Origin: an uncultured Bacilli bacterium
GTDB taxonomy: Bacteria > Bacillota_I > Bacilli_A > RF39 > UBA660
DNA: 64,000 bases
Direction of reading: 5' to 3'
NCBI GenBank assembly: GCA_934096945.1
Contig: CAKOND010000004.1
Coordinates: 18,569 to 82,568, forward strand
Shown: piece by piece, positions 1 through 64,000 of the stretch
How positions within the stretch are numbered: the stretch's first letter is position 1
How the letters are laid out: each line of letters begins with the position of its first letter
Made by a program: the position numbers and the translations under genes
The notes under the pieces: generated by a model
What the model saw: the letters and a program-made list of their open reading frames with translations, nothing else
Told to the model about the DNA's origin: nothing
Databases searched by the model: none

Positions 1-1130
1 ACTATACATTTAAATATATTACGGAAGATGAAGTGGATAACTTTGTGGAACCGGTAGCTCCGGAAGAAACTAAAGAAATGGAAATAGAGTGGAATACTAA
101 TTTAAATCCAAAGTTTACTTTTGATAATTATGTAGTTGGGAACTCAAATAGACTTGCGTTTGTAGCGGCGAGGGCTGTTGCAGAGGCACCTGGTACTATT
201 CATAATCCATTATTTATATATGGAAGAAGTGGAATAGGGAAAACACATTTGATGCAAGCAATAGGTAATTATATAAAAGACCATTCTAAATTAAAGGTAT
301 TATATACCACAAGTAATGAGTTTAGAGATGAGTTTACGGGAATTGCCACAAGTAATAATAAGATAGGGTATGCTAATGATTTTAAGAATAAATATAGGAA
401 TGTAGATGTTCTTATTATAGATGATATACAGTTTCTAGTGGAAGCTGAGAAAACTCAACAAGAGTTTTTCCATACATTTAATGCTCTCCATCAAGCTAAT
501 AAACAAATTATTATAAGTAGCGATAAGAGTCCAGATGACCTTAAGAAAATAGAAGAGCGGCTTAGAAGTAGATTTATGTGGGGACTTCCTGTTGATATTT
601 ATCCTCCGGATTTTAACTTAAGATGTGATATAATAAGGTCGAAGGTTAAAAATACGAGTATTGAGGATAAGTTAAATGAAGATGTAATAGAATATATTGC
701 TAATTCATGTGTCAATGATGTAAGGCACATTGAAGGAACTATAAATAGGTTGCTTGCTTACACAGCAATGATGGTTCCTGAGAAAATAACACTCGATTTT
801 GCTAATGAGGCACTTAATGATTATGTTAATACTAACATATTTATCAACAATTCGATTGCTTCAATACAAAGTGCTGTTGCAGAATACTTTAAAATATCGG
901 TTGATGATTTGAAAAGTAAGAGAAGAACTAATACAGTTGTAAGGCCAAGACATATAGCAATGTACCTTTGTAGAGTGGAAACAGATGAAAATTTACAGAA
1001 AATAGGACTTGAGTTCGGGGGAAGAGACCACTCAACAGTATCTACAGCAATTGATAAGATAAAAGAAGAGTTAGAAACTAATCCTAATCTTAATAATATG
1101 CTCAAAGAAATTAAAATGAAGTTACAATAA
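1..1130 (+). CDS. dnaA: Chromosomal replication initiator DnaA, N-terminus cut off by the window edge
   Basis: ORF 33..1130 has an AAA+ Walker A (GRSGIGKTHL), Walker B (LIIDDIQF) and a C-terminal DnaA-box-binding HTH. The frame is open back to base 3 and domains I-II are missing, so the true start lies upstream of the window. Confidence 0.9.
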   Translation, partial: YTFKYITEDEVDNFVEPVAPEETKEMEIEWNTNLNPKFTFDNYVVGNSNRLAFVAARAVAEAPGTIHNPLFIYGRSGIGKTHLMQAIGNYIKDHSKLKVLYTTSNEFRDEFTGIATSNNKIGYANDFKNKYRNVDVLIIDDIQFLVEAEKTQQEFFHTFNALHQANKQIIISSDKSPDDLKKIEERLRSRFMWGLPVDIYPPDFNLRCDIIRSKVKNTSIEDKLNEDVIEYIANSCVNDVRHIEGTINRLLAYTAMMVPEKITLDFANEALNDYVNTNIFINNSIASIQSAVAEYFKISVDDLKSKRRTNTVVRPRHIAMYLCRVETDENLQKIGLEFGGRDHSTVSTAIDKIKEELETNPNLNNMLKEIKMKLQ

Positions 1131-1191
1131 TGTTGATAATTTGGGTAAAAAAAATACAGAATATTAAAGAAAAATAGTAAATAAATAGTGG

Positions 1192-1200
1192 TTATCCACA
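1192..1200 (+). promoter_or_regulatory. Perfect DnaA box TTATCCACA in the dnaA-dnaN spacer, next to a very AT-rich stretch (oriC part 2-like)
   Basis: Exact 9-mer consensus in gtggTTATCCACAttaat. The surrounding 130-bp spacer is more than 85% AT, a candidate DNA-unwinding element. Confidence 0.55.
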
Positions 1201-1259
1201 TTAATAACACCACTAATAAATAATAATAATTAATAACATAAAGAAAGAAGGAATAAAAA

Positions 1260-2378
1260 ATGAAATGGACAATTGAAAAAAATGTAATTTTAGAAGCTTT
1301 AAATAATGTTACTAAAGCTTTAAGTCAAAGGACTACAATACCAGTACTTAATGGGATAGTATTTGATGTTAGTGAAAAGGGAATAGAACTACTTGCTAGT
1401 GATTCAGAACTTACTATAAAGGTTCTTATTAGTCATGAAAATATAAAGATGCTTGAAGGAAAAGGTAAAATTATTATTCAAAGTAAATATTTTGTTGATA
1501 TGATAAGAAAGATGCCTAGTGAGAATATCGATTTTGAAGTTGAAGATAACTTAAAGATTAAAATTAGTACACCAAATAACCAATATAGATTAAATTGCTA
1601 TAATCCAAGTGATTATCCAAATATAAATATAGAAAAAAGTGATGATGCTATTAATATTAAATCTGAAGTTTTAAGAGAAATAATTAATCAAACTTCTTAT
1701 GCATTATCAACTCAAGAAGTAAGACCTTTATTAACAGGTATTAACTTTAAAATAAATGGAGATATTTTAGAATGTATTTGTACTGATTCTTACAGATTAT
1801 CTAAGAAAAATATTAAGTTAGATGTACCTAGTAGTAAACAAGTTAATATTGTTATTCCAGGAAGAAGTATTACTGAACTTGAAAAAATTATAGCTGAAGA
1901 TGATAATGTGGAAATCTATGTATTTACTAACAAAATATTATTTGTTTATAAAAATATTTATGTTCAAAGTAATTTACTTAGTGGAAGTTATCCAGAAACT
2001 AGTCACTTTATTCCAAATGACTTTGCATATATGATAAATTTAAATATGAAAGAATTCTATGATGCAGTTGATAGAGCAGCATTACTTGCTCAAAATAAGG
2101 AAAAAAATATTATAAAGATGCATATTCAAGATAAAGATATGGTTATTACATCAACAAGTAATGAATTAGGTAATGCTGAAGAAAAATTACATATTGATAG
2201 TAATAATAAAGAAAAGATTGAAGTATCTTTCTCAAGTAAGTTTATGATGGATGCATTAAAGGTTATTAAAGAAGAGAATATTTTACTTCTTCTTAATACT
2301 GATGATAAGCCAATTTTGATTAAACCAGTTACTGATGAATCACTTACTGAGCTTATTTTACCTATTAAAACATATTAA
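1260..2378 (+). CDS. dnaN: DNA polymerase III beta sliding clamp
   Basis: 372 aa. Position right after dnaA and sequence typical of beta clamps (three-domain repeat, C-terminal LILPIK-like tail). RBS gaaggaa precedes the ATG. Confidence 0.92.
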   Translation: MKWTIEKNVILEALNNVTKALSQRTTIPVLNGIVFDVSEKGIELLASDSELTIKVLISHENIKMLEGKGKIIIQSKYFVDMIRKMPSENIDFEVEDNLKIKISTPNNQYRLNCYNPSDYPNINIEKSDDAINIKSEVLREIINQTSYALSTQEVRPLLTGINFKINGDILECICTDSYRLSKKNIKLDVPSSKQVNIVIPGRSITELEKIIAEDDNVEIYVFTNKILFVYKNIYVQSNLLSGSYPETSHFIPNDFAYMINLNMKEFYDAVDRAALLAQNKEKNIIKMHIQDKDMVITSTSNELGNAEEKLHIDSNNKEKIEVSFSSKFMMDALKVIKEENILLLLNTDDKPILIKPVTDESLTELILPIKTY

Positions 2379-2479
2379 TTTTAAGAAAAATTGAACAAAT
2401 TTGCGTTTGTTCTTTTTTTTCGACAAATTTTGCACTTTCTTTGTGGTAAGATAACAAATTAATGAAGGAGGTGCTCATT

Positions 2480-2902
2480 TTGTTTAAAATTGATAAGGAA
2501 GTTCTTATGATTGATTATGACGGGCTTAATACAAATGTTACAACTACTTATGGCGATGTTGTTTTTAGGGGAAATAATATTAAAAATATTTTAAATGAAA
2601 GCTGCATTAGTTTTGGAAGTAGTTTAAATGGCAGAATAAAGGGAAGTAAATGGGCTTTAAAAAGTAAATATAAGCTGCCAGTTGTAGTTAGTGAGAAAGA
2701 AAAATTAGTTTTTTTTCCTGTTAAAGAGATGGGAAGAGAAATATGGGTTAATTTTGATATGATAAAAGAAGTAAAAAAGAATAAAAATGTGGTAAAAGTA
2801 GAGTTTAAAAATGGTTTAAAAGTGGATATAAATGTAAGTTATACAATTTTTAATAACCAAGTTTTGAAAGCTAGTAGATTGTGGATAATTTTTTTAACAT
2901 AA
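2480..2902 (+). CDS. ComK-family competence transcription factor-like protein
   Basis: Matches ComK in blocks: CISFGSSLNGRIKGS versus CRFFGSSYAGRKAG, KLVFFPV versus QIFLFPT, VSYTIFNNQVLKASRLW versus ISYNSFENQVYRTAWL. The likely start is TTG at 2480, 8 nt after RBS AAGGAGG. The ORF-track start at 2462 is inside the RBS. Confidence 0.6.
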   Translation: MFKIDKEVLMIDYDGLNTNVTTTYGDVVFRGNNIKNILNESCISFGSSLNGRIKGSKWALKSKYKLPVVVSEKEKLVFFPVKEMGREIWVNFDMIKEVKKNKNVVKVEFKNGLKVDINVSYTIFNNQVLKASRLWIIFLT

Positions 2903-3024
2903 ATGTGAAGAAAAATGTAACTTTTTCTTTAAAATGGGGCTAGATTGTGATATAATTAATATGTGTATAGGTATACCAAAATAGCTTTAATTTTTAATAT
3001 AGGGCTACTTAAGGGGGTAAATTA

Positions 3025-6040
<3,016 letters not shown>

Positions 6041-6049
6041 GAGGTTAAT

Positions 6050-8545
6050 ATGGATCATAGTAGAGATAGATTACAAGAAAATAATATTGTAAGTGAAATT
6101 GAATCGTCTTTTATTGAGTATTCAATGAGTGTTATTATTTCCAGAGCTTTGCCGGATTTAAGAGATGGTTTAAAGCCAGTTCATAGAAGAATTATTTATG
6201 ATATGTTAGAAAATGGTTTGACACCAGATAAAAAACATCGTAAAAGTGCTACGATAGTTGGGGATGTTATGGGGAAATACCACCCACATGGTGACTCATC
6301 AATTTATGATGCTATGGTAAGAATGGCACAAGACTTTAACTATCGTTATTTACTTGTTGATGGACATGGTAACTTTGGTAATATTGAGTATCCTAGAGCT
6401 GCTGCTTATCGTTATACTGAAAGTAAACTTGCTAAGATATCAATGGAACTTTTAAGAGATATCAACAAAAATACTGTTAATTTTGTACCAAATTATGATG
6501 ATTCTACGGTAGAACCTGAAGTTTTACCTTCAAGATTTCCAAATATTTTAGTTAATGGAACAATGGGGATTGCTGTTGGTATGGCAACAAATATTCCACC
6601 ACATAATTTAGGTGAAGTTGTTGATGGTTGTATTGCTTATATTGATAATCCTGATATTACTACGGAAGAGTTAATGCAACATATTAAGGGTCCAGATTTT
6701 CCAACTGGTGGCATTATTTTAGGTAATTCTGGAATAAAAAAAGCTTATGAAACTGGTAGAGGTTCAATAACTATTAGAAGTAAGGCAACAATTGAAGAAA
6801 AAAATGGAAGACATTATATTGTTATTGAAGAAGTTCCTTATGGTGTTAATACACTTGATTTAAAACAAAAAGTTGCAGATTTAGTACATAACAAAGTACT
6901 TGAAGGTATTACTGATTATCATACTGATTTAAAAGATGGTATTAAAATAACTATAACGCTTAAGAAAGATGCTAATCCTCAAGTAGTTTTAAATAATTTA
7001 TATAAGCATACGGCTTTTCAAACAACTTTTGGTATTATTTTCTTGATGCTTGATAAAGGTGTACCTAGAACTTTAGGTTTAAAAGATATAATTAGTAAAT
7101 ATGTAGATTATCAACAAGAAGTTATTATTAGAAGAACTCAATTTGAATTAGATAAAGCTGAAAAGAGAGTACATATCTTAGAAGGTTATAAGATTGTGTT
7201 TGATAATTTAGATGAAGTTATTAAAATTATTAAAGAATCTAAGGCTGATGGAGAAGCTAAATCTAAGTTAATGGCACGTTTTGGATTAACTGAAGCTCAA
7301 ACTGATAATATTTTAGAAATGAAATTACGTCGTTTAACGGGTCTAGAACGTGAAAAGATTGAAGAAGAACTAAATACACTCAGAATCGAAATAGAACGCT
7401 TACGTGGTATTTTAGCGGATAATAATAAGGTGTTAGGCATCATTAAAGATGAAATGACTGAAATTAAAAATAAATATGGTGATGAAAGACGTACTAAGAT
7501 TGATATGACTGCGGTTGATTATATTGAAGATGAATCTTTAATTCCAGAAGAAAATATATTGGTAGTACTTACTAACAAAGGTTATATTAAGAGAACTACT
7601 GCTGATACATTTAAGTCACAAAATAGAGGTGGCGTTGGAATTAAGGGAATGTCTACGAATGATGAAGACTTTGTTGAACACATGATTAACTTATCAACAC
7701 ATGATTATATCTTGTTCTTCACTGATAAAGGTAAAGTATATAGACTTAAAGGTTATGAAATTCCTGAGTTTTCACGTCAATCTAAGGGTATTCCAATTGT
7801 AAATTTACTTCAAGTTGAAAAAGATGAAAGAGTTAATGCTGTTATTCAAATAAGTCGTGAAGAGAATAGTAAATACTTGTTATTTGCAACTGAATCTGGT
7901 GTTGTTAAGAAGACTTTAATTAGTGAATTTGATAATATTAGAAATAGTGGTAAGATTTGTATTTCTTTAAGAGAAAACGATAAACTTATTGGTGTTAAGA
8001 AGACTTCTGGTAATGATTTAGTGCTTCTTGGTAGTGATAGTGGTAGAATGGTTAAGTTTAATGAAGATGAAATCAGAGTTATGGGACGTACTGCTTCAGG
8101 TGTTCGTGGTATTTCACTAGATGGAAGTAAATGTATTTGTTCTGAAATTGTTAAAGAAGATGATACTATTCTTCTTGTAACTGAAAAAGGTTATGGTAAA
8201 CAAACTAAGGTTAGTGAATATCGTCAAACTAGAAGAGGTTCTAAAGGTGTTAAAGCCATGAATATTACTGAAAAGAATGGTAATTTAGTAAGTGTTAAGA
8301 TTGTTCATGAAGGCAAAGAACTTGTTATCATGACAAACTCTGGTATGACAATGAGAATGCCACTTGATCAAATATCTGTTCTTGGTAGAGTTACGCAAGG
8401 TTTAAGACTTATTAATTTAAAAGATAATCAAAAGGTATCTACGATTAGTTTAGTAGATAAACTAGAAGAAGAACCTTCTCAAGAAAGCATAGAACAAGGT
8501 GAAAATGTTGCTCAAAATGAATCAGAAGCAACTGAAAATATTTAA
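6050..8545 (+). CDS. gyrA: DNA gyrase subunit A
   Basis: 831 aa. Active-site region [14 protein letters not shown] (catalytic Tyr), the QRDR-like [13 protein letters not shown], a C-terminal beta-pinwheel repeat region and an acidic tail. Confidence 0.93.
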
Positions 8546-8552
8546 AATACTG

Positions 8553-8576
8553 AGGCTGAATAAGCCTTTTTATTTT
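8553..8576 (+). terminator. Weak rho-independent terminator after gyrA
   Basis: Hairpin AGGCT-gaata-AGCCT followed by TTTTTATTTT. Confidence 0.4.
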
Positions 8577-8747
8577 GAATCATTGTGTATATACAATGTA
8601 TAATTTATTAAATTACTTATAATATAAACTTATTTTTTTGGCTGAAATATGCCAAATATTTTTTATTATTATTAGTTGATGTATGAGTTATCAACATGAA
8701 TTTTAATTTGAATATAACTGGTTATTGAACTTTTTATTTCATATTTA

Positions 8748-8763
8748 TGTTTCACGTGAAACA
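8748..8763. promoter_or_regulatory. parS site 1, TGTTTCACGTGAAACA (perfect palindrome, 18 bp with flanking A/T)
   Basis: Exact match to the parS consensus. Preceded by gagTTATCAACAtg. Confidence 0.8.
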
Positions 8764-8879
8764 TTTATTAAGTATTGTTTAATTATCATTAATGTTTATT
8801 TTTTTACTTAATTATTATAATTTACTTATAAATTATATTATATCAGTTTATGAAGTTATTTGTTTATAATATGTCTGAA

Positions 8880-8895
8880 TGTTTCACGTGAAACG
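8880..8895. promoter_or_regulatory. parS site 2, TGTTTCACGTGAAACG
   Basis: 15 of 16 matches to the palindromic parS. Confidence 0.7.
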
Positions 8896-9026
8896 TTTGG
8901 GTATAACATTTTAATATTTTAATAATTTTGTTTTATTTTATATTTATTAATAATTTTTAATTTATATTATAATTATTTTCTTATTATTTTATTTATAACA
9001 TTTTTATTTTTTACTTTATATTTTAA

Positions 9027-9042
9027 TGTTTCACGTGAAACA
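9027..9042. promoter_or_regulatory. parS site 3, TGTTTCACGTGAAACA
   Basis: Perfect palindrome. Followed by ttgTGTTGATAAc. Confidence 0.8.
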
Positions 9043-9119
9043 TTGTGTTGATAACATGTTAGTTTTTACATTTTAATATAATAATTTTTATTTTTAATAA
9101 TTTTTACTGATTATATTTA

Positions 9120-9135
9120 TGTTTCACGTGGAACA
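9120..9135. promoter_or_regulatory. parS site 4, TGTTTCACGTGGAACA (reverse complement of the B. subtilis consensus TGTTCCACGTGAAACA)
   Basis: Exact match to the B. subtilis parS consensus on the opposite strand. Followed by TTGTTGACAAtt. Confidence 0.8.
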
Positions 9136-9205
9136 TTGTTGACAATTAGTTATTAATTATATAATAAGCTAATTATTATAGTAAAATAAGTCTTATATTT
9201 CATGA

Positions 9206-9221
9206 CGTTTCACGTGAAACA
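9206..9221. promoter_or_regulatory. parS site 5, CGTTTCACGTGAAACA
   Basis: 15 of 16. Followed by tctGTTGGTAAc. Confidence 0.7.
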
Positions 9222-9308
9222 TCTGTTGGTAACTTGTTTTTATCTTATAATTGGGTTTATCTTAATAAAACATTCATTTTTTTATAGCATTTGTAATTAA
9301 CAATTTTA

Positions 9309-9324
9309 TGTTTCACGTGAAACA
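9309..9324. promoter_or_regulatory. parS site 6, TGTTTCACGTGAAACA
   Basis: Perfect palindrome. Followed by ttacGTTGATAAtt. Confidence 0.8.
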
Positions 9325-9413
9325 TTACGTTGATAATTAGTTACTAAATACTTAATTAAGATTTACTTATGACATAATCATCTTTTACAATTAATATATA
9401 TAGCTAAAATATA

Positions 9414-9429
9414 TGTTTCACGTGGAACA
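9414..9429. promoter_or_regulatory. parS site 7, TGTTTCACGTGGAACA
   Basis: Exact B. subtilis-type consensus on the opposite strand. Followed by ttgTGTTGATAgtttgatgataatt. Confidence 0.8.
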
Positions 9430-9484
9430 TATATTTATTTTGTGTTGATAGTTTGATGATAATTAAGTTTATTATATGTTTGAA

Positions 9485-9500
9485 TGTTTCACGTGAAACG
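9485..9500. promoter_or_regulatory. parS site 8, TGTTTCACGTGAAACG
   Basis: 15 of 16. Followed by TTGTTAAtt. Confidence 0.7.
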
Positions 9501-9634
9501 TTGTTAATTTCCTAATAAATACTGCAATATTTTATACGAATAAATGTACACAATAACAAACAAATGTTTATTTAAAAATTTATCTTATTATATAACTATT
9601 ATTTTGAAAGATTTTTATATATAATTTAGCTTAC

Positions 9635-9667
9635 ATTATTTCCCGGGAAATAATTGGTTAACATAAT
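9635..9667. repeat. 33-bp repeat copy 1: 20-bp palindrome ATTATTTCCCGGGAAATAAT plus TGGTTAACATAAT
   Basis: A perfect 20-bp inverted repeat around the CCCGGG core, fused to a 13-bp tail containing palindromic GTTAAC. A second near-identical copy lies 158 bp downstream. Confidence 0.6.
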
Positions 9668-9792
9668 GTTGTATTGAAAAGTATAAAGAAAATAAATTTT
9701 TAAAATGCCGCAATGTAAGTAATTAACTAGGAATGATGACAGTTATAAATTAAAAATTTTTATAAAAATAATAAAAGTTATGTTTTATCAAA

Positions 9793-9825
9793 AATATTTC
9801 CCGGGAAATATTTGGTTAACATAAT
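9793..9825. repeat. 33-bp repeat copy 2: 20-bp palindrome AATATTTCCCGGGAAATATT plus TGGTTAACATAAT
   Basis: Same architecture as copy 1. The 13-bp tail is identical and the central 14 bp ATTTCCCGGGAAAT are identical. Confidence 0.6.
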
Positions 9826-9923
9826 ATTTATAATAAGACAAAATTTTAATAAAGTTAGTATTTATTGAAAGATATTTTGTATTTTTAGATTTATTTTCTT
9901 AGTTATTAACATTATTTTTGTGT

Positions 9924-9952
9924 TTGATTATACTTGACTTATTGATTATAAT
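9924..9952 (+). promoter_or_regulatory. Putative sigma-A promoter of the SRP RNA gene (TTGATT-17-TATAAT)
   Basis: -35 TTGATT at 9924-9929, a 17-nt spacer, and -10 TATAAT at 9947-9952, about 10 nt before the predicted RNA start. Confidence 0.45.
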
Positions 9953-9961
9953 TTGATACTA

Positions 9962-10046
9962 TTTAGACGTGCAACAAATATGCTGTAACTTGGTCAGGAT
10001 TGGAAAATAGCAGCCACATCAGCCTATGTTTGTGTGCACATTTTTT
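9962..10046 (+). ncRNA. ffs: Small (4.5S-type) signal recognition particle RNA
   Basis: Contains the conserved SRP domain IV helix-8 signature GGUCAGG-auu-GGAA-aau-AGCAGCC (compare E. coli 4.5S GGUCAGGUCCGGAAGGAAGCAGCC). Terminal helix GUGCAACAAA/UUUGUGUGCAC, then a U8 tract. Sits just upstream of dnaX as in Bacillus (scr-dnaX). Confidence 0.6.
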
Positions 10047-10058
10047 TTGGAGGAAAAC

Positions 10059-10487
10059 ATGGATACAGAAATATTAAATATTTTAATTGAAAATGCTAAT
10101 AAATCACTTGAAAATAATGATGTTCCAGTTGGGGCAGTAATTGTTAAAGATAGAAAAGTTTTGGCTTTTGGTTATAATACACGTGAAAAAGATCAAAATG
10201 TTTTAGGTCATGCTGAGATTAATACTATATTGGAAGCTCAAAGATTTTTAAATAATTGGAATTTAAGTGGTTGTGATATGTATATTACACTAGTTCCTTG
10301 TTCCATGTGTTTAGAAATAATTAAACAAAGTAGAATTGACAATATTTATTATTTGCTTGATAAACCAGCATCTAAGAAAGAATTTTATAAAACAAAGATG
10401 CAAAAAATTAATGATGCTAATTATGAAAATAAATATGCTGATATATTAAGTTATTTTTTTAAAAAATTAAGAGAAAAAAATAAATAA
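10059..10487 (+). CDS. tadA: tRNA-specific adenosine-34 deaminase TadA
   Basis: CDA-fold zinc motifs HAEINTILEA and PCSMCLEII. The true start is ATG 10059 (MDTEILN) after RBS GGAGGA. The ORF-track start at 10026 would overlap the SRP RNA 3' helix and terminator. Confidence 0.85.
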   Translation: MDTEILNILIENANKSLENNDVPVGAVIVKDRKVLAFGYNTREKDQNVLGHAEINTILEAQRFLNNWNLSGCDMYITLVPCSMCLEIIKQSRIDNIYYLLDKPASKKEFYKTKMQKINDANYENKYADILSYFFKKLREKNK

Positions 10488-10519
10488 CTGTGTTATAATT
10501 ATTAGGTAAGGAGGTTTTC

Positions 10520-12127
10520 ATGAATTACAAAGTTTTATATCGTAAATATCGACCAGATGGTTTTGATAATTTAGTTGGTCAAAAACATGTTGTGGATATT
10601 CTTAAAAACTCAATAAAAGAAAAAAGAATCGCACATGCATATCTTTTTTCAGGACCCAGAGGAACTGGTAAAACATCAACAGCAAGAATACTTGCCAAAT
10701 CAGTTAATTGTTTAAACAATAAGGATGGTGTTGCTTGCGGAGAATGTGAAAGTTGTTTATCATTTAATGGTAATCCAGATATTATAGAAATAGATGCGGC
10801 ATCTAATAATGGTGTTGAAGAAATACGTGAACTTATTAATAATGTTAAGATTATGCCTACAAGTTTAAAATATAAGGTTTATATAATAGATGAAGTTCAT
10901 ATGCTAAGTCAAAGTGCTTTTAATGCATTACTTCTTACTTTGGAAGAACCACCTGAACATGTTTTGTTTATTTTGGCAACAACAAACTTAGAAAGTGTGC
11001 CAATTACAATTGTATCGAGATGTCAAAGATTTGAATTTCATAGAATTACCGAAAATGATATAATTGAGAGACTTAAATTTGTATGTGATGAAGAAAAAAT
11101 TGCTTATGAAGATGATGGACTTAAAGAAATTGCTACTTTAGCTGATGGAGGACTTCGTGATGCACTTAGTATACTAGATCAACTTTCCAAAAATGGTGAA
11201 GTTATTACAAGTAAGTTAGTTTCTGAAGAAATAGGTAGTATTTCAAATAAAAAAATAGATGATTTAATTAAATATTTAGATAAAAATGATATTCAAGGTG
11301 TTGAAGAAATATTTAATCATCTTCAAAGTGTTAATTTAAATTATAAAGTATTTGTTAAAAAGTTAGTTTATGCTTTAAGTGATGTTGGAGTTAAACTACT
11401 TAATAGTCCAGATGGTTGGAGACTCGGCTTTGATGATTGTAAAAATTTAATCCTTGAACTTAATAATATACTTATGAAAATTAATATAAGTGTTAATCCA
11501 TATCTTATAATAAAAATGTTAGTTTTAGGTTATATGGATGGTGCAAAAAAAGATGCTCAAATTGATAAAAATTTTGAAAAAATAAATGATGTTCAATCAA
11601 GGTACGAACAGGAAAAAACTGAAGTACAAAGTAAAAAAATTATTTCAAAAATGGAAAGTACAAAAACACAAGAAAGCAAAAATAAAAATGTAGATATAAG
11701 AATTAATAATTGTTTTGCTGAAGCTACAAAAAATGATTTACTTAATTTAAAAGAAAAATGGGATAATTTTGTTGGTAGTACTGATGATGCATCTTTTAAA
11801 GGGCTTCTTAGTGATACAAGTGTTGTGGCAGCTTCACCAACATATGCAATTATTCAAGTTACAATACCTCATAAAGATAAAGAATTAATGGCAAAATTAG
11901 AAATTATAGAAAAAAGGTTTAATGATTTTGCTAATGTTAATTATAAATTAGTATTTTTAGAAGATACAAAATGGAATTATGAAAAAAATGAATATGTAAA
12001 AAAACTTAAGAGTGGGTATAAATATGCTATTCTTGAGGAAAAAGTAGAAAAAGAAGTTAAACAAAATGATATTGATGTGTCGGATGTATCTGATATATTT
12101 GATATAAATAAAATAGAAGTTGAATAA
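10520..12127 (+). CDS. dnaX: DNA polymerase III subunits gamma/tau
   Basis: AAA+ clamp-loader motifs (GPRGTGKTS, DEVHML, SRC) and Zn-module cysteines CGECESC. Conserved dnaX-ybaB-recR order. Confidence 0.9.
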   Translation: MNYKVLYRKYRPDGFDNLVGQKHVVDILKNSIKEKRIAHAYLFSGPRGTGKTSTARILAKSVNCLNNKDGVACGECESCLSFNGNPDIIEIDAASNNGVEEIRELINNVKIMPTSLKYKVYIIDEVHMLSQSAFNALLLTLEEPPEHVLFILATTNLESVPITIVSRCQRFEFHRITENDIIERLKFVCDEEKIAYEDDGLKEIATLADGGLRDALSILDQLSKNGEVITSKLVSEEIGSISNKKIDDLIKYLDKNDIQGVEEIFNHLQSVNLNYKVFVKKLVYALSDVGVKLLNSPDGWRLGFDDCKNLILELNNILMKINISVNPYLIIKMLVLGYMDGAKKDAQIDKNFEKINDVQSRYEQEKTEVQSKKIISKMESTKTQESKNKNVDIRINNCFAEATKNDLLNLKEKWDNFVGSTDDASFKGLLSDTSVVAASPTYAIIQVTIPHKDKELMAKLEIIEKRFNDFANVNYKLVFLEDTKWNYEKNEYVKKLKSGYKYAILEEKVEKEVKQNDIDVSDVSDIFDINKIEVE

Positions 12128-12144
12128 GAAAGGAAGATTAATTT

Positions 12145-12441
12145 ATGAATATGCAACAAATTATGCAACAAGCACAAAGAATGCAAAGGGATATTACAAA
12201 GAAAAAAGAAGAAATAGATGCTATGGAATTTACTGGCAAATCTGAGTGGGTTGAAATAGTTTTTAATGGAAAAAAGGAAATTAAATCATTTAAATTATTA
12301 AGGGAAGGGACTATTGATGCTGATGATAAAGAAATGCTTGAAGATATGATTATGATAGCAATTAAAGATGCATTTACAAAAATAGATAAAGAAACTGAAA
12401 ATAAACTTGGAAGTTATGCGTCTATGAGTGGACTTTTCTAA
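12145..12441 (+). CDS. ybaB: Nucleoid-associated protein YbaB/EbfC
   Basis: 98 aa starting MNMQQIMQQAQRMQ, typical of the YbaB family. Position between dnaX and recR. Confidence 0.85.
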   Translation: MNMQQIMQQAQRMQRDITKKKEEIDAMEFTGKSEWVEIVFNGKKEIKSFKLLREGTIDADDKEMLEDMIMIAIKDAFTKIDKETENKLGSYASMSGLF

Positions 12442-12442
12442 A

Positions 12443-13042
12443 ATGATATATCCAGAGTCACTAGAAAAATTAATTAATTATTATAAGAAATTACCAGGTA
12501 TCGGGGAAAAAAATGCTGAAAGACTTGCTCTTGCAACTTTGAATTTCAAAGAAGAAGATTTAGATAAGTTTTCCGATGCTATTAGAAATGTTAAAAAGAT
12601 ACATAAATGTAGTATTTGTGGACATTTAACTGAAGGTGATATTTGCAATATTTGTGCAGATCCTTCACGTGATAAGAATTTAATATGTGTTATTGAAGAC
12701 TATAAAAGTGTATTTTCCTTTGAAAAAGCAGGTAATTTCCGTGGTGTTTATCATGTTTTAAATGGTCTTATTAGTCCCGCAGATAATATTGGTCCTGATA
12801 ATATTAATTTATCTAGTTTAGTTAAAAGAGTTGAAGCATCAAAGAAACCTGAATTGATACTGGCATTAAAATCAACAGTTGAAGGTGAAACAACAACACT
12901 TTATATAAAGAAAATATTTGAAAAGAAAAATGTGCTTATATCTAGGCTTTCTTATGGAATACCTATGGGTGCAGAAATAGATTATTTAGATATAATTACT
13001 TTAGATAAAGCATTAGAAGATAGAAAAAAAATAAGTGATTAA
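12443..13042 (+). CDS. recR: Recombination protein RecR
   Basis: C4 zinc finger CSICGHLTEGDICNIC, Toprim domain, and an HhH N-terminus (LPGIGEKNAERLA). The likely start is ATG 12443 (MIYPESLEKLI), directly after the ybaB stop. The ORF-track start at 12428 overlaps ybaB. Confidence 0.88.
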   Translation: MIYPESLEKLINYYKKLPGIGEKNAERLALATLNFKEEDLDKFSDAIRNVKKIHKCSICGHLTEGDICNICADPSRDKNLICVIEDYKSVFSFEKAGNFRGVYHVLNGLISPADNIGPDNINLSSLVKRVEASKKPELILALKSTVEGETTTLYIKKIFEKKNVLISRLSYGIPMGAEIDYLDIITLDKALEDRKKISD

Positions 13043-13066
13043 AAAATAAATTTTTCATATAGTTTA

Positions 13067-13267
13067 ATGGAGAAGCTTATGAAAAAAGTTATATTTGTTG
13101 TAGTAAAAAAAATAGTACTTGCAATATGCTTAGTATATGCCTTTAATTTACTAGCATCTGGTTTAAAAGTGTTTATTCCAATTAATGTTGTAACAGTAAG
13201 TGTTGTTGCATCACTTGGAATGAGTGGACTTTTGGCTTTGGTAGCAATATATTTTGTTTTACTCTAG
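13067..13267 (+). CDS. Small two-TM membrane protein, possibly a BofA-family pro-sigma-K processing inhibitor
   Basis: 66 aa with two hydrophobic helices. It occupies the position after recR where Bacillus has yaaL-bofA. No diagnostic motif beyond size, topology and synteny. Confidence 0.35.
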   Translation: MEKLMKKVIFVVVKKIVLAICLVYAFNLLASGLKVFIPINVVTVSVVASLGMSGLLALVAIYFVLL

Positions 13268-13276
13268 GAGGCAGAA

Positions 13277-14146
13277 GTGGAAGCAAAAGCATTAGAAAAA
13301 TTAGTAAAATATTACCATGAGAATAAAATATCTCATGCTTATTTGCTTGAAACAAATAATTTAGAAAAATGCTTTTTAGAGCTTAAAACAGTTATAAAAC
13401 AAATATTTTGTCAAGATGAATATAGTGAAAAGTGTTCTAAATGTAATTTATGTAATTTAGTAGACCAAAATTATTTACCATCACTTGTAATTATTGAACC
13501 AGATGGAATGAATATTAAAAAAGAACAGGTACTTGAGCTAAAGAAACAATTTAGTATGGTACCAATTTATACTAAAGATAATATTTATGTTATAAAAAAT
13601 GCTGAAAAGTTAAATGGAGCTTCTGCGAATACAATGCTTAAGTTTTTGGAAGAACCTGAACCAAATATTATAGGTTTTTTTATAACTGATAATGCAAATA
13701 ATGTTATATCTACGATTAAAAGTAGATGTGAAACTGTAAAAGTTTATTATGATAATCATGAACTCGACATAAATTCAATTAATAATGATACATATAAAGA
13801 TTATACAGATATAGCAATTAATTATTTATATAAATTAGAAGTAGAAAAAAAAGATGTAATAATGTATAATAAAGATGTAATTTTGTGTAAGTTTAAAGAA
13901 AGAGAAGAAATTAAAACTATTTTTAAGATAATTCTTATTATTTATGAAGAGTTATTAAATAAAGTAATGGGATTTGAAAATAAGTTTAGTTTTAATAATT
14001 TGAATAACTTATGTCAATTATATTATAAAGATATATTAAAAAGAATAAATTTAGTTATTAAATTTATTGATGATATAGATAGCAATGTTAATATTGAATT
14101 ATTACTTGATAAATTTGTTATAGAATTAGGTGATTATAGTGAGTAA
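13277..14146 (+). CDS. holB: DNA polymerase III subunit delta-prime
   Basis: 289 aa clamp-loader fold with a degenerate P-loop (HAYLLE..). Synteny before yaaT/ricT as in Bacillus. GTG start after RBS GGAGG. Confidence 0.7.
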   Translation: MEAKALEKLVKYYHENKISHAYLLETNNLEKCFLELKTVIKQIFCQDEYSEKCSKCNLCNLVDQNYLPSLVIIEPDGMNIKKEQVLELKKQFSMVPIYTKDNIYVIKNAEKLNGASANTMLKFLEEPEPNIIGFFITDNANNVISTIKSRCETVKVYYDNHELDINSINNDTYKDYTDIAINYLYKLEVEKKDVIMYNKDVILCKFKEREEIKTIFKIILIIYEELLNKVMGFENKFSFNNLNNLCQLYYKDILKRINLVIKFIDDIDSNVNIELLLDKFVIELGDYSE

Positions 14147-14912
14147 AGTTTATGGTGTAGTATTTAATGGATTAAATAAAAAATATTATTATGAAAGTGA
14201 TGAAGATTTAGCGTTAGATACACTTGTAATTGTTAATACTGAAAGAGGTCTTCAACTTGTTAAAGTTGCTGAAGTTTTAGATAAAAACCTTGAAGAAGAT
14301 TTAGATAAAATAGAAAGAGTTGCAACTGATGAAGAATATGATGATTATTTAAATAATTTGAAAGATGCAGATAGGGCTTTGAAGAAATGTATTGAGTTTG
14401 CTAAAGAACTTGAACTTGATATGAATGTTGTTAATGCACAATTTAATTTAGATAGGAGTCAGCTTTTATTTAACTTTACAGCTGATGCTAGAGTAGATTT
14501 TAGAGAACTTGCTAAAAGACTTGCTTCAATTTATCACACTAGAATTGAATTAAGACAAATCGGAGCGCGTGATAAAGCTAAAGAAATTGGTGGTATTGGT
14601 GTTTGTGGTGGAGAATTATGTTGCCTTAGATTTTTAAAAAGAATTGATACTATAAGCATGAATATGGCAAAAGATCAAAATTTAGCATTAAATCCATCAA
14701 AAATAAATGGAGTTTGTGGAAGACTTTTGTGTTGTCTTGCTTATGAAGATGAAGCTTATATTGAAGCAGTTAAGAAATTACCTAAAGTTGGTGAAAAAAT
14801 TAAAACTAAAAACGGTGAAGCAGAGGTTGTTAGTGTAGATATTATAAATCATCGTGGAAAGATTATGCTTAATGGAGAAAAAGTAGATTATGATTTCGAA
14901 AGTGAAGAATGA
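14130..14912 (+). CDS. ricT: PSP1 C-terminal domain protein RicT (stage 0 sporulation protein YaaT)
   Basis: 260 aa with conserved Cys clusters GVCGGELCCLRF and CGRLLCCLAYE, typical of YaaT/PSP1. Synteny holB-yaaT. Confidence 0.8.
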   Translation: MIIVSKVYGVVFNGLNKKYYYESDEDLALDTLVIVNTERGLQLVKVAEVLDKNLEEDLDKIERVATDEEYDDYLNNLKDADRALKKCIEFAKELELDMNVVNAQFNLDRSQLLFNFTADARVDFRELAKRLASIYHTRIELRQIGARDKAKEIGGIGVCGGELCCLRFLKRIDTISMNMAKDQNLALNPSKINGVCGRLLCCLAYEDEAYIEAVKKLPKVGEKIKTKNGEAEVVSVDIINHRGKIMLNGEKVDYDFESEE

Positions 14913-14940
14913 TTTATTTGATTATCCCAATAGATATATT

Positions 14941-15612
14941 ATGCAAATCAAAGATGGGTTTAAGTTTTCCTTGGACTCACTTTTACTCGCGGAATTTACT
15001 AAATTACGTCAAAGTGATAAACTGATTTTAGATATGTGTACTGGCAATGCTCCGGTCCCTTTGGTGTTGAGTTTGAAAACTGATGCTAAAATTATAGGTT
15101 TTGAATTACAAAGAGCTATTGCAGAACTTGCCTGGGAGTCTATATCTATAAATGGACTTGATAAACAAATAAAAGTTATTAATGATGATGTTAAAAATAT
15201 TGGTGAATTTTTTAAACCAAATACATTTGATGTAATAACATGTAATCCACCTTATTTTAAAATAAATGATGATAAAAACAAAAATAAAAATGATTACTTA
15301 ACACTTGCAAGACATGAAATTGCTATAGATTTAGAGACTATTTTTAAGCTTGTTAATAGATTTTTAAAAGATAATGGTATTTTTTATATGGTACATAGAG
15401 CTGAAAGACTTGATGAAATTATAATTTTGGCAAATAAATATAAGTTAAATGTTAAAGAAATTCAATTTATTTCAACTAAAAAGAATAATAATCCAAGTAC
15501 TATTTTAGTTAAATGTGTTAAAAATAGTAAGATTGGTGTTAAAATAAAAAGAGAAATCTGTGTTGATAACCTAAGTACTTATCAACATTTATTTGAAGGG
15601 AGTGGTAAATAA
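14941..15612 (+). CDS. tRNA1(Val) adenine-37 N6-methyltransferase (TrmN6/YabB-like)
   Basis: SAM-methyltransferase fold with the NPPY catalytic motif (CNPPYFK). The likely start is ATG 14941 (MQIKDGFKF). The ORF-track start at 14890 overlaps ricT. Confidence 0.75.
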   Translation: MQIKDGFKFSLDSLLLAEFTKLRQSDKLILDMCTGNAPVPLVLSLKTDAKIIGFELQRAIAELAWESISINGLDKQIKVINDDVKNIGEFFKPNTFDVITCNPPYFKINDDKNKNKNDYLTLARHEIAIDLETIFKLVNRFLKDNGIFYMVHRAERLDEIIILANKYKLNVKEIQFISTKKNNNPSTILVKCVKNSKIGVKIKREICVDNLSTYQHLFEGSGK

Positions 15613-16163
15613 TGAAACTTATTGTGGGCCTTGGAAATCCAGGTAAAGAATATGAAAATACTAGACATAATATAGGTTTTATGGTTTTAGATGATTATTT
15701 AGGAAATGTTAAATGGTCAAATAAATTTAATGCTTTATATTATGAAAGTTTTATTGGAACTGAAAAAGTAATATTTTTAAAACCTTTAACTTATATGAAT
15801 AATTCTGGTAATGCTGTTGGTGAGTTTGTTAGATATTATAATTTTGATATGAAAGACATTTTAATTATTCAAGATGATTTAGATGAAGAAATTGGCTTAT
15901 ATAAATTAAAGGTGAATTCATCTAGTGGTGGTCATAATGGTATCAAATCAATCATTAATTCTCTTGGAACTCAAAGTTTTCCTAGGTTAAAGGTAGGAAT
16001 TGGAAGCGTTAAAAAAGATGAAGTAATAGATTATGTACTTGGAAAATTTAGTAAGAAAGAAATGGAAATATTAGATAATGAATTTAGTATTTTTAGAAAA
16101 ATAATTGAATCTTTTGTAAATGTAGGAATAGATAAAACAATGAATGTTTATAATACTAAATAA
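15612..16163 (+). CDS. pth: Peptidyl-tRNA hydrolase
   Basis: MKLIVGLGNPGKEYENTRHNIGF is the canonical Pth N-terminus, with catalytic His and Asp. Start overlaps the upstream stop (ATGA). Confidence 0.92.
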   Translation: MKLIVGLGNPGKEYENTRHNIGFMVLDDYLGNVKWSNKFNALYYESFIGTEKVIFLKPLTYMNNSGNAVGEFVRYYNFDMKDILIIQDDLDEEIGLYKLKVNSSSGGHNGIKSIINSLGTQSFPRLKVGIGSVKKDEVIDYVLGKFSKKEMEILDNEFSIFRKIIESFVNVGIDKTMNVYNTK

Positions 16164-16172
16164 AGAGGAAAT

Positions 16173-19100
16173 ATGAAGTTTTTAGATGAATATTTTAAAT
16201 ATGAAATTGGAACGGAAATATCTGGTTTAACTAATGAGTTAAACGTTTTTTACGTTGATAAATTAAGTGAAAAGTATGATAGAAATATAATTGTTCTTAC
16301 AAGTTCTTTGTTTGAAGCTAATAAAATATATGATAATTTAGTTAAAATACATGATAATACTTTACTATTTCCGATGGATGATTTTTTGTCATCAATGTTA
16401 GTGGCAAGTAGTCCCGAACTTAAGTATAAAAGACTTGAAACTTTAGATAAATTAAAAAGTGATAATAGATATATTATAGTTACAAACTTAATGGGATATT
16501 TAAAATATTTACCTAGTGCTAGTATTAAAAATTATATTGATATTAAGAAAAATGGTATTATTAAACGTGATGATTTAGTTAAAGAAATAGATGCCTTAGG
16601 TTATCATCGTGAGTCTTTAGTTACAATGTCCGGTGAATATGCTGTTCGTGGATTTATTTTAGACTTGTATCCGATTGATTATGTTCATCCGGTTAGAATT
16701 GAATTTGATGGTAATGTAATAGATAATATTAAATACTTTGATGAAAATACGCAGATGTCAAATGATGATATTCATGATATTAAAATTAAAGCTATTGATG
16801 AAATGGTATCAAGTGATAAAAATTCTTTATTTGATTATGCAGAAAATCCTTTGGTAGTTTATGTAGATAAATCTCAGATTGAAGCATCATACTCAAAGTT
16901 ATTTGATGATATATCGGAATATAAAGAGTCAAATGAAATTAATGAAGATTTGATGTATTCCTTAGATGATATTCATGATAATGATAGAATATATGTAAAT
17001 TTATTTTCAAGTGGGAGTTTAAATTTAAAAGCACAAAGTATTATAAATTACAAAGAAAATTTTGAAAAATTGGCTGCTGATTATGATGCTTGGATTGCGA
17101 GTGGGAAAATAGTATATTTTTATTTAAGTAAAGTAGAAGAAAAGAAAAAGTTACTTAAGATTATACCTAGTGCTCATGTAGTAATGAAAGAATTATCTCA
17201 TGGTTTTATACTGGATAAATATGTAGTTATTTCTGAAAATGATATTGAAGATGTAAAAGTAAGTAATGGAGTTTATAAAAATAATTTCCATGTTGGTAAA
17301 AGAATAAAGGACTTTAATCAACTTGAAAAAGGAGATTATGTTGTACATATTTCTCATGGTATTGGTATTTATCAAGGAATTACTACGCTTTCTGTTCGTG
17401 GTGTTCAAAAAGATTTTTTAACAATATTTTATGAGGGCTCAGATAAGATTTATGTTCCGGTTGAAAAAATTAATTTAATTTATAAATATACTGGTAAGGA
17501 TGGAATAAAACCAAAACTTAATAAACTTGGAAGTACAAATTGGGAAAAAACTAAAAAATATATTTCTGAAAAAGTAAAAGATATTTCAAGAGAACTTATT
17601 ATTCTTTATAAAAAAAGATTGGAACTTAAAAAGAAACCATATAAAGATTATCCTGAAGAAGATGTGTTTGCTAGTGAATTTAAGTATGCCCTTACGGTAG
17701 ACCAAGCTAAAGCAGTGTTAGAAATTAATAATGACTTAAAAAAAGATAATCCAATGGATAGATTATTATGTGGAGATGTAGGTTTTGGTAAAACAGAAGT
17801 TGCAATGAGAGCAATGTTTAAGGCAGTTTTAAATAATGAACAAGTACTTTATTTGTGTCCCACTACAATACTTTCAAAACAACAATATAATGTGGCAAAA
17901 GAAAGGTTTAAAAATTGGCCTGTAGAAATAGCGCTTTTAAATCGACATGTAAGTGTTCGAGAAACTCATAGAATACTTGAAGATTTAAAAAAAGGGAAAA
18001 TAGATATATTATTTGGTACTCATAGAATACTTAGTGATGATATCGTTTGTAAGAATTTAGGGATGCTTGTGGTTGATGAAGAGCAAAGATTTGGAGTTAC
18101 GCACAAAGAAAAAATAAAAACTATGAAAAGTGATGTTAATGTTTTAACTTTAAGTGCAACTCCGATACCTAGAACTTTAAAGATGGCGATGTCAGGTCTT
18201 AGAGATTTATCAGTTATTGATACACCACCAGTTAATAGATATCCTGTTCAAACTTATGTAGCTGTTGAAGATGACTTTTTAATTAAAGATGCTATTTATA
18301 AAGAACTTGCTAGAAAAGGACAAGTATTTATTCTTTATAATAGGGTGGAAACTATTGAAAAATATATGAATCATATTCATGAGTTAGTGCCTGATGCTAA
18401 AATAAATTTTGCGCATGGAAAAATGGAAAAAGATGAACTTGATAATATAATGACATCTTTTATAAATAATGAGTTTGATATTTTGATTTGTACAACAATA
18501 ATTGAAAGTGGAATTGATATACCAAATGTTAATACACTAATTATTCATGATGCTGATAATTTTGGTTTAAGTCAGCTTTATCAAATACGTGGTCGTGTCG
18601 GTCGTAGTGATAAGGTTGCTTATGCATATTTAATGTATGAAAAAAATAAAATGCTTAATGATATTGCAATTAAAAGACTTAATACTATTAAGGAATTTAC
18701 GGAACTTGGTAGTGGATATAGAATAGCAATGAGGGATTTAAGTTTGAGAGGTGCAGGTGATGTATTTGGAGCTTCTCAGGCAGGTTTTGTTGATAGTGTT
18801 GGAATTTCACTTTATATGAAAATGATTGAAGATGAAATTAAACGTCAACGTGGAGAAACTGTGGAAGAGGAAGATACTGATACTCAAGCTTTAATTAACG
18901 TAAATACTCATATTAGTGATACCTATGTATCTGATGAAGATATTAAAATTGAAATACATCAAAAGATTAATGAAATTGACTCTTATGAAAAGATGTTAAA
19001 AATTAAAAATGAGTTAGAAGATAGATTTGGTAAAGTTACTCCAGATATGCTTGTTTATATGTACGAAGAATGGTTTGAAAAACTTGCTAAAAAATATAAC

Positions 19101-19322
19101 ATTAAACAAGTTGTTCAAACAGATAGAAGTATTGAAATTACATTACCTGAAGAAATATCAAGTAATATTAAAGGTGATAAGCTTTTAATCGAGGCTATGA
19201 ACTTATCAAGAAGTTTTAATATAAAATATGTTAATAAGAAAATTAGTATTTTGCTTTATACAAAAGATTTACCTAAACATTTTATATTTTATATAGTAAC
19301 TTTACTTGAAAAAATACTTTAA
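16173..19322 (+). CDS. mfd: Transcription-repair coupling factor Mfd
   Basis: 1049 aa with a UvrB-homology module, RNAP-interacting domain, DEAD/DEAH translocase (GDVGFGKTEVA, DEEQRFG) and a TRCF C-terminal domain. pth-mfd-spoVT order as in Bacillus. Confidence 0.9.
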   Translation: MKFLDEYFKYEIGTEISGLTNELNVFYVDKLSEKYDRNIIVLTSSLFEANKIYDNLVKIHDNTLLFPMDDFLSSMLVASSPELKYKRLETLDKLKSDNRYIIVTNLMGYLKYLPSASIKNYIDIKKNGIIKRDDLVKEIDALGYHRESLVTMSGEYAVRGFILDLYPIDYVHPVRIEFDGNVIDNIKYFDENTQMSNDDIHDIKIKAIDEMVSSDKNSLFDYAENPLVVYVDKSQIEASYSKLFDDISEYKESNEINEDLMYSLDDIHDNDRIYVNLFSSGSLNLKAQSIINYKENFEKLAADYDAWIASGKIVYFYLSKVEEKKKLLKIIPSAHVVMKELSHGFILDKYVVISENDIEDVKVSNGVYKNNFHVGKRIKDFNQLEKGDYVVHISHGIGIYQGITTLSVRGVQKDFLTIFYEGSDKIYVPVEKINLIYKYTGKDGIKPKLNKLGSTNWEKTKKYISEKVKDISRELIILYKKRLELKKKPYKDYPEEDVFASEFKYALTVDQAKAVLEINNDLKKDNPMDRLLCGDVGFGKTEVAMRAMFKAVLNNEQVLYLCPTTILSKQQYNVAKERFKNWPVEIALLNRHVSVRETHRILEDLKKGKIDILFGTHRILSDDIVCKNLGMLVVDEEQRFGVTHKEKIKTMKSDVNVLTLSATPIPRTLKMAMSGLRDLSVIDTPPVNRYPVQTYVAVEDDFLIKDAIYKELARKGQVFILYNRVETIEKYMNHIHELVPDAKINFAHGKMEKDELDNIMTSFINNEFDILICTTIIESGIDIPNVNTLIIHDADNFGLSQLYQIRGRVGRSDKVAYAYLMYEKNKMLNDIAIKRLNTIKEFTELGSGYRIAMRDLSLRGAGDVFGASQAGFVDSVGISLYMKMIEDEIKRQRGETVEEEDTDTQALINVNTHISDTYVSDEDIKIEIHQKINEIDSYEKMLKIKNELEDRFGKVTPDMLVYMYEEWFEKLAKKYNIKQVVQTDRSIEITLPEEISSNIKGDKLLIEAMNLSRSFNIKYVNKKISILLYTKDLPKHFIFYIVTLLEKIL

Positions 19323-19376
19323 TACATAAAAAAAATAATTTGTTCCACAATAAGTAATGAAGTGGAGTGAATTTTT

Positions 19377-19889
19377 TTGAAACAAACTGGTGTAACGAGA
19401 AAAATAGATGAACTTGGAAGAATAGTTATTCCTAAGGAAATTAGAAAAAACTTAGGTATTAGGGATGGTGAGGCTTTAGAAATATTTACTAGTGAAGATA
19501 GTATAATATTAAAAAAATATTTTGAAGTTAGAAAGTATGAAGATTTAAGTAGTAAATTGTGCGAGCTTATTAAAAATATTTATAATGTTGATTTAGTAAT
19601 TACGGATAGAGAAAAGGTGATTACTTCTTCGAATAAGGATATTGTGGAAAACACTAAACTTAATAACAAATTTTTAGATCTTATTGATAATAGAGAAATG
19701 TTTATAAGTAGGGAAATATTAACAATAAATTTAGGTATTGATATAAGTGGATATTTTACAGTTATACCTATTATTGCATCAAGTGACTCATTGGGGCTTG
19801 TTATAATTATAAGTGATAATGCTAATGATTATAGTTCTTTGGGTAAGTTACTAGCAAAGATTATTGCTGATAAAATTGATATATTTTAA
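19377..19889 (+). CDS. spoVT: Stage V sporulation regulator SpoVT (AbrB-N swapped-hairpin domain plus GAF-like C-domain)
   Basis: N-terminus MKQTGVTRKIDELGRIVIPKEIRKNLGIRDGEALEI matches the AbrB/SpoVT DNA-binding domain. The 170-aa length and the position after mfd fit SpoVT. TTG start after RBS GGAGTG. Confidence 0.75.
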   Translation: MKQTGVTRKIDELGRIVIPKEIRKNLGIRDGEALEIFTSEDSIILKKYFEVRKYEDLSSKLCELIKNIYNVDLVITDREKVITSSNKDIVENTKLNNKFLDLIDNREMFISREILTINLGIDISGYFTVIPIIASSDSLGLVIIISDNANDYSSLGKLLAKIIADKIDIF

Positions 19890-19924
19890 CTTGAATTAAA
19901 CTAAGATTTATGATAAACTAGTTT

Positions 19925-20125
19925 TAATTAACGAAGAAGGAAAGAGTAGATATCATTCATTTCATAGAGATTTCTTGGTTGGTGGAAAAGAAAAAATGAA
20001 GATATTCGAACATGGCTCTGGAGTTAAAATCGGGTAATTACGTTATAGATTTTAAGTTGCATGATAAATCATGAATTAAGGTGGTACCGCGGGTTATACT
20101 CGTCCTTAGTTTGTGATTTTTTTTT
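19925..20125 (+). promoter_or_regulatory. T-box riboswitch leader (probable Met specifier) upstream of dut-metG-tatD
   Basis: 20074-20093 AATTAAGGTGGTACCGCGGG matches the T-box consensus AATTAGGGTGGNACCGCGG at 18 of 19. A 16-bp helix (20066-20081 with 20104-20119) is followed by a T9 tract at 20117-20125. Upstream there is a candidate stem I with AGAGA and an AUGA specifier-like triplet at 19996-19999. Confidence 0.6.
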
Positions 20126-20135
20126 GGAGGTAAAT

Positions 20136-20633
20136 ATGAGAAAGTTTGAAAAAATAAGTTATCCTGAATTTGTTAAAGTTTTTGGAGATAATAAAACTTT
20201 ATATGATGATTATATGCTCCCTTTAAGAGGGACAAAATGTAGTGCAGGTTATGATTTTTTTGCCATAAAAGATTATGTTATTAAACCAAATGAGATTGTG
20301 AAGATACCGACTGGTTATAAAGCTGCTTTTGAAAGTGATGAAATGCTTATGATTGTGGTAAGAAGTAGTATGGGTTTTAAATATAATGTAAGACTTACTA
20401 ATCAAGTGGGAATTATTGAAAGTGATTACTATAATAATTCAGATAATGAAGGTCATATGTGGGTATGCTTACAAAATCATGATGATAAAGAATATATAAT
20501 AAATAAAGGAGATGCTTATGCCCAAGGGATTTTTGTTAAATTTTTAATAACTGATGATGATAAAGCTGATGCAGTTAGAACTGGTGGCATAGGTAGTACA
20601 AATAAAAAGAAAGAAGGAAATAAAAATGAATAA
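20136..20633 (+). CDS. dut: dUTP diphosphatase (trimeric dUTPase family)
   Basis: The SAGYDFFA motif and beta-rich fold are typical of dUTPases. The true start is ATG 20136 (MRKFEKI) after GGAGG. The ORF-track start at 20061 would run through the T-box terminator. Confidence 0.7.
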   Translation: MRKFEKISYPEFVKVFGDNKTLYDDYMLPLRGTKCSAGYDFFAIKDYVIKPNEIVKIPTGYKAAFESDEMLMIVVRSSMGFKYNVRLTNQVGIIESDYYNNSDNEGHMWVCLQNHDDKEYIINKGDAYAQGIFVKFLITDDDKADAVRTGGIGSTNKKKEGNKNE

Positions 20634-22158
20634 AAAATATTACATAACAACACCAATATATTATCCAAGTGCAAATTTTCATATTGGTCATTGTTATACA
20701 ACTATAATAGCGGATGCTATTGCAAGATATAAAAGATTAAATGGATATGATGTGTTTTTTCAAACTGGAACTGATGAACATGGAGCAAAAATTGAACAAA
20801 AAGCAAAGGAAGCTGGTGTAACACCAAAGGAATATGTTGATGTTATAATTGAAAATGCTAAAGATTTATGGAAAAGTTTAAATATATCTTATGATTATTT
20901 TATTAGAACAACTGATGAAAATCATGTTAAAGCTGTGCAAAAAATATTTAAAAAATTATATGACCAAGGGGATATTTATAAAGGTTCTTATGAAGGTCTA
21001 TATTGTGTTCCCTGTGAGTCCTTTTGGACTGAAACTCAACTTGTAGATGGAAAATGTCCGGATTGTGGAAGAGATGTTAAAACTGTTACTGAAGAAGCTT
21101 ACTTCTTTAGATTATCAAAATATCAAGATAAATTAATTGAATTATATGAAAATAATCCTGAATTTATTTTACCTGTTTCAAGAAAGAATGAGCTTGTAAA
21201 TAACTTTATTAAACCAGGACTTGAAGATTTATGTGTGTCAAGAACATCAGTTAAATGGGGAATTCCTGTAGATTTTGATCCAAAGCATGTAATTTATGTA
21301 TGGATTGATGCTTTATCAAACTATATTACATCTTTAGGTTATCCAGATGAAAATGCTCCATTATTTAAAAAGTATTGGCCAGCTGATTTACATTTAGTAG
21401 GTAAAGAAATTACAAGATTTCATGCTATTATTTGGCCAGCACTTCTTATGGCTTTAGATTTACCACTTCCAAAACAAGTATTTGGTCATGGATGGCTTGT
21501 TATAAATGGTGGTAAGATTTCTAAGTCACTAGGCAATTATAAAGACCCAAGAGAATATATTGATGCTTATGGTGTTGATGCTGTTAGATATTTTGCTTTA
21601 AGGGAAGTATCTTTTGGAAGTGATGGCGCTTTCTCTGAAGAAGCCTTGATTAATAGAACAAATGCAGATTTGGTAAATAATTTAGGAAATTTAGTTAATA
21701 GAACAATAAGCATGAGTCATAAATATTTTGATGGCGTGGTAGAAAATCCAAGAGTAAATGAAGAAATTGATAATGACTTAATTAGTGCTGTTACAAGTTT
21801 AAAAGCAAAAGTTGATGAAAAAATGGATGGTTTAAAAGTTAATGAAGCTTTAGAAGAAATATTTGAAGTTTTAAAAAGATGTAATAAATATATTGATGAA
21901 ACTACACCATGGATACTTGCTAAAGATGAGACTAAACATGATAGATTAAAAACAGTTTTATATAATATTTTAGAAAGTATCAGAGTATGTGCTATACTTC
22001 TTGAACCATTTATTAATGTTACAAGTGAAAAAATATTAAATGAACTTAATACAAATGAAAGAAGTATTGAAAGTATAAGTGAATTTGGTAATTTAGAATG
22101 TGGAATTACATTAAATAAACCTGAGATATTGTTTAATAGGATTGAAGTAAATGGATAA
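20626..22158 (+). CDS. metG: Methionine--tRNA ligase (short form)
   Basis: HIGH motif (ANFHIGHCYT), KMSKS (KISKSLGN) and a zinc knuckle (CVPCESF..CPDCG). The start overlaps the dut stop. Confidence 0.92.
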   Translation: MNKKYYITTPIYYPSANFHIGHCYTTIIADAIARYKRLNGYDVFFQTGTDEHGAKIEQKAKEAGVTPKEYVDVIIENAKDLWKSLNISYDYFIRTTDENHVKAVQKIFKKLYDQGDIYKGSYEGLYCVPCESFWTETQLVDGKCPDCGRDVKTVTEEAYFFRLSKYQDKLIELYENNPEFILPVSRKNELVNNFIKPGLEDLCVSRTSVKWGIPVDFDPKHVIYVWIDALSNYITSLGYPDENAPLFKKYWPADLHLVGKEITRFHAIIWPALLMALDLPLPKQVFGHGWLVINGGKISKSLGNYKDPREYIDAYGVDAVRYFALREVSFGSDGAFSEEALINRTNADLVNNLGNLVNRTISMSHKYFDGVVENPRVNEEIDNDLISAVTSLKAKVDEKMDGLKVNEALEEIFEVLKRCNKYIDETTPWILAKDETKHDRLKTVLYNILESIRVCAILLEPFINVTSEKILNELNTNERSIESISEFGNLECGITLNKPEILFNRIEVNG

Positions 22159-22921
22159 TTATTTTGTTGATACACATTGTCATGTGTTTAAATCTGATTT
22201 TGAAAATATAGATGAAGTTTTAAAAAATGCAAATAATAATCATATAAAATATATTATTAACAATGGTAGTAATGATGAATCTAATAAAGAAGTACTTAAG
22301 CTTGTAGAAAAATACCCATGTATGTATGGTGCAATTGGTATTCATCCGGAGGATGTTGATGGTGTAAAACAAGAAGATGTCAAATTTATAGAAGATAATT
22401 TAGATAATAAAAAAATTGTTGCTATTGGTGAAATTGGTTTAGATTATCACTATACAAAAGAAAATAAAGATGAACAAGTTAAATTATTTGAAACTCAATT
22501 AGCTTTAGCAGAAAAATATAATATGCCCGTGATTGTGCATTCAAGAGATGCAACTGGAGATACAATTAATTCTCTCAAAAAATTTAATTGTAAAGGTGTT
22601 ATTCATTCTTTTTCTGGAAGTTTAGAAACTGCTAGAATATATATTAAAATGGGATATATGCTAGGTGTTAATGGTGTTATAACTTTTAAAAATGCTAAGA
22701 TAAAAGATGTTATTAAAGAAGTTGGACTTGAGCATATTGTTTTAGAAACTGATAGTCCATATCTTACTCCAGAACCATTTAGAGGAAAACAAAATAATCC
22801 TGGCCATGTGCTAGAAGTAGCTAAATTTGTAGCTAATTTGTATAGTGTTTCTTTAGAAGAACTTGCAATTCAAACTAATAAAAACGTTACGGATACGTAT
22901 AAAAAGATGAAGTTAGATTAA
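22151..22921 (+). CDS. tatD: TatD-family metal-dependent DNase/hydrolase (YabD)
   Basis: N-terminal DTHCH metal-binding motif and TIM-barrel hydrolase sequence. metG-yabD synteny. Confidence 0.88.
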   Translation: MDNYFVDTHCHVFKSDFENIDEVLKNANNNHIKYIINNGSNDESNKEVLKLVEKYPCMYGAIGIHPEDVDGVKQEDVKFIEDNLDNKKIVAIGEIGLDYHYTKENKDEQVKLFETQLALAEKYNMPVIVHSRDATGDTINSLKKFNCKGVIHSFSGSLETARIYIKMGYMLGVNGVITFKNAKIKDVIKEVGLEHIVLETDSPYLTPEPFRGKQNNPGHVLEVAKFVANLYSVSLEELAIQTNKNVTDTYKKMKLD

Positions 22922-22943
22922 TTTTTAACTTCATCTTTTTTTG
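22903..22943 (+). terminator. Rho-independent terminator of the dut-metG-tatD operon
   Basis: Stem AGATGAAGTT/AACTTCATCT, then a T8 tract. Confidence 0.65.
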
Positions 22944-23361
22944 AATGGAAATCAGTAAAAGCTATTGGCAGAATTGATGTTCATAGAATTGAAGAGGGAA
23001 AAGAAAAAAATAAAAAAACATTATTATATTTTAAGTAATAAATTTGATATTAATACATTTGTTAAAATAATTCGATAACATTGGAACATAGAATGTTTAT
23101 TACACTGGAGACTTAATGGAATATTAGATGAAGATCATTCAAGGAGTCGTGTTGGAAACTCTATAGATAATTTATCATTAATTAGAAAAATAGTTTTAAT
23201 CTAACAAAATTAGATAACTCTATGGGAACAAACTTAACATTAAAGAAAAGAATGACTAGATATACAAGTGATTTCAAAAACATTGAAAATCTTATATTTC
23301 AAGTCATTCCGTCGTTTACGTCAAATTTTTATGCGATTTCCATATACAAAGATATAGATTA

Positions 23362-23390
23362 TTGATATAGATTAAAAAATAGTGTATAAT
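23362..23390 (+). promoter_or_regulatory. Sigma-A promoter TTGATA-17-(TG)TATAAT for the secreted-protein gene
   Basis: -35 at 23362-23367. Extended -10 TGTATAAT at 23383-23390, 24 nt before the RBS AAGGAGG. Confidence 0.5.
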
Positions 23391-23413
23391 TAATTTAATA
23401 ATAAGGAGGAGAT

Positions 23414-24877
23414 ATGAAAAAAAATATTTTGTTAGTTGGGTTATTATTATTAGTATTATTCATGCCAAATAAGGTATTTGCATTAAGTAATGATGAGATT
23501 ATTAATATAATAGCTACTGATGGAAAAAATGCGGTATTTAAAATGAAACAACCTACTAGTGAAAAGGAAGCAAAAGCAAATTTAAACAATTATGTTAATT
23601 ATGTATTACAGAATTATGGATATTTTGCAGATATTATATGTGATAATGAAACATATTCTAAATGTGATTTAAATATTTATAGTAGTGATTATGAATCATC
23701 TTATGATGCAAATCTTAAAGATTATGTAACTAAAAAGGGCTGGACAAGTAAGTATGCTATTAATGTAACTTATGATGCACCGAAAGACAATGAAAGTGTT
23801 AATAAAATTATAGACAATATTGCTGGCCTTCCTGAAGAGTGGGATAGAAATGATGTTCCTAAATATTATATTTTATCAGACTTATCCTTGATAAATTATC
23901 ATTATAATTACTCAAAATATTTAGATGATTTTGGAGGTTCTAAAACAGCATTAAAATATAGTTCTTTAAATAACTTTCTTTATGGAACTAATATAGAAGT
24001 TTATTTGGATCTTGTTACTGGAGAAGATGATCCAGAAAATATGATATACTTTGGATTTGGGCCGATGAGCATATTTTATGATGGGTATTTATATGCCACA
24101 AAAAATGAAGGTATTTATTTAAGGCAATTATTATATATTCCAGAAGATACTCCGGATACACCAGAAGATTATGTGAAAGCTGCACAAAAGAGAATTAATG
24201 ATTATTTAAAAAATGATTTTGTTAAAGTTACTTATGGAGGTAAAATTGCTGATATAAGACCTAATGAAGAAGATGTTTATATACCAATAAAAACAGATGG
24301 AAATTATTATGTTATTCATTTTGGTGATGATATGTTTATGTTTTATATTGTAAAAGGAAATGATGAACAATTAAAAGCGCCTGTATACTTAAGTAGTGAT
24401 ATAAATACAAATATAGAAGTTGAAACTAATGATTCATCAGTGCCTTTAGATACAACAATTAAAGTCAAAGATGTTACTTCTGAATTTACAAAAGAAATGA
24501 TTGGAACAGATAACTTTGTTTCTTATGATATTAAATTATATTCTAATAGTTTAGCAGCACACGTTGAAAAACTTGATTCTGGAACATTTGTTGTAAAAAT
24601 ACCTATACCAGAGATGCTAAATGGTAAAAAATTAATTGTTTATTATTTTGATGAGGATAATAATAAAATATCCTATGATGTTACCATAAAAAATGGGTTT
24701 GCTGAATTTAATACTAATCATTTTAGTGTTTATACTTTAGCTGAATACGAAGAAAATGTTAATGAAATTATTGAAAATCCTTCTACATCAGATAATATAT
24801 TATTGTATTTTACTTTAAGTTTATTAAGTGTTGTAGGAATATTTCTTGTTTCAAAAAAAATAATTAAAAATAATTAA
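23414..24877 (+). CDS. Secreted or cell-surface protein with signal peptide and C-terminal hydrophobic anchor
   Basis: The N-terminus (MKKNILLVGLLLLVLFMPNKVFA) is a signal peptide. The C-terminus (NPSTSDNILLYFTLSLLSVVGIFLVSKKIIKNN) has a hydrophobic helix plus a basic tail, sorting-signal-like but without LPXTG. Confidence 0.6.
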   Translation: MKKNILLVGLLLLVLFMPNKVFALSNDEIINIIATDGKNAVFKMKQPTSEKEAKANLNNYVNYVLQNYGYFADIICDNETYSKCDLNIYSSDYESSYDANLKDYVTKKGWTSKYAINVTYDAPKDNESVNKIIDNIAGLPEEWDRNDVPKYYILSDLSLINYHYNYSKYLDDFGGSKTALKYSSLNNFLYGTNIEVYLDLVTGEDDPENMIYFGFGPMSIFYDGYLYATKNEGIYLRQLLYIPEDTPDTPEDYVKAAQKRINDYLKNDFVKVTYGGKIADIRPNEEDVYIPIKTDGNYYVIHFGDDMFMFYIVKGNDEQLKAPVYLSSDINTNIEVETNDSSVPLDTTIKVKDVTSEFTKEMIGTDNFVSYDIKLYSNSLAAHVEKLDSGTFVVKIPIPEMLNGKKLIVYYFDEDNNKISYDVTIKNGFAEFNTNHFSVYTLAEYEENVNEIIENPSTSDNILLYFTLSLLSVVGIFLVSKKIIKNN

Positions 24878-24998
24878 AAATAATTAATAATTTAAAAATT
24901 AGAGTTAAAAACTCTAGTTTTTTTGTAAAATATTGTCAATTGCTTTATTAGAGTATTAATGTTATAATTTAGTTATCCAAGAAGGAGTGGATATCTAT

Positions 24999-25526
24999 AT
25001 GAAAGTAGCAAATTACTTTATTAGAATGTCAATTGTTATATTTATGTTTATAATTGCTAAAAGTAGTTCTGATACAAAAATTGCTTCAGTTGAAAATAAT
25101 AATGTTAATAAAACAGTTAATTTAACTACAATGGCAATGAAAATAATTGAAGTTGAAGATACGATAAAATATACACCAGTTGCTACATATACTGGAGATT
25201 TAACTGGTTATGCTTATAATTGTCCATTATGTAATGGTACACTTGGTTGTATGCCAAAATATAATATTAAAGATGGTACAACAACTTATAAAGATTATGA
25301 ATATGGAGAAGTAAAAATTGTGGCTTCAAGTAAAAATATAGCTTGTGGTTCAATTATTAGATTTAAAAGTAATAGAGTTGGTGAAGGAGAACAATTTGCT
25401 ATAGTTCTAGACCGTGGTGTCGGTGGCTATGCACTTGATTTACTTACACCAAGTGAGGAATATGCTTCTAAATATATTGGAAGAAGTAAAATAACATATG
25501 ATGTTTTAAGGAGCGGGTGGGAATAA
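24999..25526 (+). CDS. 3D-domain (MltA-like) cell-wall-binding protein (YabE/YuiC-like)
   Basis: C-terminal 3D domain with conserved Asp residues (...VLDRGVGGYALDLL...). Position before ksgA as for yabE in Bacillus. Start ATG 24999 after AAGGAGTGG. Confidence 0.7.
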   Translation: MKVANYFIRMSIVIFMFIIAKSSSDTKIASVENNNVNKTVNLTTMAMKIIEVEDTIKYTPVATYTGDLTGYAYNCPLCNGTLGCMPKYNIKDGTTTYKDYEYGEVKIVASSKNIACGSIIRFKSNRVGEGEQFAIVLDRGVGGYALDLLTPSEEYASKYIGRSKITYDVLRSGWE

Positions 25527-25546
25527 AACCCTACCCGAATTTTTTT

Positions 25547-26326
25547 ATGAAAGCAAAGAAGAGTTTAGGACAAAATTTTTTAATTGATAATAATGTAATC
25601 AATAAAATTATTGATGAAGTTTCAGCATGTAAAGATGATTTAATTGTTGAAATAGGACCTGGAAGAGGTGCCCTTACAAGCAAACTTAAGAATAAAGGTT
25701 GTAATGTAATTGCTTATGAACTTGATAGAGATTTAAGTAATATATTAAGTAAATTAGAAGATAATAATTTACATGTAATATATGGTGATTTTTTAAAAAG
25801 TAATATAAATGAAGATATAAAAAATATTAAATATAAAAATTTGTATTTAGTTGGTAATCTTCCTTATTATATAACTACCCCAATTATTGAACATATTATT
25901 GATGAAAATATTGTGTTTAGTAAATTTACAATTATGATACAAAAAGAAGTAGCAGATAGATTTATGGCTGAAGCTGGTACAAAAGATTATGGCTATATTA
26001 CTTTAGTACTTAAATATTACTTTAATATTAGTAAAGTTTGTGATGTGTCTAAATATGCTTTTAATCCTGTACCAAAAGTTGAAAGTAGTGTTGTAAGTTT
26101 TGTGCCACGAAAAGATAAGTTAGATGTTGATGCTGATGATTACTTTAAGTTTTTGAAAAATGCATTTAGACAAAAAAGAAAGAATTTAAGAAATAATTTA
26201 AATGGTTTATATGATTTAGATATGGTCTTGCAGGTGTTAAATAAATATGGTTTGGATTTAAGTGTTAGAGCAGAAAGCTTAAGTGAAGAAATACTTGCAG
26301 ATATCTATAAAAGTGTTACCCAATAA
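25547..26326 (+). CDS. rsmA: 16S rRNA (adenine1518/1519-N6)-dimethyltransferase RsmA/KsgA
   Basis: KSLGQNFLID N-terminus, SAM-binding EIGPGRGALT and the NLPY motif. The likely start is ATG 25547. The ORF-track start at 25517 overlaps the upstream gene. Confidence 0.9.
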   Translation: MKAKKSLGQNFLIDNNVINKIIDEVSACKDDLIVEIGPGRGALTSKLKNKGCNVIAYELDRDLSNILSKLEDNNLHVIYGDFLKSNINEDIKNIKYKNLYLVGNLPYYITTPIIEHIIDENIVFSKFTIMIQKEVADRFMAEAGTKDYGYITLVLKYYFNISKVCDVSKYAFNPVPKVESSVVSFVPRKDKLDVDADDYFKFLKNAFRQKRKNLRNNLNGLYDLDMVLQVLNKYGLDLSVRAESLSEEILADIYKSVTQ

Positions 26327-26360
26327 GGGTAATTTTTTTTGATAATTTTCATATACTTTA

Positions 26361-27152
26361 TTGGTGATAATTATTTTGAATATAGAAAAAGGTGATTATG
26401 TAACTAGAAATAGTTATGGTAATGATACTGTATTTAGAGTTATTAATATAAAAGATGGAATATACTATCTAAAAGGTGTTGAAGTTAGATTAGTAGCAGA
26501 TGCTGAAATTTTGGATTTAAGGAAAGAAGAGAATATTCATGAAGATGATGTGATTGATGATATTGACTTACTTGATGATAATTTAGATCGTGGCGAGTTC
26601 TTTTATTTGCCTGCGAAAGCATTGCATATAGATTCAGATGAAGAGTATCTAGCAAGATGCTTAAAGTTTTATAAAAGAAATGGCATAATGGCTGTTGGCA
26701 AAAAAATAAATGAAAAGAATGTTTATGAACAATTACCTATGTTATTAAAAGAATTTAGACCAGATATTGTGGTTATTACTGGACATGATGCTTATTATAG
26801 AAAAAAAGGCGATGCTAAAGATATTAAAAATTATAAAAATTCAGCATATTTTGTTAAAGCGGTTAAAGCAGCGAGAAATTATGAAAAAAGTCATGAAAAA
26901 TTAGTTATAATTGCTGGGGCTTGTCAAAGTGATTATGAAGAGTTAATTAAGGCTGGAGCTAATTTTGCGTCAAGTCCAAAGAGAGTTAATATTCATGCTT
27001 TGGATCCAGCGATTATTGCTAGTACTGTTGCCCTTACGGAAAGAAATAAGGAAATAGATTTAAAAAAGTTACTTGATAAAACAAAATATAAAGAAGATGG
27101 TATGGGTGGACTTATATGTAATGGACTTATGTATGTAGGGTATCCTAGATAA
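26361..27152 (+). CDS. yabG: Sporulation-specific protease YabG
   Basis: 263 aa. The conserved block RPDIVVITGHDAYYRKKGD...IIAGACQSDYEELIKAGANFASSP is typical of YabG. ksgA-yabG-veg synteny. TTG or GTG start. Confidence 0.8.
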   Translation: MVIIILNIEKGDYVTRNSYGNDTVFRVINIKDGIYYLKGVEVRLVADAEILDLRKEENIHEDDVIDDIDLLDDNLDRGEFFYLPAKALHIDSDEEYLARCLKFYKRNGIMAVGKKINEKNVYEQLPMLLKEFRPDIVVITGHDAYYRKKGDAKDIKNYKNSAYFVKAVKAARNYEKSHEKLVIIAGACQSDYEELIKAGANFASSPKRVNIHALDPAIIASTVALTERNKEIDLKKLLDKTKYKEDGMGGLICNGLMYVGYPR

Positions 27153-27161
27153 GGGGGAATA

Positions 27162-27374
27162 ATGAATATTAATTTAGTTAAAGAAGAAATAAGTAAAAGG
27201 CTTAATAGTAAAGTAATGGTTTCTGTTTATGGTATGCGTAACCGAGTTAGTAGACTGGAAGGAATACTTTATAAAATTTATCCAAATTTGTTTACGGTCA
27301 TGGTGGATGGAGAAGAGAAAAGTTTTTGTTATAGAGATGTAATAACTGGTGATGTCAAAATAAAATATTTATAA
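27162..27374 (+). CDS. veg: Veg protein (biofilm/sporulation-associated small protein)
   Basis: 70 aa, Veg-like (…SVYGMRNRVSRLEGILYKIYPNLFTV…). Synteny after yabG. Confidence 0.8.
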   Translation: MNINLVKEEISKRLNSKVMVSVYGMRNRVSRLEGILYKIYPNLFTVMVDGEEKSFCYRDVITGDVKIKYL

Positions 27375-27452
27375 AAAATATAAAAAAATATTGCAAATTT
27401 ATTAAATATGCTTTAAAATGAAAGTGTAATACATCATAAGGAGGTTAATATT

Positions 27453-27725
27453 ATGGAAATTACGAAACTAGAAATTTATAGGAGAGAAAAAGAAGGATCA
27501 AGATTAAAAGCGTTTGTTGATTTTACTCTTGATGATTGTTTAGCAATTCGTGGTGCTAAAATTATTGATGGTAATACGAGAATGTTTCTTTCAATGCCTG
27601 GTAGAATGAATAAAGATGGTAAAGAAGAAAACGTTGTTTTTCCAACAAATAAGGAAACAAGGGAAAAATTTGAAAAAGTTATACTTGATGCATTTTATAA
27701 AAAGGTAGAGGAAGAAGCTGAATAG
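27453..27725 (+). CDS. spoVG: Septation protein SpoVG
   Basis: MEITKLEIYRREKEGSRLKAFVDFTLDDCLAIRGAKIIDGNTRMFLSMPGRMNKDG matches the SpoVG family almost throughout. Confidence 0.9.
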   Translation: MEITKLEIYRREKEGSRLKAFVDFTLDDCLAIRGAKIIDGNTRMFLSMPGRMNKDGKEENVVFPTNKETREKFEKVILDAFYKKVEEEAE

Positions 27726-27780
27726 GGCTTCTTTTGATTTTTAAAAATTTTTGCCTATTTTGATGTCATTATCCGTGGAC

Positions 27781-27808
27781 TTGACATATAATTTATATGT
27801 GGTATAAT
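27781..27808 (+). promoter_or_regulatory. Sigma-A promoter TTGACA-16-TATAAT (extended -10 TGGTATAAT)
   Basis: Perfect -35 and -10 hexamers upstream of the 27841 ORF. Confidence 0.6.
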
Positions 27809-27840
27809 TAAAAAATGTCGCTTAAAAGGAGTGGAGTTAA

Positions 27841-28314
27841 ATGTTATATAATATAGAATATGTTTATGGTAAAGATAAAGATGATAATAAAATCTTAGTT
27901 GGTGCTAAAGTTTCAGGATTTGATGGAAAAAAATATTATAAGAAGGAAATATATGTTGGTCTTGAGTTTGCTTTAGAAGACATTCTTGAAAGTGATTATA
28001 ATGCTCATGCACTTGGAATTCGAAATTTGGATATTTTTAAAGCTAAATATGAAACTTTAAGAGCATCAGGAATTATTTATTTTCCTGAATTAGATAGTTA
28101 TGAATTTCTTGAACAAAATGATGTTGTTATTCACTGGACACGTTCTGAGGAAGTTAAAACTCAATTAGAAGAAGCCTTGCAACCATATAAAAATATAGCG
28201 ACTGATAAGGTTGTAAAACAAAGAGTACAAGAATTTGTTGAAAGCTTAGATCCAGCAGATCCTATGATTGAACTTAATGGTTTATCTTTACAAAGACAAT
28301 CTTCAAACAGATAG
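27841..28314 (+). CDS. Hypothetical cytosolic protein (157 aa) with its own strong promoter and terminator
   Basis: Clean ORF with RBS AAAGGAGTGG. No recognisable motif. Confidence 0.55.
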   Translation: MLYNIEYVYGKDKDDNKILVGAKVSGFDGKKYYKKEIYVGLEFALEDILESDYNAHALGIRNLDIFKAKYETLRASGIIYFPELDSYEFLEQNDVVIHWTRSEEVKTQLEEALQPYKNIATDKVVKQRVQEFVESLDPADPMIELNGLSLQRQSSNR

Positions 28315-28337
28315 TTATAAATTATCTGTTTTTTTCA
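28306..28337 (+). terminator. Rho-independent terminator
   Basis: Stem AACAGATA/TATCTGTT, then a T7 tract, overlapping the stop codon. Confidence 0.65.
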
Positions 28338-28346
28338 TATATTTAA

Positions 28347-28634
28347 ATGGTGATAATAATGGATACTACTTATGGTAATCAAGAGGTTAAAATTGTTGAT
28401 AGAGGTAGCATTAGTTTAAATGGTGTTAATAAGATTGTGAGTTTTGATGATGAAGAATTTTTAATGGAAACGGTTATGGGGAATCTTAGAATACTTGGTA
28501 GTGGTCTTGAACTATTAAAACTTGATACTATGGATGGAAATGTAAAGATAAAAGGAAAGATTAATTCATTTATGTATATTGATGGTAAAACAAAAAATAA
28601 AGAAGATAGTATCATAAGTAAATTATTTAAATGA
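28347..28634 (+). CDS. yabP: Sporulation protein YabP
   Basis: LNGVNKIVSFDDEEFLMETVMGNLRILGSGLELLKLD matches the YabP family (…VESFDDEEIILETVEGALMIRGEQLHIKQLD…). Confidence 0.85.
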   Translation: MVIIMDTTYGNQEVKIVDRGSISLNGVNKIVSFDDEEFLMETVMGNLRILGSGLELLKLDTMDGNVKIKGKINSFMYIDGKTKNKEDSIISKLFK

Positions 28635-28930
28635 ATAGTTATGTTCAAGTTATATCTTTCTTAGTATCTTTTATTTATGGAATTGCATTTTATTTATTTG
28701 CAAGATTTAATAAATTTATGCTTAGTAATAAAAATAATGTTATTAAGTTGTTGGTAACACTTGTTTTCGTTATAGATATGGTGATTTTATACATATATTT
28801 AATGTATAAAATTAATTTTGGAATTATTCATCCATATTTTGTTTTAGTAGTAATTTTAGGTTTTTTCTTTATGCTAAAAATATATGAAAAGTGTAAAGAA
28901 TATGTAAAAATGATTAAATTTCAAAAATAA
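28631..28930 (+). CDS. yabQ: Spore cortex biosynthesis membrane protein YabQ
   Basis: 99-aa polytopic membrane protein, translationally coupled to yabP. yabP-yabQ-divIC synteny. Confidence 0.7.
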   Translation: MNSYVQVISFLVSFIYGIAFYLFARFNKFMLSNKNNVIKLLVTLVFVIDMVILYIYLMYKINFGIIHPYFVLVVILGFFFMLKIYEKCKEYVKMIKFQK

Positions 28931-28989
28931 TAGTTTATATTTTTGAAATTTTTTTGTATAATCTGAGTGAAGAATGAGGAGGATTCGGT

Positions 28990-29274
28990 ATGAAAAAAAC
29001 AAAAAAAGAAAAAAAACGGCTTTTTGTAATATCTGCCGTAATTATTCTTCTTATTGTATCTTTGGTTAGTTCTGTTGCTGGAGATTGGACTAAAATTATG
29101 GAAAATAAAAGTAAAATTACAAGTTTAAATAAAAAATATAATAATTTATTAAGTGAAGAAGAAAAATTAGTTAGTGAAGTAACTAAACTTCAAGATGATG
29201 ATTATGTTCTTAGATATGCAAAAGAAAAATTTTTGTATTCTGAAGATGGAGAAGTTATAATTAGAATGAACTAA
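28990..29274 (+). CDS. divIC: Septum formation initiator DivIC/FtsB family
   Basis: 94 aa with an N-terminal TM helix, a coiled coil ([25 protein letters not shown]) and a DivIC/FtsL-type C-terminus. Confidence 0.75.
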
Positions 29275-29849
29275 AATTCATTCTTTTTTATGATGTCATC
29301 TATAAGTCCGTATTCTTTAGCTTCAAGGGCACTTAGAAAATTATCTCTTTCTGTGTCTTCATATATTTTTTCTAGTGGTTGGTGTGTGTTATCCGCTAAA
29401 ATTTTGTTTAGTTTTTCTTTTAATTTTATTATACGTTCAGCAGCTATTTTAATATCTGTTGCTTGACCTTGAGCCCCTCCGAGAGGTTGATGGATCATAA
29501 CTTCAGCATTTGGAAGAGCATATCTTTCATCACCACTTGAAAGTAAAAATGCTGCCATACTAGCACACATTCCAACTCCGATAGTTATAACTTTGCTTTC
29601 AATAAATCTTATTGTGTCATAAATTCCCATTCCAGAAGTTATGGCACCACCCGGAGAGTTTATATACAAATATATATTTTCATGATTAATATTATCTAAA
29701 TAAAGAAGTTCACTTATAATGATGTTTGACATTGTATCATCAATTTCACCAGTTAAAAAAATAATTCTATCTTGTAAAAGTCTAGAATATAAATCATAAG
29801 CATATTCTTTATTGTTACTTCTTGTAATTACTGTTGGAATTATGTTCAA
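29271..29849 (-). CDS. clpP: ATP-dependent Clp protease proteolytic subunit
   Basis: 192 aa with the catalytic Ser, His, Asp context ([19 protein letters not shown]) and near-identity to ClpP family blocks. Its stop overlaps the convergent divIC stop by 4 nt. Confidence 0.93.
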
Positions 29850-29945
29850 AATATATCACCTACATAAATAATAGTAAAATATGTTATTTTTTATTCACAA
29901 ATTTAAAAAAAATTGATATAATTAATAAGAATAGAGGGAGATTAG

Positions 29946-31592
29946 ATGGATATAGTTAAAGTTACATTTAATGATAATACTGTTCACGAGTACAGAAAGG
30001 GTACTTTGTTTTATGATGCAAGTAAGGACTTTGATATGGAAAATATTGTTGGTTATAAGATAAATAACGAAGTATTTTCTTTGGATAATAAAATACTTGA
30101 AGATGTAAAAATAGAATTTATAAATACAAATGATTTGATTGGTAATAGAATTTATAAAGCGGGTTTAAAATTTTTGTTTTTAGTGGCTTTACAAGAAGTT
30201 TTTAATGGATTTGATGTTTCATTTGAACATAGTGTTCCAAGAGGGATGCTGGGGTTTATTGAAGGATCCCGAATACTTACTCAAGAAGATATATCATTAA
30301 TTAAAGAAAAAATGTGTAAAATAATTAGTGACAATGAATTAATTGAGAAGTTAAATGTTTCTCCGAAAGATGCAATTAAGTATTATAAAGATAAAAATGA
30401 GTATGAAAAAGCAAATAATATCCAAAATATAAGTGATAAGGTTGTTAATTTGTATAAACTTAAGAATAAACTTAATTATTTTTATTCATTAATGCCTTAT
30501 AGTACCGGGGCTTTAAATAAGTTTGAGCTTGTTTATTTAGGAAATAATAAGGTAATACTTTTGTTTCCAACAACCCGAAGTCATGGTAATGTTCCTGAGT
30601 ATGTTCATTATGATAAAATTATTGAAAGTTTTGCAAGTGGAAAAAAATGGCTTGAAAACTTAAATATGCCATATGTCACGGATTTAAATAAAGATGTTGG
30701 AACTGGCAAAATAATTAATTTTATTAAATCAAGTGAGCTTATGTTTAATTTAAATATTGCAGAAGTTGCTAAAGAAATTGAGAGGAATAAAGATATTAAG
30801 TTTATACTTATTGCAGGTCCATCATCAAGTGGAAAGACAACAACAACAAGTAGGTTAGCATCATATTTCGAAACTTTGGGTTATAATCCAATAAACATAA
30901 GTTTAGATGATTATTTTGTTAATAGAGATGATACTCCGAAAGATGAAAATGGTAAATTTGATTTTGAATGTTTAGAAGCTTTGGATGTTAAATTATTTAA
31001 TGAAAACTTAGGTAAGTTACTTGCTGGTGAAAGTATTAAATTACCTAAATATAATTTTATGACTGGACTTAGAGAATACTATAAGGGTGAAGTTAAAATG
31101 ACTGATAAAAGTATTTTCTTAATTGAAGGGTTGCATGCTTTAAATGATGAACTTACTAAGGAAATTGATAAAAAGTTTAAATATAAAATTTATTTAAGTC
31201 CATTTATTCCTTTAAGTATAGATAAATATAATTATGTGTCAACACTTGATTTAAGATTACTTAGAAGAATAGTTAGGGATAATAGAACACGTGGATATGA
31301 TGTTATAAAAACTATTGATAATTGGCAAAGTGTTAGAAATGGAGAAGAAAAATATATATTTCCATATATACATCAAGCAAATACAATAGTTAATACAGCA
31401 CTTCCATATGAAGTAGGGGTTTTGAAGGTTTATGTTGAGCCACTTCTTTTGTCAGTAAGTGTGGATAGCATTTATTACGAAGAAGCTAGAAGATTAGTGG
31501 ATTTTTTGAAACAATTCTTTCCCATACCGGGAGAATATGTTAATGATGAATCAATATTGCGTGAATTTATAGGAGGAAGATATAATGATTAA
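29946..31592 (+). CDS. TGS-domain / uridine-kinase-family (P-loop nucleoside kinase) fusion protein
   Basis: N-terminal TGS-like beta-grasp (MDIVKVTFNDNTVHEYRKGTLFYD). The central P-loop GPSSSGKTTT and PRK/uridine-kinase-like fold follow. 548 aa. Confidence 0.65.
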   Translation: MDIVKVTFNDNTVHEYRKGTLFYDASKDFDMENIVGYKINNEVFSLDNKILEDVKIEFINTNDLIGNRIYKAGLKFLFLVALQEVFNGFDVSFEHSVPRGMLGFIEGSRILTQEDISLIKEKMCKIISDNELIEKLNVSPKDAIKYYKDKNEYEKANNIQNISDKVVNLYKLKNKLNYFYSLMPYSTGALNKFELVYLGNNKVILLFPTTRSHGNVPEYVHYDKIIESFASGKKWLENLNMPYVTDLNKDVGTGKIINFIKSSELMFNLNIAEVAKEIERNKDIKFILIAGPSSSGKTTTTSRLASYFETLGYNPINISLDDYFVNRDDTPKDENGKFDFECLEALDVKLFNENLGKLLAGESIKLPKYNFMTGLREYYKGEVKMTDKSIFLIEGLHALNDELTKEIDKKFKYKIYLSPFIPLSIDKYNYVSTLDLRLLRRIVRDNRTRGYDVIKTIDNWQSVRNGEEKYIFPYIHQANTIVNTALPYEVGVLKVYVEPLLLSVSVDSIYYEEARRLVDFLKQFFPIPGEYVNDESILREFIGGRYND

Positions 31593-32589
31593 AGTAGCAA
31601 TTAATGGTTTTGGTAGAATAGGCAGACTAGCCTTTAGACAAATAGTTACACAAACAGATTTTGATATTGTAGCTATTAATGATTTAACAAGTGCGGAGGA
31701 TTTAGCATATTTAGTTAAATATGATACTATACATGGTTCATTTCATGAAGATGAAATTAAAGCAGAAGGTAATGAAATAGTAGTTGCAGGTGTTAAGAGA
31801 ATTAAAGTTTATAGTGAAACTGACCCAGCTAATTTACCTTGGGGGGAACTTGGAGTTGATTTAGTTCTTGAATGTACTGGTAAGTTTACTCAAAAAGAAG
31901 ATGCAATGAAACATATTACTGCTGGTGCTAAAAAAGTTTTGATTAGTGCTCCAGGTAAAGGTGAAATGAAGACAGTTGTTTATAATGTTAATGATAGCAT
32001 TTTAACAAATGATGATGTTATTGTTAGTGCAGCAAGTTGTACAACAAATTGTTTAGCTCCAGTTCTTAATATTTTGCAAAAAAATATTGGTATTAAAAAA
32101 GGATTTATGACAACTGTTCATGCTTATACAAATGATCAAGCAACACTCGATATAGCTCATAAAAAGGGTATTAAATCAAGACGTGGTAGAGCATGTGCTC
32201 AAAATATTGTTCCATCTAGTACAGGAGCAGCAAAAGCTATTGGTTTGGTTATTCCTGAACTTCTTGGTAAGCTTGATGGTAATGCTTTAAGGGTTCCAAC
32301 TGCGGATGGTTCTGCTCTAGATTTAACTTTAGAATTAAATAGAAATACAAGTGTGGAAGAAATTAATAAATTATTTAGTGAAAATCAAAATGAAACAATT
32401 AAATTTACAATGGATCCAATTGTTTCAAGTGATTGTTTAGGTAAAAAAGTTGGAGCAATAGTTGATGGACTTTCTACAAGCATTGTGGAAGCTGATGGTT
32501 CTCAACTTGTTAAAGTACTTGCTTGGTATGACAATGAATATGGTTATACAGCTCAAATGCTTAGAACAGCTAAAAAAATGTTTCAATAA
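31585..32589 (+). CDS. gap: Glyceraldehyde-3-phosphate dehydrogenase, type I
   Basis: NGFGRIGR Rossmann motif and catalytic SCTTNC. Confidence 0.93.
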   Translation: MIKVAINGFGRIGRLAFRQIVTQTDFDIVAINDLTSAEDLAYLVKYDTIHGSFHEDEIKAEGNEIVVAGVKRIKVYSETDPANLPWGELGVDLVLECTGKFTQKEDAMKHITAGAKKVLISAPGKGEMKTVVYNVNDSILTNDDVIVSAASCTTNCLAPVLNILQKNIGIKKGFMTTVHAYTNDQATLDIAHKKGIKSRRGRACAQNIVPSSTGAAKAIGLVIPELLGKLDGNALRVPTADGSALDLTLELNRNTSVEEINKLFSENQNETIKFTMDPIVSSDCLGKKVGAIVDGLSTSIVEADGSQLVKVLAWYDNEYGYTAQMLRTAKKMFQ

Positions 32590-32593
32590 AATA

Positions 32594-32621
32594 AAAAACT
32601 CTCAGAAATGAGAGTTTTTAA
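32594..32621 (+). terminator. Rho-independent terminator after gap
   Basis: Stem AACTCTCA/TGAGAGTT with a GAAA loop, then TTTT. Confidence 0.7.
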
Positions 32622-32688
32622 AAAAGACTAGCAAAAGTCTTAAAAATGGTATATTAAATTTTAAATTGAAGGGAGAATTGATAATTAA

Positions 32689-33219
32689 ATGGATACTATA
32701 ATTGGAATATTATTTGTTTCTATATTTGGAACTTTACTTCATTTTATGTATGAGTGGAGTGGACATAAAAGGTTTGTTTCAATATTTGCTGCGGTTAATG
32801 AAAGTACATGGGAGCATATTAAAATAGCTTTGACTCCAAGTTTTATATGGATGTTATATGATGGAGCAAAATATGGGTTAGAACCTAATTATTTTGTAGC
32901 CAAGACTGCTAGTTTACTTGCAATAATAATTATTATACCTGTTCTTTTTTACACATATCAAATATTTACTAAGAAAGCTATGTTACCAATTGATATAATA
33001 ATATTTTATATAGCTATTATTTTTAGTAATTTGTTATTTAAATATTTAATTCTTTTGGATCCAACTAATTTCTTTATTACTTATTTTGCAGTAATATTAT
33101 TATTTATTATATTTGGATTTTATATGATTCTTACATTAATGCCATTTGAAAACTTTATATTTAAAGATCCGATAACTAATAAGTATGGAGTAAAAGGACA
33201 TTCTCATCATGAACATTAA
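32689..33219 (+). CDS. Hypothetical polytopic membrane protein (176 aa)
   Basis: About five predicted TM helices. No motif recognised. Confidence 0.5.
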   Translation: MDTIIGILFVSIFGTLLHFMYEWSGHKRFVSIFAAVNESTWEHIKIALTPSFIWMLYDGAKYGLEPNYFVAKTASLLAIIIIIPVLFYTYQIFTKKAMLPIDIIIFYIAIIFSNLLFKYLILLDPTNFFITYFAVILLFIIFGFYMILTLMPFENFIFKDPITNKYGVKGHSHHEH

Positions 33220-33221
33220 TA

Positions 33222-33428
33222 TAAGGCAACTTATTTCATCTATTATTCCTACTAAATAGTCTAGTGAAGTGTTATAAAATTCAGCTAAGTCATATAAATA
33301 ATTAATTGGATTAATCTTTTCCCAATTTCATATTCACTATATTGTTGCTTTATACCTAATGCTTTAGCAACATCTATTTGATTTAAATCTTTATCTTCAC
33401 GTATTTCTTTTAATCCTTCTATATTCAT
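33222..33428 (-). pseudogene. Frameshifted XRE-family (Cro/CI-type) HTH regulator
   Basis: Minus-strand frame 1 reads MNIEGLKEIREDKDLNQIDVAKALGIKQQYSEYEIGKRL…, then a stop. A shifted frame continues with INYLYDLAEFYNTSLDYLVG, the canonical XRE C-terminus. The shift occurs in the A-run of gggaaaaga. Confidence 0.5.
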
Positions 33429-33450
33429 TTTAGAAACCTCTGTTATCATT

Positions 33451-33479
33451 TTGACAGACAAAAGATGTTTTGTATAATT
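33451..33479 (+). promoter_or_regulatory. Sigma-A promoter TTGACA-17-TATAAT
   Basis: Perfect consensus hexamers at 33451-33456 and 33474-33479, divergent from the XRE pseudogene. Confidence 0.6.
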
Positions 33480-33528
33480 ATTGTGATGGTGATAAAATGA
33501 TTAAGTAAAAAAAGTAATTATCCTTATA

Positions 33529-33873
33529 ATGTTATCAATTTTAATAATACTAGTTTTAGTTCTAGCAATATCATCTGCTTTTATGAAAACTGTAGATGAT
33601 GGAAATAATATAACTGAAGTAAGTCTGTCTAGCTGTGCTAAAATAAAATTAAACGGAATTAATTCAATTAGTTTAACTAATAGCTATCCGATGTCAAGAA
33701 ATAAAGGATTACAAACAATTCCATATTCATTTACAGTATCTTCATATTGTGATAGCTATGTTGGATTTAATTTATACCTTGCGATACTTGAAAGTAGTAT
33801 ACTAGATATGTCAAATATTCATTATATTGTAACTAAAAAAGGTTCAAAAGAAGCTTTATTGGAAGGCATATAA
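33529..33873 (+). CDS. Hypothetical secreted protein (114 aa, signal peptide)
   Basis: N-terminal hydrophobic signal MLSILIILVLVLAISSAF. No RBS is evident, so this is a less certain call. Confidence 0.4.
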   Translation: MLSILIILVLVLAISSAFMKTVDDGNNITEVSLSSCAKIKLNGINSISLTNSYPMSRNKGLQTIPYSFTVSSYCDSYVGFNLYLAILESSILDMSNIHYIVTKKGSKEALLEGI

Positions 33874-33925
33874 CAGATTTAGAAGAAGAAACCAGTTTTA
33901 GTGATGCTGAAAAAACAGAATTAAA

Positions 33926-33956
33926 AACTTCAGATTAACTTTCTGAAGCTTTTTTC
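33926..33956. terminator. Bidirectional hairpin terminator
   Basis: Stem CTTCAGA/TCTGAAG with a 7-nt loop, then CTTTTTTCTTTC. The loop contains the stop codon of the minus-strand spoVB-like gene. Confidence 0.55.
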
Positions 33957-35560
33957 TTTCTTTTAAATTTATTTGATAATCTATCTCCGAGAAGTTTGTT
34001 AAGTAAATCTTTATTCATTAAATAATAAAGTGCTAAACAAGTAAGACCTATAAATCCTAGAGCTAGTAACATATATAATTTGCCTGTAATGTGATTAAAT
34101 ATAAGTGGTTTAATAATTAGGCATATTGCTATTAATATTGTTATTGTTAATATAAGTTTTGGTATAGATTTAACTGTTTCTTTATAACTAAAGTTGTATT
34201 TATGATGTAGTGTATAAAGCGGAATTATTAATGATAATATGTAACCAATTGTGGTTGCAAGTATTGCTCCATAGAATGGATATATGCCGAGTTTATTAAA
34301 TAAGAATATTAAGGGAATGTCTAATATTGTTTTAGTAATTAATCCAGTTCCACATGATATGTAAATTAGTTTGGTTTTTGATAAGCCTTGGAGAGCACTA
34401 CATATCATTATGTAAGCTGAGTCTAATATGGCAAGTAATATAGTATATTTGAATATTAATGGACCATAGAAACTTTCGCCATAGAATATTGTCCAAACCT
34501 GTTTTGAAAATATACTTAAGAATATTGAAAGGGGTAATATAACATATAAAAGCACTTGAAGGGTTTTGTTAAATTGTGAGTTTACTTCTTTCATATCTTT
34601 TTTAGTGTAAGATTCCACAATAGTTGGAATTAAGCTTATTACAAGTCCGGTTGCAATTGCAGTTACTACACTTACAAGTTTACTTCCCCAGGTGGTAAAT
34701 ACTGAGGATATTGTTTCTATGTCCCCAGCTGGGTAACCTATCCAATTTAAACCTTTGATAACTAATATCATATCAACAGTGTTATAAATACTATTAGCTA
34801 CATTAATAACAATAAATGGAATACAATACCCAATTAGTTTTTTAAATATTGTTTTCTTTTCATCTTTAGATACTTCTTCATATGGCACAAATAAATCTTT
34901 TTTTACTTTGTTTGTTTTAATAAGTAGATAAAGATATGAAACTAGAGCACCAGCACACGCTCCAAATACAGCGATACCAACAGCTTGGGCAGTTGATAAA
35001 TGAAATACTTTTAGTGCTAAGTAAGAACCAACTATAATTACTAAGACTCTTACAAACTGTTCAATTACTTGACCAATTGATGGAGCTGCAATGTAGTGAT
35101 GACCTTGCAAGTATCCTCTGAAAATACTTAATAGTGGTACAACTAAAATGGCAAATGATACACATCTGATTACAAATGCAACATCTGATACTGTGTTTCC
35201 TCCAGTTAAATCCCCAACTATGGCATTTGCTATGATACTTGCTCCGAAGAAACATATACAAAATGATACAATAGAAAATATTCTTATTATTTTTTGTGAA
35301 TATTTAAACATGTAAGTTTTTTCCTTCATTTTGCCTAATGTGTTGTATTCACTAGTGATTTTACTTATAGCAAGTGGTATACCTGCGGATGATATAATTA
35401 AAAAGAAATTATATATATTGTAGGCATATCCATATAATGACCCACCATTTTCACCGATTATATTATAAAATGGAATTACGTAAAGTACTCCGAGTATTTT
35501 AGATAAAATTATGGCTATAGTTGCTATTAAAGCACCTTCGATAAATTCATTTTTTTTCAA
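33935..35560 (-). CDS. MOP-superfamily flippase (SpoVB/MurJ-like oligosaccharide or lipid II flippase)
   Basis: 541 aa, about 14 TM helices. The N-terminus ALIATIAIILSKILGVLYVIPFYNIIGENGGSLYGYAYNIYNFFLIISSAGIPLAISK is typical of the SpoVB/polysaccharide biosynthesis family. Confidence 0.7.
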   Translation of the reverse strand: MKKNEFIEGALIATIAIILSKILGVLYVIPFYNIIGENGGSLYGYAYNIYNFFLIISSAGIPLAISKITSEYNTLGKMKEKTYMFKYSQKIIRIFSIVSFCICFFGASIIANAIVGDLTGGNTVSDVAFVIRCVSFAILVVPLLSIFRGYLQGHHYIAAPSIGQVIEQFVRVLVIIVGSYLALKVFHLSTAQAVGIAVFGACAGALVSYLYLLIKTNKVKKDLFVPYEEVSKDEKKTIFKKLIGYCIPFIVINVANSIYNTVDMILVIKGLNWIGYPAGDIETISSVFTTWGSKLVSVVTAIATGLVISLIPTIVESYTKKDMKEVNSQFNKTLQVLLYVILPLSIFLSIFSKQVWTIFYGESFYGPLIFKYTILLAILDSAYIMICSALQGLSKTKLIYISCGTGLITKTILDIPLIFLFNKLGIYPFYGAILATTIGYILSLIIPLYTLHHKYNFSYKETVKSIPKLILTITILIAICLIIKPLIFNHITGKLYMLLALGFIGLTCLALYYLMNKDLLNKLLGDRLSNKFKRKKKASES

Positions 35561-35700
35561 AAAATATCATCTCCGTATGTAGTTATTATATTAAAATTAT
35601 GTACTTGTTTCAAGTAAACATGAGTTAAATACGTGTAAATTACATAAATTTGGCATTTATTTGATGCAGAAATCGTGATATAATTATGGTGGAGGACCAT

Positions 35701-36402
35701 ATGAAGTTTATAGAATTAAAAAATGTTAATAAAACTTATAAAAATGGAATTACTGCAGTAGCTGATATGACAGTTAGTGTAGCTAAGGGTGAGTTTGTTT
35801 TTGTTATTGGTCTAACTGCAAGTGGTAAATCAACATTTATTAAGATGCTTTATAGAGAAGAAAAACCAACAAGTGGTACTGTTTTTGTTGGGGGATTAAA
35901 TGTTGGTAAACTAAGAAATAGAAAAGTTTATAAGCTTAGAAGAAAAGTAGGTATTGTATTTCAAGACTTTAAATTATTACCTAGGCTTACAGTGTATGAG
36001 AATGTAGCATTTGCTTTAGAGTGTGTTGGTATGAAGGGTTCTGAAATAAGACCTAAAGTTTTAAATGCTTTAGAAAGAGTTGGACTTAAAGAAAAGGTAC
36101 GTTCTTTTCCGGGAGAACTTTCTGGTGGGGAACAACAAAGAGTTTGTATTGCAAGGGCAATTGTTAATGAACCAAAATTATTAATTTGTGATGAACCAAC
36201 AGGTAATCTAGACCCTGAAACTAGTGAAGAAATTATGAAAGTAATTGAAAATATTAATAAGGAATTGGGTACAACTATAATTATGGCTACCCATGATAAA
36301 GATATTGTTAATAGAATGAAGAAAAGAGTTCTAGTTATTAATCATGGAGTTTTAACTCATGATTATGCGAAAGGAAGTTATAAGACAAATGAGGGCATGT
36401 AG
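35701..36402 (+). CDS. ftsE: Cell division ATP-binding protein FtsE
   Basis: ABC ATPase with Walker A GLTASGKST, signature LSGGEQQRV and Walker B LLICDEPTGNLD. Start ATG 35701 after GGAGGA. Adjacent to ftsX. Confidence 0.88.
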   Translation: MKFIELKNVNKTYKNGITAVADMTVSVAKGEFVFVIGLTASGKSTFIKMLYREEKPTSGTVFVGGLNVGKLRNRKVYKLRRKVGIVFQDFKLLPRLTVYENVAFALECVGMKGSEIRPKVLNALERVGLKEKVRSFPGELSGGEQQRVCIARAIVNEPKLLICDEPTGNLDPETSEEIMKVIENINKELGTTIIMATHDKDIVNRMKKRVLVINHGVLTHDYAKGSYKTNEGM

Positions 36403-37282
36403 AATATTTTTTAGAAGTATAAGAGATGCTTTCAAAAGCGTCGTTAGAAACTTTTCTTTGAGTTTTGCATCAATTATGTGTACAACAATAACTCTTATTT
36501 TGGTGGCTGTAGCTATTGTGGCCGCCGCTAATGTACAAAATGCAACTAAGTTAATTGAAGATGAACTTACAGTTGTTACATATCTTAAAAAAGATGTAAC
36601 AGAGGAACAGATTGAAAATATAAAGACTGAACTAAAAAGTTATAAAAATATTGATGAAGTAGAGTTTAAAAGTAAAGATGAATGGAAACTTGAAATGAGT
36701 AATTATGATGATTCATTTAAGACTGTTCTAGATTATTTAGATGAAAATCCTTTGAAAGATTCTTTTGTTTTGAAGGTAAATGATGTTAAAAAATTAAGCG
36801 AAACAAGTGAATATGTTAAGGCTATAACTGGAGTTGATACTGTTAAGTATGGTGAAGGAATGGTTGAACAAGTAATATCTGTATTTGATGTTGTTCAAAA
36901 GATTGTTGTAGTTGTTGTAATTGCTTTGATTTTAGTAACTAGTTTCTTAATTAGTAATACTATTAAACTTACAATATTTAGTAGAAGAAATGAAATAGAA
37001 ATTATGAGACTTGTTGGTGCTAGTAATATTACTATTAAACTTCCTTTCTTGTTTGAAGGCTTAATTATTGGTTTAATTGGTTCAGTTATTCCGGTATGTA
37101 TTACTATTTATGGTTATGTTATTCTTTATTCAAGACTTCATGGTAAATTATTTTCAAATATGATTATGCTTATTAAACCTTATCCATTTGTATTCTATGT
37201 TTCACTTATTGTGGTTGCAATTGGTGCTTTGGTTGGTATGTATGGCAGTATTAAAGCTGTTAGAAAGTACTTGAAGGTGTAA
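36389..37282 (+). CDS. ftsX: Cell division permease FtsX
   Basis: Four TM helices with a large extracellular loop between TM1 and TM2. Downstream of ftsE. Start approximate. Confidence 0.8.
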   Translation: MRACRIFFRSIRDAFKSVVRNFSLSFASIMCTTITLILVAVAIVAAANVQNATKLIEDELTVVTYLKKDVTEEQIENIKTELKSYKNIDEVEFKSKDEWKLEMSNYDDSFKTVLDYLDENPLKDSFVLKVNDVKKLSETSEYVKAITGVDTVKYGEGMVEQVISVFDVVQKIVVVVVIALILVTSFLISNTIKLTIFSRRNEIEIMRLVGASNITIKLPFLFEGLIIGLIGSVIPVCITIYGYVILYSRLHGKLFSNMIMLIKPYPFVFYVSLIVVAIGALVGMYGSIKAVRKYLKV

Positions 37283-37284
37283 TT

Positions 37285-38523
37285 ATGAGTGCGAAAAAAT
37301 TAAGTGGATATTTTGTTAGATATATTTTAGCAATATTTATATTTGTTTCTTGTTTTATATTTAAGCCGGCGGATACATATGCTAAAGCAAATACTTTCGG
37401 AGAATTAAAACAGGAACTTGCTGATTTAAAAGCTAAACAACAAGCTAATAATAATAAAAAGAATTTGACTAAGAACCAAATTACATCTAAAAATAATGAT
37501 ATTAATAATGCTGAAAAAGAAATAGATAATGGTAGAGTTAAAATTGCAGAAGCTAAGCAAGTAATTGCCCAGACTGAAGTGAAAATACAAGAACTTGAAG
37601 AAAAAACTAATCAGTTGATGGAAGCTTATCAGATAATGATGAGTAATAGTTCTTATATGGAGTTTGTTACAAATTCATCATCGATGACTGATTTAATTAT
37701 GAGAATTGATGCAGTTAAAGAATTGTCTAACTATAATAAAGATAAATTAACTGAATTTGAAGAGCTAATTAATACTAATAAACAAACACAAGTAGATTTA
37801 GCTAATTATGAAAAAAAATTAGAAGCTAATATAGAAACTTATAAAAATAATATTCAGGCTTTACAAAATGATTTGGCTAGTCTTAATGAAATTGGAATGG
37901 ATTTAGTTGATGAAATTAATTCTAAACAACAACTTGTTGATTATTATAATAAAATTGGCTGTAAAAGTGAACAAACTTTGGAAGACTGTTCTAGAATTGC
38001 TGGTAATGATGCTTGGCTCAAGCCTTTAAATAAAGGAAGGGTTAATAGTAAATATGGTCAAAGAATTGATCCATTTACTGGTAAACTTAAGATACATAAA
38101 GCTGTTGATTTGGGAGGAAATGCGGAAGGTACTAGTGTTTATTCAATTGGTAATGGTGTTGTTGTTGGTATAGTTGATGCTAAAAAAACAATGGCTAGAA
38201 CTGGTAAAAAAGTTTGTGGTGGTAATCAAGTTTATATTCAATATGTTATTAAAGGTGAGTATTACACTGTTTTATATGCACACTTGCTTTCATATAATGT
38301 TTCTGTTTCACAAAAAGTAACGGCAGAAACAGTAATTGGAAGACAAGGTGGAGGAACTGGTACGAAGTCTTGGGAAAGATGTTCTACAGGTACTCATTTA
38401 CATTTCCAAGTAAGTAAACATCAATATGAAGGATATAATACTTTTGTTGCTTATAGTATTGTGCCACCAGGATATCCCGGAGGAGGAGGCTGGTTCTATT
38501 CAAGAACTCAGTACTTTAATTAA
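37285..38523 (+). CDS. Coiled-coil M23 family peptidoglycan endopeptidase (EnvC-like FtsEX partner)
   Basis: Signal/TM region, a long coiled coil, and a C-terminal LytM/M23 domain (HKAVDLGG…, HLHFQV). Adjacency to ftsEX. Confidence 0.8.
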   Translation: MSAKKLSGYFVRYILAIFIFVSCFIFKPADTYAKANTFGELKQELADLKAKQQANNNKKNLTKNQITSKNNDINNAEKEIDNGRVKIAEAKQVIAQTEVKIQELEEKTNQLMEAYQIMMSNSSYMEFVTNSSSMTDLIMRIDAVKELSNYNKDKLTEFEELINTNKQTQVDLANYEKKLEANIETYKNNIQALQNDLASLNEIGMDLVDEINSKQQLVDYYNKIGCKSEQTLEDCSRIAGNDAWLKPLNKGRVNSKYGQRIDPFTGKLKIHKAVDLGGNAEGTSVYSIGNGVVVGIVDAKKTMARTGKKVCGGNQVYIQYVIKGEYYTVLYAHLLSYNVSVSQKVTAETVIGRQGGGTGTKSWERCSTGTHLHFQVSKHQYEGYNTFVAYSIVPPGYPGGGGWFYSRTQYFN

Positions 38524-38524
38524 T

Positions 38525-39022
38525 ATGAAAATAGATACATTAGTGGTTGGTTCTTTGCAAGAAAATTGTTATATTGTTACTATTGGGGATAATTCTTTTA
38601 TTGTTGATCCAGGCGATGAAGCAGAAAAAATAATTAATGCTTGTAAAGATAAAAATATCAAAGAAATACTTATTACTCATCATCATTTTGATCATGTTGG
38701 AGCTTTAAAAAAACTTGAAGAACATTTTGGTTTACATGAAAATGTTAGAAGTGGTTTATTTGATTATGAAGTAATTAAAACTCCGGGACATACAGAAGAT
38801 AGCTTAACTTATTATTTTCCTAAAGAAAAAGTTATGTTTACGGGTGACTTTCTATTTTATCACACAATTGGTAGATGCGATTTACCAAGTGGAAGTGAAG
38901 AAGATATTATAAAAAGTCTTGAACTAATAAGCAAGTATTCGGATGATATAGATGTTTATCCTGGGCATGGACCTAAGACAAATTTAGGAAAAGAAAAGCA
39001 GAATTTTAAATATTATTTTTAA
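38525..39022 (+). CDS. MBL-fold metallo-hydrolase (glyoxalase II-like)
   Basis: HHHFDHVG zinc motif. True start ATG 38525 (MKIDTLVVGSLQENCYIV). Confidence 0.75.
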   Translation: MKIDTLVVGSLQENCYIVTIGDNSFIVDPGDEAEKIINACKDKNIKEILITHHHFDHVGALKKLEEHFGLHENVRSGLFDYEVIKTPGHTEDSLTYYFPKEKVMFTGDFLFYHTIGRCDLPSGSEEDIIKSLELISKYSDDIDVYPGHGPKTNLGKEKQNFKYYF

Positions 39023-39118
39023 ATATGTAAAAGGCACGTTGTGTCTTTTTTTGTGTTGTCATCTATATTTTTTTGTGATATCATTATTTTAGAAATAAAT
39101 AGGAAAAGGTGAAGATGA

Positions 39119-39766
39119 ATGAAGAAAAATGTTAATTTTAAAGTTATTCAAATATTTTTGTTAATTGCGATGATAATCTTGGTTTTAATTTTGTGTTTTA
39201 TGAACTTAAAACATAAAAAAAATGAAAATATAGATGGTACATCAAATTTGTGGGATATATATGATTTAAATTTAACTGAAATGAAATATAATCTGGATAA
39301 AACGATGGATAAACCGAAGGAAAATGTCACTTGTGGTAATTTAAAAGGGATAACATTAAAAAATGACTCTTATGAAGCTTTGCTCAATAATTTAGGGTGT
39401 TATATTACTTTATATTATTATGGATTAATTGAATATAATGAAACCTATCATAATCCTATAACTGATTATAGAAATAAACATGAAGTTACAGAAAAAGATA
39501 TTTTGAATTTAAAGCATAATTTGAAAAATGATGTTAATTTTTCTTCTAATTTAAAAGGTCTGTTAACGGTAAAAATTGATAAAGAAGGTTCTGGAAAAGA
39601 TTTATATAATGTTGTTTCTGAATTTATTGATAAATTTGATGGTGCATTTTATGATAGCGGTAAAACATATCAAGAAATTTTTTCATATAAACTTGCTGAA
39701 ATTTCTTATGTTACTTATTTGTCTGATTGGTTAAAGAATGAATATTATAATCTAGTGAAATATTAA
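39119..39766 (+). CDS. Hypothetical membrane-anchored protein (215 aa)
   Basis: N-terminal TM anchor, no recognisable motif. RBS AGGTGAAGATGAATG. Confidence 0.5.
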   Translation: MKKNVNFKVIQIFLLIAMIILVLILCFMNLKHKKNENIDGTSNLWDIYDLNLTEMKYNLDKTMDKPKENVTCGNLKGITLKNDSYEALLNNLGCYITLYYYGLIEYNETYHNPITDYRNKHEVTEKDILNLKHNLKNDVNFSSNLKGLLTVKIDKEGSGKDLYNVVSEFIDKFDGAFYDSGKTYQEIFSYKLAEISYVTYLSDWLKNEYYNLVKY

Positions 39767-39772
39767 AAAAAT

Positions 39773-39804
39773 ACCTCTGCAAAAATGATTTTGTAGAGGT
39801 TTTA
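39773..39804 (+). terminator. Rho-independent terminator
   Basis: Stem ACCTCTGCAAAA/TTTTGTAGAGGT, then TTT. Confidence 0.55.
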
Positions 39805-39977
39805 AAATAATTGAAAAGCCTAGTTATCGACATAAAACTCCAGTAAATATAGTAAAATATGTCAATAACTGGCAATTTCAAGCCGATTTATTAAGAGATT
39901 ATATAATGATTAATGATTAAAATTAATGTTAATATTGAAGTTTTTTATAATGAAAAATTACATAAATTTAAATTGAT

Positions 39978-40012
39978 AAAACATCGACATTAAAATTGTC
40001 GATGTTTTCTTA
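39978..40012. terminator. Bidirectional terminator hairpin downstream of gerQ
   Basis: 12-bp perfect stem AAAACATCGACA/TGTCGATGTTTT with a T-rich 3' flank on both strands. Confidence 0.6.
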
Positions 40013-40372
40013 GTATGTTTTTTCTGAGAAACTGTGAGAATAGATAATTGGTTCCATAAACTCAACATAGTTCAAATAAATTATTCTAATTAAGTACCAA
40101 AGATTATTAGTGTTATCTCTGATTATAAGATGGTCTCTGCCTGCTTCTTCAATTATGCCTTCATATACTTTGTTTTGCCATGCGCTACTGTCTGGGTATG
40201 AAACATAGGCTTTAATCTTTCTTCCTTTGTTAAGTCTTAGAATATTTTCTATATAACTTTGTTCATCAGGTAAATTATTGTTATTATTTACCTCAGTTAC
40301 CGCCATATTTCCTGGTGGAGTTTGAAAACTTTGAGTAGGAAATGTTGGATTTTGATAGAAATTACCATTCAT
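40010..40372 (-). CDS. gerQ: Spore coat protein GerQ (YwdL family)
   Basis: QSYIENILRLNKGRK…KVYEGIIEEAGRDHLIIRD…YLIRIIYLNYVEF matches GerQ (B. subtilis EQSYIENILRLNRGK…KVFKGVIEAAGRDHVIISD…YLDYITF). The Q/P-rich N-terminus is typical. Confidence 0.8.
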   Translation of the reverse strand: MNGNFYQNPTFPTQSFQTPPGNMAVTEVNNNNNLPDEQSYIENILRLNKGRKIKAYVSYPDSSAWQNKVYEGIIEEAGRDHLIIRDNTNNLWYLIRIIYLNYVEFMEPIIYSHSFSEKTY

Positions 40373-40460
40373 TTTTAAAATTCACCTCTAAAACAATATA
40401 TGTTTTTTAATATTAATAATTGCTAAAAATTAAATATTAGTTTATAATTAATATAGAAAA

Positions 40461-41348
40461 GTGGTTAAAAAAATGGAAAAGATAAATTATAAAGAAATTA
40501 TTTTTGATGGATGTTCTTTGGTTTTCGGGTTATTCTTTTATGCTTTATGTTTTAATTTGTTTTTAACTCCGAATGATTTAGTTGTATCTGGTTTTAGTGG
40601 TATTGCTATTGTTATGCAAAAAATATTTGGATGGACACCATCAATATTTTTGTTATGTGCCAATGTAATTTTACTTATTATTTGCTATATATTTTTAGGA
40701 TGGAGTACTACAAAGAAAAATATTGTTGGTTCATTGCTTTATCCCCTTATGGTTACTATTTCCCTTCCTATGGCTACTTTCTTAAGTAAATATCTTATAA
40801 CTGAAGACTTTTATTTAACATTATTATTTGCCCTTATTTTGTATGGCATAAGTACTGGATTTATTTATAGAAGCGGTTTTACTGCTGGTGGTTCTGATAT
40901 TATAATGCAAATTATTAATAAATATTGTAAAGTTAGTGAATCAAAGGCTATGATATTTGCAAATGGACTTATTATTGTGTCTGGAATGTTTGTTTTCGGT
41001 TTTACTAATGGAGTTTATTCTTTTATAATTTTGTATTGTTCTACTTTCTTTGTTGATAAAATTATGTTTGGTATTTCTGATAGTAAATTATTTTATATAT
41101 ATACTAGGAAAACTAGAAAGATAAAGAAATTAATTTTGGAAGAATTTGAAACAGGATTTACTACGATACCTGGTACTGGTGGATATTCACATAAAAATGG
41201 TGTTATAATTATGTGTGCTGTTTCTAACAATGATTATTATAATTTAAAGAAAAGAATTTTAGAAATTGATCCTAGTGCTTTTATGATTATTGATAAATGT
41301 TATGAAGTTAATGGAGGAGTAAAGCGAAGTAATATTCCATTTTTATAA
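40461..41348 (+). CDS. YitT-family membrane protein (DUF161/DUF2179)
   Basis: About six TM helices followed by a C-terminal soluble DUF2179-like domain. Confidence 0.65.
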   Translation: MVKKMEKINYKEIIFDGCSLVFGLFFYALCFNLFLTPNDLVVSGFSGIAIVMQKIFGWTPSIFLLCANVILLIICYIFLGWSTTKKNIVGSLLYPLMVTISLPMATFLSKYLITEDFYLTLLFALILYGISTGFIYRSGFTAGGSDIIMQIINKYCKVSESKAMIFANGLIIVSGMFVFGFTNGVYSFIILYCSTFFVDKIMFGISDSKLFYIYTRKTRKIKKLILEEFETGFTTIPGTGGYSHKNGVIIMCAVSNNDYYNLKKRILEIDPSAFMIIDKCYEVNGGVKRSNIPFL

Positions 41349-41379
41349 TATTTGTGATATAGTAATTACGTGATTAATT

Positions 41380-42336
41380 ATGAAAAAAATTGTTATATTT
41401 GGTGGAGGAAGTGGTCTTTCTCAACTTTTAAAAGGTATTAAACTTTTTCCCGTAGAAATAACTGCGGTTGTTTCTGTTGCTGATAATGGGGGAAGTACTG
41501 GTTTACTTAGAAGAGAACTTAATATTCCCGCGGTTGGTGATATTACGAAAGTTATGCTTAGTATGGCTGATACAAATAGTGATGTTATTGATTTAATGAA
41601 TTATCGTTTTACTAAGTCTAAATCTTTAGGCATTCATTCTGTTAAAAATTTGCTTTTGATGGCTTTAATGGATTTAAAAGGTAATTTTGCTGGTGCAATG
41701 CCAGTTATGGAAAAGTTACTCGATGTTAAGGGTAATGTTTTACCTTTAACTGAAGATAATGTAAATTTAGTTGGTATTACTTCAAGTGGTAAAAAAGTTT
41801 ATGGGGAACATGAACTTACTAAATGCGCAAATAAAATTGTAGAAGTTAAATATGACAAAGAAATAAAAGTAAATCCTAATGTTACTCGCGCTGTTGAGGA
41901 AGCTGATTTGATTATTTTTTCATCTGGTAGTTTACTTACAAGTATTGTGCCACATTTAATTAATAAAAAGTTAGTGCATGCTATTAATAATGCTAGAGCT
42001 GATAAAGTATATATTTGTAATTTGTTTACTCAACCTGGTGAAACAGATGATTTTACTGTAAAAGATCATATTGATTATTTGGAAAAATATTTAGGTAAAG
42101 GTAGTATAGATGTTGTTATTGCTAATAATGAAGTCATCGATAGTGATTTAGCTAATAAATATGCATCGGAAGAACAAAAAGATCCTGTTATTTTGGACAT
42201 GCATGAACTTGATGAAAGTAATATTTATGTTATACAAGATAAATTATTTACTATTGAGGATGGTTGGTATAGACATGATGCGCTAAAAACAGGATATTTA
42301 TTATTCTCATACTTAATGGATGGTAAAAGAAAATGA
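41380..42336 (+). CDS. yvcK: Gluconeogenesis factor / UPF0052 protein YvcK
   Basis: N-terminus MKKIVIFGGGSGLSQLLKGIK…VVSVADNGGSTG is diagnostic of the YvcK/CofD-like family. yvcK-whiA synteny. Confidence 0.85.
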   Translation: MKKIVIFGGGSGLSQLLKGIKLFPVEITAVVSVADNGGSTGLLRRELNIPAVGDITKVMLSMADTNSDVIDLMNYRFTKSKSLGIHSVKNLLLMALMDLKGNFAGAMPVMEKLLDVKGNVLPLTEDNVNLVGITSSGKKVYGEHELTKCANKIVEVKYDKEIKVNPNVTRAVEEADLIIFSSGSLLTSIVPHLINKKLVHAINNARADKVYICNLFTQPGETDDFTVKDHIDYLEKYLGKGSIDVVIANNEVIDSDLANKYASEEQKDPVILDMHELDESNIYVIQDKLFTIEDGWYRHDALKTGYLLFSYLMDGKRK

Positions 42337-43259
42337 CATTTACGACGAGTTTAAAAGAAGAAATAACTAAAAATGATATTAATTCTCTGGAAGCTAGATA
42401 TGAACTTGTGGCATTTTTAAATAGTGTTGCTAAGTTTAATAAAGAAGAAATAAGTATTACTTTGGAAAATGCTAGTATAGCTAGAAGAATTTATAAAGAA
42501 ATAAAAGAAATATATGATGTTAATCCAAGTATTGTTATAAGAATGCAAAAAAGATTTAAAGTAAAACAAATATATATTCTTAATATAAAAGAAAAAATTG
42601 ATTTTATAAAGAAAGATATTAGTGTGGGAATAAAAATAGAAGTTGATGACTTGGTTAGTGATGAAGAGAAAATAGCGTTTTTGGAAGGAGCTTTTCTTGC
42701 TGTTGGTAATGTTTCTAATCCAAGTACTAGTGGTTATCATTTAGAGTTTATTTTTACTAAGGAAAGGCTTGCTAAACAAGTACTTAATTTACTTGAGTAC
42801 TTTAAATTAAAAGCTAAACTTATTAAAAGAGGATATAAAAATGTTGTTTATATTAAAGCAAGTGAAGATATAAGTGATTTAATAAAAAGATTTAAAGCTA
42901 CCAATTCGTTATTTTATTTTGAAGATATAAGGATATATAGAGATCATAAAAATATGGTTAATAGATTAAATAATTGTGAGATTGCTAATCAAGAAAAGAC
43001 TTTTAGAACGGGGCAAATGCAACTAGAAAATATTAATTATTTAAAGACGCATGATTTATTTAATTTACTTGAAGAAAATACAAGGATTGTTGCAGATGCA
43101 AGAGTAAAGTATCCTGAAGTTTCTATGCAAGAACTTGCAGATATTGTAACGCTAGAAAATGGTTATAAAATAGGTAAATCTGGTGTTAATCATCATTTTA
43201 TTAAGATAAATAGTTTGGTTAAAAGACATAAAGAAAGAAGTGAAGAAAATGATAGTTAG
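42333..43259 (+). CDS. whiA: Sporulation/cell-division regulator WhiA
   Basis: 308 aa with a degenerate LAGLIDADG-type N-domain (GAFLAVGNVSNP) and a C-terminal HTH. Follows yvcK. Confidence 0.85.
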   Translation: MTFTTSLKEEITKNDINSLEARYELVAFLNSVAKFNKEEISITLENASIARRIYKEIKEIYDVNPSIVIRMQKRFKVKQIYILNIKEKIDFIKKDISVGIKIEVDDLVSDEEKIAFLEGAFLAVGNVSNPSTSGYHLEFIFTKERLAKQVLNLLEYFKLKAKLIKRGYKNVVYIKASEDISDLIKRFKATNSLFYFEDIRIYRDHKNMVNRLNNCEIANQEKTFRTGQMQLENINYLKTHDLFNLLEENTRIVADARVKYPEVSMQELADIVTLENGYKIGKSGVNHHFIKINSLVKRHKERSEENDS

Positions 43260-43746
43260 ACTTGCTGCAGATATACAGCCTGATAGTATTTTAGATGGTT
43301 CTGGTATTAGAACTGTAATTTGGTTTCAAGGCTGTTTACATAAATGTGAAGGATGTCAAAATCCTGAAACTCATGATATGTTTGGTGGTTTTGAAATTGA
43401 TACTAAAGATATTTGTGAAAAATTAAAGAATTTAAAGTATCAAACAGGTATTACATTATCTGGTGGAGATCCTTTTTTTCAAGCTAAAGGAGCTTTGGAA
43501 ATAGCTAAGTTTGCTAAAAGTATTGGACTTAATGTTTGGGCTTATACAGGCTTTACCTATGAGGCACTTCTTGCTGGTGATAAAGATAGACTCGAACTTT
43601 TAAAAAATGTTGATGTTTTGGTAGATGGTAAATTTGTACTTGCTAAAAAGAGTTTAAATTGTAAGTTTAGAGGAAGTACTAACCAAAGGCTTATAGATGT
43701 AAAAAAAAGTATGGAAGAAGGGAGCGTAGTTTTGTATGGAGTTTGA
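43240..43746 (+). CDS. nrdG: Anaerobic ribonucleoside-triphosphate reductase activating protein (radical SAM)
   Basis: CLHKCEGC (CX3CX2C) motif, LSGGDP, VLVDGKFV and RGSTNQ blocks match NrdG (E. coli LSGGDP…LVDGKFV…RGSSNQ). No nrdD in the window. Confidence 0.75.
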   Translation: MKKMIVRLAADIQPDSILDGSGIRTVIWFQGCLHKCEGCQNPETHDMFGGFEIDTKDICEKLKNLKYQTGITLSGGDPFFQAKGALEIAKFAKSIGLNVWAYTGFTYEALLAGDKDRLELLKNVDVLVDGKFVLAKKSLNCKFRGSTNQRLIDVKKSMEEGSVVLYGV

Positions 43747-44209
43747 TGATAACGTAAATTATATTATTCTTTCAAATAATGCTGATAGAAAATTTATGTC
43801 TAAGTTTGGTGTGTATCAAATAATTGATATTTTACCTTTTGAAAAATTAAAAAACACTTTAGAAATGTTTCCAAGTAAAAGGGTGGTGTTAAGTGATAGT
43901 TTAAGTGGTTTAAGTAATAAAGAAAAAAAAGAAATACTTGAACTATTAAATAAACAAAATATTCATTATATAAATGTAACTAGTAATGTCGAAGATGCTT
44001 TATTTGGTGATTATGTAATTGTGTATGATGAAGATATGAAAGTTCTTGAAGGTAATATGGAAATGGTGTTAAAAAATGAAAAAATACTTAAGAAGCTTGG
44101 GTTTGGAGTACCTTTTGTAGTTGATTTATCTATTCAGCTTATGTATTATGATATTTTAGATAGAGTTTATTTTGATGTGGATAACTTGTTGGAGGCTTTA
44201 TGGAATTAA
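43736..44209 (+). CDS. Degenerate EcfA-like ABC ATPase remnant (no Walker A or B)
   Basis: Weak collinear similarity to the C-terminal half of ECF-transporter ATPases. LSGLSNKEKKEI matches the LSGGQKQR signature, and NVTSNVEDALFGDYVIVYDEDMKVLEG matches the H-loop through the EcfA C-terminal extension. Catalytic motifs are missing. Confidence 0.45.
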   Translation: MEFDDNVNYIILSNNADRKFMSKFGVYQIIDILPFEKLKNTLEMFPSKRVVLSDSLSGLSNKEKKEILELLNKQNIHYINVTSNVEDALFGDYVIVYDEDMKVLEGNMEMVLKNEKILKKLGFGVPFVVDLSIQLMYYDILDRVYFDVDNLLEALWN

Positions 44210-44754
44210 GTAGTTTGGAAGGAAATATTATTGGGGTAATTAGTAAAGATTATAAAGATGAAGATTATAGTGGTAAAGTAGTTAAGGATATTGTTTTAAA
44301 AAAAGCAAGTGATGCATTAAAAATGGTGGGACTTGGTGAAAATACACTTGAATGTAATTTTGATGATTTAAGTCATGGAAATCAAAATAGGGTAGTGCTT
44401 GCTAGTAAACTTCAAGATAAATGTATAATTTTAAATAATTTTAGTATAGGTTTAACAAATAAAGATATTGATTTTTTTAAGAAATTATTTAAAAGAATAT
44501 CTGGTTATGGAAGAAAAATAGTATTAGTGGATATAAATAGTAATTTATTTTTTAATCTTGTGGATAAAGTGTATGTTTTAAACAAAGAAATTGTGTATGA
44601 AACAAGTGATATGTTTGATAAAACTTTGAGTAAATATATTGACTTACCTAAGATAGTGGAATTTACTAACAAAAGCGAAAATAAAGGAATAAAAATAAAT
44701 CATTATAAAGAATTAGATGAGCTTTTAAAAGCTATTTATAGGATTAAGTCATGA
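44200..44754 (+). CDS. Degenerate EcfA-like ABC pseudo-ATPase (signature and Walker B decayed)
   Basis: Collinear with the ABC ATPase core: LSHGNQNRVVLASKL (signature), IILNNFSIGLTNKD (Walker B, lacking D-E), VLVDINSN (H-loop region), DLPKIVEF (EcfA C-terminus). No P-loop. Confidence 0.5.
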   Translation: MELSSLEGNIIGVISKDYKDEDYSGKVVKDIVLKKASDALKMVGLGENTLECNFDDLSHGNQNRVVLASKLQDKCIILNNFSIGLTNKDIDFFKKLFKRISGYGRKIVLVDINSNLFFNLVDKVYVLNKEIVYETSDMFDKTLSKYIDLPKIVEFTNKSENKGIKINHYKELDELLKAIYRIKS

Positions 44755-45485
44755 GATATTTAATTAAGTTTAGTTATGATGGGACGAAGTTTCATGGCTT
44801 TCAAAGACAGAATGATGTTAAAAGTGTTCAAAAAACTTTGGAAGATGCCTTAAGTAAAGTTTTTGGTGTGGAGATAGTCATAAAGGGAAGTGGAAGAACT
44901 GATGCAGGTGTTCATGCCCTTGATCAAGGGGCTCATTTTGACTATGATGGAAAAGTATCTATCAAGGAAATTGATAGATTAAATGAAATATTAAATAACG
45001 AAATAATAATAAAAAAATGTATGAAGGTAAGTAATGATTTTCATGCTAGACATAGTGTAAAGAAAAAAACTTATGTTTATAAAATAAATAATGGTAAGTA
45101 TAGAAAAGATTATGATGGGTATTACTATCAAGTTAGATATCCTTTAGATATTAGAAAAATGAGAAAAGCAAGTAAGTTATTTATAGGTGTTCATGATTTT
45201 CATAATTTTGTGAGTGGATTTAGGGTTGATTATACTACTTGTATTTATAAGATTAGTATAAAAAAACATGGAGATATTATTATCATGAAATTTATTGGTG
45301 CGGGTTTTTATCGTTACATGGTACGTCATTTGGTTGGAGCTTTACTAGATGTTGGCAGAGGAAAAACGGATATTAATGTGGTAGAAAATATGCTTTTAAA
45401 TGAAAATTTAAATAAAAAATTAAGCATTGTACCTGCGGAAGGTCTATATTTAGAAAAAATTAAATTTAATTTTAATGTAAAATAA
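44751..45485 (+). CDS. truA: tRNA pseudouridine(38-40) synthase TruA
   Basis: Catalytic-Asp context GSGRTDAGVHAL. Position before rplM-rpsI as in Bacillus (ecfA-ecfA'-ecfT-truA-rplM-rpsI). Confidence 0.9.
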   Translation: MRYLIKFSYDGTKFHGFQRQNDVKSVQKTLEDALSKVFGVEIVIKGSGRTDAGVHALDQGAHFDYDGKVSIKEIDRLNEILNNEIIIKKCMKVSNDFHARHSVKKKTYVYKINNGKYRKDYDGYYYQVRYPLDIRKMRKASKLFIGVHDFHNFVSGFRVDYTTCIYKISIKKHGDIIIMKFIGAGFYRYMVRHLVGALLDVGRGKTDINVVENMLLNENLNKKLSIVPAEGLYLEKIKFNFNVK

Positions 45486-45555
45486 TAAAAAAATGAATTT
45501 AAATAGTAAAATTTTAAAAAAAATTGTAAAATTATATGCAAAATGTGTAAAAAGG

Positions 45556-45585
45556 TTTGACTTTTTGCCATTTTTCTCATATAAT
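45556..45585 (+). promoter_or_regulatory. Sigma-A promoter TTGACT-18-TATAAT for rplM-rpsI
   Basis: -35 at 45556-45561 and -10 at 45580-45585, upstream of an 80-nt leader. Confidence 0.5.
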
Positions 45586-45664
45586 TTAAATCGGTACATT
45601 TTATTTATGTAATTTGTTTAGTCGTGGGAAAATTAAGCAAAAAACATAATGAAAGGATTAGTAT

Positions 45665-46096
45665 ATGAAAACATTTATGCAAAAAAAAGAAAATATCGAA
45701 AGAAATTGGTATGTTATTGATGCTGAAGGTGAAACTTTAGGTCGTTTAGCTACTAAAGCTGCTCACGTTTTACGTGGAAAACATAAAGTTACTTACACTC
45801 CATATGTTGATTGTGGTGACTATGTAATTATTGTTAATGCTGAAAAAGTTGTTTTAACTGGAAATAAGCTAGAAGATAAGAAATATTATAATCATAGTGG
45901 ATTCCCAGGAGGACTTAGAGAAAGAACTGCTAAAGAAATGATTAATAATTATCCAGAAGAAATGGTTGAAAGAGCTGTTAAAGGAATGCTTCCTCATAAT
46001 AGACTTGGTAGAGCTATGGGTAAGAAATTATTTGTTTATAGTGGACCAGATCATAAACATGAAGCTCAAAAGCCTAAGGCTTTGGAAGTTAAATAG
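45665..46096 (+). CDS. rplM: 50S ribosomal protein L13
   Basis: [18 protein letters not shown] is the canonical L13 N-terminus. Confidence 0.95.
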
Positions 46097-46104
46097 GAGG
46101 AATT

Positions 46105-46524
46105 ATGGCTAAGAAACAAGAATGGACAGCAACTGGTAGAAGAAAAAGAAGTGTAGCAAGAGTTAGACTTGTTGGTGGTACTGGTAATATTACTGTTAAT
46201 GGTGTTGATGTTAATGAATATATGCCATTTGCAACACTAGTTATGGATTTAAAACAACCATTAGTTGCAACAGGTAATGAAAACAGATTTGACATTGATG
46301 TTAATGTAACTGGTGGCGGATTTTCAGGACAAACTGGTGCAATTCGTCTAGGTATTACTAGAGCACTTTTAGCATTTGATGCTAATACTGATCAAACTAG
46401 AGAAGATAGTTATAGACATATTCTTAAGAATGCTGGATTTATTACAAGAGATCCAAGAGTTAAAGAACGTAAGAAATATGGTCTTAAGAAAGCAAGAAGA
46501 GCTCCACAATTTAGTAAACGTTAA
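46105..46524 (+). CDS. rpsI: 30S ribosomal protein S9
   Basis: C-terminal …[14 protein letters not shown] is the canonical S9 tail. Confidence 0.95.
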
Positions 46525-46543
46525 TAGATATTTTGATTTTAAT

Positions 46544-46575
46544 CCTCATGAGCCTTTGGTTTGTGAGGTTTTTTG
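46544..46575 (+). terminator. Rho-independent terminator after rpsI
   Basis: Hairpin CCTCATGA…TTGTGAGG, then a T6 tract. Confidence 0.55.
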
Positions 46576-46636
46576 ATGACATTTATTTAGAAATTTGGTA
46601 AAATATTTATGAAATGACTGAGATGGGTGGTTAGTT

Positions 46637-47503
46637 ATGAGAATTAGTAATGAATGGAAAGATTATGAATGTTTGGATGCTGGTAATGGTGAAAAGTTAG
46701 AACGTTGGGGTAATATTGTTCTTAGAAGACCAGAACCTCTTGCTATGTGGCCAATTGAAATGGATAATGCTTGGAAAAAAATTGATGGAGTTTATTATAG
46801 ATTTGTTGATGGTGGTGGACACTGGGAGTTTAATAAAAAATTGCCTGATTTTTGGACTGTAAATTATAAAGATTTAAAGTTTAAAGTTAGTCCAACTAAT
46901 TTTAAACATACGGGTTTATTTCCTGAACAAGCATGTAATTGGGATTTTATGATGGATAAAATTAAAAATGCTAGTAGACCTATTAAAGTTCTTAATTTAT
47001 TTGGCTATACTGGTGGTGCAACTGTTGCGTGTAGTAAAGCTGGCGCAGGACTTGTTGTTCATGTTGATGCTGCTAAGGGTATGGTTGAATGGGCAAAAGA
47101 AAATGCTCAATTGTCTGGAGTTAAAAACAATTATATAAGATTTTTGGTTGATGATTGTTTAAAATTTGTTGAAAGAGAAATAAGAAGAGGAAATAAGTAT
47201 GATGCTATTGTAATGGATCCACCTTCTTATGGGAGAGGCCCTAGTGGTGAAGTGTGGAAGCTTGAAAAAAATCTGGAAGAATTAGTAAGTAGATGTACTC
47301 TTCTTTTAAGTGATAAGCCATTATTTTTTCTTATTAATGCTTATACTACTGGTGTTTCTAGTACTGTTTTACATAATATATTAAAACTAACTGTTGGTAA
47401 AACTTATGGTGGTGTTGTTGATGCTGGAGAAATTGGTCTTCCGATAAGCAAAAATGATTTAGTACTTCCATGTGGTATTTATGGTAGATGGCAAGATGAA
47501 TAA
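46637..47503 (+). CDS. Class I SAM-dependent rRNA methyltransferase (RlmI/YwbD-like, no PUA domain)
   Basis: SAM-binding LFGYTGGATVA and the DPPSYGRG motif, typical of RlmI/RlmK-type m5C/m2G methyltransferases. Confidence 0.7.
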   Translation: MRISNEWKDYECLDAGNGEKLERWGNIVLRRPEPLAMWPIEMDNAWKKIDGVYYRFVDGGGHWEFNKKLPDFWTVNYKDLKFKVSPTNFKHTGLFPEQACNWDFMMDKIKNASRPIKVLNLFGYTGGATVACSKAGAGLVVHVDAAKGMVEWAKENAQLSGVKNNYIRFLVDDCLKFVEREIRRGNKYDAIVMDPPSYGRGPSGEVWKLEKNLEELVSRCTLLLSDKPLFFLINAYTTGVSSTVLHNILKLTVGKTYGGVVDAGEIGLPISKNDLVLPCGIYGRWQDE

Positions 47504-48167
47504 AGTTATTTATGAAGATAATCATTTATTAGTGGTAGAAAAACCTCAGAATGTACTGGTTCAAGCTGATAATACAAATGATTTGGACTTACTTACTAGT
47601 TTAAAAAAATATATTAAGGAAAAATATAATAAACCTGGTGAAGTTTATTTAGGTCTTGTGCATAGACTTGATAGACCTGTTGGTGGTGTAATGGTGTTTG
47701 CAAGAACTAGTAAGTCAGCATCAAGGTTAAGTAATATGATAAGACTTGATGAATTTGAAAAAACTTATTTAGCTATTGTGGAAGGAAAAGTTCCTGATGA
47801 AGGTGTATTTGAAGATTATTTGTTAAAATTAGAAAATGAAAATAAAACTATTGTGGATAAAAAAGGTAAATATTCTAAATTAAGTTATAAATTGTTAAGT
47901 TCTAAAAATGGGCTTAGTTTAGTTAAGATAAAACTTGATACTGGTAGATCTCACCAAATTAGAGTGCAATTTTCATCTCGTGGATTTGCTTTGTGGGGAG
48001 ATCAAAAATATAATTCTAAGGCAAAAGTTGGGGAGCAAATTGCTTTATGGGCATATGAAATTAAATTTAAACATCCTGTGCGTGAAGAGCTAATGGATTT
48101 TAAATGTAATCCACCGATGAATGAACCTTGGAACTTGTTTGGAGATGTTTTGAATGGAAAGATATAA
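47496..48167 (+). CDS. RluA-family pseudouridine synthase
   Basis: Catalytic motif HRLDRPVGGVMVFART. Start ATG 47496 (MNKVIYEDNHLLVVEKP) overlaps the upstream stop. Confidence 0.8.
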   Translation: MNKVIYEDNHLLVVEKPQNVLVQADNTNDLDLLTSLKKYIKEKYNKPGEVYLGLVHRLDRPVGGVMVFARTSKSASRLSNMIRLDEFEKTYLAIVEGKVPDEGVFEDYLLKLENENKTIVDKKGKYSKLSYKLLSSKNGLSLVKIKLDTGRSHQIRVQFSSRGFALWGDQKYNSKAKVGEQIALWAYEIKFKHPVREELMDFKCNPPMNEPWNLFGDVLNGKI

Positions 48168-48981
48168 GGAAATAGAAAGAAGCATTATAAAAAGATTTAG
48201 AAAAGAAATATGGGCTAAGTTTGTAAAAGCTGTTAAAGATTATAAACTTATTAATGAAGGCGATAAAGTTATGGTTTGTATTTCTGGAGGTAAAGATTCT
48301 TTTTTGCTTGCTAAGTGCGTGGAAGAATTAAAAAAACATGGGGGAGTAAATTTTGATGCTTGTTATGTTTGTATGAATCCAGGTTATAATGAAATAAATA
48401 AACAAATGATAATTAAAAATGCTGAAGTTTTAAATATTGATTTAGAAATGTTTGAAAGTGATATATTTGATGTTGCTAATTTTTTGAATGAAAAAAGTCC
48501 TTGTTATATGTGTGCTAGAATGAGAAGAGGATATCTTTATAATAAAGCAAAGGAACTTGGATGTAATAAAATCGCTTTAGGTCATCATTTTGATGATGTT
48601 ATTGAAACAACCCTTTTGTCTATGTTTTATGGTAGTGAGGTAAAAACTATGTTGCCGAAGCTTCATAGTGAAAACTTTGAAGGACTAGAGCTTATTAGAC
48701 CACTTTATTTGGTAAAAGAAGCAAATGTACTTGCTTGGTGTAAGTATAATGATTTGGCTTTTATTAATTGTGCATGTAAGTTTACGGATAAAGTAAGTAA
48801 AAGTGATGAACATATTAGTAAAAGAAAAGAAATGAAGGAACTTATTAAAAAACTTAGAGAAATAAATCCAGATATTGATTATAATATATTTAAATCTATG
48901 GATAATGTTAATTTAAATTGTGTGCTTGGCATACGAAAAGATGGAGTACATAAAAGCTTTATGGAAGATTATGATAAATAA
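48154..48981 (+). CDS. PP-loop ATPase of the TtcA/tRNA 2-thiocytidine family
   Basis: PP-loop CISGGKDS plus CxxC-type cysteines (CYMCARMRRG, CACKF). Confidence 0.7.
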   Translation: MERYKEIERSIIKRFRKEIWAKFVKAVKDYKLINEGDKVMVCISGGKDSFLLAKCVEELKKHGGVNFDACYVCMNPGYNEINKQMIIKNAEVLNIDLEMFESDIFDVANFLNEKSPCYMCARMRRGYLYNKAKELGCNKIALGHHFDDVIETTLLSMFYGSEVKTMLPKLHSENFEGLELIRPLYLVKEANVLAWCKYNDLAFINCACKFTDKVSKSDEHISKRKEMKELIKKLREINPDIDYNIFKSMDNVNLNCVLGIRKDGVHKSFMEDYDK

Positions 48982-49008
48982 TTCTTCTTTTTTATAATAT
49001 AATTTATT

Positions 49009-49659
49009 ATGAAAAATTATTATGTTAAAATCATGTCTGTTTTTTTAGGTTTATTTATACTTATGTATGATTATCCAGTTAGGGCTGATTTACCACTTCA
49101 GGGTAAAGTAATTGTTGTTGATAGTGGCCATGGCGGTCTTGATCCTGGTGCTCTTTATAATGATATTTATGAAAAAGATATAACTCTTGCAATTGGTAAA
49201 TATTTGGAAAAAGATTTGAGTAAAATGGGTGCTACAGTTATTATGACAAGAAGTGATAATAATGATTTAAGTAATGGAGCTAAAAATCATCGTAAAAAAG
49301 CAGATTTTGATGAAAGAATTAAAATTATAAATCAAAAATATGTTGATATGTATGTTTCTGTGCATTTAAATTATTTAACTGACTCAAGATATTATGGTGC
49401 TCAAGTTTTTTATAATAAAGATAATGAGAAATTAGCTGAAAGTGTGCAAGAATATTTAAATAAAAATACGAATAGTAATAGAGAAGTAAAAAAAATCCCT
49501 ACTTCAACATATATGTATGATAAGTTAAAAACTAAAGGTATTTTAGTGGAATGTGGTTTTTTATCAAATTCTATGGAAAGAAGTAAGCTTGTAACTAAAG
49601 AATATCAAATGGAATTTGCTCGAGTATTATCTGATGCTATAAGTCATTATTATAATTAA
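49009..49659 (+). CDS. cwlD: Germination-specific N-acetylmuramoyl-L-alanine amidase CwlD
   Basis: Amidase_3 zinc motifs (VDSGHGG…, SVHLN, …ECGF). 216-aa size and location near rpsI as in Bacillus (rpsI-ybaK-cwlD). Confidence 0.75.
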   Translation: MKNYYVKIMSVFLGLFILMYDYPVRADLPLQGKVIVVDSGHGGLDPGALYNDIYEKDITLAIGKYLEKDLSKMGATVIMTRSDNNDLSNGAKNHRKKADFDERIKIINQKYVDMYVSVHLNYLTDSRYYGAQVFYNKDNEKLAESVQEYLNKNTNSNREVKKIPTSTYMYDKLKTKGILVECGFLSNSMERSKLVTKEYQMEFARVLSDAISHYYN

Positions 49660-49767
49660 GTTAATATTTCACTTTTTCTTCACGAGTTTTTTACATTATA
49701 TCCATTAATTAGGTATATATTTATTTTGTCAGTTGTGATATAATGTTTAAAGTAAAGGCGGTATAGT

Positions 49768-50703
49768 GTGAAATCGAAAACATTTAAAACATTAGATGAA
49801 CAAATTGACATACTTACAAAAAAAGGTTTAGTGGTTGAAGATATTGAGGCTGCTAAAACTATTTTGTTGCGTGAAAACTACTTTTTCTTAAGTGGTTACC
49901 GTCATTTATTTATGAAGCCTGATGATAACAAAACTTATCTAGAAGGTACAACATTTAATGAATTATATTCGATGTTTCTTTTTGACAGACAAATAAGAAA
50001 TATACTTTTTAAAAATATTTTAGTTGTAGAAAATAATTTAAAAAGTATACTTGCTTATGTAATGAGTAAAAATCATGGGTTTAAAGAAAATAATTATTTG
50101 AATCCAAATAACTTTGTAAGGGATTCAAAAAGGAATAGACAAATTAATGATTTAATTAGAAAAATGAAAAGACAGATAAGTGTTAATAGTAAACAACATA
50201 GTGCAACTGCGCATTACCTTATTAATTATGGTTATATTCCTCTTTGGGTTGTTGTGAAGGTTTTATCATTTGGAATAGTTGGTGAACTTTATACAATACT
50301 TCAGTATCAAGATCAAAAGGAAATTGCTGATGTTTTTGGTGTTAGTATTGATAGTATGGTGGATTATTTACCAATTGTTGCTAATTATCGTAATTTATGT
50401 GCTCATGAAGATGTTTGTTATATAAATAGAACTCAAAAAGCTATTGATGATACAAAATATCATAAACTATTGTATATTCCTAAAATAAATGAGGAATATA
50501 TATATGGAAAGAATGATTTGTTTGCATTAATAATTATTTTAAAACAATTGCTTGATGAAGATAATTTTAATTTGTTTATTAGTGAGATAGGTTATGAACT
50601 TGATAGACTTTCAGGTAAATTAAAGGTAATTAAGATAGAAAAAGTATTACATGAAATGGGATTCCCAAATAATTTTAAAGAAATAGTGAGGTTAGAAAAA
50701 TGA
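49768..50703 (+). CDS. Abi_2 family abortive-infection protein (AbiD/AbiF-like)
   Basis: The N-terminus KTLDEQIDILTKKGLVVEDIEAAKTILLRENYFFLSGY matches the Abi_2 family start (…eQielLk.rGl…d…a…L..inYyrlsgY). GTG start after RBS AAAGGCGG. The stop overlaps the htrA start. Confidence 0.7.
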   Translation: MKSKTFKTLDEQIDILTKKGLVVEDIEAAKTILLRENYFFLSGYRHLFMKPDDNKTYLEGTTFNELYSMFLFDRQIRNILFKNILVVENNLKSILAYVMSKNHGFKENNYLNPNNFVRDSKRNRQINDLIRKMKRQISVNSKQHSATAHYLINYGYIPLWVVVKVLSFGIVGELYTILQYQDQKEIADVFGVSIDSMVDYLPIVANYRNLCAHEDVCYINRTQKAIDDTKYHKLLYIPKINEEYIYGKNDLFALIIILKQLLDEDNFNLFISEIGYELDRLSGKLKVIKIEKVLHEMGFPNNFKEIVRLEK

Positions 50704-51812
50704 ATGAAGAACAAAACAAACAAAGAAAAAAAATAGTTTATTATTTAATTGCATTTTTTGTAGGATGCTTGGCTATGTATGCTGTTGTATATTTTTTTCC
50801 AACTAGTATAACTGAAAATATTACTAAACTTGAAAAAGATGTTACAGTTACTGATAAAGGTATTGCTGATGCTGTTGAAAAGGTTTATGATGCTGTGGTA
50901 GTTGTTTCTACTTATAAAGATCAAACTTTGATATCATCTGGTACTGGATTTGTATATAAAAAAGATAGTAATAACTACTATATTTTGACTAATCATCATG
51001 TTATTGATGGTGGTAATAAGGTAACTGTTACGTTTACAAGTAAAGATGCTGTAGAAACTAAAGTAGTTGGTTCTGATCAATATGCTGATATTGCAGTTTT
51101 AAGCTTAGAAAGTACAAAAGATTTGGCTGTTGCTGAACTTGGTAAAAGTGCAGATTTAAGAGTTGGTGATACAGCGTTTGCAGTTGGTGCACCACTTGAT
51201 ACTGCTTATTCTTGGACTGTTACGAGAGGTATTGTGTCTGGTAAAGAAAGAGAAGTTGCTGTTTCCCTTAATAATTCGAGAAGTAATGATTATGTTATGA
51301 AAGTTTTACAGACTGATGCAGCAATAAATTCAGGTAATAGCGGTGGACCTTTATGTAATAGTAATGGTGAAGTAATTGGTATTACATCACTTAAACTTGT
51401 AAGTAGTGGTGTTGAAGGTATGGGATTTGCTATTCCAATTGAAAATGCTATTACTAAGGCTGAACAAATTATAAGTGGTGAGTCTTATGAATATCCTTAT
51501 TTAGGTATTCAAATGCTAGATATTACTGATGCTTATAGTTTATATCAATATTATGATTTAATTAAATCTTCTGGTCTTTCTAGTGGTGTTCTTGTTGCAA
51601 GTATAGAAAAAGGTAGTCCAGCTAGTAAAGCTAAATTTGAAACAAATGATATAATTACTAAAATAGATGGTAATGAAGTTAAAAACTTGGCTTATTTAAG
51701 ATATTATTTGTATCAACATAAAGTAGGAGACACTATTAAAGTTACAGTTTATAGAGATGGAAAAACTAAAGAACTTAGTGTTACTTTAGGAACAAATAAG
51801 CAAACGACATAG
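50700..51812 (+). CDS. htrA: HtrA/DegP-family S1C serine protease with PDZ domain
   Basis: N-terminal TM anchor. Catalytic triad contexts TNHHVI, DIAVL, GNSGGPL. C-terminal PDZ domain. Confidence 0.88.
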   Translation: MNEEQNKQRKKIVYYLIAFFVGCLAMYAVVYFFPTSITENITKLEKDVTVTDKGIADAVEKVYDAVVVVSTYKDQTLISSGTGFVYKKDSNNYYILTNHHVIDGGNKVTVTFTSKDAVETKVVGSDQYADIAVLSLESTKDLAVAELGKSADLRVGDTAFAVGAPLDTAYSWTVTRGIVSGKEREVAVSLNNSRSNDYVMKVLQTDAAINSGNSGGPLCNSNGEVIGITSLKLVSSGVEGMGFAIPIENAITKAEQIISGESYEYPYLGIQMLDITDAYSLYQYYDLIKSSGLSSGVLVASIEKGSPASKAKFETNDIITKIDGNEVKNLAYLRYYLYQHKVGDTIKVTVYRDGKTKELSVTLGTNKQTT

Positions 51813-51840
51813 TTTGCTTATTTAACTTTTTGGAGGGTAT

Positions 51841-52452
51841 ATGAAATTAAAAAGATTTGTGGCATATTTAATTGATATTTTACTTGTGGGTTTTATTGCT
51901 TCCGCTATTGCAAGTATTGATGTATTAAATCCTTATTATGATGATTATTTAGATGCTTATGATAAGTTTAATGAAACACTAGATAAAGTTGATGAAAGTA
52001 ATGTAATTGATGTAGTTACAAGTGGTGATTTTACTCTTGAATATAAAAGTGTTTTAAAATATGGTGCTTGTACTTCAATTATTTCCGTTTCTTGTTATTT
52101 ACTTTACTTTGTTGGTTTTCAAAAATGGAATAAAAATCAAACTATTGGGAAGAAACTTATGAAAATTAAAGTTGTTAATAAAGATGGTAGTGATAATGTA
52201 AGTATATGGAGATATGCCGTAAGAACAATATTTGCTTATAATTTGTTTTTTAATAGTTTAGGCATTTGTATAGCATTTTATTTTAGTGGAAAATCTTTCT
52301 TAATAACATTTATGGTTGTTAGTTTGCTGGGGTATTTAATTACTTATGCTGGTTATTTAATGATTTTGTTTAAAAAAGATGGAAGAGGTATTCATGATAT
52401 GATTGGTGCTACTAAAGTTGTGGAGGTAGAAAATGTCCCTTGTGAAAGTTAA
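51841..52452 (+). CDS. RDD-family membrane protein
   Basis: 203 aa with three TM segments and an RDD-like layout. Its 3' end overlaps the first remnant of the ybaK pseudogene. Confidence 0.55.
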   Translation: MKLKRFVAYLIDILLVGFIASAIASIDVLNPYYDDYLDAYDKFNETLDKVDESNVIDVVTSGDFTLEYKSVLKYGACTSIISVSCYLLYFVGFQKWNKNQTIGKKLMKIKVVNKDGSDNVSIWRYAVRTIFAYNLFFNSLGICIAFYFSGKSFLITFMVVSLLGYLITYAGYLMILFKKDGRGIHDMIGATKVVEVENVPCES

Positions 52453-52800
52453 AGAATATTTAAAATAATATGGAAAAGATAAAGAAATAATAGAGTTTAA
52501 TGAGTCTAGTGCAACAGTTAGTGAAGTATTGGATGTGGTGAAACAGATATTGCAAAAACTTAATCATATATAGTTGATGGTAAACCTATTTTAATTGTCA
52601 TGGCTGGTGATAAAAGAAGTGATAATCATAAATATATAGCGAATTTTCATGAAAAAACTCATATGATACCAAAAGAAAATTTAGTGGAATTAATTGGTCA
52701 TGAAGCTGGTGGTGTATGTCCATTATTATTCTATTTAAGTTTCTTGAAATTATGTTCATTCTTTGACATAGCCAATATTTTGTTTTGCCATTTTTCTTAA
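52441..52800 (+). pseudogene. ybaK: Decayed Cys-tRNA(Pro)/aa-tRNA deacylase YbaK/ProX (at least two frameshifts or stops)
   Basis: Three consecutive frames give MSLVKVKEYLK*, YGKDKEIIEFNESSATVSEVLDVVKQILQKLNHI*, and VDGKPILIVMAGDKRSDNHKYIANFHEKTHMIPKENLVELIGHEAGGVCPL. Together these are collinear with YbaK (MSLERVREYL…VEF.ESTATVEEAAE…LVF.KGDKPVLVVVPGDKRVDLKKLA……EEVEELTGYEVGGVSPFG). Confidence 0.7.
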
Positions 52801-52947
52801 GTAGTTCCGTTATATTTAATTTTATCATAATGTATTCTCCTTATAGACTTATTTTATCTAATAAGAAAAATATAAATAAGATACTTGCATTACCCCTTTT
52901 TTGGTTTATAATGTTAATCAAGATAGGAGTATACATAATGAAATAAT

Positions 52948-52980
52948 AAAACCAGCAAGTTTAAATGCTTGCTGGTTTTA
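52948..52980. terminator. Bidirectional terminator hairpin
   Basis: Stem ACCAGCAAG(T)/(G)CTTGCTGGT with a 6-nt loop, then TTTT. Overlaps the stop of the minus-strand Cys-rich ORF. Confidence 0.6.
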
Positions 52981-53524
52981 GTCTTATTCTTGCTTTACCT
53001 AAATCTTCTTCAGGTGTTTTGATTGTATAATCTAAATTTGCATTACTTAGTGCATAGCCAAATTTATTCTTTAGCTCATTTACCATGTTTGTGTAGATTT
53101 GAACTGCACTTTCATAACGATTTTGCTTAATTAAATCATAACATGGTATTATGTATTTATGCGCTAGGACTATTGAATCAATTACTGGACACTTTGCTAA
53201 TTCGTTACTTATTACAGGCCCAATAATGTCATATTCTTGTAGTAAATCTTTACCTGAATTAGTTTTCTTTAAATAATTTTCTCTGATAAATCTCAGCGTT
53301 TGTAAGACATCGCAATTGTCTTCATATCCAAGAATTTCACAAACTATTGTAGTTATGAAGCAACCAGATGGCTGATAACCTCCTTCAAGTTTTTTTACAT
53401 AGCTATAACATGCTTTTTCACTTGCGTCTTTATATTTGCAAGTTTCTGTACAGTAATATCTGTCTCCCCAGTATTCTTTTTGATTTTTGTCAAAATGCGC
53501 ACAATTTCCACAGTAATCTGCCAT
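52961..53524 (-). CDS. Hypothetical cysteine-rich protein (187 aa; N-terminal CxxC…C…C zinc-ribbon-like region plus a CFITTIVC motif)
   Basis: Intact ORF on the opposite strand, with RBS GGGGG-aatagtaaaATG. Twelve Cys in the first 75 residues. No family recognised. Confidence 0.5.
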   Translation of the reverse strand: MADYCGNCAHFDKNQKEYWGDRYYCTETCKYKDASEKACYSYVKKLEGGYQPSGCFITTIVCEILGYEDNCDVLQTLRFIRENYLKKTNSGKDLLQEYDIIGPVISNELAKCPVIDSIVLAHKYIIPCYDLIKQNRYESAVQIYTNMVNELKNKFGYALSNANLDYTIKTPEEDLGKARIRLKPASI

Positions 53525-53649
53525 TTTACTATTCCCCCTTCTTGAGTAATATATATTATAGTCTTTTTTTATAAAAAGTCAAGCTTTTTAATTGTAAGGC
53601 ACTTGACAATTTTTAATTAATGTATTAATATTGTATGGCGGTGGTGGAT

Positions 53650-54102
53650 ATGGAAGATAGATTGCTTTATAATCTAAATTTGTTAAATAAGCTTATTGCG
53701 AGAGAATTTATCTGTAATAACAAGGATTTGTTTAATGGTGAACCCAGTGCAACTCAGATGATTATTATGGATTATATTTTAAATCATCAAGATGAAGATA
53801 TTTATCAAAGAGATTTAGAAGAAGTGCTTCACTTAAGGAGAGCCACTGTTTCTGGAGTTCTTCAAACTATGGAAAAACATGGACTAGTTGAAAGAGTTTT
53901 GTGTGAGAAAGATGTTAGATGTAAGAAAATTATTTTAAAAGAAAAAGCTAAGAAAATGTTTGATATGAAAAGAATGGAATTCTATAAAATGGAAGAAGTT
54001 GTTAAAGAAGGCTTAAGTGAAGAAGAAATTGAAATATTTTGTCATATAATAAAAAGAATGCAAAATAATATAAATAAATATGCAAATAGAAGAAAGGATT
54101 AA
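53650..54102 (+). CDS. MarR-family transcriptional regulator
   Basis: Winged-HTH block QRDLEEVLHLRRATVSGVLQTMEKHGLVERV. Start probably ATG 53650 (MEDRLLY) after GGTGGTGGA. Directly upstream of the ABC exporter pair. Confidence 0.8.
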   Translation: MEDRLLYNLNLLNKLIAREFICNNKDLFNGEPSATQMIIMDYILNHQDEDIYQRDLEEVLHLRRATVSGVLQTMEKHGLVERVLCEKDVRCKKIILKEKAKKMFDMKRMEFYKMEEVVKEGLSEEEIEIFCHIIKRMQNNINKYANRRKD

Positions 54103-54104
54103 TT

Positions 54105-55868
54105 ATGTTTAAATTATTAAAAAGTTTTAGAAAAAAAGAATGGTTAATTACTATAGTTAGCACCTGTTTAATAGTAATGCAAGTATGGCTTGAATTAAAG
54201 ATGCCTGATTATATGTCAAAAGTTACTATTTTAGTGCAAACTGAAGGAAGTAAAATGTCCGACATTTTAATAAATGGTGGATATATGCTTTTGTGTGCTT
54301 TTGGTAGCTTAGTTGGAGCTGTTATTGTTGGCTATTTAATTGCTATATTATCTGCAGGGTTTTCTAAGAGACTTAGAGGTAAACTATTTAGAAAAGTGGA
54401 AGAAATGTCCATGAGTGAAGTGAAAGATTTTTCAACTAATAGTTTGATTACGAGAACTACGAATGATATTACACACGTAGAAATGTTTGTGGGATTTGGC
54501 TTACAATTATTAATTAAAGCTCCGGTTACAGCTGTTTGGGCTATAACTAAAATACTTAATAAGAGTTGGGAATGGAGTATGGTAACAGCTGTTGCTGTAG
54601 TTATTTTACTTGTTGTAATTGGGATTTTAACAATTATTGTGCTTCCTAAATTTAAGATTGTACAAAAGTTAACAGATAAATTAAATGAAGTTACAAGAGA
54701 AAATTTAACTGGTATAAGAGTTGTTAGAGCTTTTAATGCTGAAGATTATCAAGAAAAGAAGTTTAAAAATGTAAATGATGATTTAACTAATTTACAATTA
54801 TTTAATCAAAAATCAATGTCAATTATGTCACCAGTTATGTATTTAATCATGTATATGTTAACACTTATTATATATTTTATAGGTGCTTACCTTATTAAAG
54901 ATGCAATGATGGCTGATAAAATAGCATTATTTGGTGATATGGTAGTATTTTCATCTTATGCAATGCAAATTATTATGTCATTCTTGATGCTTGCTATGAT
55001 ATTTATGATTTTACCAAGAGCAGAGGTTTCTGCATCAAGAATTAATGAAGTACTTGATACCGATATTAGTGTTAAAGATGGTAATGTAGAAACTAAAAAA
55101 GAAGTTGGTACAATTGAATTTAAAAATGTATCATTTAAGTATCCTGATGCTGAAGAATATGTTCTAAGAAATATATCATTTAAAGCAAATAAAGGAGATA
55201 CTGTGGCATTTATTGGTTCAACAGGTTCAGGTAAATCAACTTTGGTTAATTTAGTTGTAAGATTTTACGATGTAACTGAAGGAGAAATACTTGTTGATGG
55301 TATAAATATTAAAGATTATAAACTTGAATATTTATATAAATTAATTGGTTATGTTCCTCAGAAGGTAGTTATGTTTAATGGAACAGTTAATTCTAATATT
55401 GCTTATGGGGAAGCTAAAGAAGAAATAACTGATAGTAGAATAAAGGAAGCAGCAAAAGTTGCACAAGCAGATGATTTTGTGTCAAAAATGGATGATGGAT
55501 ATGCATCTCATATAGCTCAAGGCGGCACGAATGTTTCTGGTGGTCAAAAACAAAGACTTGCTATTGCACGTGCCATAGCTAAAAATTCGGAAATATATAT
55601 TTTCGATGACTCATTTTCTGCTTTAGACTACAAAACTGATGCTGTTCTTCGTAAAGAGCTAAAAAAATATATGAAAGACGCAACTAGTTTAATTGTTGCT
55701 CAAAGAATTGGTACAATAATGAATGCTGATAAAATAATAGTTCTTGATAATGGAACATCTGTTGGTGTTGGTACACATGAAGAACTATTAAAGAGTTGTG
55801 AAGTTTATAAAGAAATTGCTTTATCACAACTTTCAAAGGAGGAATTAGATAATGCCAAGACCAAATAG
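54105..55868 (+). CDS. ABC exporter, fused permease-ATPase, subunit 1 of a heterodimer
   Basis: Six TM helices, then Walker A GSTGSGKST, signature VSGGQKQRLAIARA and Walker B IYIFDDSFSALD. Confidence 0.88.
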   Translation: MFKLLKSFRKKEWLITIVSTCLIVMQVWLELKMPDYMSKVTILVQTEGSKMSDILINGGYMLLCAFGSLVGAVIVGYLIAILSAGFSKRLRGKLFRKVEEMSMSEVKDFSTNSLITRTTNDITHVEMFVGFGLQLLIKAPVTAVWAITKILNKSWEWSMVTAVAVVILLVVIGILTIIVLPKFKIVQKLTDKLNEVTRENLTGIRVVRAFNAEDYQEKKFKNVNDDLTNLQLFNQKSMSIMSPVMYLIMYMLTLIIYFIGAYLIKDAMMADKIALFGDMVVFSSYAMQIIMSFLMLAMIFMILPRAEVSASRINEVLDTDISVKDGNVETKKEVGTIEFKNVSFKYPDAEEYVLRNISFKANKGDTVAFIGSTGSGKSTLVNLVVRFYDVTEGEILVDGINIKDYKLEYLYKLIGYVPQKVVMFNGTVNSNIAYGEAKEEITDSRIKEAAKVAQADDFVSKMDDGYASHIAQGGTNVSGGQKQRLAIARAIAKNSEIYIFDDSFSALDYKTDAVLRKELKKYMKDATSLIVAQRIGTIMNADKIIVLDNGTSVGVGTHEELLKSCEVYKEIALSQLSKEELDNAKTK

Positions 55869-58116
55869 AGAAGTAGCAAAAGCTAAAGACTTTAAGGGTG
55901 CTATAAAAAGATTAATTAATGAGTTATCTGAATTTAAAAAATTAACTATAATTGCATTAGTTTTAGCAGCTTTAGGTGCTATTCTTACTATAGTAACACC
56001 TGATATTTTGTCTAATTTAACTGATGAAATATCAAACGGTTTAGTTATGAATAAAGATAATTTTGAAAAAATTACTAAAGAAGTGACTAATAGTTTGAAT
56101 GAGGAAAATATTAGTAAAGTTATTAAAATAGACTTTAGTGAAAAAAATATAGGCAGTATTATGATGGATAATGGTATTTCTTCAGAAGATAAACAAAGTT
56201 TTCAAAAAATACTTGAGGAAATGCAAAGTAATCCTGATAGTGGAATGAAGTTAATTGCCAGTGTTCCGGATAGTATTTTAAGTAAACTTGTTGTAAGTTA
56301 TACAGAAGATACAATTAAATTTATTAAGAGTTTAAGTGGTAATGTAGAAGTTCCAGATAGTATTGCTAAGGAGTTATTTCACGAATTTGAAATCGATGGC
56401 GTTAAAATAAGTGTAAATGATCAAAAAGAATTTTTGAAAATTGTAAGTAGATTGAATGAAAATATGGATGCAACTAGTATATATGCAAAAGTAGATGAAA
56501 TGCCTAGTTCTATAAAAACACTTGTTGAACCATATATGAATATAGATAGAATAAAAAATATAGCTATAGTTTTAGTCACTATTTATTTAATTAGTGCAGT
56601 ATTTACTTATTTTGAGTCAATACTTATGTGCGATGTTTCAAATAATTTTGCAAGAAAACTACGTGGTAATATTTCAAGTAAAATAAATAAGTTGCCACTT
56701 AAATATTTTGATAAACATGCAATTGGGGATACCTTATCAAGAGTAACAAATGATGTTGATATAATTGCTCAATCTATGAACCAATCATTATCAACTTTGG
56801 TTAGCACAATTACATTATTTGTGGGTACTACAATTATGATGTTTGTAACAAATTGGGTTATGGCAATTACTGCAATACTTGCGAGTTTATTTGGGTTTGT
56901 ATTTATGGCAGTTGTTTTAGGTAAATCACAAAAATATTTTGTGGCTAAACAAAAAGAACTTGGGGCTTTAAATGGTCATATTGAAGAAGTATATTCAGGG
57001 CTTAATGTTGTTAAAACATATAATGGTCAAAAAATATCAAATGGAAAGTTTGAAGAATTAAATGATAAATTATATAAAGCTAATTGGAAGAGTGAGTTTT
57101 TATCTGGACTTATGATGCCAATGATGAATTTTATCGGTAACTTTGGCTATGTTGCTGTGTGTGTCGTTGGAGCATTACTTGCTTTAAATGGTCATATTAG
57201 TTTTGGAGTAATCGTAGCATTTATTGTTTATGTAAGGTTGTTTGTTTCTCCGCTTTCTCAAATTGCTCAAGCTATGACTAGTTTACAATCAACTGCAGCA
57301 GCTAGCGAAAGAGTATTTGAATTCTTAGATGAAAAAGAAATGCTTGATGAAAGTAAATTAACAAAATTCTTGGATAAAAAAGAAGTAAAAGGTAATATTG
57401 AATTTAAAAATGTTGAATTTAAATATGATGGTAATGAAACTCCAACAATTAAGAACTTTAGTGCTAAAGCAAAAGCAGGCCAAAAGATAGCTATTGTGGG
57501 ACCTACAGGTGCTGGTAAGACTACGATGGTAAATTTACTTATGAAGTTCTATGGTATTAATAGTGGAGAAATACTTATTGATGGTGTTTCTACGAAAGAA
57601 TTAACTAGAGAAAATGTTCATAGTTTATTTACAATGGTTCTTCAAGATACTTGGGTGTTTAATGGCACTGTCAGGGATAATATTGTTTATAATACTGAAA
57701 ATGTAACTGATAAAGAAGTAGAAAGTGTTTGTAAAACCGTTGGACTTGACCATTTCATTAAAACCTTACCTGATGGATATAATACTATATTAAGTGATAA
57801 TGATTCTGTTTCTGCAGGTCAAAGACAACTTTTAACTATTGCTCGTGGTATGTTGCAAGATGCACCATTCTTAATTTTGGATGAAGCTACAAGTAATGTT
57901 GATACGAGAACTGAAGAATTAGTGCAAAAAGCAATGGATAAGTTAACTCATGGTAAAACTTCATTTATAATTGCTCACAGATTATCAACAATAAAAAATG
58001 CTGATTTAATACTTGTTATGAATAATGGTAATATAATTGAACAAGGAAATCATGAAGAACTTATGAAACAAAAAGGCTTTTATGCGGATTTGTATAATTC
58101 CCAATTTAAGTTATAA
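55852..58116 (+). CDS. ABC exporter subunit 2, with an approximately 200-aa insertion between TM1 and TM2
   Basis: Walker A GPTGAGKTT, signature VSAGQRQLLTIARG, Walker B LILDEATSNVD. A hydrophilic segment (about residues 50-235) lies between the first two TM helices. Confidence 0.85.
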   Translation: MPRPNREVAKAKDFKGAIKRLINELSEFKKLTIIALVLAALGAILTIVTPDILSNLTDEISNGLVMNKDNFEKITKEVTNSLNEENISKVIKIDFSEKNIGSIMMDNGISSEDKQSFQKILEEMQSNPDSGMKLIASVPDSILSKLVVSYTEDTIKFIKSLSGNVEVPDSIAKELFHEFEIDGVKISVNDQKEFLKIVSRLNENMDATSIYAKVDEMPSSIKTLVEPYMNIDRIKNIAIVLVTIYLISAVFTYFESILMCDVSNNFARKLRGNISSKINKLPLKYFDKHAIGDTLSRVTNDVDIIAQSMNQSLSTLVSTITLFVGTTIMMFVTNWVMAITAILASLFGFVFMAVVLGKSQKYFVAKQKELGALNGHIEEVYSGLNVVKTYNGQKISNGKFEELNDKLYKANWKSEFLSGLMMPMMNFIGNFGYVAVCVVGALLALNGHISFGVIVAFIVYVRLFVSPLSQIAQAMTSLQSTAAASERVFEFLDEKEMLDESKLTKFLDKKEVKGNIEFKNVEFKYDGNETPTIKNFSAKAKAGQKIAIVGPTGAGKTTMVNLLMKFYGINSGEILIDGVSTKELTRENVHSLFTMVLQDTWVFNGTVRDNIVYNTENVTDKEVESVCKTVGLDHFIKTLPDGYNTILSDNDSVSAGQRQLLTIARGMLQDAPFLILDEATSNVDTRTEELVQKAMDKLTHGKTSFIIAHRLSTIKNADLILVMNNGNIIEQGNHEELMKQKGFYADLYNSQFKL

Positions 58117-58117
58117 A

Positions 58118-58141
58118 GAGTGCTTAGGCATTCTTTTTTTG
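58118..58141 (+). terminator. Rho-independent terminator after the ABC operon
   Basis: Stem AGAGTGC/GCATTCT with a 3-nt loop, then a T8 tract. Confidence 0.55.
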
Positions 58142-58279
58142 AAAATGTAATAATTTATTTTTTTTACATAATGAAAGCATTTAAAACTAAGTATTTTTAT
58201 GATATACTGGAGTTGAATTTAAATTTGAAAAAACTATATATAGGTGTTATAATAATTCCTAATTTAGGAGGTGACTTTT

Positions 58280-58981
58280 TTGCATAATAAAATTTTGGTA
58301 GCAGAAGATGATATGGATATAGTAGAACTTCTTAAACTTTATTTAGAAAGTAATGGTTTTGAAGTGACATCAACATATGATGGACTTGAAGCTTTGGATG
58401 CTTTTAAAAAAGGTAATTACGATATTATAATTGCAGATTTAATGATGCCCGGTTTAAATGGTTATGAACTTATTAAAATTGTAAGAGAAACAAGTAATAT
58501 TCCAATTGTCATTGCATCTGCTAAAAATATGGATAGCGATAAGGTTCTGGGACTTGATATAGGTGCTGATGCTTATATAACTAAACCATTTAATCCTTTG
58601 GAATTAGTTGCTTATGTTAAAGCACTTCTTCGTAGATATTATGAATTTAAAAGTTCTAATAATGAAATTAATACCTTAAATGTTGGTGAACTTTCTCTTG
58701 ATTTAAGCAAATACATCTTTATGAAAAATAATAAAATTGTGCCTCTTACATCGACTGAAATTAAAATACTGGCAATGATGATGAAGTCACCTGGTAAAGT
58801 ATTTACGAGGAGCCAAATTTATGAATGTATTAATGGTAATTTTTATGATACTGATGATAATACTATGATGGTACATATTTCAAATATAAGGGGGAAAATT
58901 GAGGATAATCCTGCAAAACCAGAGTATATAAAAACAGTTAGGGGGTTAGGTTATAAGCTTGAAAACAAAGAAGAGTTATAG
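58280..58981 (+). CDS. OmpR-family response regulator
   Basis: Receiver domain (ILVAEDD…IIIADLMMPG) plus a winged-helix trans_reg_C domain. The likely start is TTG 58280, 7 nt after RBS GGAGGTG. Confidence 0.85.
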   Translation: MHNKILVAEDDMDIVELLKLYLESNGFEVTSTYDGLEALDAFKKGNYDIIIADLMMPGLNGYELIKIVRETSNIPIVIASAKNMDSDKVLGLDIGADAYITKPFNPLELVAYVKALLRRYYEFKSSNNEINTLNVGELSLDLSKYIFMKNNKIVPLTSTEIKILAMMMKSPGKVFTRSQIYECINGNFYDTDDNTMMVHISNIRGKIEDNPAKPEYIKTVRGLGYKLENKEEL

Positions 58982-60548
58982 TTTTAGCAAATATATTATT
59001 ATTCAATTTGCTATTTACACATTAATTATTTTAGGTGTTACTTTATTAACATATTTATCAATTAATTGGAGGCTTAACAATAGTTTTTTAGTATTGGATG
59101 ATTTTCTTCTTTATAAAGAAAAACTTGAGTATGAAGATTATGATGGCATTCCGATGGCTAAGTTTCCTGGATGTGATTTTGCCATATATGATGAAAATAA
59201 TGAACTTATTTATACCACAGATGGTGGTGTAAATGATATTGTCGATGGTGATGACTTAGAGTTTGTTAATGATTATAGTGGAACATATTATTATAATATT
59301 TTTAATTACAAAGAAAAAAATAGAGATAAGATTTATAAAATTTATAAAACTTTATATGACACTGAAAGTAATGAAGAAATTGTGGTTGGAAATGCTAAAT
59401 TAAATGAAGACTTGGAAATAGTTGATGGCAATCTTTTTAATGAGAAAAATAGTTTAACTGAAAGAGAACTTGATTTATTAAATGGGTATTATAATGATGA
59501 ACAAATGGTAGAAAAATATGAATTTACTACATCTTATGATTATGATACTGAAATTGGTGGGAAAAGAACTTTGCTTTTTATGTCACCGACATTTACATCA
59601 GAGAGCTATGATACTGCGGTTGCTGATGCTAATAAAGTGTGGTTTATTTCTATTCCAATTTTAATAATAATTATTATAATTGAAACTTATATATTTAATC
59701 GTAGAGTCAAAAAAAGTTTAAAAGAGTTGAATAGAGTTATTTCATCTTATGAAAATGAAGAGATAATTGTTAAAGATACTAATTTACCAAAAGAATTTGA
59801 TGAAGTTGCGGAAAGTTTTGAAAATTTAATGGAAAAGTTAAAGAAATCTAATGAAGAAAAAATGAAAATTTATGAAGATAAACAAAGGTCTATTGCTAAT
59901 TTATCTCATGATTTGAAAACCCCCCTTACAGTTATTAGTGGTTATTCGAAGGCATTTTTAGATGATTTAGTACCAGATAATAAGAAAAGACGATATATGG
60001 AAAGCATCAATAAAAAAGCGCTTGTTGCAACAGATGCTATTGACTCATTGTTTTTATATACACATATGAATAATTCCGAGTATAACTTATGTAGAGAAAA
60101 AATTGATATAGTAACATTTACTAAAGAATATTTAGCGGAAAAATATAATGAAATTGAGTCTGCTGGTATGTTTTTAGAAGTAGATATTGAAGAGAGTAAA
60201 ATAATGTTTGACGTTGATAAAAACGCTTTCAGAAGAATATATGAGAATATAATAAATAATTCTATTAAATACAATAAAAAGGGTACAAAGATATATTTTA
60301 AAATGTGGAAAGATAAAACATTAAATATAGTAATCGGGGATAATGGTATTGGAATTGATAAAGAAATAAAGGATAAATTATTTGAGCCATTTGTTACAAG
60401 TAATAAAGCTAGGACATCTGGTGAGGGTACTGGACTAGGACTTGCAATTGTTAAAAACTTTGTGGAACTTCATGATGGTGAAATAGTTTTAGTAAGTAAA
60501 ACACAAAGAAAAATGAATACCGAGTTTTTAATGAGATTTAAAATTTAA
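58959..60548 (+). CDS. Sensor histidine kinase with a large extracytoplasmic domain
   Basis: Two TM helices flank an extracellular domain of about 180 aa. H-box SHDLKTPLT. HATPase_c motifs (N box, GDNGIGI, GTGLGLAIV). Translationally coupled to the response regulator. Confidence 0.85.
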   Translation: MKTKKSYSFSKYIIIQFAIYTLIILGVTLLTYLSINWRLNNSFLVLDDFLLYKEKLEYEDYDGIPMAKFPGCDFAIYDENNELIYTTDGGVNDIVDGDDLEFVNDYSGTYYYNIFNYKEKNRDKIYKIYKTLYDTESNEEIVVGNAKLNEDLEIVDGNLFNEKNSLTERELDLLNGYYNDEQMVEKYEFTTSYDYDTEIGGKRTLLFMSPTFTSESYDTAVADANKVWFISIPILIIIIIIETYIFNRRVKKSLKELNRVISSYENEEIIVKDTNLPKEFDEVAESFENLMEKLKKSNEEKMKIYEDKQRSIANLSHDLKTPLTVISGYSKAFLDDLVPDNKKRRYMESINKKALVATDAIDSLFLYTHMNNSEYNLCREKIDIVTFTKEYLAEKYNEIESAGMFLEVDIEESKIMFDVDKNAFRRIYENIINNSIKYNKKGTKIYFKMWKDKTLNIVIGDNGIGIDKEIKDKLFEPFVTSNKARTSGEGTGLGLAIVKNFVELHDGEIVLVSKTQRKMNTEFLMRFKI

Positions 60549-60570
60549 TAAGTAATTTGTTGCTAAAATA

Positions 60571-60604
60571 AAACAAGTACATACATGTATGTACTTGTTT
60601 TTAT
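60571..60604 (+). terminator. Strong rho-independent terminator
   Basis: Perfect 30-bp palindrome AAACAAGTACATACATGTATGTACTTGTTT, then TTTTAT. Confidence 0.75.
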
Positions 60605-60725
60605 ATTATAATAAATATATTTTATAAAGTGGCTAAAAGTCAAATTCAATTTCTTAATAAAAATTAAGATTTGGTTAAGAAATAATTTATTATATTAATG
60701 TATAATTATTTTGAGGTAAAAATAT

Positions 60726-62210
60726 ATGAAAAACGTTTTGGAATATTTAGAAAAAATTAGTAATGATAATAAAGTAATTGATAAAAATGGAAGTATTACT
60801 TATAAAGACTTGCAAGTGGTTAGTAAAAAAATAGGTAGTGGACTTGCTAAGTATGTTAAAAATAATGACCCTGTTCCAGTTTATATGGAAAAAGGAATTT
60901 CTTGTCTTGAAGTTTTTATGGGAAGTTTGTATGCTGGTGGTTTTTATAGTTTACTTAATGCTGGGCTTCCTAAAATGAGGCTTGAACAAATAATTAGTGT
61001 TTTAGATGTAGATTATGTAGTAACTGATAAAGAACATTTGGAAAATGCTAAAGAATTTTTTCCTGATAAGAAATTAATACTTTATGAAGACTTGGTTAAC
61101 AGTAAAATAGATGAAGAATTGCTTGCTGGTATTAGGGCTAAAAAACTTGATGTTGATCCTGTTTATGCAAATTTTACAAGTGGTTCAACAGGTGTACCTA
61201 AGGGTGTTGTAGTTGGAAATCGTTCAATTATTGATTTTATAGATAATTTTACAAGTACCTTTGGAATTAATGAAACAGATATTATTGCTAATCAAGCGCC
61301 ATTTGATTTTGATGTTTCTGTTAAAGATATTTATCCAGCACTAAAAACAGGGGCAACACTTGTTATTGTTCCTAAAGAATTATTTTCAAGACCTGCGGAA
61401 CTTATTGATTTTTTGGTAGAACATAAGGTTACAACGATGACTTGGGCAGTATCTGCACTTTGTTTAATTTCAACATTTCATGGTTTAGATTATAAAGTGC
61501 CTGAAACAGTTAAAAGAATTATGTTTAGTGGTGAAGTTATGCCAATGAAACATTTGAAAGAATGGATGAAACATTTGCCAAATGCAACATTTGTTAATTT
61601 GTATGGACCAACAGAAATTACATGTAATTGTACTTATCACATTATTGATAGAAATCGTGAATATGAAAAAATACCTGTCGGTATACCATTTAATAATGAA
61701 GATGTTTTCTTATTAGATGAAAATAATAAATTAGTTGAAAGTAACGGAATAAAAGGGGAAATATGTGTTAGAGGTAGTGCACTTGCACTTGGTTACTATA
61801 AAAATAAAGAACAAACTGATAAAGCTTTTGTTAGAAATCCATTAAATGATAAGTATATTGAATATATTTATAGAACTGGAGATCTAGGTTATTATGAAAA
61901 TAATGACTTGTATTTTGGGGGAAGAAAAGACTTTCAAATAAAATATATGGGACATAGAATTGAACTTGAAGAAATAGATAAAGCTATTGGTGGTTTTGAT
62001 GGTGTAGAAAGAGTTTGTTCTATATTTAAAGAAGAAAAAAGTAGACTTTATGCCTTTTATATTGGTGACATTGAAGTAAAAGAATTACATGAAAAGTTAT
62101 CTAAAGAATTACCTATATTTATGATACCTAGTAAATTTGTTAAATTAGAACAAATGCCTTTAACTAAGAATGGTAAGATTGATAGAAAGAAATTGGAGGA
62201 ATTAATATGA
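60726..62210 (+). CDS. DltA-like amino acid--carrier protein ligase (adenylation enzyme)
   Basis: AMP-binding core TSGSTGVPKG, YGPTE, and GDL…KIRG-like C-terminus (GRKDFQIKYMGHRIELEEI). 494 aa, about the size of DltA. Confidence 0.8.
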   Translation: MKNVLEYLEKISNDNKVIDKNGSITYKDLQVVSKKIGSGLAKYVKNNDPVPVYMEKGISCLEVFMGSLYAGGFYSLLNAGLPKMRLEQIISVLDVDYVVTDKEHLENAKEFFPDKKLILYEDLVNSKIDEELLAGIRAKKLDVDPVYANFTSGSTGVPKGVVVGNRSIIDFIDNFTSTFGINETDIIANQAPFDFDVSVKDIYPALKTGATLVIVPKELFSRPAELIDFLVEHKVTTMTWAVSALCLISTFHGLDYKVPETVKRIMFSGEVMPMKHLKEWMKHLPNATFVNLYGPTEITCNCTYHIIDRNREYEKIPVGIPFNNEDVFLLDENNKLVESNGIKGEICVRGSALALGYYKNKEQTDKAFVRNPLNDKYIEYIYRTGDLGYYENNDLYFGGRKDFQIKYMGHRIELEEIDKAIGGFDGVERVCSIFKEEKSRLYAFYIGDIEVKELHEKLSKELPIFMIPSKFVKLEQMPLTKNGKIDRKKLEELI

Positions 62211-63385
62211 TAGATAGTAAAACTATTGAAAGTATTGGAACACCATTTTATGTATTTGATATTGATGTTTTAAAAAATAGAATAAATTATCTTAAAAGTA
62301 TGATGCCAGAAAATGTTCATTTATGTTTTGCAATGAAAGCTAATCCATTTGTGGTTAAAGAAATAGAGGATGCTATAGAAAAGTATGAAATATGTTCTTA
62401 TGGTGAATGGAATATTGCAAATGAGCTCGATGTAGCACATGAAAAAATGGTTATTTCAGGTGTTTATAAAGATGAAGACAGTATGATAGACATAATTAAT
62501 CATTATAAACATGGTGAAGTTATTACAATTGAATCATTAAATCAAATAAAATTAGTTGATAAAATAACTAAAGATAAAAGAGCTCTAGTAGATGTAATTT
62601 TAAGACTTACAAGTGGTAATCAGTTCGGTATGAGTGAAGAAGAAATTATATCTATTTTGGAAAATAGATCAAAATATAATTATTTAAATATAATGGGTAT
62701 TCAATATTTTTCGGGAACTCAAAAAAAATTATCAAGAAGAATTATAAAAGAACTTGAATATGTTGATGACTTTGTTCAAAAATTAAAAAATGAATTAGGT
62801 TTTGTAACTGAAGAATTAGAGTTTGGACCTGGTTTTCCAGTTATGTATTTTGAAGCAGAAACAGATTTTGATGAAAATACATACTTAATGGAAATTGCTG
62901 ATAAGATAAAAAATTTGAAATATCAAGGTCATATTACAATGGAACTTGGAAGAAGTATTGCAGCATCATGTGGAAGTTATTATACTAAAGTTGTTGATAA
63001 AAAAACAAATAAAGAAGGTAATTTTGCTGTTTTAGATGGTGGAATGAACCATATTGTGTATTATGGTCAAATGATGGCAATGAAAAAGCCAATGTTAGAT
63101 GTAATTCCTAGAAGAAGTGGAAATGAAGAAAATTGGAACTTAGTTGGAGCATTATGTACAATTAATGATTTAATTGTTAAAGGATTACCTGTTAATGGTT
63201 TAGAGCTTGGCGATGTTTTTGTTTTTAAAAATACTGGTGCTTATGCTATGACTGAAGGAATTAGTTTATTCTTAAGTCGTGATTTACCTAAAGTTTTATT
63301 TGTAAAAGATGGTAAAATAGAAGTGGTTAGAAGTAATATTCAAACTTATAAATTAAATATGCCATTTAAAGGAGGTGAAAATTAA
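62207..63385 (+). CDS. Fold-type III PLP-dependent enzyme of the Orn/DAP/Arg decarboxylase family (divergent)
   Basis: PLP-Lys context FAMKANPF (DapDC YAVKANSN). Gly-rich loop EFGPGF. The ELGRS motif (EPGR). The C-terminal KNTGAYAM block. The CESGD-equivalent is CTINDL and the HxGS motif is replaced by LTSGNQ. Confidence 0.7.
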   Translation: MIDSKTIESIGTPFYVFDIDVLKNRINYLKSMMPENVHLCFAMKANPFVVKEIEDAIEKYEICSYGEWNIANELDVAHEKMVISGVYKDEDSMIDIINHYKHGEVITIESLNQIKLVDKITKDKRALVDVILRLTSGNQFGMSEEEIISILENRSKYNYLNIMGIQYFSGTQKKLSRRIIKELEYVDDFVQKLKNELGFVTEELEFGPGFPVMYFEAETDFDENTYLMEIADKIKNLKYQGHITMELGRSIAASCGSYYTKVVDKKTNKEGNFAVLDGGMNHIVYYGQMMAMKKPMLDVIPRRSGNEENWNLVGALCTINDLIVKGLPVNGLELGDVFVFKNTGAYAMTEGISLFLSRDLPKVLFVKDGKIEVVRSNIQTYKLNMPFKGGEN

Positions 63386-63615
63386 TGGAAAAATTAATAG
63401 AAATATTAGAAGATTTAAATCCAGAAGTTGATTATAATACATGTACTAATTTAATAGATGGACATTATTTAGATTCACTTGCAATTTTATCACTTGTTGC
63501 TGAAATTGAAGAAGAATTTGATGTTGTAATTCCAACAGTTGAAATAATTCCTAGTAATTTTAACTCTGCTCAAAGTTTATGGGCTTTAATAGAAAAATTA
63601 AAGGAAGAAGATTAG
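63385..63615 (+). CDS. D-alanyl-carrier-protein-like small acyl carrier protein
   Basis: 76 aa. Phosphopantetheine-attachment context GHYLDSLAILSL. Size and position as for DltC. Confidence 0.75.
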   Translation: MEKLIEILEDLNPEVDYNTCTNLIDGHYLDSLAILSLVAEIEEEFDVVIPTVEIIPSNFNSAQSLWALIEKLKEED

Positions 63616-63616
63616 T

Positions 63617-64000
63617 ATGCAATATTGTAGTTTAGTTTATTTGGCTGCTTTTTTGCCAATTACACTATTAATATATGCTTTAACTAATAAGAAGAAAAGA
63701 TGGCTTGTTTTACTTATAGCAAGCTATATTTTCTTTTTATCTTTAAGTGGTAAATTAATTGTGTATTTACTATTTTCTACACTTTCAATTCATCATTTTG
63801 GGTTATGGCTTGATAGATTAAATAAAGATAGAGATAAAGAAGTAGAGTTAAATAAGGAAAATAAAAAAGAAATAAAAGAATTATATAAGAAAAGAATGGG
63901 GAGAGTAGTGTTTCTTGCAGTACTTATTCATATTGGTTTGTTAGTATGTTTAAAATATACAGGCTTTTTTGGCGAAAATATTAATAATTTATTAGAAATT
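63617..64000 (+). CDS. MBOAT-family membrane O-acyltransferase (DltB-like), 3' end beyond the window
   Basis: Open frame from ATG 63617 (MQYCSLVYLAAFLPITLLIYALTNKKKRWLVLLIASYIFF…) to the window end, with no stop. The DltB/AlgI-type N-terminus is hydrophobic with conserved spacing. Confidence 0.6.
   Translation, partial: MQYCSLVYLAAFLPITLLIYALTNKKKRWLVLLIASYIFFLSLSGKLIVYLLFSTLSIHHFGLWLDRLNKDRDKEVELNKENKKEIKELYKKRMGRVVFLAVLIHIGLLVCLKYTGFFGENINNLLEI

Follow-up and report, generated by a model that had tools for sequence, protein, structure and literature searches.

The window, which is the whole 64-kb stretch of DNA analyzed here, carries a 1.2-kb spacer without genes between gyrA and ffs. The GC skew switches sign just upstream of dnaA, which places oriC ~9 kb to the left of this spacer. 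The spacer contains eight parS sites, two Noc-binding sites (NBS) and a set of DnaA-box-like elements. These features and the borders of the spacer are listed below. The palindromes, which are given without a strand, and the boxes that follow them were located by motif scan.

6050–8545, + strand, gyrA, left border of the spacer (NCBIfam GyrA equivalog, 1137 bits)
8552–8568, + strand, terminator-like hairpin and T-run after gyrA (terminator scan)
8688–8696, + strand, DnaA-box variant TTATCAACA (GTTATCAACA), exact, left edge of the array; variant also found in the sister-strain oriC
8748–8763, parS 1, TGTTTCACGTGAAACA, perfect
8880–8895, parS 2, TGTTTCACGTGAAACG, one mismatch
9027–9042, parS 3, perfect
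9046–9054, − strand, DnaA-box variant TTATCAACA, exact, 3 nt past parS 3
9120–9135, parS 4, TGTTTCACGTGGAACA, B. subtilis consensus on the other strand
9137–9145, − strand, DnaA-box-like element TTGTCAACA, 1 nt past parS 4
9206–9221, parS 5, CGTTTCACGTGAAACA, one mismatch
9224–9232, − strand, DnaA-box-like element TTACCAACA, 2 nt past parS 5
9309–9324, parS 6, perfect
9328–9336, − strand, DnaA-box-like element TTATCAACG, 3 nt past parS 6
9414–9429, parS 7, TGTTTCACGTGGAACA, missing in sister strains through a 31-bp indel
9443–9451, − strand, DnaA-box-like element CTATCAACA, 13 nt past parS 7
9485–9500, parS 8, TGTTTCACGTGAAACG, one mismatch
9637–9652, NBS 1, TATTTCCCGGGAAATA, perfect Noc-binding-site palindrome (0 expected)
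9795–9810, NBS 2, TATTTCCCGGGAAATA, sharing with NBS 1 a 34-nt repeat (NBS plus TTGGTTAACATAAT)
9903–9911, + strand, DnaA-box-like element TTATTAACA, right edge; exact TTATCAACA in sister strains
9963–10048, + strand, ffs (small SRP RNA), right border of the spacer (Rfam RF00169, 56.8 bits)

The eight-site parS array, first described in a sequence-only reading of this DNA, is confirmed in its core. Scanning the window for TGTTTCACGTGAAACA at ≤2 mismatches gave exactly 8 matches, all within 753 bp (8748–9500), the first of them 203 bp past the end of gyrA. At ≤1 mismatch, 8 sites were observed and 0.01 were expected from shuffles of the 64-kb window. Three sites are perfect (8748, 9027 and 9309) and five carry one substitution (8880, 9120, 9206, 9414 and 9485), rather than four of each as had been counted. 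The earlier reading was correct that two copies (9120 and 9414) match the B. subtilis consensus when read from the opposite strand (TGTTCCACGTGAAACA) and that the spacing is 71–147 bp (132, 147, 93, 86, 103, 105 and 71 bp in succession). It was also correct that the region is free of ORFs, with none of ≥60 aa and none of ≥35 aa in the spacer. Its AT content of >85% applies to the DNA between the sites (86.7% after removal of the palindromes), but not to 8740–9505 as a whole (82%). The sites fit the 16-bp palindrome of chromosomal parS, TGTTNCACGTGAAACA, and are origin-proximal like chromosomal parS, ~9 kb from the oriC upstream of dnaA. The array does not show the regular head-to-tail units of plasmid-type arrays; its spacing is uneven and its spacers are unalignable.

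Several other explanations for the spacer were ruled out. It is not a structured RNA or a small ORF, since no Rfam family reached the gathering threshold in the spacer and ORFs of the above length are absent. It is not an origin or a DNA-unwinding element, since both GC skew and gene orientation put oriC upstream of dnaA. An assembly artefact is excluded by the identical array in an independent ENA assembly (L001). Four sister-strain contigs have near-identical arrays, and the presence of a regular parS array in the long-read circular MAG L015 also counts against an artefact. A generic dispersed repeat is excluded as well: a scan for tandem clusters elsewhere at ≤1 mismatch, as the earlier reading had suggested, found no further parS, neither in the 64-kb window nor in the 20 kb to the left of oriC, and the matches of a motif-only metagenome scan lie almost exclusively at the gyrA/tadA/dnaX locus. 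The terminator-like hairpin after gyrA is predicted to protect the array against transcription read-through.

Among low-GC Bacilli of the gut and rumen, a large clade, a parS cluster at the gyrA-ffs locus is the rule. GyrA served to gather the genomes of 24 related species; 22 of them have 2–10 parS directly after gyrA (median 4 per cluster, maximum 10) in the locus gyrA-ffs-tadA-dnaX, and the contigs of the remaining two stop right after gyrA. NBS usually accompany these clusters. The classical Bacillales in the GyrA comparison have no parS right after gyrA. The motif-only metagenome scan, with the pattern NBS-N6-36-parS, returned 120 contigs, ~115 of which are low-GC and located at gyrA/tadA/dnaX; the 83 complete metagenome clusters have a median of 4 parS and 2 NBS over 739 bp. 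Between species, the spacer sequence, the unit length (35–147 bp), the copy number and the order all vary and the motifs stay. The logos are sharp (n=516 for parS and n=272 for NBS), and the sole free position in parS is the canonical N. Since the motif persists across >140 related loci whose spacers turn over, we consider parS to be under selection. Among sister strains (~92% identity), no stronger conservation of the palindromes over the spacers can be seen, in an alignment that is too shallow to separate the two. Within the species, one parS has been gained or lost by an indel. Regular head-to-tail units were found in three relatives, L015, L016 and L018, with lengths of 125, 64 and 82 bp, respectively.

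The sequence-only reading regarded the array as very unusual, which is true in comparison with model Firmicutes only, given its regular occurrence in the clade. Outside the clade, an unrelated Firmicute with 49% GC (L197) has 4 parS in ~780 bp upstream of parB. The earlier reading was also right that Bacillus-type genomes have an rrn operon after gyrA, as seen in L026 and L035. The proposed replacement of this operon by the array cannot be shown, because Erysipelotrichaceae relatives already carry parS beside ffs.

The two NBS, overlooked in the earlier reading, are located 137 and 295 bp past the last parS. Both are perfect matches to the 16-bp palindrome ATTTCCCGGGAAAT, and they are the only two NBS in ~84 kb of DNA from this species. 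When the core TTTC/CG/GAAA was fixed, the sites separated into 55 pure parS, 54 pure NBS and 2 hybrids. Such discrete classes fit two separate reader proteins. In relatives, the distance between NBS and parS peaks at 20–39 bp, and a strict alternation of parS and NBS recurs in several lineages. Some NBS in relatives are scattered within coding DNA.

A DnaA-box-like element had been claimed to flank each parS. An element resembling TGTTGATAA (≤1 mismatch) follows five of the eight sites, parS 3–7, with gaps of 1, 2, 3, 3 and 13 nt, and the claim holds for these only. Seven boxes in the spacer are within one mismatch of TTATCAACA, and two depart from the canonical TTATCCACA at no more than one position. 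In the array, TTATCAACA is exact only at 8688–8696 and 9046–9054, the others having a further mismatch. Such 9-mers are not rare in AT-rich DNA, with a background of 2–8% per 25-nt window and 8% inside the spacer. GTTATCAACA at ≤1 mismatch occurs 22 times in the 64-kb window against an expectation of 8.8 ± 3.1, and half of these occurrences lie within its first 10 kb. The sister-strain oriC is built from the same DnaA-box variants, including TTATCAACA. The possibility that the flanks are promoters, with TTGACA/TTGATA as the −35 element, was ruled out by a promoter scan, which gave 19 matches versus 19.8 expected and none at the flanks.

One alternative is that the locus is a plain ParB centromere, with the eight parS loading ParB. 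The NBS would then be ordinary scattered sites that happen to lie in the largest non-coding spacer, and the box-like flanks would be functionless, either hitch-hiking remnants of duplication or chance AT-rich 9-mers. The presence of only two exact TTATCAACA boxes, the 8% background and the NBS within coding DNA of relatives are in line with such a centromere. So are the many relatives whose parS arrays are entirely without boxes; those lacking the parS-box pairing include all strictly alternating parS/NBS arrays. However, the comparison across loci argues for a specific association. An exact TTATC[CA]ACA is found within 22 nt of parS in 9 of 107 and 42 of 417 cases, versus 1.1% and 0.8% of control windows, which is an 8- to 12-fold enrichment in two independent locus sets. 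About a quarter of the parS have an abutting DnaA box, the exact box being present at 10% versus 0.8% in controls. The canonical TTATCCACA accounts for 38 of the 51 exact boxes next to parS, and the gap is 1 nt in 23 of the 35 exact boxes in the main orientation. In the same comparison, NBS show no enrichment of exact DnaA boxes. In one relative (L017), whose GyrA is 69% identical and whose spacers are unalignable, the unit of parS and TGTTGATAAC is kept at 6 of 7 sites. The earlier proposal that the box-like element travels with parS has therefore gained strong comparative support, with a perfect TTATCCACA at 1 nt from parS in relatives and TTATCAACA in oriC. The preferred NBS-parS distance, the strict alternation in several lineages and the location of both NBS of the species inside the spacer also speak against scattered sites, and we consider a plain centromere unlikely.

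The candidate readers of these sites were searched for around the origin. Conspecific and related contigs have one gene with ParB_N and HTH_ParB domains, which adjoins rsmG. It is the single ParB-family gene in the origin region of three related species, where no parA was seen. The encoded protein has 380–413 residues and an N-terminal domain of the CTP-binding type (GERRxKA / ENIQR). The alignment gives Q-K-T-R at the four specificity positions, where the Noc type has Q173/K179/K184/R201, and K at 179 suffices as the permissive residue. It has been shown that Q173 reads A1 and R201 reads C6 of the NBS, given K at 179 or 184 (PMC7383237). On the basis of these residues, the rsmG-adjacent protein is predicted to prefer NBS. 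Its score with NCBIfam nucleoid_noc is 278.6 bits, under the cut-off of 315. The 150 closest cluster representatives are all of the short-N type, with Q-K-x-R in 129 of the 131 that have a readable motif, and both the homologue search and the search of representatives that started from the Noc-like protein yielded Noc-type (Q..R) proteins exclusively.

In B. subtilis, Noc has a requirement for its membrane-targeting helix (PMC8429893). The rsmG-adjacent protein has no N-terminal amphipathic membrane helix; it starts ~10 residues before PNRFQPR, with stops upstream, also lacks helix α2, and has a ~200-aa linker instead. An internal amphipathic helix, KMPNKFFNFLED, was considered as a relocated membrane anchor and is kept as a lead only, with a moderate hydrophobic moment (0.53–0.55) and an occurrence in only 4 of the 150 representatives.

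A canonical ParB (R173/G201 type) and a parA/Soj were looked for in the 64-kb window, at the related loci and in the 20 kb to the left of dnaA, and neither was found. For the species, this search covered ~84 kb of the ~1.5-Mb genome. The DNA left of dnaA, from conspecific contigs, was reached through DnaA and RsmG homologues, and the search combined a GERRxRA regular expression with tblastn, using approximate Spo0J and Soj queries. Since the only ParB-family gene seen is of the NBS type and parS is not a loading site for B. subtilis Noc (PMC8429893), we assume that the parS-binding protein is encoded elsewhere.

Alternatively, these reduced genomes may have retained just one ParB-family protein, the Noc-like one of 380–413 aa, which would load at parS as well as at NBS and for which the alternating arrays would be a composite centromere. 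This would agree with the single ParB-family gene and the lack of parA in the origin regions of the three species, with the near-equal scores of the protein against Noc (178–190 bits) and Spo0J (174 bits), and with the T at position 184, as in Spo0J. Dual-specificity variants do exist, amounting to 82 of 362 NBS binders in a mutational scan (PMC7383237). However, dual binders in that scan mostly have T/S at 201 and not R, and R173 is invariant among parS-specific variants (PMC7383237), whereas the protein here combines Q173, K179 and R201, a signature of the NBS type. The discrete site classes described above fit two readers, and the origin-proximal DNA inspected is a small part of the genome. 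A single protein for both palindromes is thus quite improbable in our view.

Very improbable is a locus serving mainly for DnaA titration (like the B. subtilis clusters or E. coli datA), duplicated soon after initiation and with parS in a secondary role such as placing the DnaA sink in a ParB condensate: the distance of 9 kb from oriC, the up to seven box-like elements and the B. subtilis clusters, which delay initiation and show genetic interactions with spo0J and soj (PMC3245932), are compatible with it, but parS is the universal element (22 of 24 species), boxes are present at most sites in only 20 of 76 metagenome loci with ≥3 parS, and weak variants make up most of the boxes in the window.

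We favor, with a probability of roughly 0.65, a compact centromere that is also a loading hub for ParB-family clamps and is coupled to DnaA. The gyrA-ffs spacer would be the compact centromere of the chromosome, located on the right replichore ~9 kb from oriC. The eight parS may give a ParB-type CTP-dependent sliding clamp several points of entry onto the DNA. Such a number of loading gates in an AT-rich, transcription-free spacer could provide a high loading rate and, with spreading of the clamps, one dense partition complex. Such a complex canonically recruits SMC and would organize and segregate the origin region. The two NBS probably load the Noc-type ParB paralogue encoded beside rsmG, and the TTATC(A/C)ACA boxes beside parS may be bound by DnaA. 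With NBS and DnaA boxes in the parS spacer, segregation clamps, a Noc-type clamp and the replication initiator would all converge on this locus as a hub. In B. subtilis, the coupling of initiation and segregation runs through Soj. Here the coupling could come from proximity on the DNA, either by DnaA titration, as in the B. subtilis DnaA-box clusters, or by DnaA at the centromere, as in Caulobacter. The layout shared by the clade suggests one compact hub that links chromosome segregation to replication control.

A more specific version is tentative. The unit of parS and DnaA box (often TTATCCACA-A-parS, with a 1-nt gap), together with the alternating parS and NBS, might form a ParA-independent coupling device. 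The effect could run in either direction: DnaA beside each gate may control the loading or the escape direction of ParB clamps, or ParB clamps may strip or sequester DnaA. The Noc-type clamp without a membrane helix would be co-loaded. We think that the odds are somewhat against this device. If it is true, a whole clade of small-genome gut Bacilli moved the crosstalk between replication, segregation and division, for which B. subtilis uses Soj, onto one 1-kb piece of DNA.

Each of the three elements, parS, NBS and DnaA box, is textbook knowledge on its own. Their architecture here is new, in that they form repeated, physically abutting units at one conserved locus. The host lineage consists of abundant uncultured gut bacteria with no parA seen near the origin. 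The spacer provides a natural substrate of ~1.2 kb for several questions: whether ParB clamps and Noc clamps can occupy the same DNA or compete for it, whether a tightly bound neighbor such as DnaA gates clamp loading or acts as a roadblock, and how initiation is coupled to segregation in the absence of ParA/Soj. These questions can be addressed in vitro or heterologously in E. coli, the organism being uncultured. The locus also shows that dense arrays of parS in non-coding DNA occur outside plasmids, and in Firmicutes as well as in other phyla.

In its 16-bp palindrome TGTTNCACGTGAAACA, the position of the free N (PMC7022226) and its location near the origin, the array agrees with other chromosomal parS of Firmicutes. 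B. subtilis has 10 parS/Spo0J sites, 8 of them in the ori domain. S. pneumoniae has 4 parS and an orphan parB without parA, which is a precedent for a parA-less configuration. Firmicute parS are spread over tens to hundreds of kb and are often intragenic, whereas here eight are found in 753 bp of one non-coding spacer. Unlike in these systems, no cognate parB was found beside oriC, and parS is paired with NBS and DnaA boxes. The intergenic DnaA-box clusters near oriC of B. subtilis restrain initiation together with Spo0J/Soj (PMC3245932); they are not interleaved with parS, and most boxes in the window differ from TTATCAACA at one position.

In Caulobacter crescentus, too, DnaA boxes lie within a tight parS cluster that is a few kb away from the origin, and the binding of DnaA to boxes in the parS region is needed for centromere translocation (Mera et al., 2014, as cited in PMC6399470). 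The Caulobacter system belongs to another phylum and is ParA-dependent, whereas here putative DnaA boxes and parS make up a repeat unit, often with a fixed 1-nt gap, and no parA was seen.

The NBS side of the locus resembles the Noc system of B. subtilis in its perfect NBS palindrome, the position of the gene beside rsmG, the Q, K and R specificity residues and the CTP-binding-type N-terminal domain. It differs in the protein, which lacks the N-terminal amphipathic membrane helix and helix α2 and has a linker of ~200 aa, and in the NBS, which are concentrated beside parS, often in strict alternation, and not only scattered. Plasmid centromere arrays, such as F sopC and other iterated ParB sites, also place many ParB-type sites head-to-tail in a short non-coding stretch. 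The regular units in L015, L016 and L018 are arranged alike; those in the window are divergent and unevenly spaced. In contrast to the plasmid arrays, the clusters described here use the chromosomal parS consensus and are flanked by core genes conserved throughout the clade.

The window begins within dnaA, which is followed by dnaN, a ComK-domain gene, recF, gyrB, gyrA, a 1.4-kb spacer, ffs, tadA, dnaX, ybaB, recR, bofA and holB, with pth and mfd farther on. All of them lie on the + strand, with a GC skew that stays positive throughout. A sister-strain contig reaching farther left shows the skew flipping sign immediately upstream of dnaA, in a region containing TGTGGATAA and several (T)GTTGATAAC boxes. 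Therefore, oriC flanks dnaA, and the parS array in the gyrA-ffs spacer is on the right replichore, ~9 kb from oriC. A hairpin after gyrA and promoter-like hexamers near the end of the spacer indicate that this spacer is transcriptionally quiet. The source is an uncultured gut bacterium of 27% GC. Human-gut assemblies contain it very often (a single DnaA variant is found on 436 contigs), and the closest genomes at species level are MAGs under the labels 'uncultured Bacilli' or 'Tenericutes'.

Features in and around the gyrA-ffs spacer (window positions)
6050-8545, + strand: gyrA, left border of the 1.4-kb spacer
8552-8568: terminator-like hairpin directly after gyrA
8688 and 9903: TGTTGATAA box in opposite orientation, bracketing the whole array
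9637-9652: Noc-binding site (NBS) 1, TATTTCCCGGGAAATA, perfect 16-bp palindrome, 137 bp past the last parS
9795-9810: NBS 2, TATTTCCCGGGAAATA, perfect 16-bp palindrome, 295 bp past the last parS
~9924-9962: promoter-like hexamers for ffs
9963-10048, + strand: ffs, right border of the spacer

Allowing up to two mismatches, TGTTTCACGTGAAACA has eight matches in the 64-kb window, all within 8748-9500, with 0.01 expected by chance (dinucleotide-preserving shuffles). The eight sites of the sequence-only reading thus stand, while its split into four perfect and four one-off copies became three (8748, 9027 and 9309) and five (8880, 9120, 9206, 9414 and 9485) on recount. The other strand of the sites at 9120 and 9414 reads TGTTCCACGTGAAACA. 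Start-to-start distances are 132, 147, 93, 86, 103, 105 and 71 bp. The AT content is 82% in the array interval and 86.7% without the palindromes, against 72.8% in the whole window. No ORF of at least 35 aa (hence none of at least 60 aa) and no Rfam family match was found in the spacer. The two NBS, for the ParB paralogue Noc, were absent from the earlier reading; they are the only ones in the 64-kb window at up to two mismatches, and none is expected by chance. With the (A/T)TTGGTTAACATAAT that comes after each of them, they make up a 34-nt repeat in two copies. At the motif positions, the array of an independent ENA assembly (L001) shows no base difference. In four sister strains (L083-L086), whose spacer is ~92% identical, a clean 31-bp indel removes parS 7 (9414-9429; numbered left to right) and other palindromes carry point changes, e.g. 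CACG to CATG, so the species complex is variable in its number of parS.

Several other observations were made along the window. A parS-like TGCTTCACGTGGAAGA with two mismatches inside gyrB (5263-5278) is probably due to chance; in the corresponding part of gyrB, L002-L004 carry a perfect NBS (~7705) that may be real. The ComK-domain gene (2462-2902; PF06338 in the L001 annotation, no NCBIfam match for the ORF as listed) lies between dnaN and recF, a position taken by the small S4-like yaaA in B. subtilis. The mechanical tadA ORF (10026-10487) overlaps the ffs 3' end (10026-10048); a start at 10059, as in the L001 gene call (10059-10487), is more likely. At 19925-20110, a T-box leader (RF00230, 110.7 bits) precedes a downstream gene; it is unrelated to the parS finding.

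Clusters of this kind are shared by the clade. With one GyrA-anchored genome per species (GyrA 59-82% identical), 2-10 parS are located directly downstream of gyrA in 22 of 24 relatives; the contigs of the other two end at that point. None was found after gyrA in ~55 classical Bacillales, Paenibacillus and Staphylococcus loci, and Lysinibacillus and Sporosarcina have an rrn operon there. In Erysipelotrichaceae (L034, L050), one to three parS are already present beside ffs. Several relatives alternate parS and NBS in regular tandem units.

Alternating parS/NBS arrays in relatives (copy numbers of very regular arrays may be collapsed in short-read assemblies)
L015, long-read circular MAG: 6+6 sites, 125-bp period
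L016: 8+8 sites, 64-bp period
L018: 8+7 sites, 82-bp period
L025: ~72-bp period

Another relative, L009, has ten parS in total. Three of them (14456-14561), 45 bp apart, are in a coding linker of dnaX (13347-15032) and translate as NVSRGTL, DVPRETS and NVPRETL, and the centromere of this relative therefore extends into a gene. Four more form a 44-bp tandem after ffs, and two lie between tadA and dnaX.

A metagenome scan by motif alone (NBS-N(6-36)-parS) matched at least 120 contigs. Among the matches listed, 117 of 120 have low GC (19-35%, mostly 21-31%) and the cluster adjoins gyrA, tadA or dnaX in ~115 of 120, so the parS-NBS association is locus-specific and a dispersed repeat is ruled out. 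Other explanations of the array, namely an artefact, a promoter array, an RNA gene or a second origin, were likewise tested one by one and rejected. In the 83 clusters uncut by contig ends among the matches listed, the median is 4 parS (range 1-10) and 2 NBS (range 0-8) in 739 bp, which places the 8 parS and 2 NBS of the window at the high end. Dense non-coding parS clusters also occur outside this clade: an unrelated Firmicute contig of 49% GC (L197) has 4 parS and 1 NBS in ~780 bp (1553-2335) upstream of a canonical parB (3313-4080) with an LGRGL N-terminus and R/G-type residues.

Both motifs are sharp across the clade. The parS logo is ATGTT[T 72% / C 26%]CACGTG[A/G]AACAT (n=516), with the canonical N as its sole free position, and the NBS logo is AAAWTATTTCCCGGGAAATAWTTT (n=272). 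From species to species, the spacers change in sequence, the units in length, and the sites in copy number and in their order relative to ffs. Therefore, selection acts on the motifs and their co-location. It is unlikely that the locus is a plain centromere whose neighbouring sites are incidental.

The parS are also associated with DnaA boxes. TGTTGATAA, the reverse complement of TTATCAACA, follows parS 3-7 at up to one mismatch, with gaps of 3, 1, 2, 3 and 13 nt; the claim that every parS is flanked by such an element thus holds for five of the eight and fails for the other three. Our first view of these elements as duplication remnants was changed by comparative data. A perfect box abuts parS in L003 and L005 (TTATCCACA-A-TGTTTCACG), and the arrangement is TTATCAACA-A-parS in L002 and parS-TT-TATCCACA in L010. 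In L017, whose spacers are unalignable with those of the window, TGTTGATAAC follows 6 of 7 parS after 3-6 nt. Exact TTATC[CA]ACA occurs no more than 22 nt from 9/107 parS of the species set and from 42/417 of the independent metagenome set (among the matches listed), versus 1.1% and 0.8% of control windows drawn from the same spacers; if one mismatch is allowed, the values are 25-26% of parS versus 6.3-6.6% of controls (both sets, the metagenome part among the matches listed); these ratios are inflated by shared ancestry of units and, since sites in one array are not independent, represent effect sizes and not p-values. NBS show no such enrichment (5/62). Among the matches listed, canonical TTATCCACA accounts for 38 of 51 exact cases (28 loci), and the gap is exactly 1 nt in 23 of 35 of the commoner orientation. 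This fixed gap suggests a direct steric or cooperative interplay. The pairing is lineage-dependent and missing from the strictly alternating parS/NBS arrays.

Leftward from dnaA, same-species and sister-species contigs carry a metallophosphatase gene, rpmH, rnpA, yidC, jag, a variable island, mnmE, mnmG and rsmG, then one ParB_N+HTH_ParB gene (382-413 aa), then unrelated genes; this region has no parA and no second parB.

L087 (conspecific contig) 10884-12125, left of oriC and outside the window: ParB_N+HTH_ParB gene, the only ParB-family gene near the origin

The jag-mnmE island (L083-L087, L090-L094) varies between strains and species. Next to a pair of small HTH_3 genes that is always there, it encodes a PT-HINT/intein-like protein, an AAA_14/DUF4143 ATPase, a DUF6273 protein or a 502-aa unknown.

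The rsmG-adjacent protein scores 278.6 bits on NCBIfam nucleoid_noc, under the 315 cut-off; alignment with Noc structures gives it 178-190 bits, and with B. subtilis Spo0J (ParB) 174 bits. Its four specificity residues are Q, K, T and R; ParB has R-x-x-G and Noc Q-K-K-R, and Q173 reads A1 and R201 reads C6 of NBS, given a lysine at 179 or 184 (PMC7383237). From these residues, NBS and not parS is the predicted binding site of the protein. For B. subtilis Noc, parS DNA is not a loading site (PMC8429893). Unlike Noc, the protein lacks an N-terminal amphipathic helix, and unlike ParB, an N-terminal ParA-activating peptide. A low-complexity linker of ~200 aa precedes its Noc-like C-terminal domain; in the L087 protein this linker has the conserved motif PDAFFSNxEKMPNKFFNFLED, which is similar to a Noc N-terminus. 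Of the closest 150 representatives, taken from a library with clusters at 50% identity, nearly all have the short N-terminus, and 129 of the 131 with a readable specificity motif have Q-K-x-R. They therefore constitute a large, undescribed-looking Noc-type subfamily. Searches with Spo0J and Soj (ParA) query sequences, the Spo0J core of which a PDB alignment confirmed, found no R/G-type ParB or Soj in the window, the left-hand 20 kb or other related loci. This would agree with one Noc-like protein of dual specificity serving both kinds of site, but the Q and R residues point the other way, and parS and NBS are discrete classes: with the TTTC/CG/GAAA core fixed and the variable positions scored, 55 sites are pure parS, 54 pure NBS and 2 hybrids. 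We regard dual specificity as quite improbable.

As the most probable reading, we propose instead that the eight parS are gates at which a ParB-type CTP clamp, encoded at another locus, would load, and that so many gates in a quiet, AT-rich spacer would produce one dense partition complex near oriC. By analogy with its family, such a complex would recruit SMC and organise the origin. The NBS would load a Noc-type paralogue into the same neighbourhood and DnaA would be expected on the boxes beside parS, and the locus could couple initiation and segregation by proximity. In the manner of the B. subtilis DnaA-box clusters, which act jointly with Spo0J/Soj (PMC3245932), the locus may be a sink for DnaA whose copy number doubles shortly after initiation. 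Alternatively, DnaA may act at the centromere itself, as described for Caulobacter where PMC6399470 cites Mera 2014. A locus devoted primarily to DnaA titration is extremely improbable.

The elements themselves are known, and by sequence and position the sites qualify as parS and NBS. Three aspects depart from the described systems that we found in the literature: eight parS crowded into 753 bp of one chromosomal spacer in a Firmicute, clade-wide co-clustering of parS and NBS up to strict alternation, and a repeated unit of parS and DnaA box. The nearest parallels are the parS region of Caulobacter with its DnaA boxes, the B. subtilis DnaA-box clusters, plasmid repeat centromeres, and the tight parS clusters of other phyla, e.g. 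those of P. aeruginosa, with four oriC-proximal sites (PMC4368675), and C. glutamicum (PMC7083940).

Follow-up and report, generated by a model that had tools for sequence, protein, structure and literature searches.

A methionine T-box with a probable terminator nested around its antiterminator, upstream of dut, metG and tatD in an uncultured gut Bacilli bacterium

T-boxes are textbook tRNA-sensing riboswitches and an antibiotic target. Most T-boxes that respond to a tRNA other than tRNA-Gly carry Stem II and a Stem IIA/B pseudoknot. The B. subtilis tyrS and glyQS leaders are canonical transcriptional T-boxes. In canonical T-boxes, the terminator builds its 5' strand from the 3' halves of A1 and A2; either it or the antiterminator can form, but not both (PMC7583486, PMC10907184). 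The discriminator has the motif 5'-RRRxG-Stem III-AA-3' (PMC7583486). Stem III and its purines are required for binding of the tRNA 3' end and form a latch with uncharged tRNA only; when the tRNA is charged, pairing with the bulge is kept and Stem III shifts away (PMC7583486, PMC12647780, PMC5570125). An antiterminator lacking Stem III shows no appreciable tRNA binding (PMC7583486). For the translational ileS T-box of Mycobacterium tuberculosis, single-molecule data show charged tRNA still paired with the bulge, with the linker undocked and Stem III moved away (PMC12647780). The met-leader of Staphylococcus aureus, which precedes metICFE-mdh, has an AUG specifier and senses tRNA-Met (PMC3771891).

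The window analysed here, i.e. the whole stretch of 64,000 nucleotides, comes from an uncultured gut Bacilli bacterium related to Candidatus Onthocola. With a probability of roughly 0.7, it contains a transcription-attenuating Met T-box with a nested terminator that heads a dut-metG-tatD operon. The features of the locus are as follows.

19891-19919 (+): putative sigma-70 promoter; -35 TTGAAT at 19891-96, 17-nt spacer, extended -10 TGaTAAACT at 19911-19
19925-20110 (+): T-box leader with Stem I, F-box region, Stem III and antiterminator, from the covariance-model alignment
20008-20015 (+): 3' side of the specifier loop, GAA-C-AUG-G; GAA 20008-10, AUG (Met) 20012-20014, purine G20015
20054-20075 (+): Stem III and flanks, from the covariance-model alignment; CAUGA 20060-64, loop UAAA, UCAUG 20069-73
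20078-20107 (+): antiterminator; A1 AAGG 20078-81/CCUU 20104-07, bulge UGGUACC 20082-88, A2 20089-94/20098-103
20066-20125 (+): predicted nested intrinsic terminator; 12-bp extension 20066-77/20108-19 below A1, U9 at 20117-20125
20126-20633 (+): Shine-Dalgarno (SD) sequence GGAGG 20126-30 and dut (ATG 20136, TAA 20631-33; 165 aa), predicted trimeric-type dUTPase
20626-22158 (+): metG, 510-aa methionyl-tRNA synthetase (Pfam tRNA-synt_1g, 1.2e-115; Anticodon_3)
22151-22921 (+): tatD-family hydrolase gene (Pfam TatD_DNase, 2.1e-75)

The leader resembles those of tyrS and glyQS in its Stem I, with K-turn region, S-turn specifier loop, AG bulge and distal loop, and in its F-box, its Stem III with RRRxG/AA flanks, its A1-UGGNACC-A2 antiterminator and its apparent U-tract terminator before an aminoacyl-tRNA synthetase gene. 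Unlike in canonical T-boxes, A1 and A2 stay inside the terminator and the competitor is Stem III together with the AA linker. Stem II is absent too, despite the non-Gly specifier. The movement of Stem III in the M. tuberculosis ileS T-box is the signal that a nested platform would read. However, that T-box, with its ultrashort Stem I, uses the A1 and A2 3' strands to sequester the SD sequence, whereas the element described here has a long Stem I and closes with a hairpin followed by U9. The AUG specifier and tRNA-Met are shared with the S. aureus met-leader, but the latter differs in its methionine biosynthesis targets, extra linker stem-loops and preference for initiator tRNA, as opposed to metG, dut and tatD here.

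The Rfam T-box model RF00230 covers 19925-20110 (+) over its full length (model positions 1-219) at 110.7 bits, where the gathering score is 93, and with an E-value of 1.3e-23. This covariance-model search bears out an earlier note on this DNA, which had placed a T-box before a dUTPase reading frame. The T-box sequence AATTAAGGTGGTACCGCGGG occupies 20074-20093. Both the S-turn motif (AGUA/GAA) and a codon with a following purine are found in the specifier loop (AGAGUA ... GAA-C-AUG-G), and the AG bulge and distal loop of Stem I, AGAGA and GGUUGGUGGAA, match the model consensus with high posterior probability. Stem II has no counterpart in the leader, model positions ~106-133 being deleted in the alignment, and only the F-box part (CGG...CGUUA) is left of the Stem II/IIA/B pseudoknot region. 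Among the 20 closest metG loci, 15 have leaders above the Rfam cut-off, as does the locus L201. The putative promoter was read from the sequence, and the aligned leaders of relatives share its conserved columns (CTTGA...TGnTAnAAT). A consensus promoter scanner preferred TTAACT/TATGAT nearby, at chance level.

The specifier was previously put at AUGA 19996-19999. That sequence is present, but the covariance-model alignment assigns it to distal Stem I, on its 3' strand; the codon was right, and the aligned specifier is AUG at 20012-20014. The column of AUG plus purine is conserved in 27/28 aligned metG leaders, which agrees with the earlier proposal of a response to tRNA-Met. The bulge sequence UGGU is compatible with a tRNA carrying A73, and a search of the window found no tRNA-Met gene. 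Judged by its aligned specifier, the leader is predicted to be a methionine-specific T-box.

Stem III is flanked by purines, AAGUUG (20054-59) on the 5' side and AA (20074-75) on the 3' side, and the RRRxG/AA motif is present as AAGU(U)G-CAUGA/UCAUG-AA. Across 17 leaders Stem III is 98.8% paired, with four of its five pairs changed on both sides, and the AA that follows it is invariant in the leader alignment. The antiterminator reads AAGG-UGGUACC-GCGGGU...ACUCGU-CCUU, i.e. A1-UGGNACC-A2, and A1 and A2 are 97-98% paired with compensatory changes. By itself it folds with -6.3 kcal/mol, and with -9.8 kcal/mol when Stem III is included.

Folding gives precisely the helix 20066-20081/20104-20119, with T9 after it, as the minimum-free-energy structure, at -22.1 kcal/mol (z -2.85) in one fold and -20.0 kcal/mol in others. 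This helix encloses A1, the bulge at 20082-88 (UGGUACC) and A2. The -20.0 kcal/mol of the nested form compares with -9.8 kcal/mol for Stem III plus antiterminator. In the 17 orthologous leaders the 12-bp extension is 97.1% paired and six pairs have changes on both sides; none of 500 shuffles attained the values seen for the extension and for Stem III, and slid controls were 37-54% paired. The extension uses the same alignment columns, 25-29, as the 3' strand of Stem III. The terminator at 20066-20125 and Stem III are two mutually exclusive covarying helices. The suggestion that the terminator includes A1 instead of competing with it is upheld, since the same helix is the minimum-free-energy fold and the extension and Stem III covary. 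In folds of the growing transcript Stem III forms first and is displaced as 20112-20116 emerge. About 12 nt of transcription separate completion of A1 from completion of the terminator. A U-run lies directly 3' of the helix in 17/17 nested relatives, whatever the distance to the SD sequence.

In the leader of the window, no hairpin was found that pairs the 3' strands of A1 and A2 with downstream sequence, and these strands do not form the 5' strand of a terminator as in the canonical platform; the distance from A1 to the U-tract is 8 nt. A canonical terminator or SD sequestration was sought in folds of 20040-20140 and by eye, and CCUU/GAGG (4 bp) was the only candidate. A consensus terminator scanner found the A2 hairpin alone and missed the nested extension because it requires at least three G-C pairs and is blind to an A/U-rich extension. 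Nearly all pairs of the extension are A-U and G-U, a weak composition for an intrinsic terminator. There are strong grounds to infer that the switching mechanism would be non-canonical, since the terminator includes A1 and Stem III shares a strand with the extension.

In the mechanism that we propose, Stem I would offer AUG to the anticodon of tRNA-Met and the UGGU of the bulge would pair with the ACCA end. The terminator would be the antiterminator itself, with A1, bulge and A2 retained and 12 bp added below them. On its 5' side this extension consists of the 3' strand of Stem III and the Stem III-A1 linker including the AA latch; its 3' strand comes directly after A1 and leads into the U9 tract. 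With charged tRNA or none (OFF), Stem III and the purine string would be undocked; A1 could then zip through the linker, displace the 5-bp Stem III and reach the U-tract, where RNA polymerase would terminate. With uncharged tRNA-Met (ON), Stem III would stack beneath A1, and its flanking purines would latch onto the duplex of NCCA and bulge in the minor groove. This would hold the strand needed by the terminator and allow read-through into dut, metG and tatD. Uncharged tRNA-Met would thereby prevent the zipping of A1 to the U-tract by locking Stem III and the AA latch onto the discriminator. That the switch depends on tRNA, and that transcription ends at the U-tract, is inferred. A1, the bulge and A2 remain in the OFF fold, and tRNA binding there is possible in principle.

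This last feature also suits a reading without strand competition. The nested hairpin might form in both states, and a tRNA on the bulge, 4 bp above the extension, might sterically block its closing in the RNA-exit channel. A1, bulge and A2 are indeed common to both folds, and the terminator fold leaves the bulge exposed. However, the 5' strand of the terminator is exactly the 3' strand of Stem III together with the AA latch, all three strands covary, and an antiterminator that lacks Stem III binds no appreciable tRNA (PMC7583486); we regard steric blocking as quite unlikely. It is very unlikely that the leader controls translation, alone or in addition to transcription, with the U-tract as a mere spacer and the GGAGG hidden or exposed as in actinobacterial ileS T-boxes. 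In the window U9 adjoins the SD sequence (20126-30), and very weak pairs reach the SD in a fold of 20050-20140 (about -1.4 to -2 kcal/mol), but there is no conserved anti-SD, CCUU/GAGG being 4 bp over a 19-nt loop. In relatives the U-run keeps its place beside the helix and the SD follows at a distance of 5-100 nt (L004, L005, L009, L017), and a helix followed by a U-run is the geometry of an intrinsic terminator.

A-rich and U-rich flanks pair easily, and the extended helix could be a chance or compositional product, the T-box being in decay or constitutive and a canonical competitor having been overlooked. Shuffled controls are called nested in some 4% of cases, and ungapped complementarity is only weakly bimodal, reaching at least 10/12 positions in 7/113 cases versus 0 shuffled. 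Against this stand the compensatory changes in six extension and four Stem III pairs over 17 species-level genomes, the invariance of specifier, bulge and AA latch, and the presence of neither space nor sequence for a canonical terminator before the SD. Chance is a very improbable explanation, and competition between Stem III and the nested terminator is the preferred one.

Canonical terminators occur in more distant metG leaders (L016, L018, L020, L048, L073, L078, L079), and the nested form therefore appears to replace the canonical one. By a minimum-free-energy criterion with shuffled controls, the nested layout was called in 14/108 sampled metagenomic T-boxes versus 4.4% after shuffling (P about 3e-4). 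An ungapped complementarity score had been tried as a class separator and was superseded by this criterion. The metagenomic nested T-boxes stand upstream of ileS, leuS, argS, aspS and hisS, and their specifiers agree with downstream ileS, leuS, argS, aspS, gltX and metG. The T-box reviews consulted and TBDB describe the canonical arrangement alone and gave no description of a nested terminator. The nested layout is probably a new expression-platform variant of the T-box. More tentatively, and with somewhat more doubt than belief, nested-terminator T-boxes may form a distinct, unrecognised class in which the OFF state retains the antiterminator helices and bulge, the decision falls between docking of the Stem III/AA latch and downward extension of A1, and many aminoacyl-tRNA synthetase genes of AT-rich, reduced-genome gut Bacillota are controlled in this way. 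If true, such a class would be a natural experiment in which Stem III docking, not antiterminator formation, is the primary read-out of charging. A natural, covarying platform that keeps A1 and A2 in both states and competes for Stem III would give independent evolutionary support to the recent view, from structural and single-molecule work, of the Stem III/purine latch as the charge sensor. It would also offer a compact (~60 nt) discriminator-terminator module for engineering. It would further be a caution that annotation pipelines built on a canonical terminator can mis-assign such leaders.

The first gene downstream, dut, is predicted to encode a dUTPase (Pfam PF00692, 1.4e-11, 44.7 bits against a cut-off of 22). 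Its product aligns with the dUTPase PDB 3h6x over residues 23-156 (1.8e-29), has the five dUTPase motifs (SAGYDF, VRSSMG, GIIESDYYNN, AYAQGIF, RTGGIGST) and has 7999 homologues, the closest 90% identical. The motifs are common to 3h6x, while dut here is the first cistron of a T-box synthetase operon. The dut ATG at 20136 lies 5 nt after the SD and 43 nt after the T-box sequence; the earlier note gave the order correctly and the distance as 40 nt. It had also described a 4-nt ATGA overlap with metG. The two genes do overlap, but by 8 nt (ATGAATAA), metG starting at 20626 and the dut TAA lying at 20631-33, and metG and tatD likewise overlap by 8 nt. The metG product is 95% identical to that of L001.

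The placement of dut inside a tRNA-sensing metG operon, which had been pointed out before, recurs when metG leaders of relatives are compared. Eleven or more species-level genomes of gut Bacilli have the order T-box, dut, metG. It recurs, in some cases with tatD, in L001, L002, L007, L008, L013, L017, L018, L073, L078 and the P0065 lineage; in L011 and L012 one extra gene precedes dut. A physiological reason for placing dut under a Met T-box, e.g. a tie between dUMP/thymidylate supply and one-carbon and methionine status, could be read from the retention of T-box-dut-metG with its 8-nt coding overlap at dUTPase identities of 57-93% and with differing upstream neighbours. However, the operon holds no other folate or thymidylate gene, and close relatives lack dut at this place or have a HAD hydrolase or CinA-domain gene instead. 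A metabolic link between dut and methionine was judged unlikely given this varying slot content. Most likely, dut is a passenger of the operon and has nothing specific to do with methionine, because the slot holds dut, HAD, CinA or nothing among relatives. T-box synthetase operons would thus acquire unrelated housekeeping genes (dut, HAD, CinA), which are then predicted to be regulated by tRNA charging. In sister genomes the T-box stands directly before metG, or the HAD hydrolase or CinA-domain gene occupies the dut slot.

The leader that precedes dut and metG is a real T-box, as the earlier note had proposed from the sequence alone. The RF00230 match spans the full model, covers 19925-20110 of the + strand and scores 110.7 bits (E 1.3e-23; gathering score 93), and the Rfam scan places only this one T-box in the window. 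The leader elements, positioned by the RF00230 alignment, and the surrounding genes are listed below.

Features of the leader and its operon
16173-19322, mfd, upstream of the leader
19377-19889, SpoVT-like gene, upstream of the leader
19891-19919, putative promoter directly past the spoVT stop (TTGAAT, 17 nt, TGaTAAACT)
+ strand, Stem I S-turn halves, AGAGUA/GAA
+ strand, Stem I AG bulge, AGAGA
+ strand, Stem I distal loop, GGUUGGUGGAA
+ strand, F-box region, CGG...CGUUA
20060-64/20069-73, + strand, short Stem III, CAUGA/UCAUG
20078-81/20104-07, + strand, antiterminator helix A1, AAGG/CCUU
20082-88, + strand, antiterminator bulge, UGGUACC
20089-94/20098-103, + strand, antiterminator helix A2
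20126-30, SD GGAGG, downstream of the leader
ATG 20136 to TAA 20631-33, + strand, dut, 165-aa dUTPase (PF00692, PDB 3h6x)
20626 (start), metG, 510 aa, downstream of dut
22151-22921, tatD, overlapping metG as metG overlaps dut

In the RF00230 alignment, GAA-C-AUG-G forms the 3' side of the specifier loop, which puts the specifier AUG at 20012-20014, with the usual purine after it. AUG plus a purine occupies this column in 27 of 28 aligned leaders, and the Met specificity of the window T-box is real. The earlier note had the right codon at the wrong place: its AUGA string at 19996-19999 exists but aligns with the 3' strand of distal Stem I. In L020:1-260, the metG leader of a MAG labelled Mycoplasma, the column holds GUG, not AUG, and the Rfam cut-off is not reached; either a misalignment or divergence of the leader may account for this. 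Stem II is deleted from the window leader, an absence that is textbook for glycine T-boxes only. It is missing in Met T-boxes of the window's clade (window 20021-20059; leader alignment), and more distant metG leaders (L017, L018, L048, L073, L035, L050) retain an insert at that position.

The dut-metG-tatD operon is also real; the T-box and its control of metG are ordinary, with dut under this control a minor curiosity. The dUTPase matches PF00692 at 1.4e-11, and its alignment with PDB 3h6x (1.8e-29) covers all five motifs. Its gene overlaps metG as had been claimed, not by a 4-nt ATGA but, since metG starts at 20626 and the dut TAA lies at 20631-33, by 8 nt. The putative promoter is conserved in relatives; a consensus promoter scanner was uninformative in the AT-rich DNA here.

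Scanning species-representative genomes with metG gave 80 loci, onto which the window's proteins and T-box motif were mapped, with HAD and CinA genes assigned by Pfam. The closest loci come from MAGs of uncultured gut Bacilli, among them Candidatus Onthocola (Bacilli incertae sedis), "Tenericutes" UMGS bins and Clostridium sp. CAG:1193. The Rfam T-box cut-off is passed by 15 of the 20 closest loci.

Gene order at metG loci of relatives
T-box, dut, metG: L001, L002, L007, L008, L013, L017, L018, L073, L078
T-box, CinA-domain gene, dut, metG: L011
T-box, HAD hydrolase, dut, metG: L012
T-box, HAD, metG: L003, L010, L014
T-box directly before metG: L004-L006, L009, L015, L016, L019, L020, others

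Present in some of these slots and absent from others, dut is thus, as first cistron of a Met-T-box operon, conserved yet dispensable. A dUTPase with 67% identity to that of the window (P0065) likewise lies in a T-box-dut-metG-tatD unit, behind a divergent penicillin-binding-protein gene. The slot also takes other housekeeping genes. HAD_2-family hydrolases (L003:2376-2987, L010:2349-2972, L012:1873-2502, L014:671-1159) or a CinA-domain protein (L011:2034-2498) replace dut or stand in addition to it.

The odd terminator geometry of the window leader is real. Folding of 20050-20140 (-22.1 kcal/mol, z -2.85) reproduced exactly the helix proposed in the earlier note, in which 20066-81 pairs with 20104-19 around the bulge and A2, and U9 comes next at 20117-25. 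Between A1 and the U-tract there are only 8 nt, and a canonical terminator, built from the A1/A2 3' strands, cannot form there. The nested fold is predicted at -20.0 kcal/mol vs -9.8 for Stem III plus antiterminator. In folds of the growing transcript, Stem III forms first and A1 then extends through the linker, displacing Stem III once 20112-20116 are available. The pairing partners of the extension are precisely the Stem III 3' strand and the invariant AA at 20074-75.

At metG loci L001, L002, L004-L015, L017 and L019, as in the window leader, the minimum-free-energy structure is this nested fold, which was assigned by eye in L003. Ordinary terminators, formed by the antiterminator 3' half and downstream sequence, occur in L016, L018, L020, L028, L048, L065, L073, L078 and L079. 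In the covariation alignment of 17 nested platforms, pairing in the 12-bp extension reaches 97.1%, both partners have changed in 6 of its pairs, and the whole nested structure has compensatory changes in 12 pairs; none of 500 shuffles attains these values, and slid registers are 37-54% paired. Stem III, which shares its 3' strand with the extension (columns 25-29), is paired at 98.8% and has compensatory changes in 4 of its 5 pairs. Such covariation of two helices that exclude each other and have one strand in common is the signature of a switch. As a structural variant the nested terminator is well supported, and a mechanism can plausibly be proposed for it.

Binding of the tRNA 3' end requires Stem III and its 5'-RRRxG/AA-3' purines; Stem III forms a coaxial stack below A1, and only uncharged tRNA lets the purines latch onto the NCCA/bulge duplex, whereas with a charged mimic the bulge is still paired, the linker is undocked and Stem III has moved away (PMC7583486, PMC5570125, PMC12647780). 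Since the AA latch and the Stem III 3' strand are the partners of the terminator extension, we propose that tRNA-Met would act by holding Stem III. Uncharged tRNA-Met would hold Stem III and the AA latch, which would block A1 from zipping downward and let polymerase pass the U-tract; otherwise the extension would form and transcription would stop. In the part of the literature that was searched, only canonical competition for the A1/A2 3' strands was found and no nested T-box terminator; an earlier description is possible.

Scanning metagenomes for TAAGGTGGTACCGCG gave 120 T-boxes, a sample biased to AT-rich A1 sequences. By a strict criterion (A1 kept, bulge open, at least 6 extension pairs, helix end at most 3 nt from the U-run), 14 of 108 classifiable leaders were nested, against 4.4% (48/1080) when the 32 nt preceding A1 were shuffled (P about 3e-4); some matches may be chance. 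The Rfam cut-off is passed by 10 of the 14. Together with L154 and L158, nested by a looser classification, these leaders precede ileS, leuS, argS, aspS, hisS, gltX, another metG, a HAD-pheS pair and a tyrosine phenol-lyase-like gene, with matching specifiers where readable (AUC, CUU, CGC, GAC, GAA, AUG, UAC). The metagenomic leader L110 (T-box motif at position 74, + strand) is a nested-terminator T-box before a HAD-like gene and then pheS. Another, L111:1203-2900, has a UAC (Tyr) specifier and a nested terminator before a tryptophanase/tyrosine phenol-lyase-like ORF; a catabolic gene of this kind is an unusual target for a T-box.

The metG T-boxes at L035:2766-2965, L040 (identical there) and L050:2778-2974 exceed the Rfam cut-off, with 108.5 and 102.1 bits, and lack Stem III: 2-3 nt stand in place of 19 model positions. 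Their terminator pairs the A1 5' strand and first 6 bulge nt (AAGGUGGUAC) with downstream GUGUCACCUU, followed by a U-run. Stem III is described as present in all T-boxes identified so far (PMC11404447).

Elsewhere in the window, ORFs at 23414-24877 (487 aa) and 24987-25526 (179 aa), between tatD and a ksgA-like methyltransferase gene, gave no Pfam matches, and a bacterial small SRP RNA (RF00169, 56.8 bits) lies at 9963-10048. ORFs of 365, 372, 657 and 831 aa at 33-8545 look, by size and order alone, like dnaN-recF-gyrB-gyrA, and the region may therefore lie close to the origin.

Follow-up and report, generated by a model that had tools for sequence, protein, structure and literature searches.

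An htrA-linked, AbiF-like HEPN protein without a recognisable RNA partner as a core component of RF39-type gut Bacilli

Introduction

The closest described systems to the gene considered here are AbiF, AbiD and AbiD1 from Lactococcus plasmids, AbiFCd from the C. difficile prophage phi027, and PbAbiF. Like the protein studied here, each of these is a single polypeptide of about 300 aa, with an Abi_2 region running its full length and a HEPN motif of the form RNxxxH. The Abi family has been placed within the HEPN classification (PMC3710099), and AbiD/F are now seen as two-component type III toxin-antitoxin systems, in which the protein is paired with a non-coding RNA (ncRNA), the AbiF family being further regarded as relatives of the ancestor of Cas13 (PMC13064643, PMC12373285). 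In AbiFCd, the residues R202 and H207, which are the equivalents of the R and the H of RNxxxH, are needed both for toxicity and for binding of the ncRNA (PMC12373285).

Beyond the family itself, the HEPN domains of Cas13 share with it a common HEPN RNase chemistry and a distant structural similarity, and have been proposed as AbiF descendants (PMC12373285); unlike Cas13, Abi is a small protein with one HEPN domain, and neither a CRISPR array nor a guide RNA is present at its gene. By way of analogy alone, the eukaryotic Swt1 and Las1 proteins and the KEN domains of Ire1 and RNase L illustrate the recruitment of HEPN domains to RNA surveillance and stress signaling, and the HEPN classification puts Swt1 together with Abi2 (PMC3710099); unlike Abi, these are eukaryotic and multidomain. 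A further comparison is offered by the chromosomal copies of Abi_2, which have no function assigned to them in the literature; among other Bacillota these include near-core genes, such as that found in ~89% of S. aureus genomes, again with no function assigned (PMC12373285). These S. aureus genes, which we liken to the present one by description only, are similarly chromosomal and widely retained, with linkage to htrA being unreported.

The gene discussed here, hereinafter abi, lies in a 64-kb stretch of DNA from an uncultured Bacilli bacterium (the window). The initial annotation read it as a lone abortive-infection gene wedged between cwlD and htrA. Our analysis shows instead that it belongs to an AbiF-like subfamily that is core to RF39-type Bacilli, is coupled to htrA and has no RNA partner that we could recognise.

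Results

Family, fold and catalytic motif

The features of the locus are as follows:

49009..49659, + strand: Amidase_3 (CwlD-like) gene, the upstream neighbour, outside the conserved unit (Pfam Amidase_3, E=3e-40)
49734..49744, + strand: putative extended -10 promoter element TGTGATATAAT, ~24 nt before the abi start (from the sequence)
49755..49761, + strand: abi ribosome-binding site AAGGCGG, 6 nt before the GTG (from the sequence)
49768..50703, + strand: abi, the gene for an Abi_2/AbiD-F-type HEPN protein (ORF of 311 aa, GTG start)
50389..50406, + strand: codons of the HEPN RNxxxH motif, R208-N-L-C-A-H213 (from ortholog alignments)
50687..50703, + strand: htrA ribosome-binding site GTGAGG within the last abi codons, together with the ATGA junction (from the sequence)
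50700..51812, + strand: htrA-like serine protease gene (TM anchor, Trypsin_2, PDZ), the conserved partner of abi (Pfam)
51794..51823, + strand: predicted weak terminator-like hairpin (12 pairs, 3 GC), overlapping the htrA stop
51841..52452, + strand: RDD-family membrane protein gene (rdd), a frequent but inconstant third gene (Pfam RDD, E=2e-16)
52947..52980, no strand assigned: strong bidirectional terminator-like hairpin (13-14 pairs, 5 GC)

The proposed membership of Abi in the Abi_2/AbiD-F family was borne out by a profile search, in which Pfam Abi_2 (PF07751) matched residues 32-216 with 141.1 bits (cutoff 25.6; E=6.4e-41), covering profile positions 2-181 of 184. The AbiD model of PADLOC extends over practically the entire protein (E=7.6e-59, residues 1-308, profile positions 2-276 of 277), and NCBIfam, when searched with the same protein, returned no model for it. 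The motif R208-N-L-C-A-H213 is invariant across 19 orthologs of 51-95% identity, which share numerous further invariant blocks; with the exception of L210, its residues are also invariant in an alignment of 43 sequences that includes prophage-type relatives.

At the level of structure, a profile built from the orthologs matched one solved structure in the PDB, 8vz6 ('Abi family protein', E=1.4e-21). An AF2 model of Abi, computed as a monomer only (pLDDT 90.3, pTM 0.88), likewise aligned over its full length with 8vz6_A, the 'PbAbiF dimer bound to ncRNA' (Foldseek E=1.1e-10, TM 0.77/0.80), which was its sole PDB match with E<1e-3; weak matches to Cas13d were also returned. Thus, the fold is that of PbAbiF (TM 0.77-0.80), and yet the two proteins are only ~20% identical in the structural alignment. 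By family, fold and motif, Abi is a genuine AbiD/AbiF-type HEPN homologue, which, with its single HEPN domain, presumably forms a homodimer.

Organization of the locus and its expression signals

The TGA of abi (50701-50703) overlaps the ATG of htrA (50700-50702) as ATGA, as had been noted initially. This junction is a general feature of the orthologous loci: in nearly all of them the gap between the abi stop and the htrA start is -4, -1 or +1 to +12 nt, and across them a GAGG or AGG for htrA lies within the final codons of abi. With the ribosome-binding site of htrA thus embedded in abi, both proteins would be made from one mRNA, probably through coupled translation. The ribosome-binding site of abi itself is conserved in the orthologs as AAAGGCGG or AGGTGA.

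Upstream of abi, the sequence TGTGRTATAAT/TATGATATAAT is kept at an equal distance in all aligned orthologous loci, and an extended -10, positioned ~20-25 nt 5' of the abi start, is conserved in every lineage; an element of the type TGnTAnnnT was also found in 70 of 76 metagenome loci. The element would act as a promoter, leaving a leader of just ~20 nt between itself and the abi start. At the other end, the hairpin at 52947-52980 is the likely terminus of an abi-htrA-rdd unit. No tRNA or other RNA genes were found close to abi.

The product of the partner gene shows matches to Trypsin_2 (E=7.5e-33) and PDZ_2 (E=7.9e-24), together with a visible hydrophobic segment at the N-terminus. A TM anchor followed by Trypsin_2 and PDZ domains is the usual architecture of HtrA in Gram-positive bacteria. 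The top matches of this protein in NCBIfam are indeed the HtrA models, all of them below their species-specific cutoffs. On the 5' side, the best-scoring NCBIfam model for the neighbour of abi is TIGR02883 (CwlD), whose score of 184.7 bits is under the curated cutoff of 221.55; hence, we term this gene merely CwlD-like. The name cwlD, while plausible, is not established by this score. Its positional orthology to cwlD draws support from the proximity of rplM-rpsI: in B. subtilis, cwlD is likewise situated a few genes 3' of rplM-rpsI, as is the CwlD-like gene in the window.

A fixed position upstream of htrA

A collection of genomes was scanned with HtrA as the query, taking one genome per species, and Abi orthologs were identified in the resulting loci by tblastn and ORF extraction. 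Since HtrA and not Abi was the query, loci could be recovered with or without abi. The scan yielded 35 related loci with HtrA identities ranging from 97 to 44%; all the genomes surveyed are metagenome-assembled genomes (MAGs), the sampling being seeded by similarity to HtrA. They carry names such as 'uncultured Bacilli', 'uncultured Tenericutes', 'uncultured Erysipelotrichaceae' and Firmicutes bacterium CAG:460, with a protein search for relatives additionally naming Clostridium sp. CAG:609. CAG-460 falls in the family UBA660 of the order RF39 (PMC13155120).

In all 35 species-representative loci, abi is directly 5' of htrA. Thirty-one of these orthologs are intact (309-313 aa), three are cut at contig ends (L021, L033 and L039, of which the last shows just the final 22 codons), and one (L018) is frameshifted by the deletion of a single T, with a stop near codon 17; the latter is either an error in the MAG consensus or a pseudogene. 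This adjacency, taken together with the overlap at the junction, upholds the initial view of abi as integrated into an operon. The setting between cwlD and htrA that went with it holds for one side: htrA is constant, but the upstream neighbour, whose identity as cwlD is itself beneath the TIGR02883 cutoff, varies. Thus, in L035-L037 and L040-L041 the CwlD-like gene has moved from its place 5' of abi or is missing, and in L035 and L036 both flanks consist of wholly different genes with the abi-htrA pair left intact. Even among strains with an identical Abi protein, insertions are seen 5' of abi, for instance a Mob_Pre/GH10 segment or an extra Zn-ribbon gene, and never between abi and htrA. The conserved partner of abi is, therefore, htrA and not cwlD. 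The rdd gene follows htrA in most of the close loci and is missing in L034-L037 and L040-L041.

In a reverse search, the Abi alignment was used against metagenome contigs, recovering 80 loci, of which 77 had at least 150 nt of downstream sequence. Here, htrA adjoins abi in 70 of the 77, two more being too short for judging. The five clear exceptions (L095, L125, L128, L140 and L141; Abi 58-63% identical) have genes for thioredoxin/thioredoxin reductase or small membrane proteins 3' of abi, in contexts that are chromosomal and non-mobile. The existence of at least five such loci within the subfamily implies that a functional tie of Abi to HtrA is not obligatory. We found no paper describing an association of Abi with htrA.

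The tightness of the pair raises the question of whether Abi and the HtrA-like protease might together form a two-gene defence module, in which a HEPN RNase would be combined with a trypsin-like effector or sensor, by analogy with other protease-containing systems. The tight conservation of the two genes and a junction suggestive of translational coupling are what such a module would display, and the protease does partly match the protease modules of RT-Protease, LmuA and Avs1b in PADLOC. However, those matches span the generic trypsin fold only; moreover, the architecture of HtrA, an anchor followed by extracytoplasmic Trypsin_2 and PDZ domains, predicts that the protease works outside the cell, apart from a cytoplasmic RNase, and some members of the subfamily have no htrA neighbour at all. 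We accordingly hold a joint defence module to be quite improbable.

Vertical inheritance and native composition

The initial annotation had presented abi as an acquired defence gene inserted into a conserved neighbourhood, which is the expectation that family membership would create, the family being typically mobile. This part of the reading fell with the comparison of genomes, all 35 of which carry the gene at the same position 5' of htrA. The mode of divergence points the same way: the pairwise identities of Abi and HtrA are correlated with a Spearman coefficient of 0.93 and give identical clusters, and such co-divergence is what co-inheritance predicts.

Abi is also the slower-evolving member of the pair: its conservation exceeds that of HtrA in 463 of the 465 genome pairs, and the same is true of 70 of 71 metagenome loci. 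When compared with L010, it is 95% identical, next to 94% for the methyltransferase, 83% for TtcA, 80% for HtrA, 78% for the CwlD-like protein, 76% for RluA and 58% for the RDD protein; the omega of abi by NG86 (Nei-Gojobori) is 0.04-0.10 in comparisons of the closest genomes, a sign of purifying selection. Clustering of a library at 50% identity leaves a single full-length representative of the clade, and the identity of Abi to the next relatives of full length does not exceed 42%.

The composition of abi was likewise examined for the skew that a foreign gene might show, and proved native: relative to the 36 other genes of the window, its z-scores are -0.93 for GC, +0.40 for GC3 and -0.17 for synonymous-codon likelihood, with the GC profile running flat through the region. 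The statement that mobile-element scars are wanting at this locus stands, as the only repeats flanking abi are short AT-rich chance matches, and no mobile-element genes were seen around it. Plasmid and phage homologs of Abi are at most 32% identical, and a scan of the viral contigs of IMG/VR with the Abi protein of the window returned no close relative. There are also no defence-island neighbours; the PADLOC matches of the adjacent genes, which we rejected as defence systems, are at the generic domain level, to methyltransferase, ABC ATPase and trypsin folds.

In light of the universal synteny, the flat GC and codon statistics and the lack of flanking repeats, we reject a recent acquisition of a lone phage-defence gene between cwlD and htrA; the co-divergence with htrA and the absence of a close relative on phages, plasmids or viral contigs add to the case against it, leaving it with a vanishingly small likelihood. 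With an ortholog in the same place in all the related genomes examined, abi is an ancestral, vertically inherited core gene of these related gut bacteria and not a recent insertion. No genome of an outgroup of the lineage with htrA but without abi, by which the acquisition could be dated, was found.

The leader and the search for an RNA partner

If abi were organized as the characterised systems are, a structured ncRNA should precede it. The Rfam model for the abiF RNA (RF03085) found no match across the whole window at the gathering threshold or at E<=5, none at E<=10 when the search was restricted to 49300-51000, and none in eight orthologous loci. As a positive control, the same model found the RNA 5' of the abiF of a C. 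difficile phage with 37.6 bits. However, it also found no match on the nearest mobile relatives of Abi, and its absence is by itself, therefore, not discriminating. For this reason, we compared the leaders directly and built a covariance model from the sister clade.

These nearest relatives outside the clade are prophage-borne Abi_2 proteins of uncultured Bacilli (P0127, P0135, P0298 and P0384), with 36-42% identity over the full length, the same invariant residues as the core Abi, and similar AT-rich Bacilli hosts. Their genes adjoin those for endolysin/holin, XRE repressors and integrases, unlike the window, which is without them. They further possess spacers of 200-380 nt with a promoter and a conserved leader, made up of a hairpin and a U-tract, of which a second, antisense copy is present at the 3' end of the gene; both the leader and its copy are absent in the window.

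By scripted criteria, seven of eight mobile relatives have a hairpin with a GC stem in the 100 nt that precede the start codon, 3' of a sigma-70-type promoter; in six of the seven cases a T-rich tract follows. In the eighth (L058), a hairpin beyond the loop limit of the script was recognised by eye, and was later backed by model R1, the covariance model built on the leader of the sister clade. By contrast, such a hairpin was found within 100 nt 5' of the abi start in none of the 107 loci of the core clade (0/31 genome loci and 0/76 metagenome loci). Model R1 recovers copies in mobile loci on which it was not trained; in the window, with filters off, its best score was 14.6 bits (E=0.5) at a place elsewhere than abi, and in 12 orthologous loci it found nothing. 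Further, a leader of ~20 nt is too short to hold an ncRNA of the AbiF type.

Hence, in the sequence covered, the abi of the core clade is without a known RNA partner encoded in cis. An inhibitor in the form of an RNA encoded in trans or a protein may be located elsewhere in the genome, outside the 64-kb window. The AbiF group is plasmid- or prophage-borne and patchy, with an upstream structured ncRNA (RF03085 or related), whereas abi is a fixed core chromosomal gene at the head of an htrA operon, with none in cis and a leader of ~20 nt; two of the features that define AbiD/F, namely the structured ncRNA in cis and the mobile or patchy context, are thus absent here.

Discussion

By these observations, a protein with the fold and active site of a toxin is encoded by a gene that behaves in evolution like a housekeeping gene. 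As the reading that best accommodates both, for which we would give a probability of roughly 0.55, we propose that Abi is a domesticated RNase with the AbiF fold but without an RNA antitoxin, which has a cellular role and is co-expressed with HtrA. Briefly, an ancestral AbiF-type toxin would have been domesticated in a deep clade of RF39-type gut Bacilli with reduced genomes, including the CAG:460- and CAG:609-like MAGs. At the head of a small operon, abi would be driven by the extended -10 promoter through a short, unstructured leader; abi, htrA and, where present, rdd would form one transcript, in which translation of abi runs into htrA and is probably coupled to it. The intact RNxxxH site would still cleave RNA, in this case with no RNA antitoxin, and Abi would thereby serve the cell, either in RNA processing or turnover or as a stress-linked RNase that shares its regulation with the envelope protease HtrA. 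The co-transcription, the translational coupling and the RNase activity are all predictions from the sequence, and it is the evolutionary pattern that suggests a cellular, non-defence role. Several points argue against domestication: both the catalytic site and the fold correspond to a toxin, with the family suggesting defence; Abi_2 genes of near-core status exist elsewhere, as in the ~89% of S. aureus genomes (PMC12373285); and the link with htrA is not absolute, other genes lying downstream in at least five metagenome loci.

In a different account, which we regard as possible though distinctly the weaker, abi is a functional abortive-infection gene of the AbiD/F type that has become permanently fixed, with Abi shutting down translation through RNA cleavage upon sensing a phage. 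It would be silenced by low translation from GTG or TTG starts, by intrinsic auto-inhibition or by an inhibitor whose gene lies elsewhere, and its position in the htrA operon would be incidental. The strong full-length matches to AbiD and to the PbAbiF fold, along with the intact RNxxxH, sit well with this account, and every experimentally studied member of the family is a phage-defence or toxin protein (PMC13064643, PMC12373285). Likewise, the nearest relatives are borne by prophages in hosts of a like kind, small, reduced genomes may keep their defence genes more stably (PMC5379612), and many of the orthologs have start codons other than ATG. Nevertheless, a defence gene would hardly be expected to occupy one locus in 100% of 35 species with HtrA identities down to 44%, to evolve more slowly than both HtrA and the CwlD-like gene while co-diverging with the former, or to lack both the cis ncRNA of the characterised systems and the structured leader of the mobile relatives. 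Nor does it have defence-island neighbours, as against just generic, domain-level matches in PADLOC.

Returning to domestication, one may ask what an RNase would be doing alongside an envelope protease. We entertain, as a speculative and on balance doubtful extension, that Abi is an antitoxin-stripped RNase of the AbiF type, a core enzyme translationally coupled to the secretion-stress protease HtrA across RF39, that either links quality control of envelope or secretory proteins to mRNA decay or replaces a lost RNase. In its first form, this would offer a parallel to the logic of Ire1/RIDD, which is likewise based on HEPN, albeit as an analogy. In its second form, Abi would be a housekeeping RNase standing in place of one lost in the course of genome reduction.

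Conclusions

Abi_2/AbiD is among the most frequently called of the 'defence systems' in genome censuses. Accordingly, a clade with the rank of an order, made up of abundant gut bacteria, would be counted as AbiD-positive, though the gene behaves as a housekeeping one. If truly domesticated, it would be a clear case of an RNase of toxin or defence provenance having become a cellular enzyme, and would provide an AbiF naturally free of its antitoxin, in which the taming of HEPN activity could be studied. Should the gene still function in defence, it would represent an unusually stable and chromosomally entrenched defence gene. Either way, a match to an HMM does not equate to a function in defence. 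Thus, while the identity of this gene is ordinary, its evolutionary behaviour is unexpected for the Abi family and bears on how the censuses of defence systems are to be read.

Sequence variation and genomic context of the abi gene

Comparison of the window with three loci from CAG:460-like species (L010, L013 and L014) reveals that elevated similarity is confined to abi: together with its promoter (49709-50703) the gene displays 90-97% DNA identity and a pS of 0.28, whereas the flanking htrA and CwlD-like amidase genes are just 68-90% identical, with a pS of about 0.47-0.55, and the steps in identity coincide with the gene borders. In closer relatives, e.g., locus L008, the similarity of abi is no higher than that of its flanks. 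This abi-limited similarity to the CAG:460-like species suggests either an interspecies exchange of alleles via recombination or constraint acting on synonymous sites.

Variation of a different kind is seen in the orthologous loci L002-L004 and L006, which encode the identical Abi protein, yet differ among strains in the region 5' of the gene. In L002-L004 ttcA is reduced to its C-terminal half; in L003 the genes immediately 5' of abi include those for a Mob_Pre relaxase and a LysR-type regulator, along with a GH10 gene; and in L006 an additional gene for a 182-aa Zn-ribbon protein separates the amidase from abi. The abi-htrA junction is intact in all four. A single-T deletion (GGTTTAG to GGTTAG, near position 7120 of L018, from a UMGS1410 MAG) places a stop near codon 17 of an abi ortholog that is otherwise 96% identical; this points to an error in the assembly or, alternatively, to the sole pseudogenised copy of abi that we observed. 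The RF39-type abi-htrA-rdd locus is also present on a contig labelled 'Agathobacter sp.' (L012; Abi 87% and HtrA 80% identical), which is probably mis-binned.

The sequence 5' of the abi promoter bears conserved ACATTA/CCATTA repeats, and an inverted TAATGT overlaps the -10 region (inverted repeat I9; both in 49688-49751). The form TTTACATTA..ACATTAA is kept throughout the closer orthologous loci. These repeats could constitute a candidate regulator-binding site at the abi-htrA promoter. Other features of the window are:

9963-10048, bacterial small SRP RNA
19925-20110, T-box leader
52961-53524 (-), conserved gene for a 187-aa Cys-rich protein, convergent to the abi-htrA operon

Apart from these two RNAs, nothing in the window exceeds the Rfam gathering threshold. 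The Cys-rich protein has no Pfam family on record, and its gene keeps its convergent position in most close relatives.

Abi relatives in other contexts

Five metagenomic members of the Abi subfamily (L095, L125, L128, L140 and L141; 58-63% identical) do not have htrA as the next gene, being followed instead by genes for thioredoxin and thioredoxin reductase or for small membrane proteins. Their leaders are still short, carry an extended -10-like element and show no hairpin.

The prophage-type relatives (L052-L061) possess a conserved leader of ~50 nt, namely AAGTTGTGAT followed by a hairpin with a conserved loop and a U tract, which is not recognized by the Rfam abiF model. An untrained second copy, antisense to the first, overlaps each of the abi genes at its 3' end; in L053 the copies are:

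3934-3984 (+), leader copy
4955-5005 (-), leader copy

The loop of the antisense copy is identical to that of the first, and the changes in its stem are compensatory. The leader may represent a novel version of the ncRNA associated with AbiF.

Follow-up and report, generated by a model that had tools for sequence, protein, structure and literature searches.

A conserved Dlt-like cassette with a BtrK-like PLP decarboxylase: a putative carrier-dependent MBOAT-SGNH pathway for envelope aminoacylation in gut Gram-positive bacteria

Among described systems, the D-alanylation of teichoic acids by Dlt (DltA, DltC, DltB, DltX, and DltD) is a close counterpart of the gene cassette reported here. The cassette is Dlt-like in that a stand-alone adenylating ligase would load a small carrier, a DltB-like MBOAT would receive the acyl group from that carrier, and a membrane-anchored SGNH protein would perform the final transfer; both also have a tyrosine acyl-shuttle motif. 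In contrast to Dlt, it has an extra PLP decarboxylase gene between ligase and carrier. The dlt genes are under envelope-related two-component control in several Firmicutes, and similar control is plausible for the cassette. Butirosin biosynthesis (BtrI/BtrJ/BtrK) and the macrolactam starter systems VinN/VinL/VinO and FlvN share with the proposed pathway a carrier-tethered amino dicarboxylic acid that undergoes PLP-dependent α-decarboxylation to an ω-aminoacyl thioester; BtrJ is an ATP-grasp ligase and no adenylation enzyme, whereas the Vin and Flv ligases, like that of the cassette, are adenylation enzymes. In VinN/VinL/VinO, and for FlvN with Asp, the route runs from ligase to carrier to PLP decarboxylase, and the thioester must form before decarboxylation (PMC11284099). 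These systems supply antibiotic assembly lines of Bacillus and actinomycetes, whereas the cassette product is proposed to enter MBOAT-SGNH export and transfer. [quoted passage not shown] It thus appears to combine the donor logic of Dlt with the shuttle architecture of PatA. A further likeness is to the proteobacterial exosortase A (PEP-CTERM) ligase and PLP decarboxylase (TIGR03098, TIGR03099), an uncharacterised pairing in exopolysaccharide loci, to which the PLP enzyme has its top NCBIfam match (175 bits), with the ligase matching the partner model at 161 bits; both scores, however, lie far under the cut-offs (478 and 592), and we know of no exosortase A system with an MBOAT-SGNH pair.

The window, by which we mean the whole 64-kb stretch of DNA analysed, carries on its + strand genes for a response regulator and a histidine kinase, a terminator, and then genes for ligase, PLP enzyme, carrier, and MBOAT, the last truncated by the window end. 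All these genes lie where a preliminary description made from the DNA letters had placed them, and on related contigs a fifth cassette gene encodes a membrane-anchored SGNH protein. The features are as follows.

58271..58981, + strand, OmpR/VanR-type response regulator (Pfam Response_reg 5e-28, Trans_reg_C 1.4e-24)
58959..60548, + strand, sensor histidine kinase (HisKA 2.2e-10, HATPase_c 1.1e-22)
60570..60601, + strand, terminator-like hairpin followed by a T-run (14-bp stem, T-rich tail; pattern scan)
60653..60679, + strand, triple direct repeat, period 10-11 bp, CTTAATAAAAATTAAGATTTGGTTAAG, a putative response-regulator box conserved 5' of the ligase gene
60701..60706, + strand, TATAAT, candidate -10 hexamer of the cassette promoter (read from the sequence)
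60726..62210, + strand, stand-alone amino-acid adenylation enzyme of DltA/NRPS A-domain type, 494 aa (AMP-binding PF00501 2e-60)
62207..63385, + strand, PLP decarboxylase of fold-type III (alanine-racemase fold), akin to BtrK and SbnH (Pfam Orn_Arg_deC_N and Orn_DAP_Arg_deC)
63385..63615, + strand, DltC-like aminoacyl carrier protein, 76 aa (PP-binding 2e-4; phosphopantetheine site Ser31 in LDSL)
63617..64000, + strand, initial 128 codons of a DltB-like MBOAT, reading frame still open at the window end (continued in L002 and L006, loci that are 95-98% identical)

At the cassette junctions, each stop codon overlaps or all but touches the next start codon (ATGA at 62207-62210 between ligase and PLP enzyme, TAATG at 63383-63387 between PLP enzyme and carrier, and a 1-nt gap at 63616 between carrier and MBOAT), so that the four genes look translationally coupled. 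The order ligase-PLP enzyme-carrier-MBOAT-SGNH is kept in 66 of the 67 species-level loci with enough flanking DNA, an arrangement far beyond chance that makes the PLP gene an integral part of the cassette. Its conservation across phyla disposes of the suspicion that it might be an unrelated insertion. The cassette is carried by hundreds of gut Firmicutes and is not strain-specific; it occurs in Oscillospiraceae, Lachnospiraceae, Ruminococcus bromii, Acetobacterium, uncultured Bacilli, and Collinsella, and is conserved in the classes Clostridia, Bacilli, and Coriobacteriia. A literature search found no paper describing it, in keeping with the earlier suggestion that the cluster is undescribed.

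The PLP enzyme was correctly assigned in the preliminary description to the Orn/DAP decarboxylase lineage, both Pfam domains and the blocks LTSGNQ (residues 134-139) and CTINDL (residues 317-322) being present. Its conserved residues include K44, E246, R249, C317, D321, and Y346, and all residues typical of α-decarboxylase catalysis are kept. By sequence, the best PDB match is BtrK (E 3.6e-29, other entries reaching 1.6e-20 or weaker); the family profile scores BtrK at 235 bits, SbnH at 199, and LysA at 192 or less, and the AF2 model (pLDDT 94) aligns to BtrK with a TM of 0.89, at a sequence identity of only approximately 22%. BtrK, the closest solved relative by sequence, profile, and predicted fold, is the L-glutamyl-[BtrI carrier protein] decarboxylase, and SbnH, the next nearest, likewise acts on a conjugated amino acid (PMC7857480). 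In one family member, P0256, a carrier domain is fused to the enzyme. Of the two activities that had been considered for the enzyme, decarboxylation is retained, most likely on an amino acid that is carrier-bound rather than free, whereas racemisation is unlikely. The open reading frame had also been considered as a possible split alanine racemase; this was ruled out, as it encodes a full two-domain protein of the decarboxylase family with BtrK as nearest solved relative.

Alternatively, the PLP enzyme could act before the ligase and take a free amino acid as its substrate, giving β-alanine or GABA, or lysine from diaminopimelate, with the product then loaded and transferred in a Dlt-like manner. 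We regard this order as unlikely, although the family falls in the same clade as the diaminopimelate and D-ornithine decarboxylases, which use free substrates, and the clustering of the genes does not by itself establish which step comes first. It sits poorly with the conjugated substrates of BtrK and SbnH, with the carrier-domain fusion, and with a score of 165 bits against the LysA model, whose equivalog cut-off is 298. Alignments moreover place a Thr, as in BtrK, at the position of what we take to be the acidic residue used by LysA and ODC for the distal amine (CESGD, C-D), and an invariant Lys in the ligase pocket would not be needed for a substrate already devoid of its carboxylate.

That Lys belongs to a pocket whose specificity positions read D-V-K-[I/T/V]-[L/M/I]-S-[L/I/V]-C-C-K, in which D196 (the amine-binding Asp, position 235) and K200 (the Lys of position 239) are invariant in 74 orthologues. 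The pocket was compared provisionally, with GrsA as reference and with codes for Glu, Asp, and DltA. Since Lys239 fits a substrate that still bears a carboxylate at loading, the pocket suggests an acidic amino acid; the code as a whole matched no verified code. Lys239 would equally fit Glu loaded through its α-carboxyl, in which case no free α-amino acid moiety would be left for a classical decarboxylase. Asp235 and Lys239 are what we would presume for a Glu/Asp domain that activates the α-carboxyl, and a free amine, as offered by an α-aminoacyl thioester, suffices for PLP chemistry. The enzyme might then catalyse another reaction on the tethered group, either β-decarboxylation of an α-linked aspartyl-S-carrier to alanyl-S-carrier or epimerisation, so that the decoration would be an ordinary α-amino acid such as Ala. 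We find this improbable given the retained α-decarboxylase residues and the α-decarboxylases that are its nearest relatives; to our knowledge, no fold-type III enzyme of the decarboxylase family performs either reaction on a tethered aminoacyl group.

The transfer module resembles Dlt in some features and departs from it in others. Carrier Ser31 is invariant in 33 orthologues, and the best solved relatives of the carrier family profile are the D-alanyl carrier proteins 8jf2 and 6bug. The full-length MBOAT orthologues of L002 and L006 comprise 528 aa (PF03062 1.7e-15), and the C-terminus reads P-[I/M/L]-Y-A-x-F in 77 of 77 orthologues. This P-x-Y-A-x-F resembles the motif that serves as tyrosine acyl shuttle in MBOATs of PatA type, with Pro instead of Phe at the first position, and may fulfil the same role. 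The shuttle motif being fused to the C-terminus of this longer MBOAT (~528 aa), DltX would not be needed, and none was found in the cassette loci. The SGNH gene (322 aa) lies 3' of the MBOAT gene in L002 and L006, beyond the window; its product gave no match to the DltD family and has a fold closer to PatB, OatA, and GDSL esterases than to DltD. Where it had been suggested to look downstream for a dltD or dltX gene, the related loci hold an SGNH protein but neither a DltD orthologue nor dltX.

Taken as ordinary D-alanylation, with the PLP gene either a passenger that has no part in it or a source of D-alanine akin to alanine racemase, the locus would be hard to explain, and we consider this reading highly improbable. 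Every Dlt equivalog cut-off is missed by a wide margin: the ligase scores 284-298 bits against DltA models with cut-offs of 476-560 (TIGR01733, 307 bits), the carrier is under cut-off for the DltC models, and DltB, the sole NCBIfam match of the MBOAT orthologue, reaches 163 bits against a cut-off of 375. Dlt proteins are nevertheless among the best named matches of ligase, carrier, and MBOAT, and Pfam Ala_racemase_N matches the N-terminal barrel of the PLP enzyme at 31 bits. That enzyme, however, has the C-terminal sheet domain of decarboxylases, its gene is retained with coupled translation, and the ligase pocket holds the invariant Lys where DltA presumably has Met.

On the basis of the genes observed and their order, the families and folds assigned to the proteins, the conserved catalytic and motif residues, the conserved synteny, and the conserved promoter box, we propose with moderate confidence a five-gene, carrier-dependent MBOAT-SGNH pathway that places an amino-acyl group, decarboxylated on the carrier, onto an envelope polymer; we infer its substrate, order of chemistry, acceptor, and regulation. 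The ligase would adenylate an amino acid bearing a further carboxylate (L-Asp and L-Glu being the most likely), and the side-chain carboxyl of this amino acid would be thioesterified to the phosphopantetheine arm on carrier Ser31. VinN and FlvN are known to adenylate a side-chain carboxyl, and the same is proposed here by analogy. The BtrK-like enzyme would then strip the α-carboxyl of the tethered amino acid, giving β-alanyl- or γ-aminobutyryl-S-carrier, from which the MBOAT would take the acyl group across the membrane onto the Tyr of its own P-x-Y-A-x-F. Finally, the catalytic serine of the anchored SGNH protein would accept the group and esterify an extracytoplasmic polymer, for instance a teichoic acid or some other wall glycopolymer, and the surface would thereby acquire an unusual amino-acyl group, e.g. 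β-alanine or GABA. Synteny and the BtrK relationship thus support the earlier idea of a Dlt-like aminoacylation system in which a PLP enzyme alters what the ligase loads.

The same biochemistry up to the carrier could serve an acceptor other than a wall polymer, for example a protein, a membrane glycolipid, or a scaffold that is secreted or belongs to a natural product, and trios of ligase, carrier, and PLP decarboxylase are otherwise known from antibiotic biosynthesis. Here, however, every cassette joins the trio to an MBOAT plus an anchored SGNH protein, a module known to acylate extracellular polymers; no PKS or NRPS gene adjoins the cassette, either in the window or in any annotated locus, and the wide distribution among gut Firmicutes also makes such an acceptor improbable.

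Regulation of the proposed pathway may lie with the two-component system. The response regulator has an alternative TTG start at 58280 giving the 233-aa form called in orthologues, and its top NCBIfam matches are of VanR/MtrA/YycF type, each under cut-off. The histidine kinase gene overlaps it by 23 nt and encodes ~190 aa between two predicted membrane segments (hydrophobic stretches judged by eye), with a VanS-type top match far under cut-off. The terminator-like hairpin between them makes the two-component operon a transcription unit apart from the cassette; two such sites were found in 6 kb where 0.6 were expected by the pattern scan. The pair had been named a plausible regulator: both genes are present and a repeat box marks the ligase promoter, but the unit is separate and, of the 60 loci whose upstream DNA is long enough, only 25 have an orthologous pair beside the cassette. 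The triple direct repeat, a putative binding box through which the OmpR-type system would activate the cassette promoter, overlaps the -35 position and is conserved ahead of the ligase gene in distantly related taxa. The pattern CTTWA-N6-TTWAG-N6-YNAAD, derived post hoc from sequences already seen, occurs once in the window, and in 22 related loci it lies every time just 5' of the ligase gene or of the two-component system. The candidate -10 hexamer is located 20 bp 3' of the last repeat.

The 58.2-64.0 kb part of the window holds six co-directional genes, all on the + strand, with the following features:

58271 or 58280 to 58981, + strand: OmpR-type response regulator, with the expected Pfam domains
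58959 to 60548, + strand: histidine kinase, with the expected Pfam domains; 23-nt overlap with the regulator gene
60570 to 60601: terminator-like hairpin after the kinase gene, with a 178-nt spacer ahead of the cassette genes
60653 to 60679: three direct repeats, CTTAAT..TTAAGA..TTAAGA, with 10-11-bp periodicity, just upstream of TATAAT
60701 to 60706: TATAAT, upstream of the ligase gene
60726 to 62210, + strand: AMP-binding adenylation enzyme (ligase), 494 aa
62207 to 63385, + strand: PLP enzyme, 392 aa; both Orn/DAP/Arg decarboxylase-family domains present
63385 to 63615, + strand: carrier, 76 aa; matches PP-binding; Ser31 lies in LDSL
63617 onwards, + strand: MBOAT ORF, still open at the window end (MBOAT codon 128)

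The preliminary description had placed a regulator, kinase, ligase, PLP enzyme, carrier and MBOAT ORF here and had read the blocks LTSGNQ and CTINDL in the PLP enzyme; the gene set, its location and both blocks were all recovered. The junctions within the cassette (ATGA, TAATG and a 1-nt gap) indicate translational coupling of its genes, and the hairpin sets the two-component system apart as a separate unit.

Searched by exact sequence, the window PLP protein was recovered on a 2.2-kb contig only, and the cassette neighbourhood was read from close homologues. On contigs whose PLP proteins are 95% and 78% identical to that of the window, the upstream genes are the same, followed by a 528-aa MBOAT and then by a 322-327-aa protein to which no Pfam family was assigned. 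At protein level, the window is 98% identical to a rumen MAG labelled Erysipelotrichaceae (RUG14232) and 93% to a ‘Tenericutes’ MAG (UMGS1410); the MAGs at 76-80% bear the labels uncultured Bacilli, Agathobacter sp., Firmicutes CAG:460, and Clostridium CAG:609. The source is taken to be a low-GC lineage of uncultured Bacilli, probably of the order RF39. Scanning a single genome from each species gave at least 576 relatives, the best 80 of which were examined, with gene order compared by phmmer of all ORFs in the loci. Among these best 80, the order ligase, PLP enzyme, carrier, MBOAT, fifth gene was kept in 66 of the 67 loci with enough flank, including those of Ruminococcus bromii ATCC 27255, Acetobacterium carbinolicum, Catenibacillus scindens, and Flintibacter porci, as well as Pseudoflavonifractor, Agathobaculum, and Collinsella; the sole exception stops after the carrier. 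This constancy makes the PLP gene an integral, conserved member of the cassette and rules out its being an unrelated insertion, which had been named at the outset as a reading that would undo the proposal of a new system. The exception is a contig labelled Agathobacter sp. (L008, 6286-7300), where ligase, PLP enzyme, and carrier are 76% identical to those of the window and neither an MBOAT nor an SGNH gene comes next; the contig may be chimeric, or the cassette degraded. Two loci from Oscillospiraceae or Clostridia MAGs (L047, 3053-8541, and L054, 7310-12779) show a rearranged order (ligase, PLP enzyme, MBOAT, SGNH, carrier, MBOAT, SGNH), and two MBOAT-SGNH pairs on one loading module may there serve two acceptors.

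Comparison with the D-alanylation (Dlt) pathway gave scores below every model cut-off. The ligase scored 283.9 bits against the DltA model TIGR01734 (cut-off 559.85) and 297.9 against NF003417 (cut-off 476), the carrier 30 bits against the DltC model NF003464 (cut-off 68) and 17 against TIGR01688 (cut-off 52), and the full-length MBOAT of an orthologous locus (L002) 162.7 bits against the DltB model TIGR04091 (cut-off 375). Among solved structures, the closest to the carrier family profile is DltC from DltB-DltC complexes. The ligase family profile matched NRPS A-domains and DltA in the PDB about equally, at ~300 bits, and so gives no clue to the substrate. No plausible DltX-like small ORF was found between kinase and ligase, and the fifth protein gave no DltD match against Pfam and NCBIfam. 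Judged by these results, the cassette is Dlt-like, yet not Dlt.

The window runs out at codon 128 of the MBOAT gene, and orthologues were therefore used to analyse both the MBOAT and the SGNH protein. The MBOAT domain of the L002 orthologue was recognized by PF03062 (1.7e-15, 57.6 bits against a cut-off of 27). All 77 full-length orthologues, of 526-545 aa, end in P-[I/M/L]-Y-[A/V]-x-[F/Y], with an optional D ahead of the Pro, the Tyr being invariant in 77 of 77 and the first position Pro, not Phe. The related FxYxxF acyl-shuttle motif was defined by Anderson et al. 2025 (PMC12148441); in Dlt it lies on the microprotein DltX, and PatA-type MBOATs carry it in fused form at their C-terminus, on two additional helices. 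These other MBOAT/SGNH pathways have no carrier protein, since acyl-CoA is their donor (PMC12148441). The present cassette resembles Dlt on the donor side, with a ligase and a carrier, but has the shuttle motif fused to the MBOAT rather than on DltX; it resembles the PatA type in this C-terminal fusion, but a ligase and carrier stand in place of acyl-CoA. Every cassette has its own dedicated ligase and carrier, which sets it outside the acyl-CoA-donor, carrier-free class (PatA, AlgI). From its gene content, the cassette combines a Dlt-type donor with a PatA-type fused shuttle. Sequence comparison of the fifth protein with Pfam, NCBIfam, and the PDB gave nothing usable, so fold prediction was needed; the model (pLDDT 92) consists of an N-terminal helix and an SGNH domain. 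In the orthologues this SGNH partner has a Ser-His-Asp triad outside the membrane, the invariant residues being G58-D59-S60 in block I and D262 and H266 in block V. Public databases name the protein ‘hypothetical protein’, one UniRef name beginning ‘SGNH/’. The preliminary description had pointed to dltD or dltX as the genes to look for downstream; neither was found, the fifth gene encoding the SGNH protein and fusion of the shuttle motif to the MBOAT C-terminus accounting for the absence of dltX.

The PLP enzyme scored 165.1 bits against LysA (TIGR01048, cut-off 297.9), and its best NCBIfam match, the uncharacterised exosortase A-associated decarboxylase TIGR03099, reached 175 bits against a cut-off of 478.45. 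Its best match among all PDB sequences is BtrK (E 3.6e-29), the others, from SbnH (6knh) onward, being at 1.6e-20 or weaker. A search of 1.84 billion cluster representatives yielded 281 clusters at E below 1e-30, and a family profile built from 62 of these scored 235 bits against BtrK, 199 against SbnH, 192 or less against LysA, and 78 or less against ODC. The AF2 model (pLDDT 94) was closest to BtrK in Foldseek (TM 0.89), followed by SbnH and then LysA. Profile scores and predicted structure agree in placing BtrK and SbnH nearer to the enzyme than either LysA or ODC. BtrK is the L-glutamyl-[BtrI acyl-carrier protein] decarboxylase that converts Glu-S-BtrI to GABA-S-BtrI in butirosin biosynthesis (PMC7857480); with SbnH, AcsE, MccE, and FigC it belongs to one clade of alanine-racemase-fold decarboxylases with DAPDC and D-ODC (Li et al. 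2020, PMC7857480), and all five take as substrates amino acids whose distal group is already in a conjugate (PMC7857480). The family retains K44 (the PLP lysine), E246, R249, the Gly loop, C317, D321, and Y346, so that the two-domain fold comes with the PLP lysine and the decarboxylase catalytic residues. In the alignments it has C-T-x-x-D, the same as BtrK, at the place of C-E-S-G-D in LysA, and in the G-I-x-x-[F/Y]-x-G-T-Q block an aromatic residue in place of His. A carrier adjoins the PLP gene in all loci, and in one homologue (P0256, 488 aa) a PLP decarboxylase is naturally fused to a C-terminal carrier domain; both features suggest that the substrate would be a tethered or conjugated amino acid. 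In a second homologue (P0139, 1046 aa), Rib or Ig-like repeats and a transglutaminase core are joined to the PLP domain; this protein may be an artefact of assembly or gene calling. That the ORF might be a split alanine racemase, as also raised at the outset, is ruled out: PF01168, the alanine racemase N-domain, matches no further than the shared barrel at the N-terminus (31 bits, residues 18-195), the C-terminal part is formed by the decarboxylase sheet domain and not by that of a racemase, and the top structural matches of the model include no racemase. One homologue is labelled ‘diaminopimelate decarboxylase’ by JGI. LysA binds the distal amine of its substrate by the acidic residue of the CESGD block; since Thr takes the place of this residue here, as in BtrK, conversion of DAP to Lys on the carrier is considered less likely.

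The ligase pocket was read from 74 orthologues aligned with a GrsA-PheA segment. In that numbering, the ten specificity positions are D-V-K-[I/T/V]-[L/M/I]-S-[L/I/V]-C-C-K, seven of which (Asp235, Val236, Lys239, Ser301, Cys330, Cys331, and Lys517) are invariant across the 74 orthologues; the segments NQAPFDFDVSVKD and EITCNC are invariant in a 33-sequence alignment (A4). A Lys at position 239 is found in Glu-activating domains and points to a substrate that retains a carboxylate at the time of loading, which favours decarboxylation after this step. In adenylation enzymes for alpha-amino acids as well as in those for beta-amino acids, the amine of the substrate is held by the conserved Asp (PMC11284099). 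The pocket is silent on which carboxyl is activated.

Decarboxylation on a carrier has precedents. In the vicenistatin pathway, 3-methylaspartate is first attached by VinN to the carrier VinL and only then decarboxylated by VinO, a PLP enzyme, the thioester being a prerequisite; FlvN does likewise with Asp (PMC11284099). Beta-amino-acid starter-unit cassettes of the VinN/L/O/M/K type continue after the trio with another adenylation enzyme, an acyltransferase, and a PKS; in all loci here MBOAT and SGNH genes come next, and the annotated flanks showed no PKS. By analogy with Vin and Btr, Asp or Glu would be tethered to the carrier through its side-chain carboxyl and alpha-decarboxylated there to a beta-alanyl or GABA group, which the MBOAT would pass to its own C-terminal Tyr, then to the SGNH serine and on to an envelope polymer. 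Once the group has left the carrier, the route would be that known from Dlt and PatAB; we infer the amino acid, the regiochemistry, and the acceptor alike. It is quite possible, if somewhat short of probable, that in many gut Firmicutes and some Coriobacteriia an envelope polymer bears an ester of a non-alpha amino acid (beta-alanyl or gamma-aminobutyryl) made by PLP decarboxylation of an aspartyl- or glutamyl-S-carrier and delivered by a carrier-dependent MBOAT with a Tyr shuttle of its own. This hypothesis is directly testable in vitro, as three small soluble proteins suffice.

D-alanylation of teichoic acids is a main Gram-positive means of tuning surface charge, cationic-peptide resistance, and host interaction. 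If the proposal is true, a second, chemically distinct charge-modifying pathway would exist alongside it, and the surfaces of abundant gut commensals would carry a decoration nobody has looked for. At least 80 species-level genomes have the cassette, among them those of Ruminococcus bromii, Agathobaculum, Flintibacter, Acetobacterium, and Collinsella; the true number probably runs to several hundred. Full-text literature searches gave no description of a dlt-like MBOAT-carrier-PLP-decarboxylase cluster, in line with the earlier suggestion of an undescribed system, and none of beta-alanyl or GABA esters on teichoic acids. What would be new here is carrier-dependent MBOAT-SGNH acylation with on-carrier decarboxylation and a fused shuttle. 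On-carrier PLP decarboxylation would thereby extend from antibiotic biosynthesis to envelope biology, and the cassette would bridge the carrier-protein-donor and fused-tyrosine-shuttle MBOAT-SGNH classes, which are treated as separate in PMC12148441.

With regard to regulation, an orthologous two-component system adjoins the cassette in 25 of 60 eligible loci, on the same strand in 20 and divergently in five. Triple repeats similar to those of the window precede the ligase gene in distant taxa with such a system. A degenerate pattern derived from the repeats occurs once in the 64-kb window and lies upstream of the ligase gene in all 22 loci, and in two of them (L060 and L068) also upstream of the regulator gene; as it was built post hoc, it is suggestive only. 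In three Agathobaculum loci (L024, L027, and L036, at ~5900-6440), a low-complexity frame rich in Lys, Ala, Thr, Ser, and Gln, with STQKAA-type repeats, lies between the two-component system and the ligase, and several Agathobaculum loci have the repeat-box pattern just downstream of the kinase ORF and upstream of this frame.

The two-component system is directly preceded in the window (53635-58116) by a regulator gene of the MarR family and by two genes for ABC exporters (ABC_membrane plus ABC_tran), probably a heterodimer pair. The pair is syntenic in the close clade and also lies close to the cassette at a few distant loci, downstream in L015 and upstream in L060, L068, and L082. As they adjoin the cassette only in the close clade and these few other loci, the exporter and MarR genes were rejected as cassette parts; a functional link of the pair to the cassette is possible but weak. 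Positions 33-8545 hold the replication-origin set dnaA (5' end cut), dnaN, recF, gyrB, and gyrA, nearly all genes of the window are on the + strand, and the GC skew is positive throughout, which together place the cassette ~60 kb from oriC on the leading strand. At 23414-24877, an ORF of 487 aa was left without any Pfam match at E below 1e-5. When compared with plasmids by megablast, the cassette gave no match. A homologue of the SGNH protein (P0321) is recorded in Streptococcus suis and three cassette contigs (L037, L070, and L084) were binned as Muribaculaceae (Bacteroidota), suggesting horizontal transfer or mis-binning. In close relatives, some 4 kb downstream of the cassette and beyond the window end, lies a diversity-generating retroelement-like region (L002, 18060-20090; L004, 16855-18870), with an RVT_1 reverse transcriptase in both loci, a weak bAvd accessory-protein match in L002, and small flanking ORFs.
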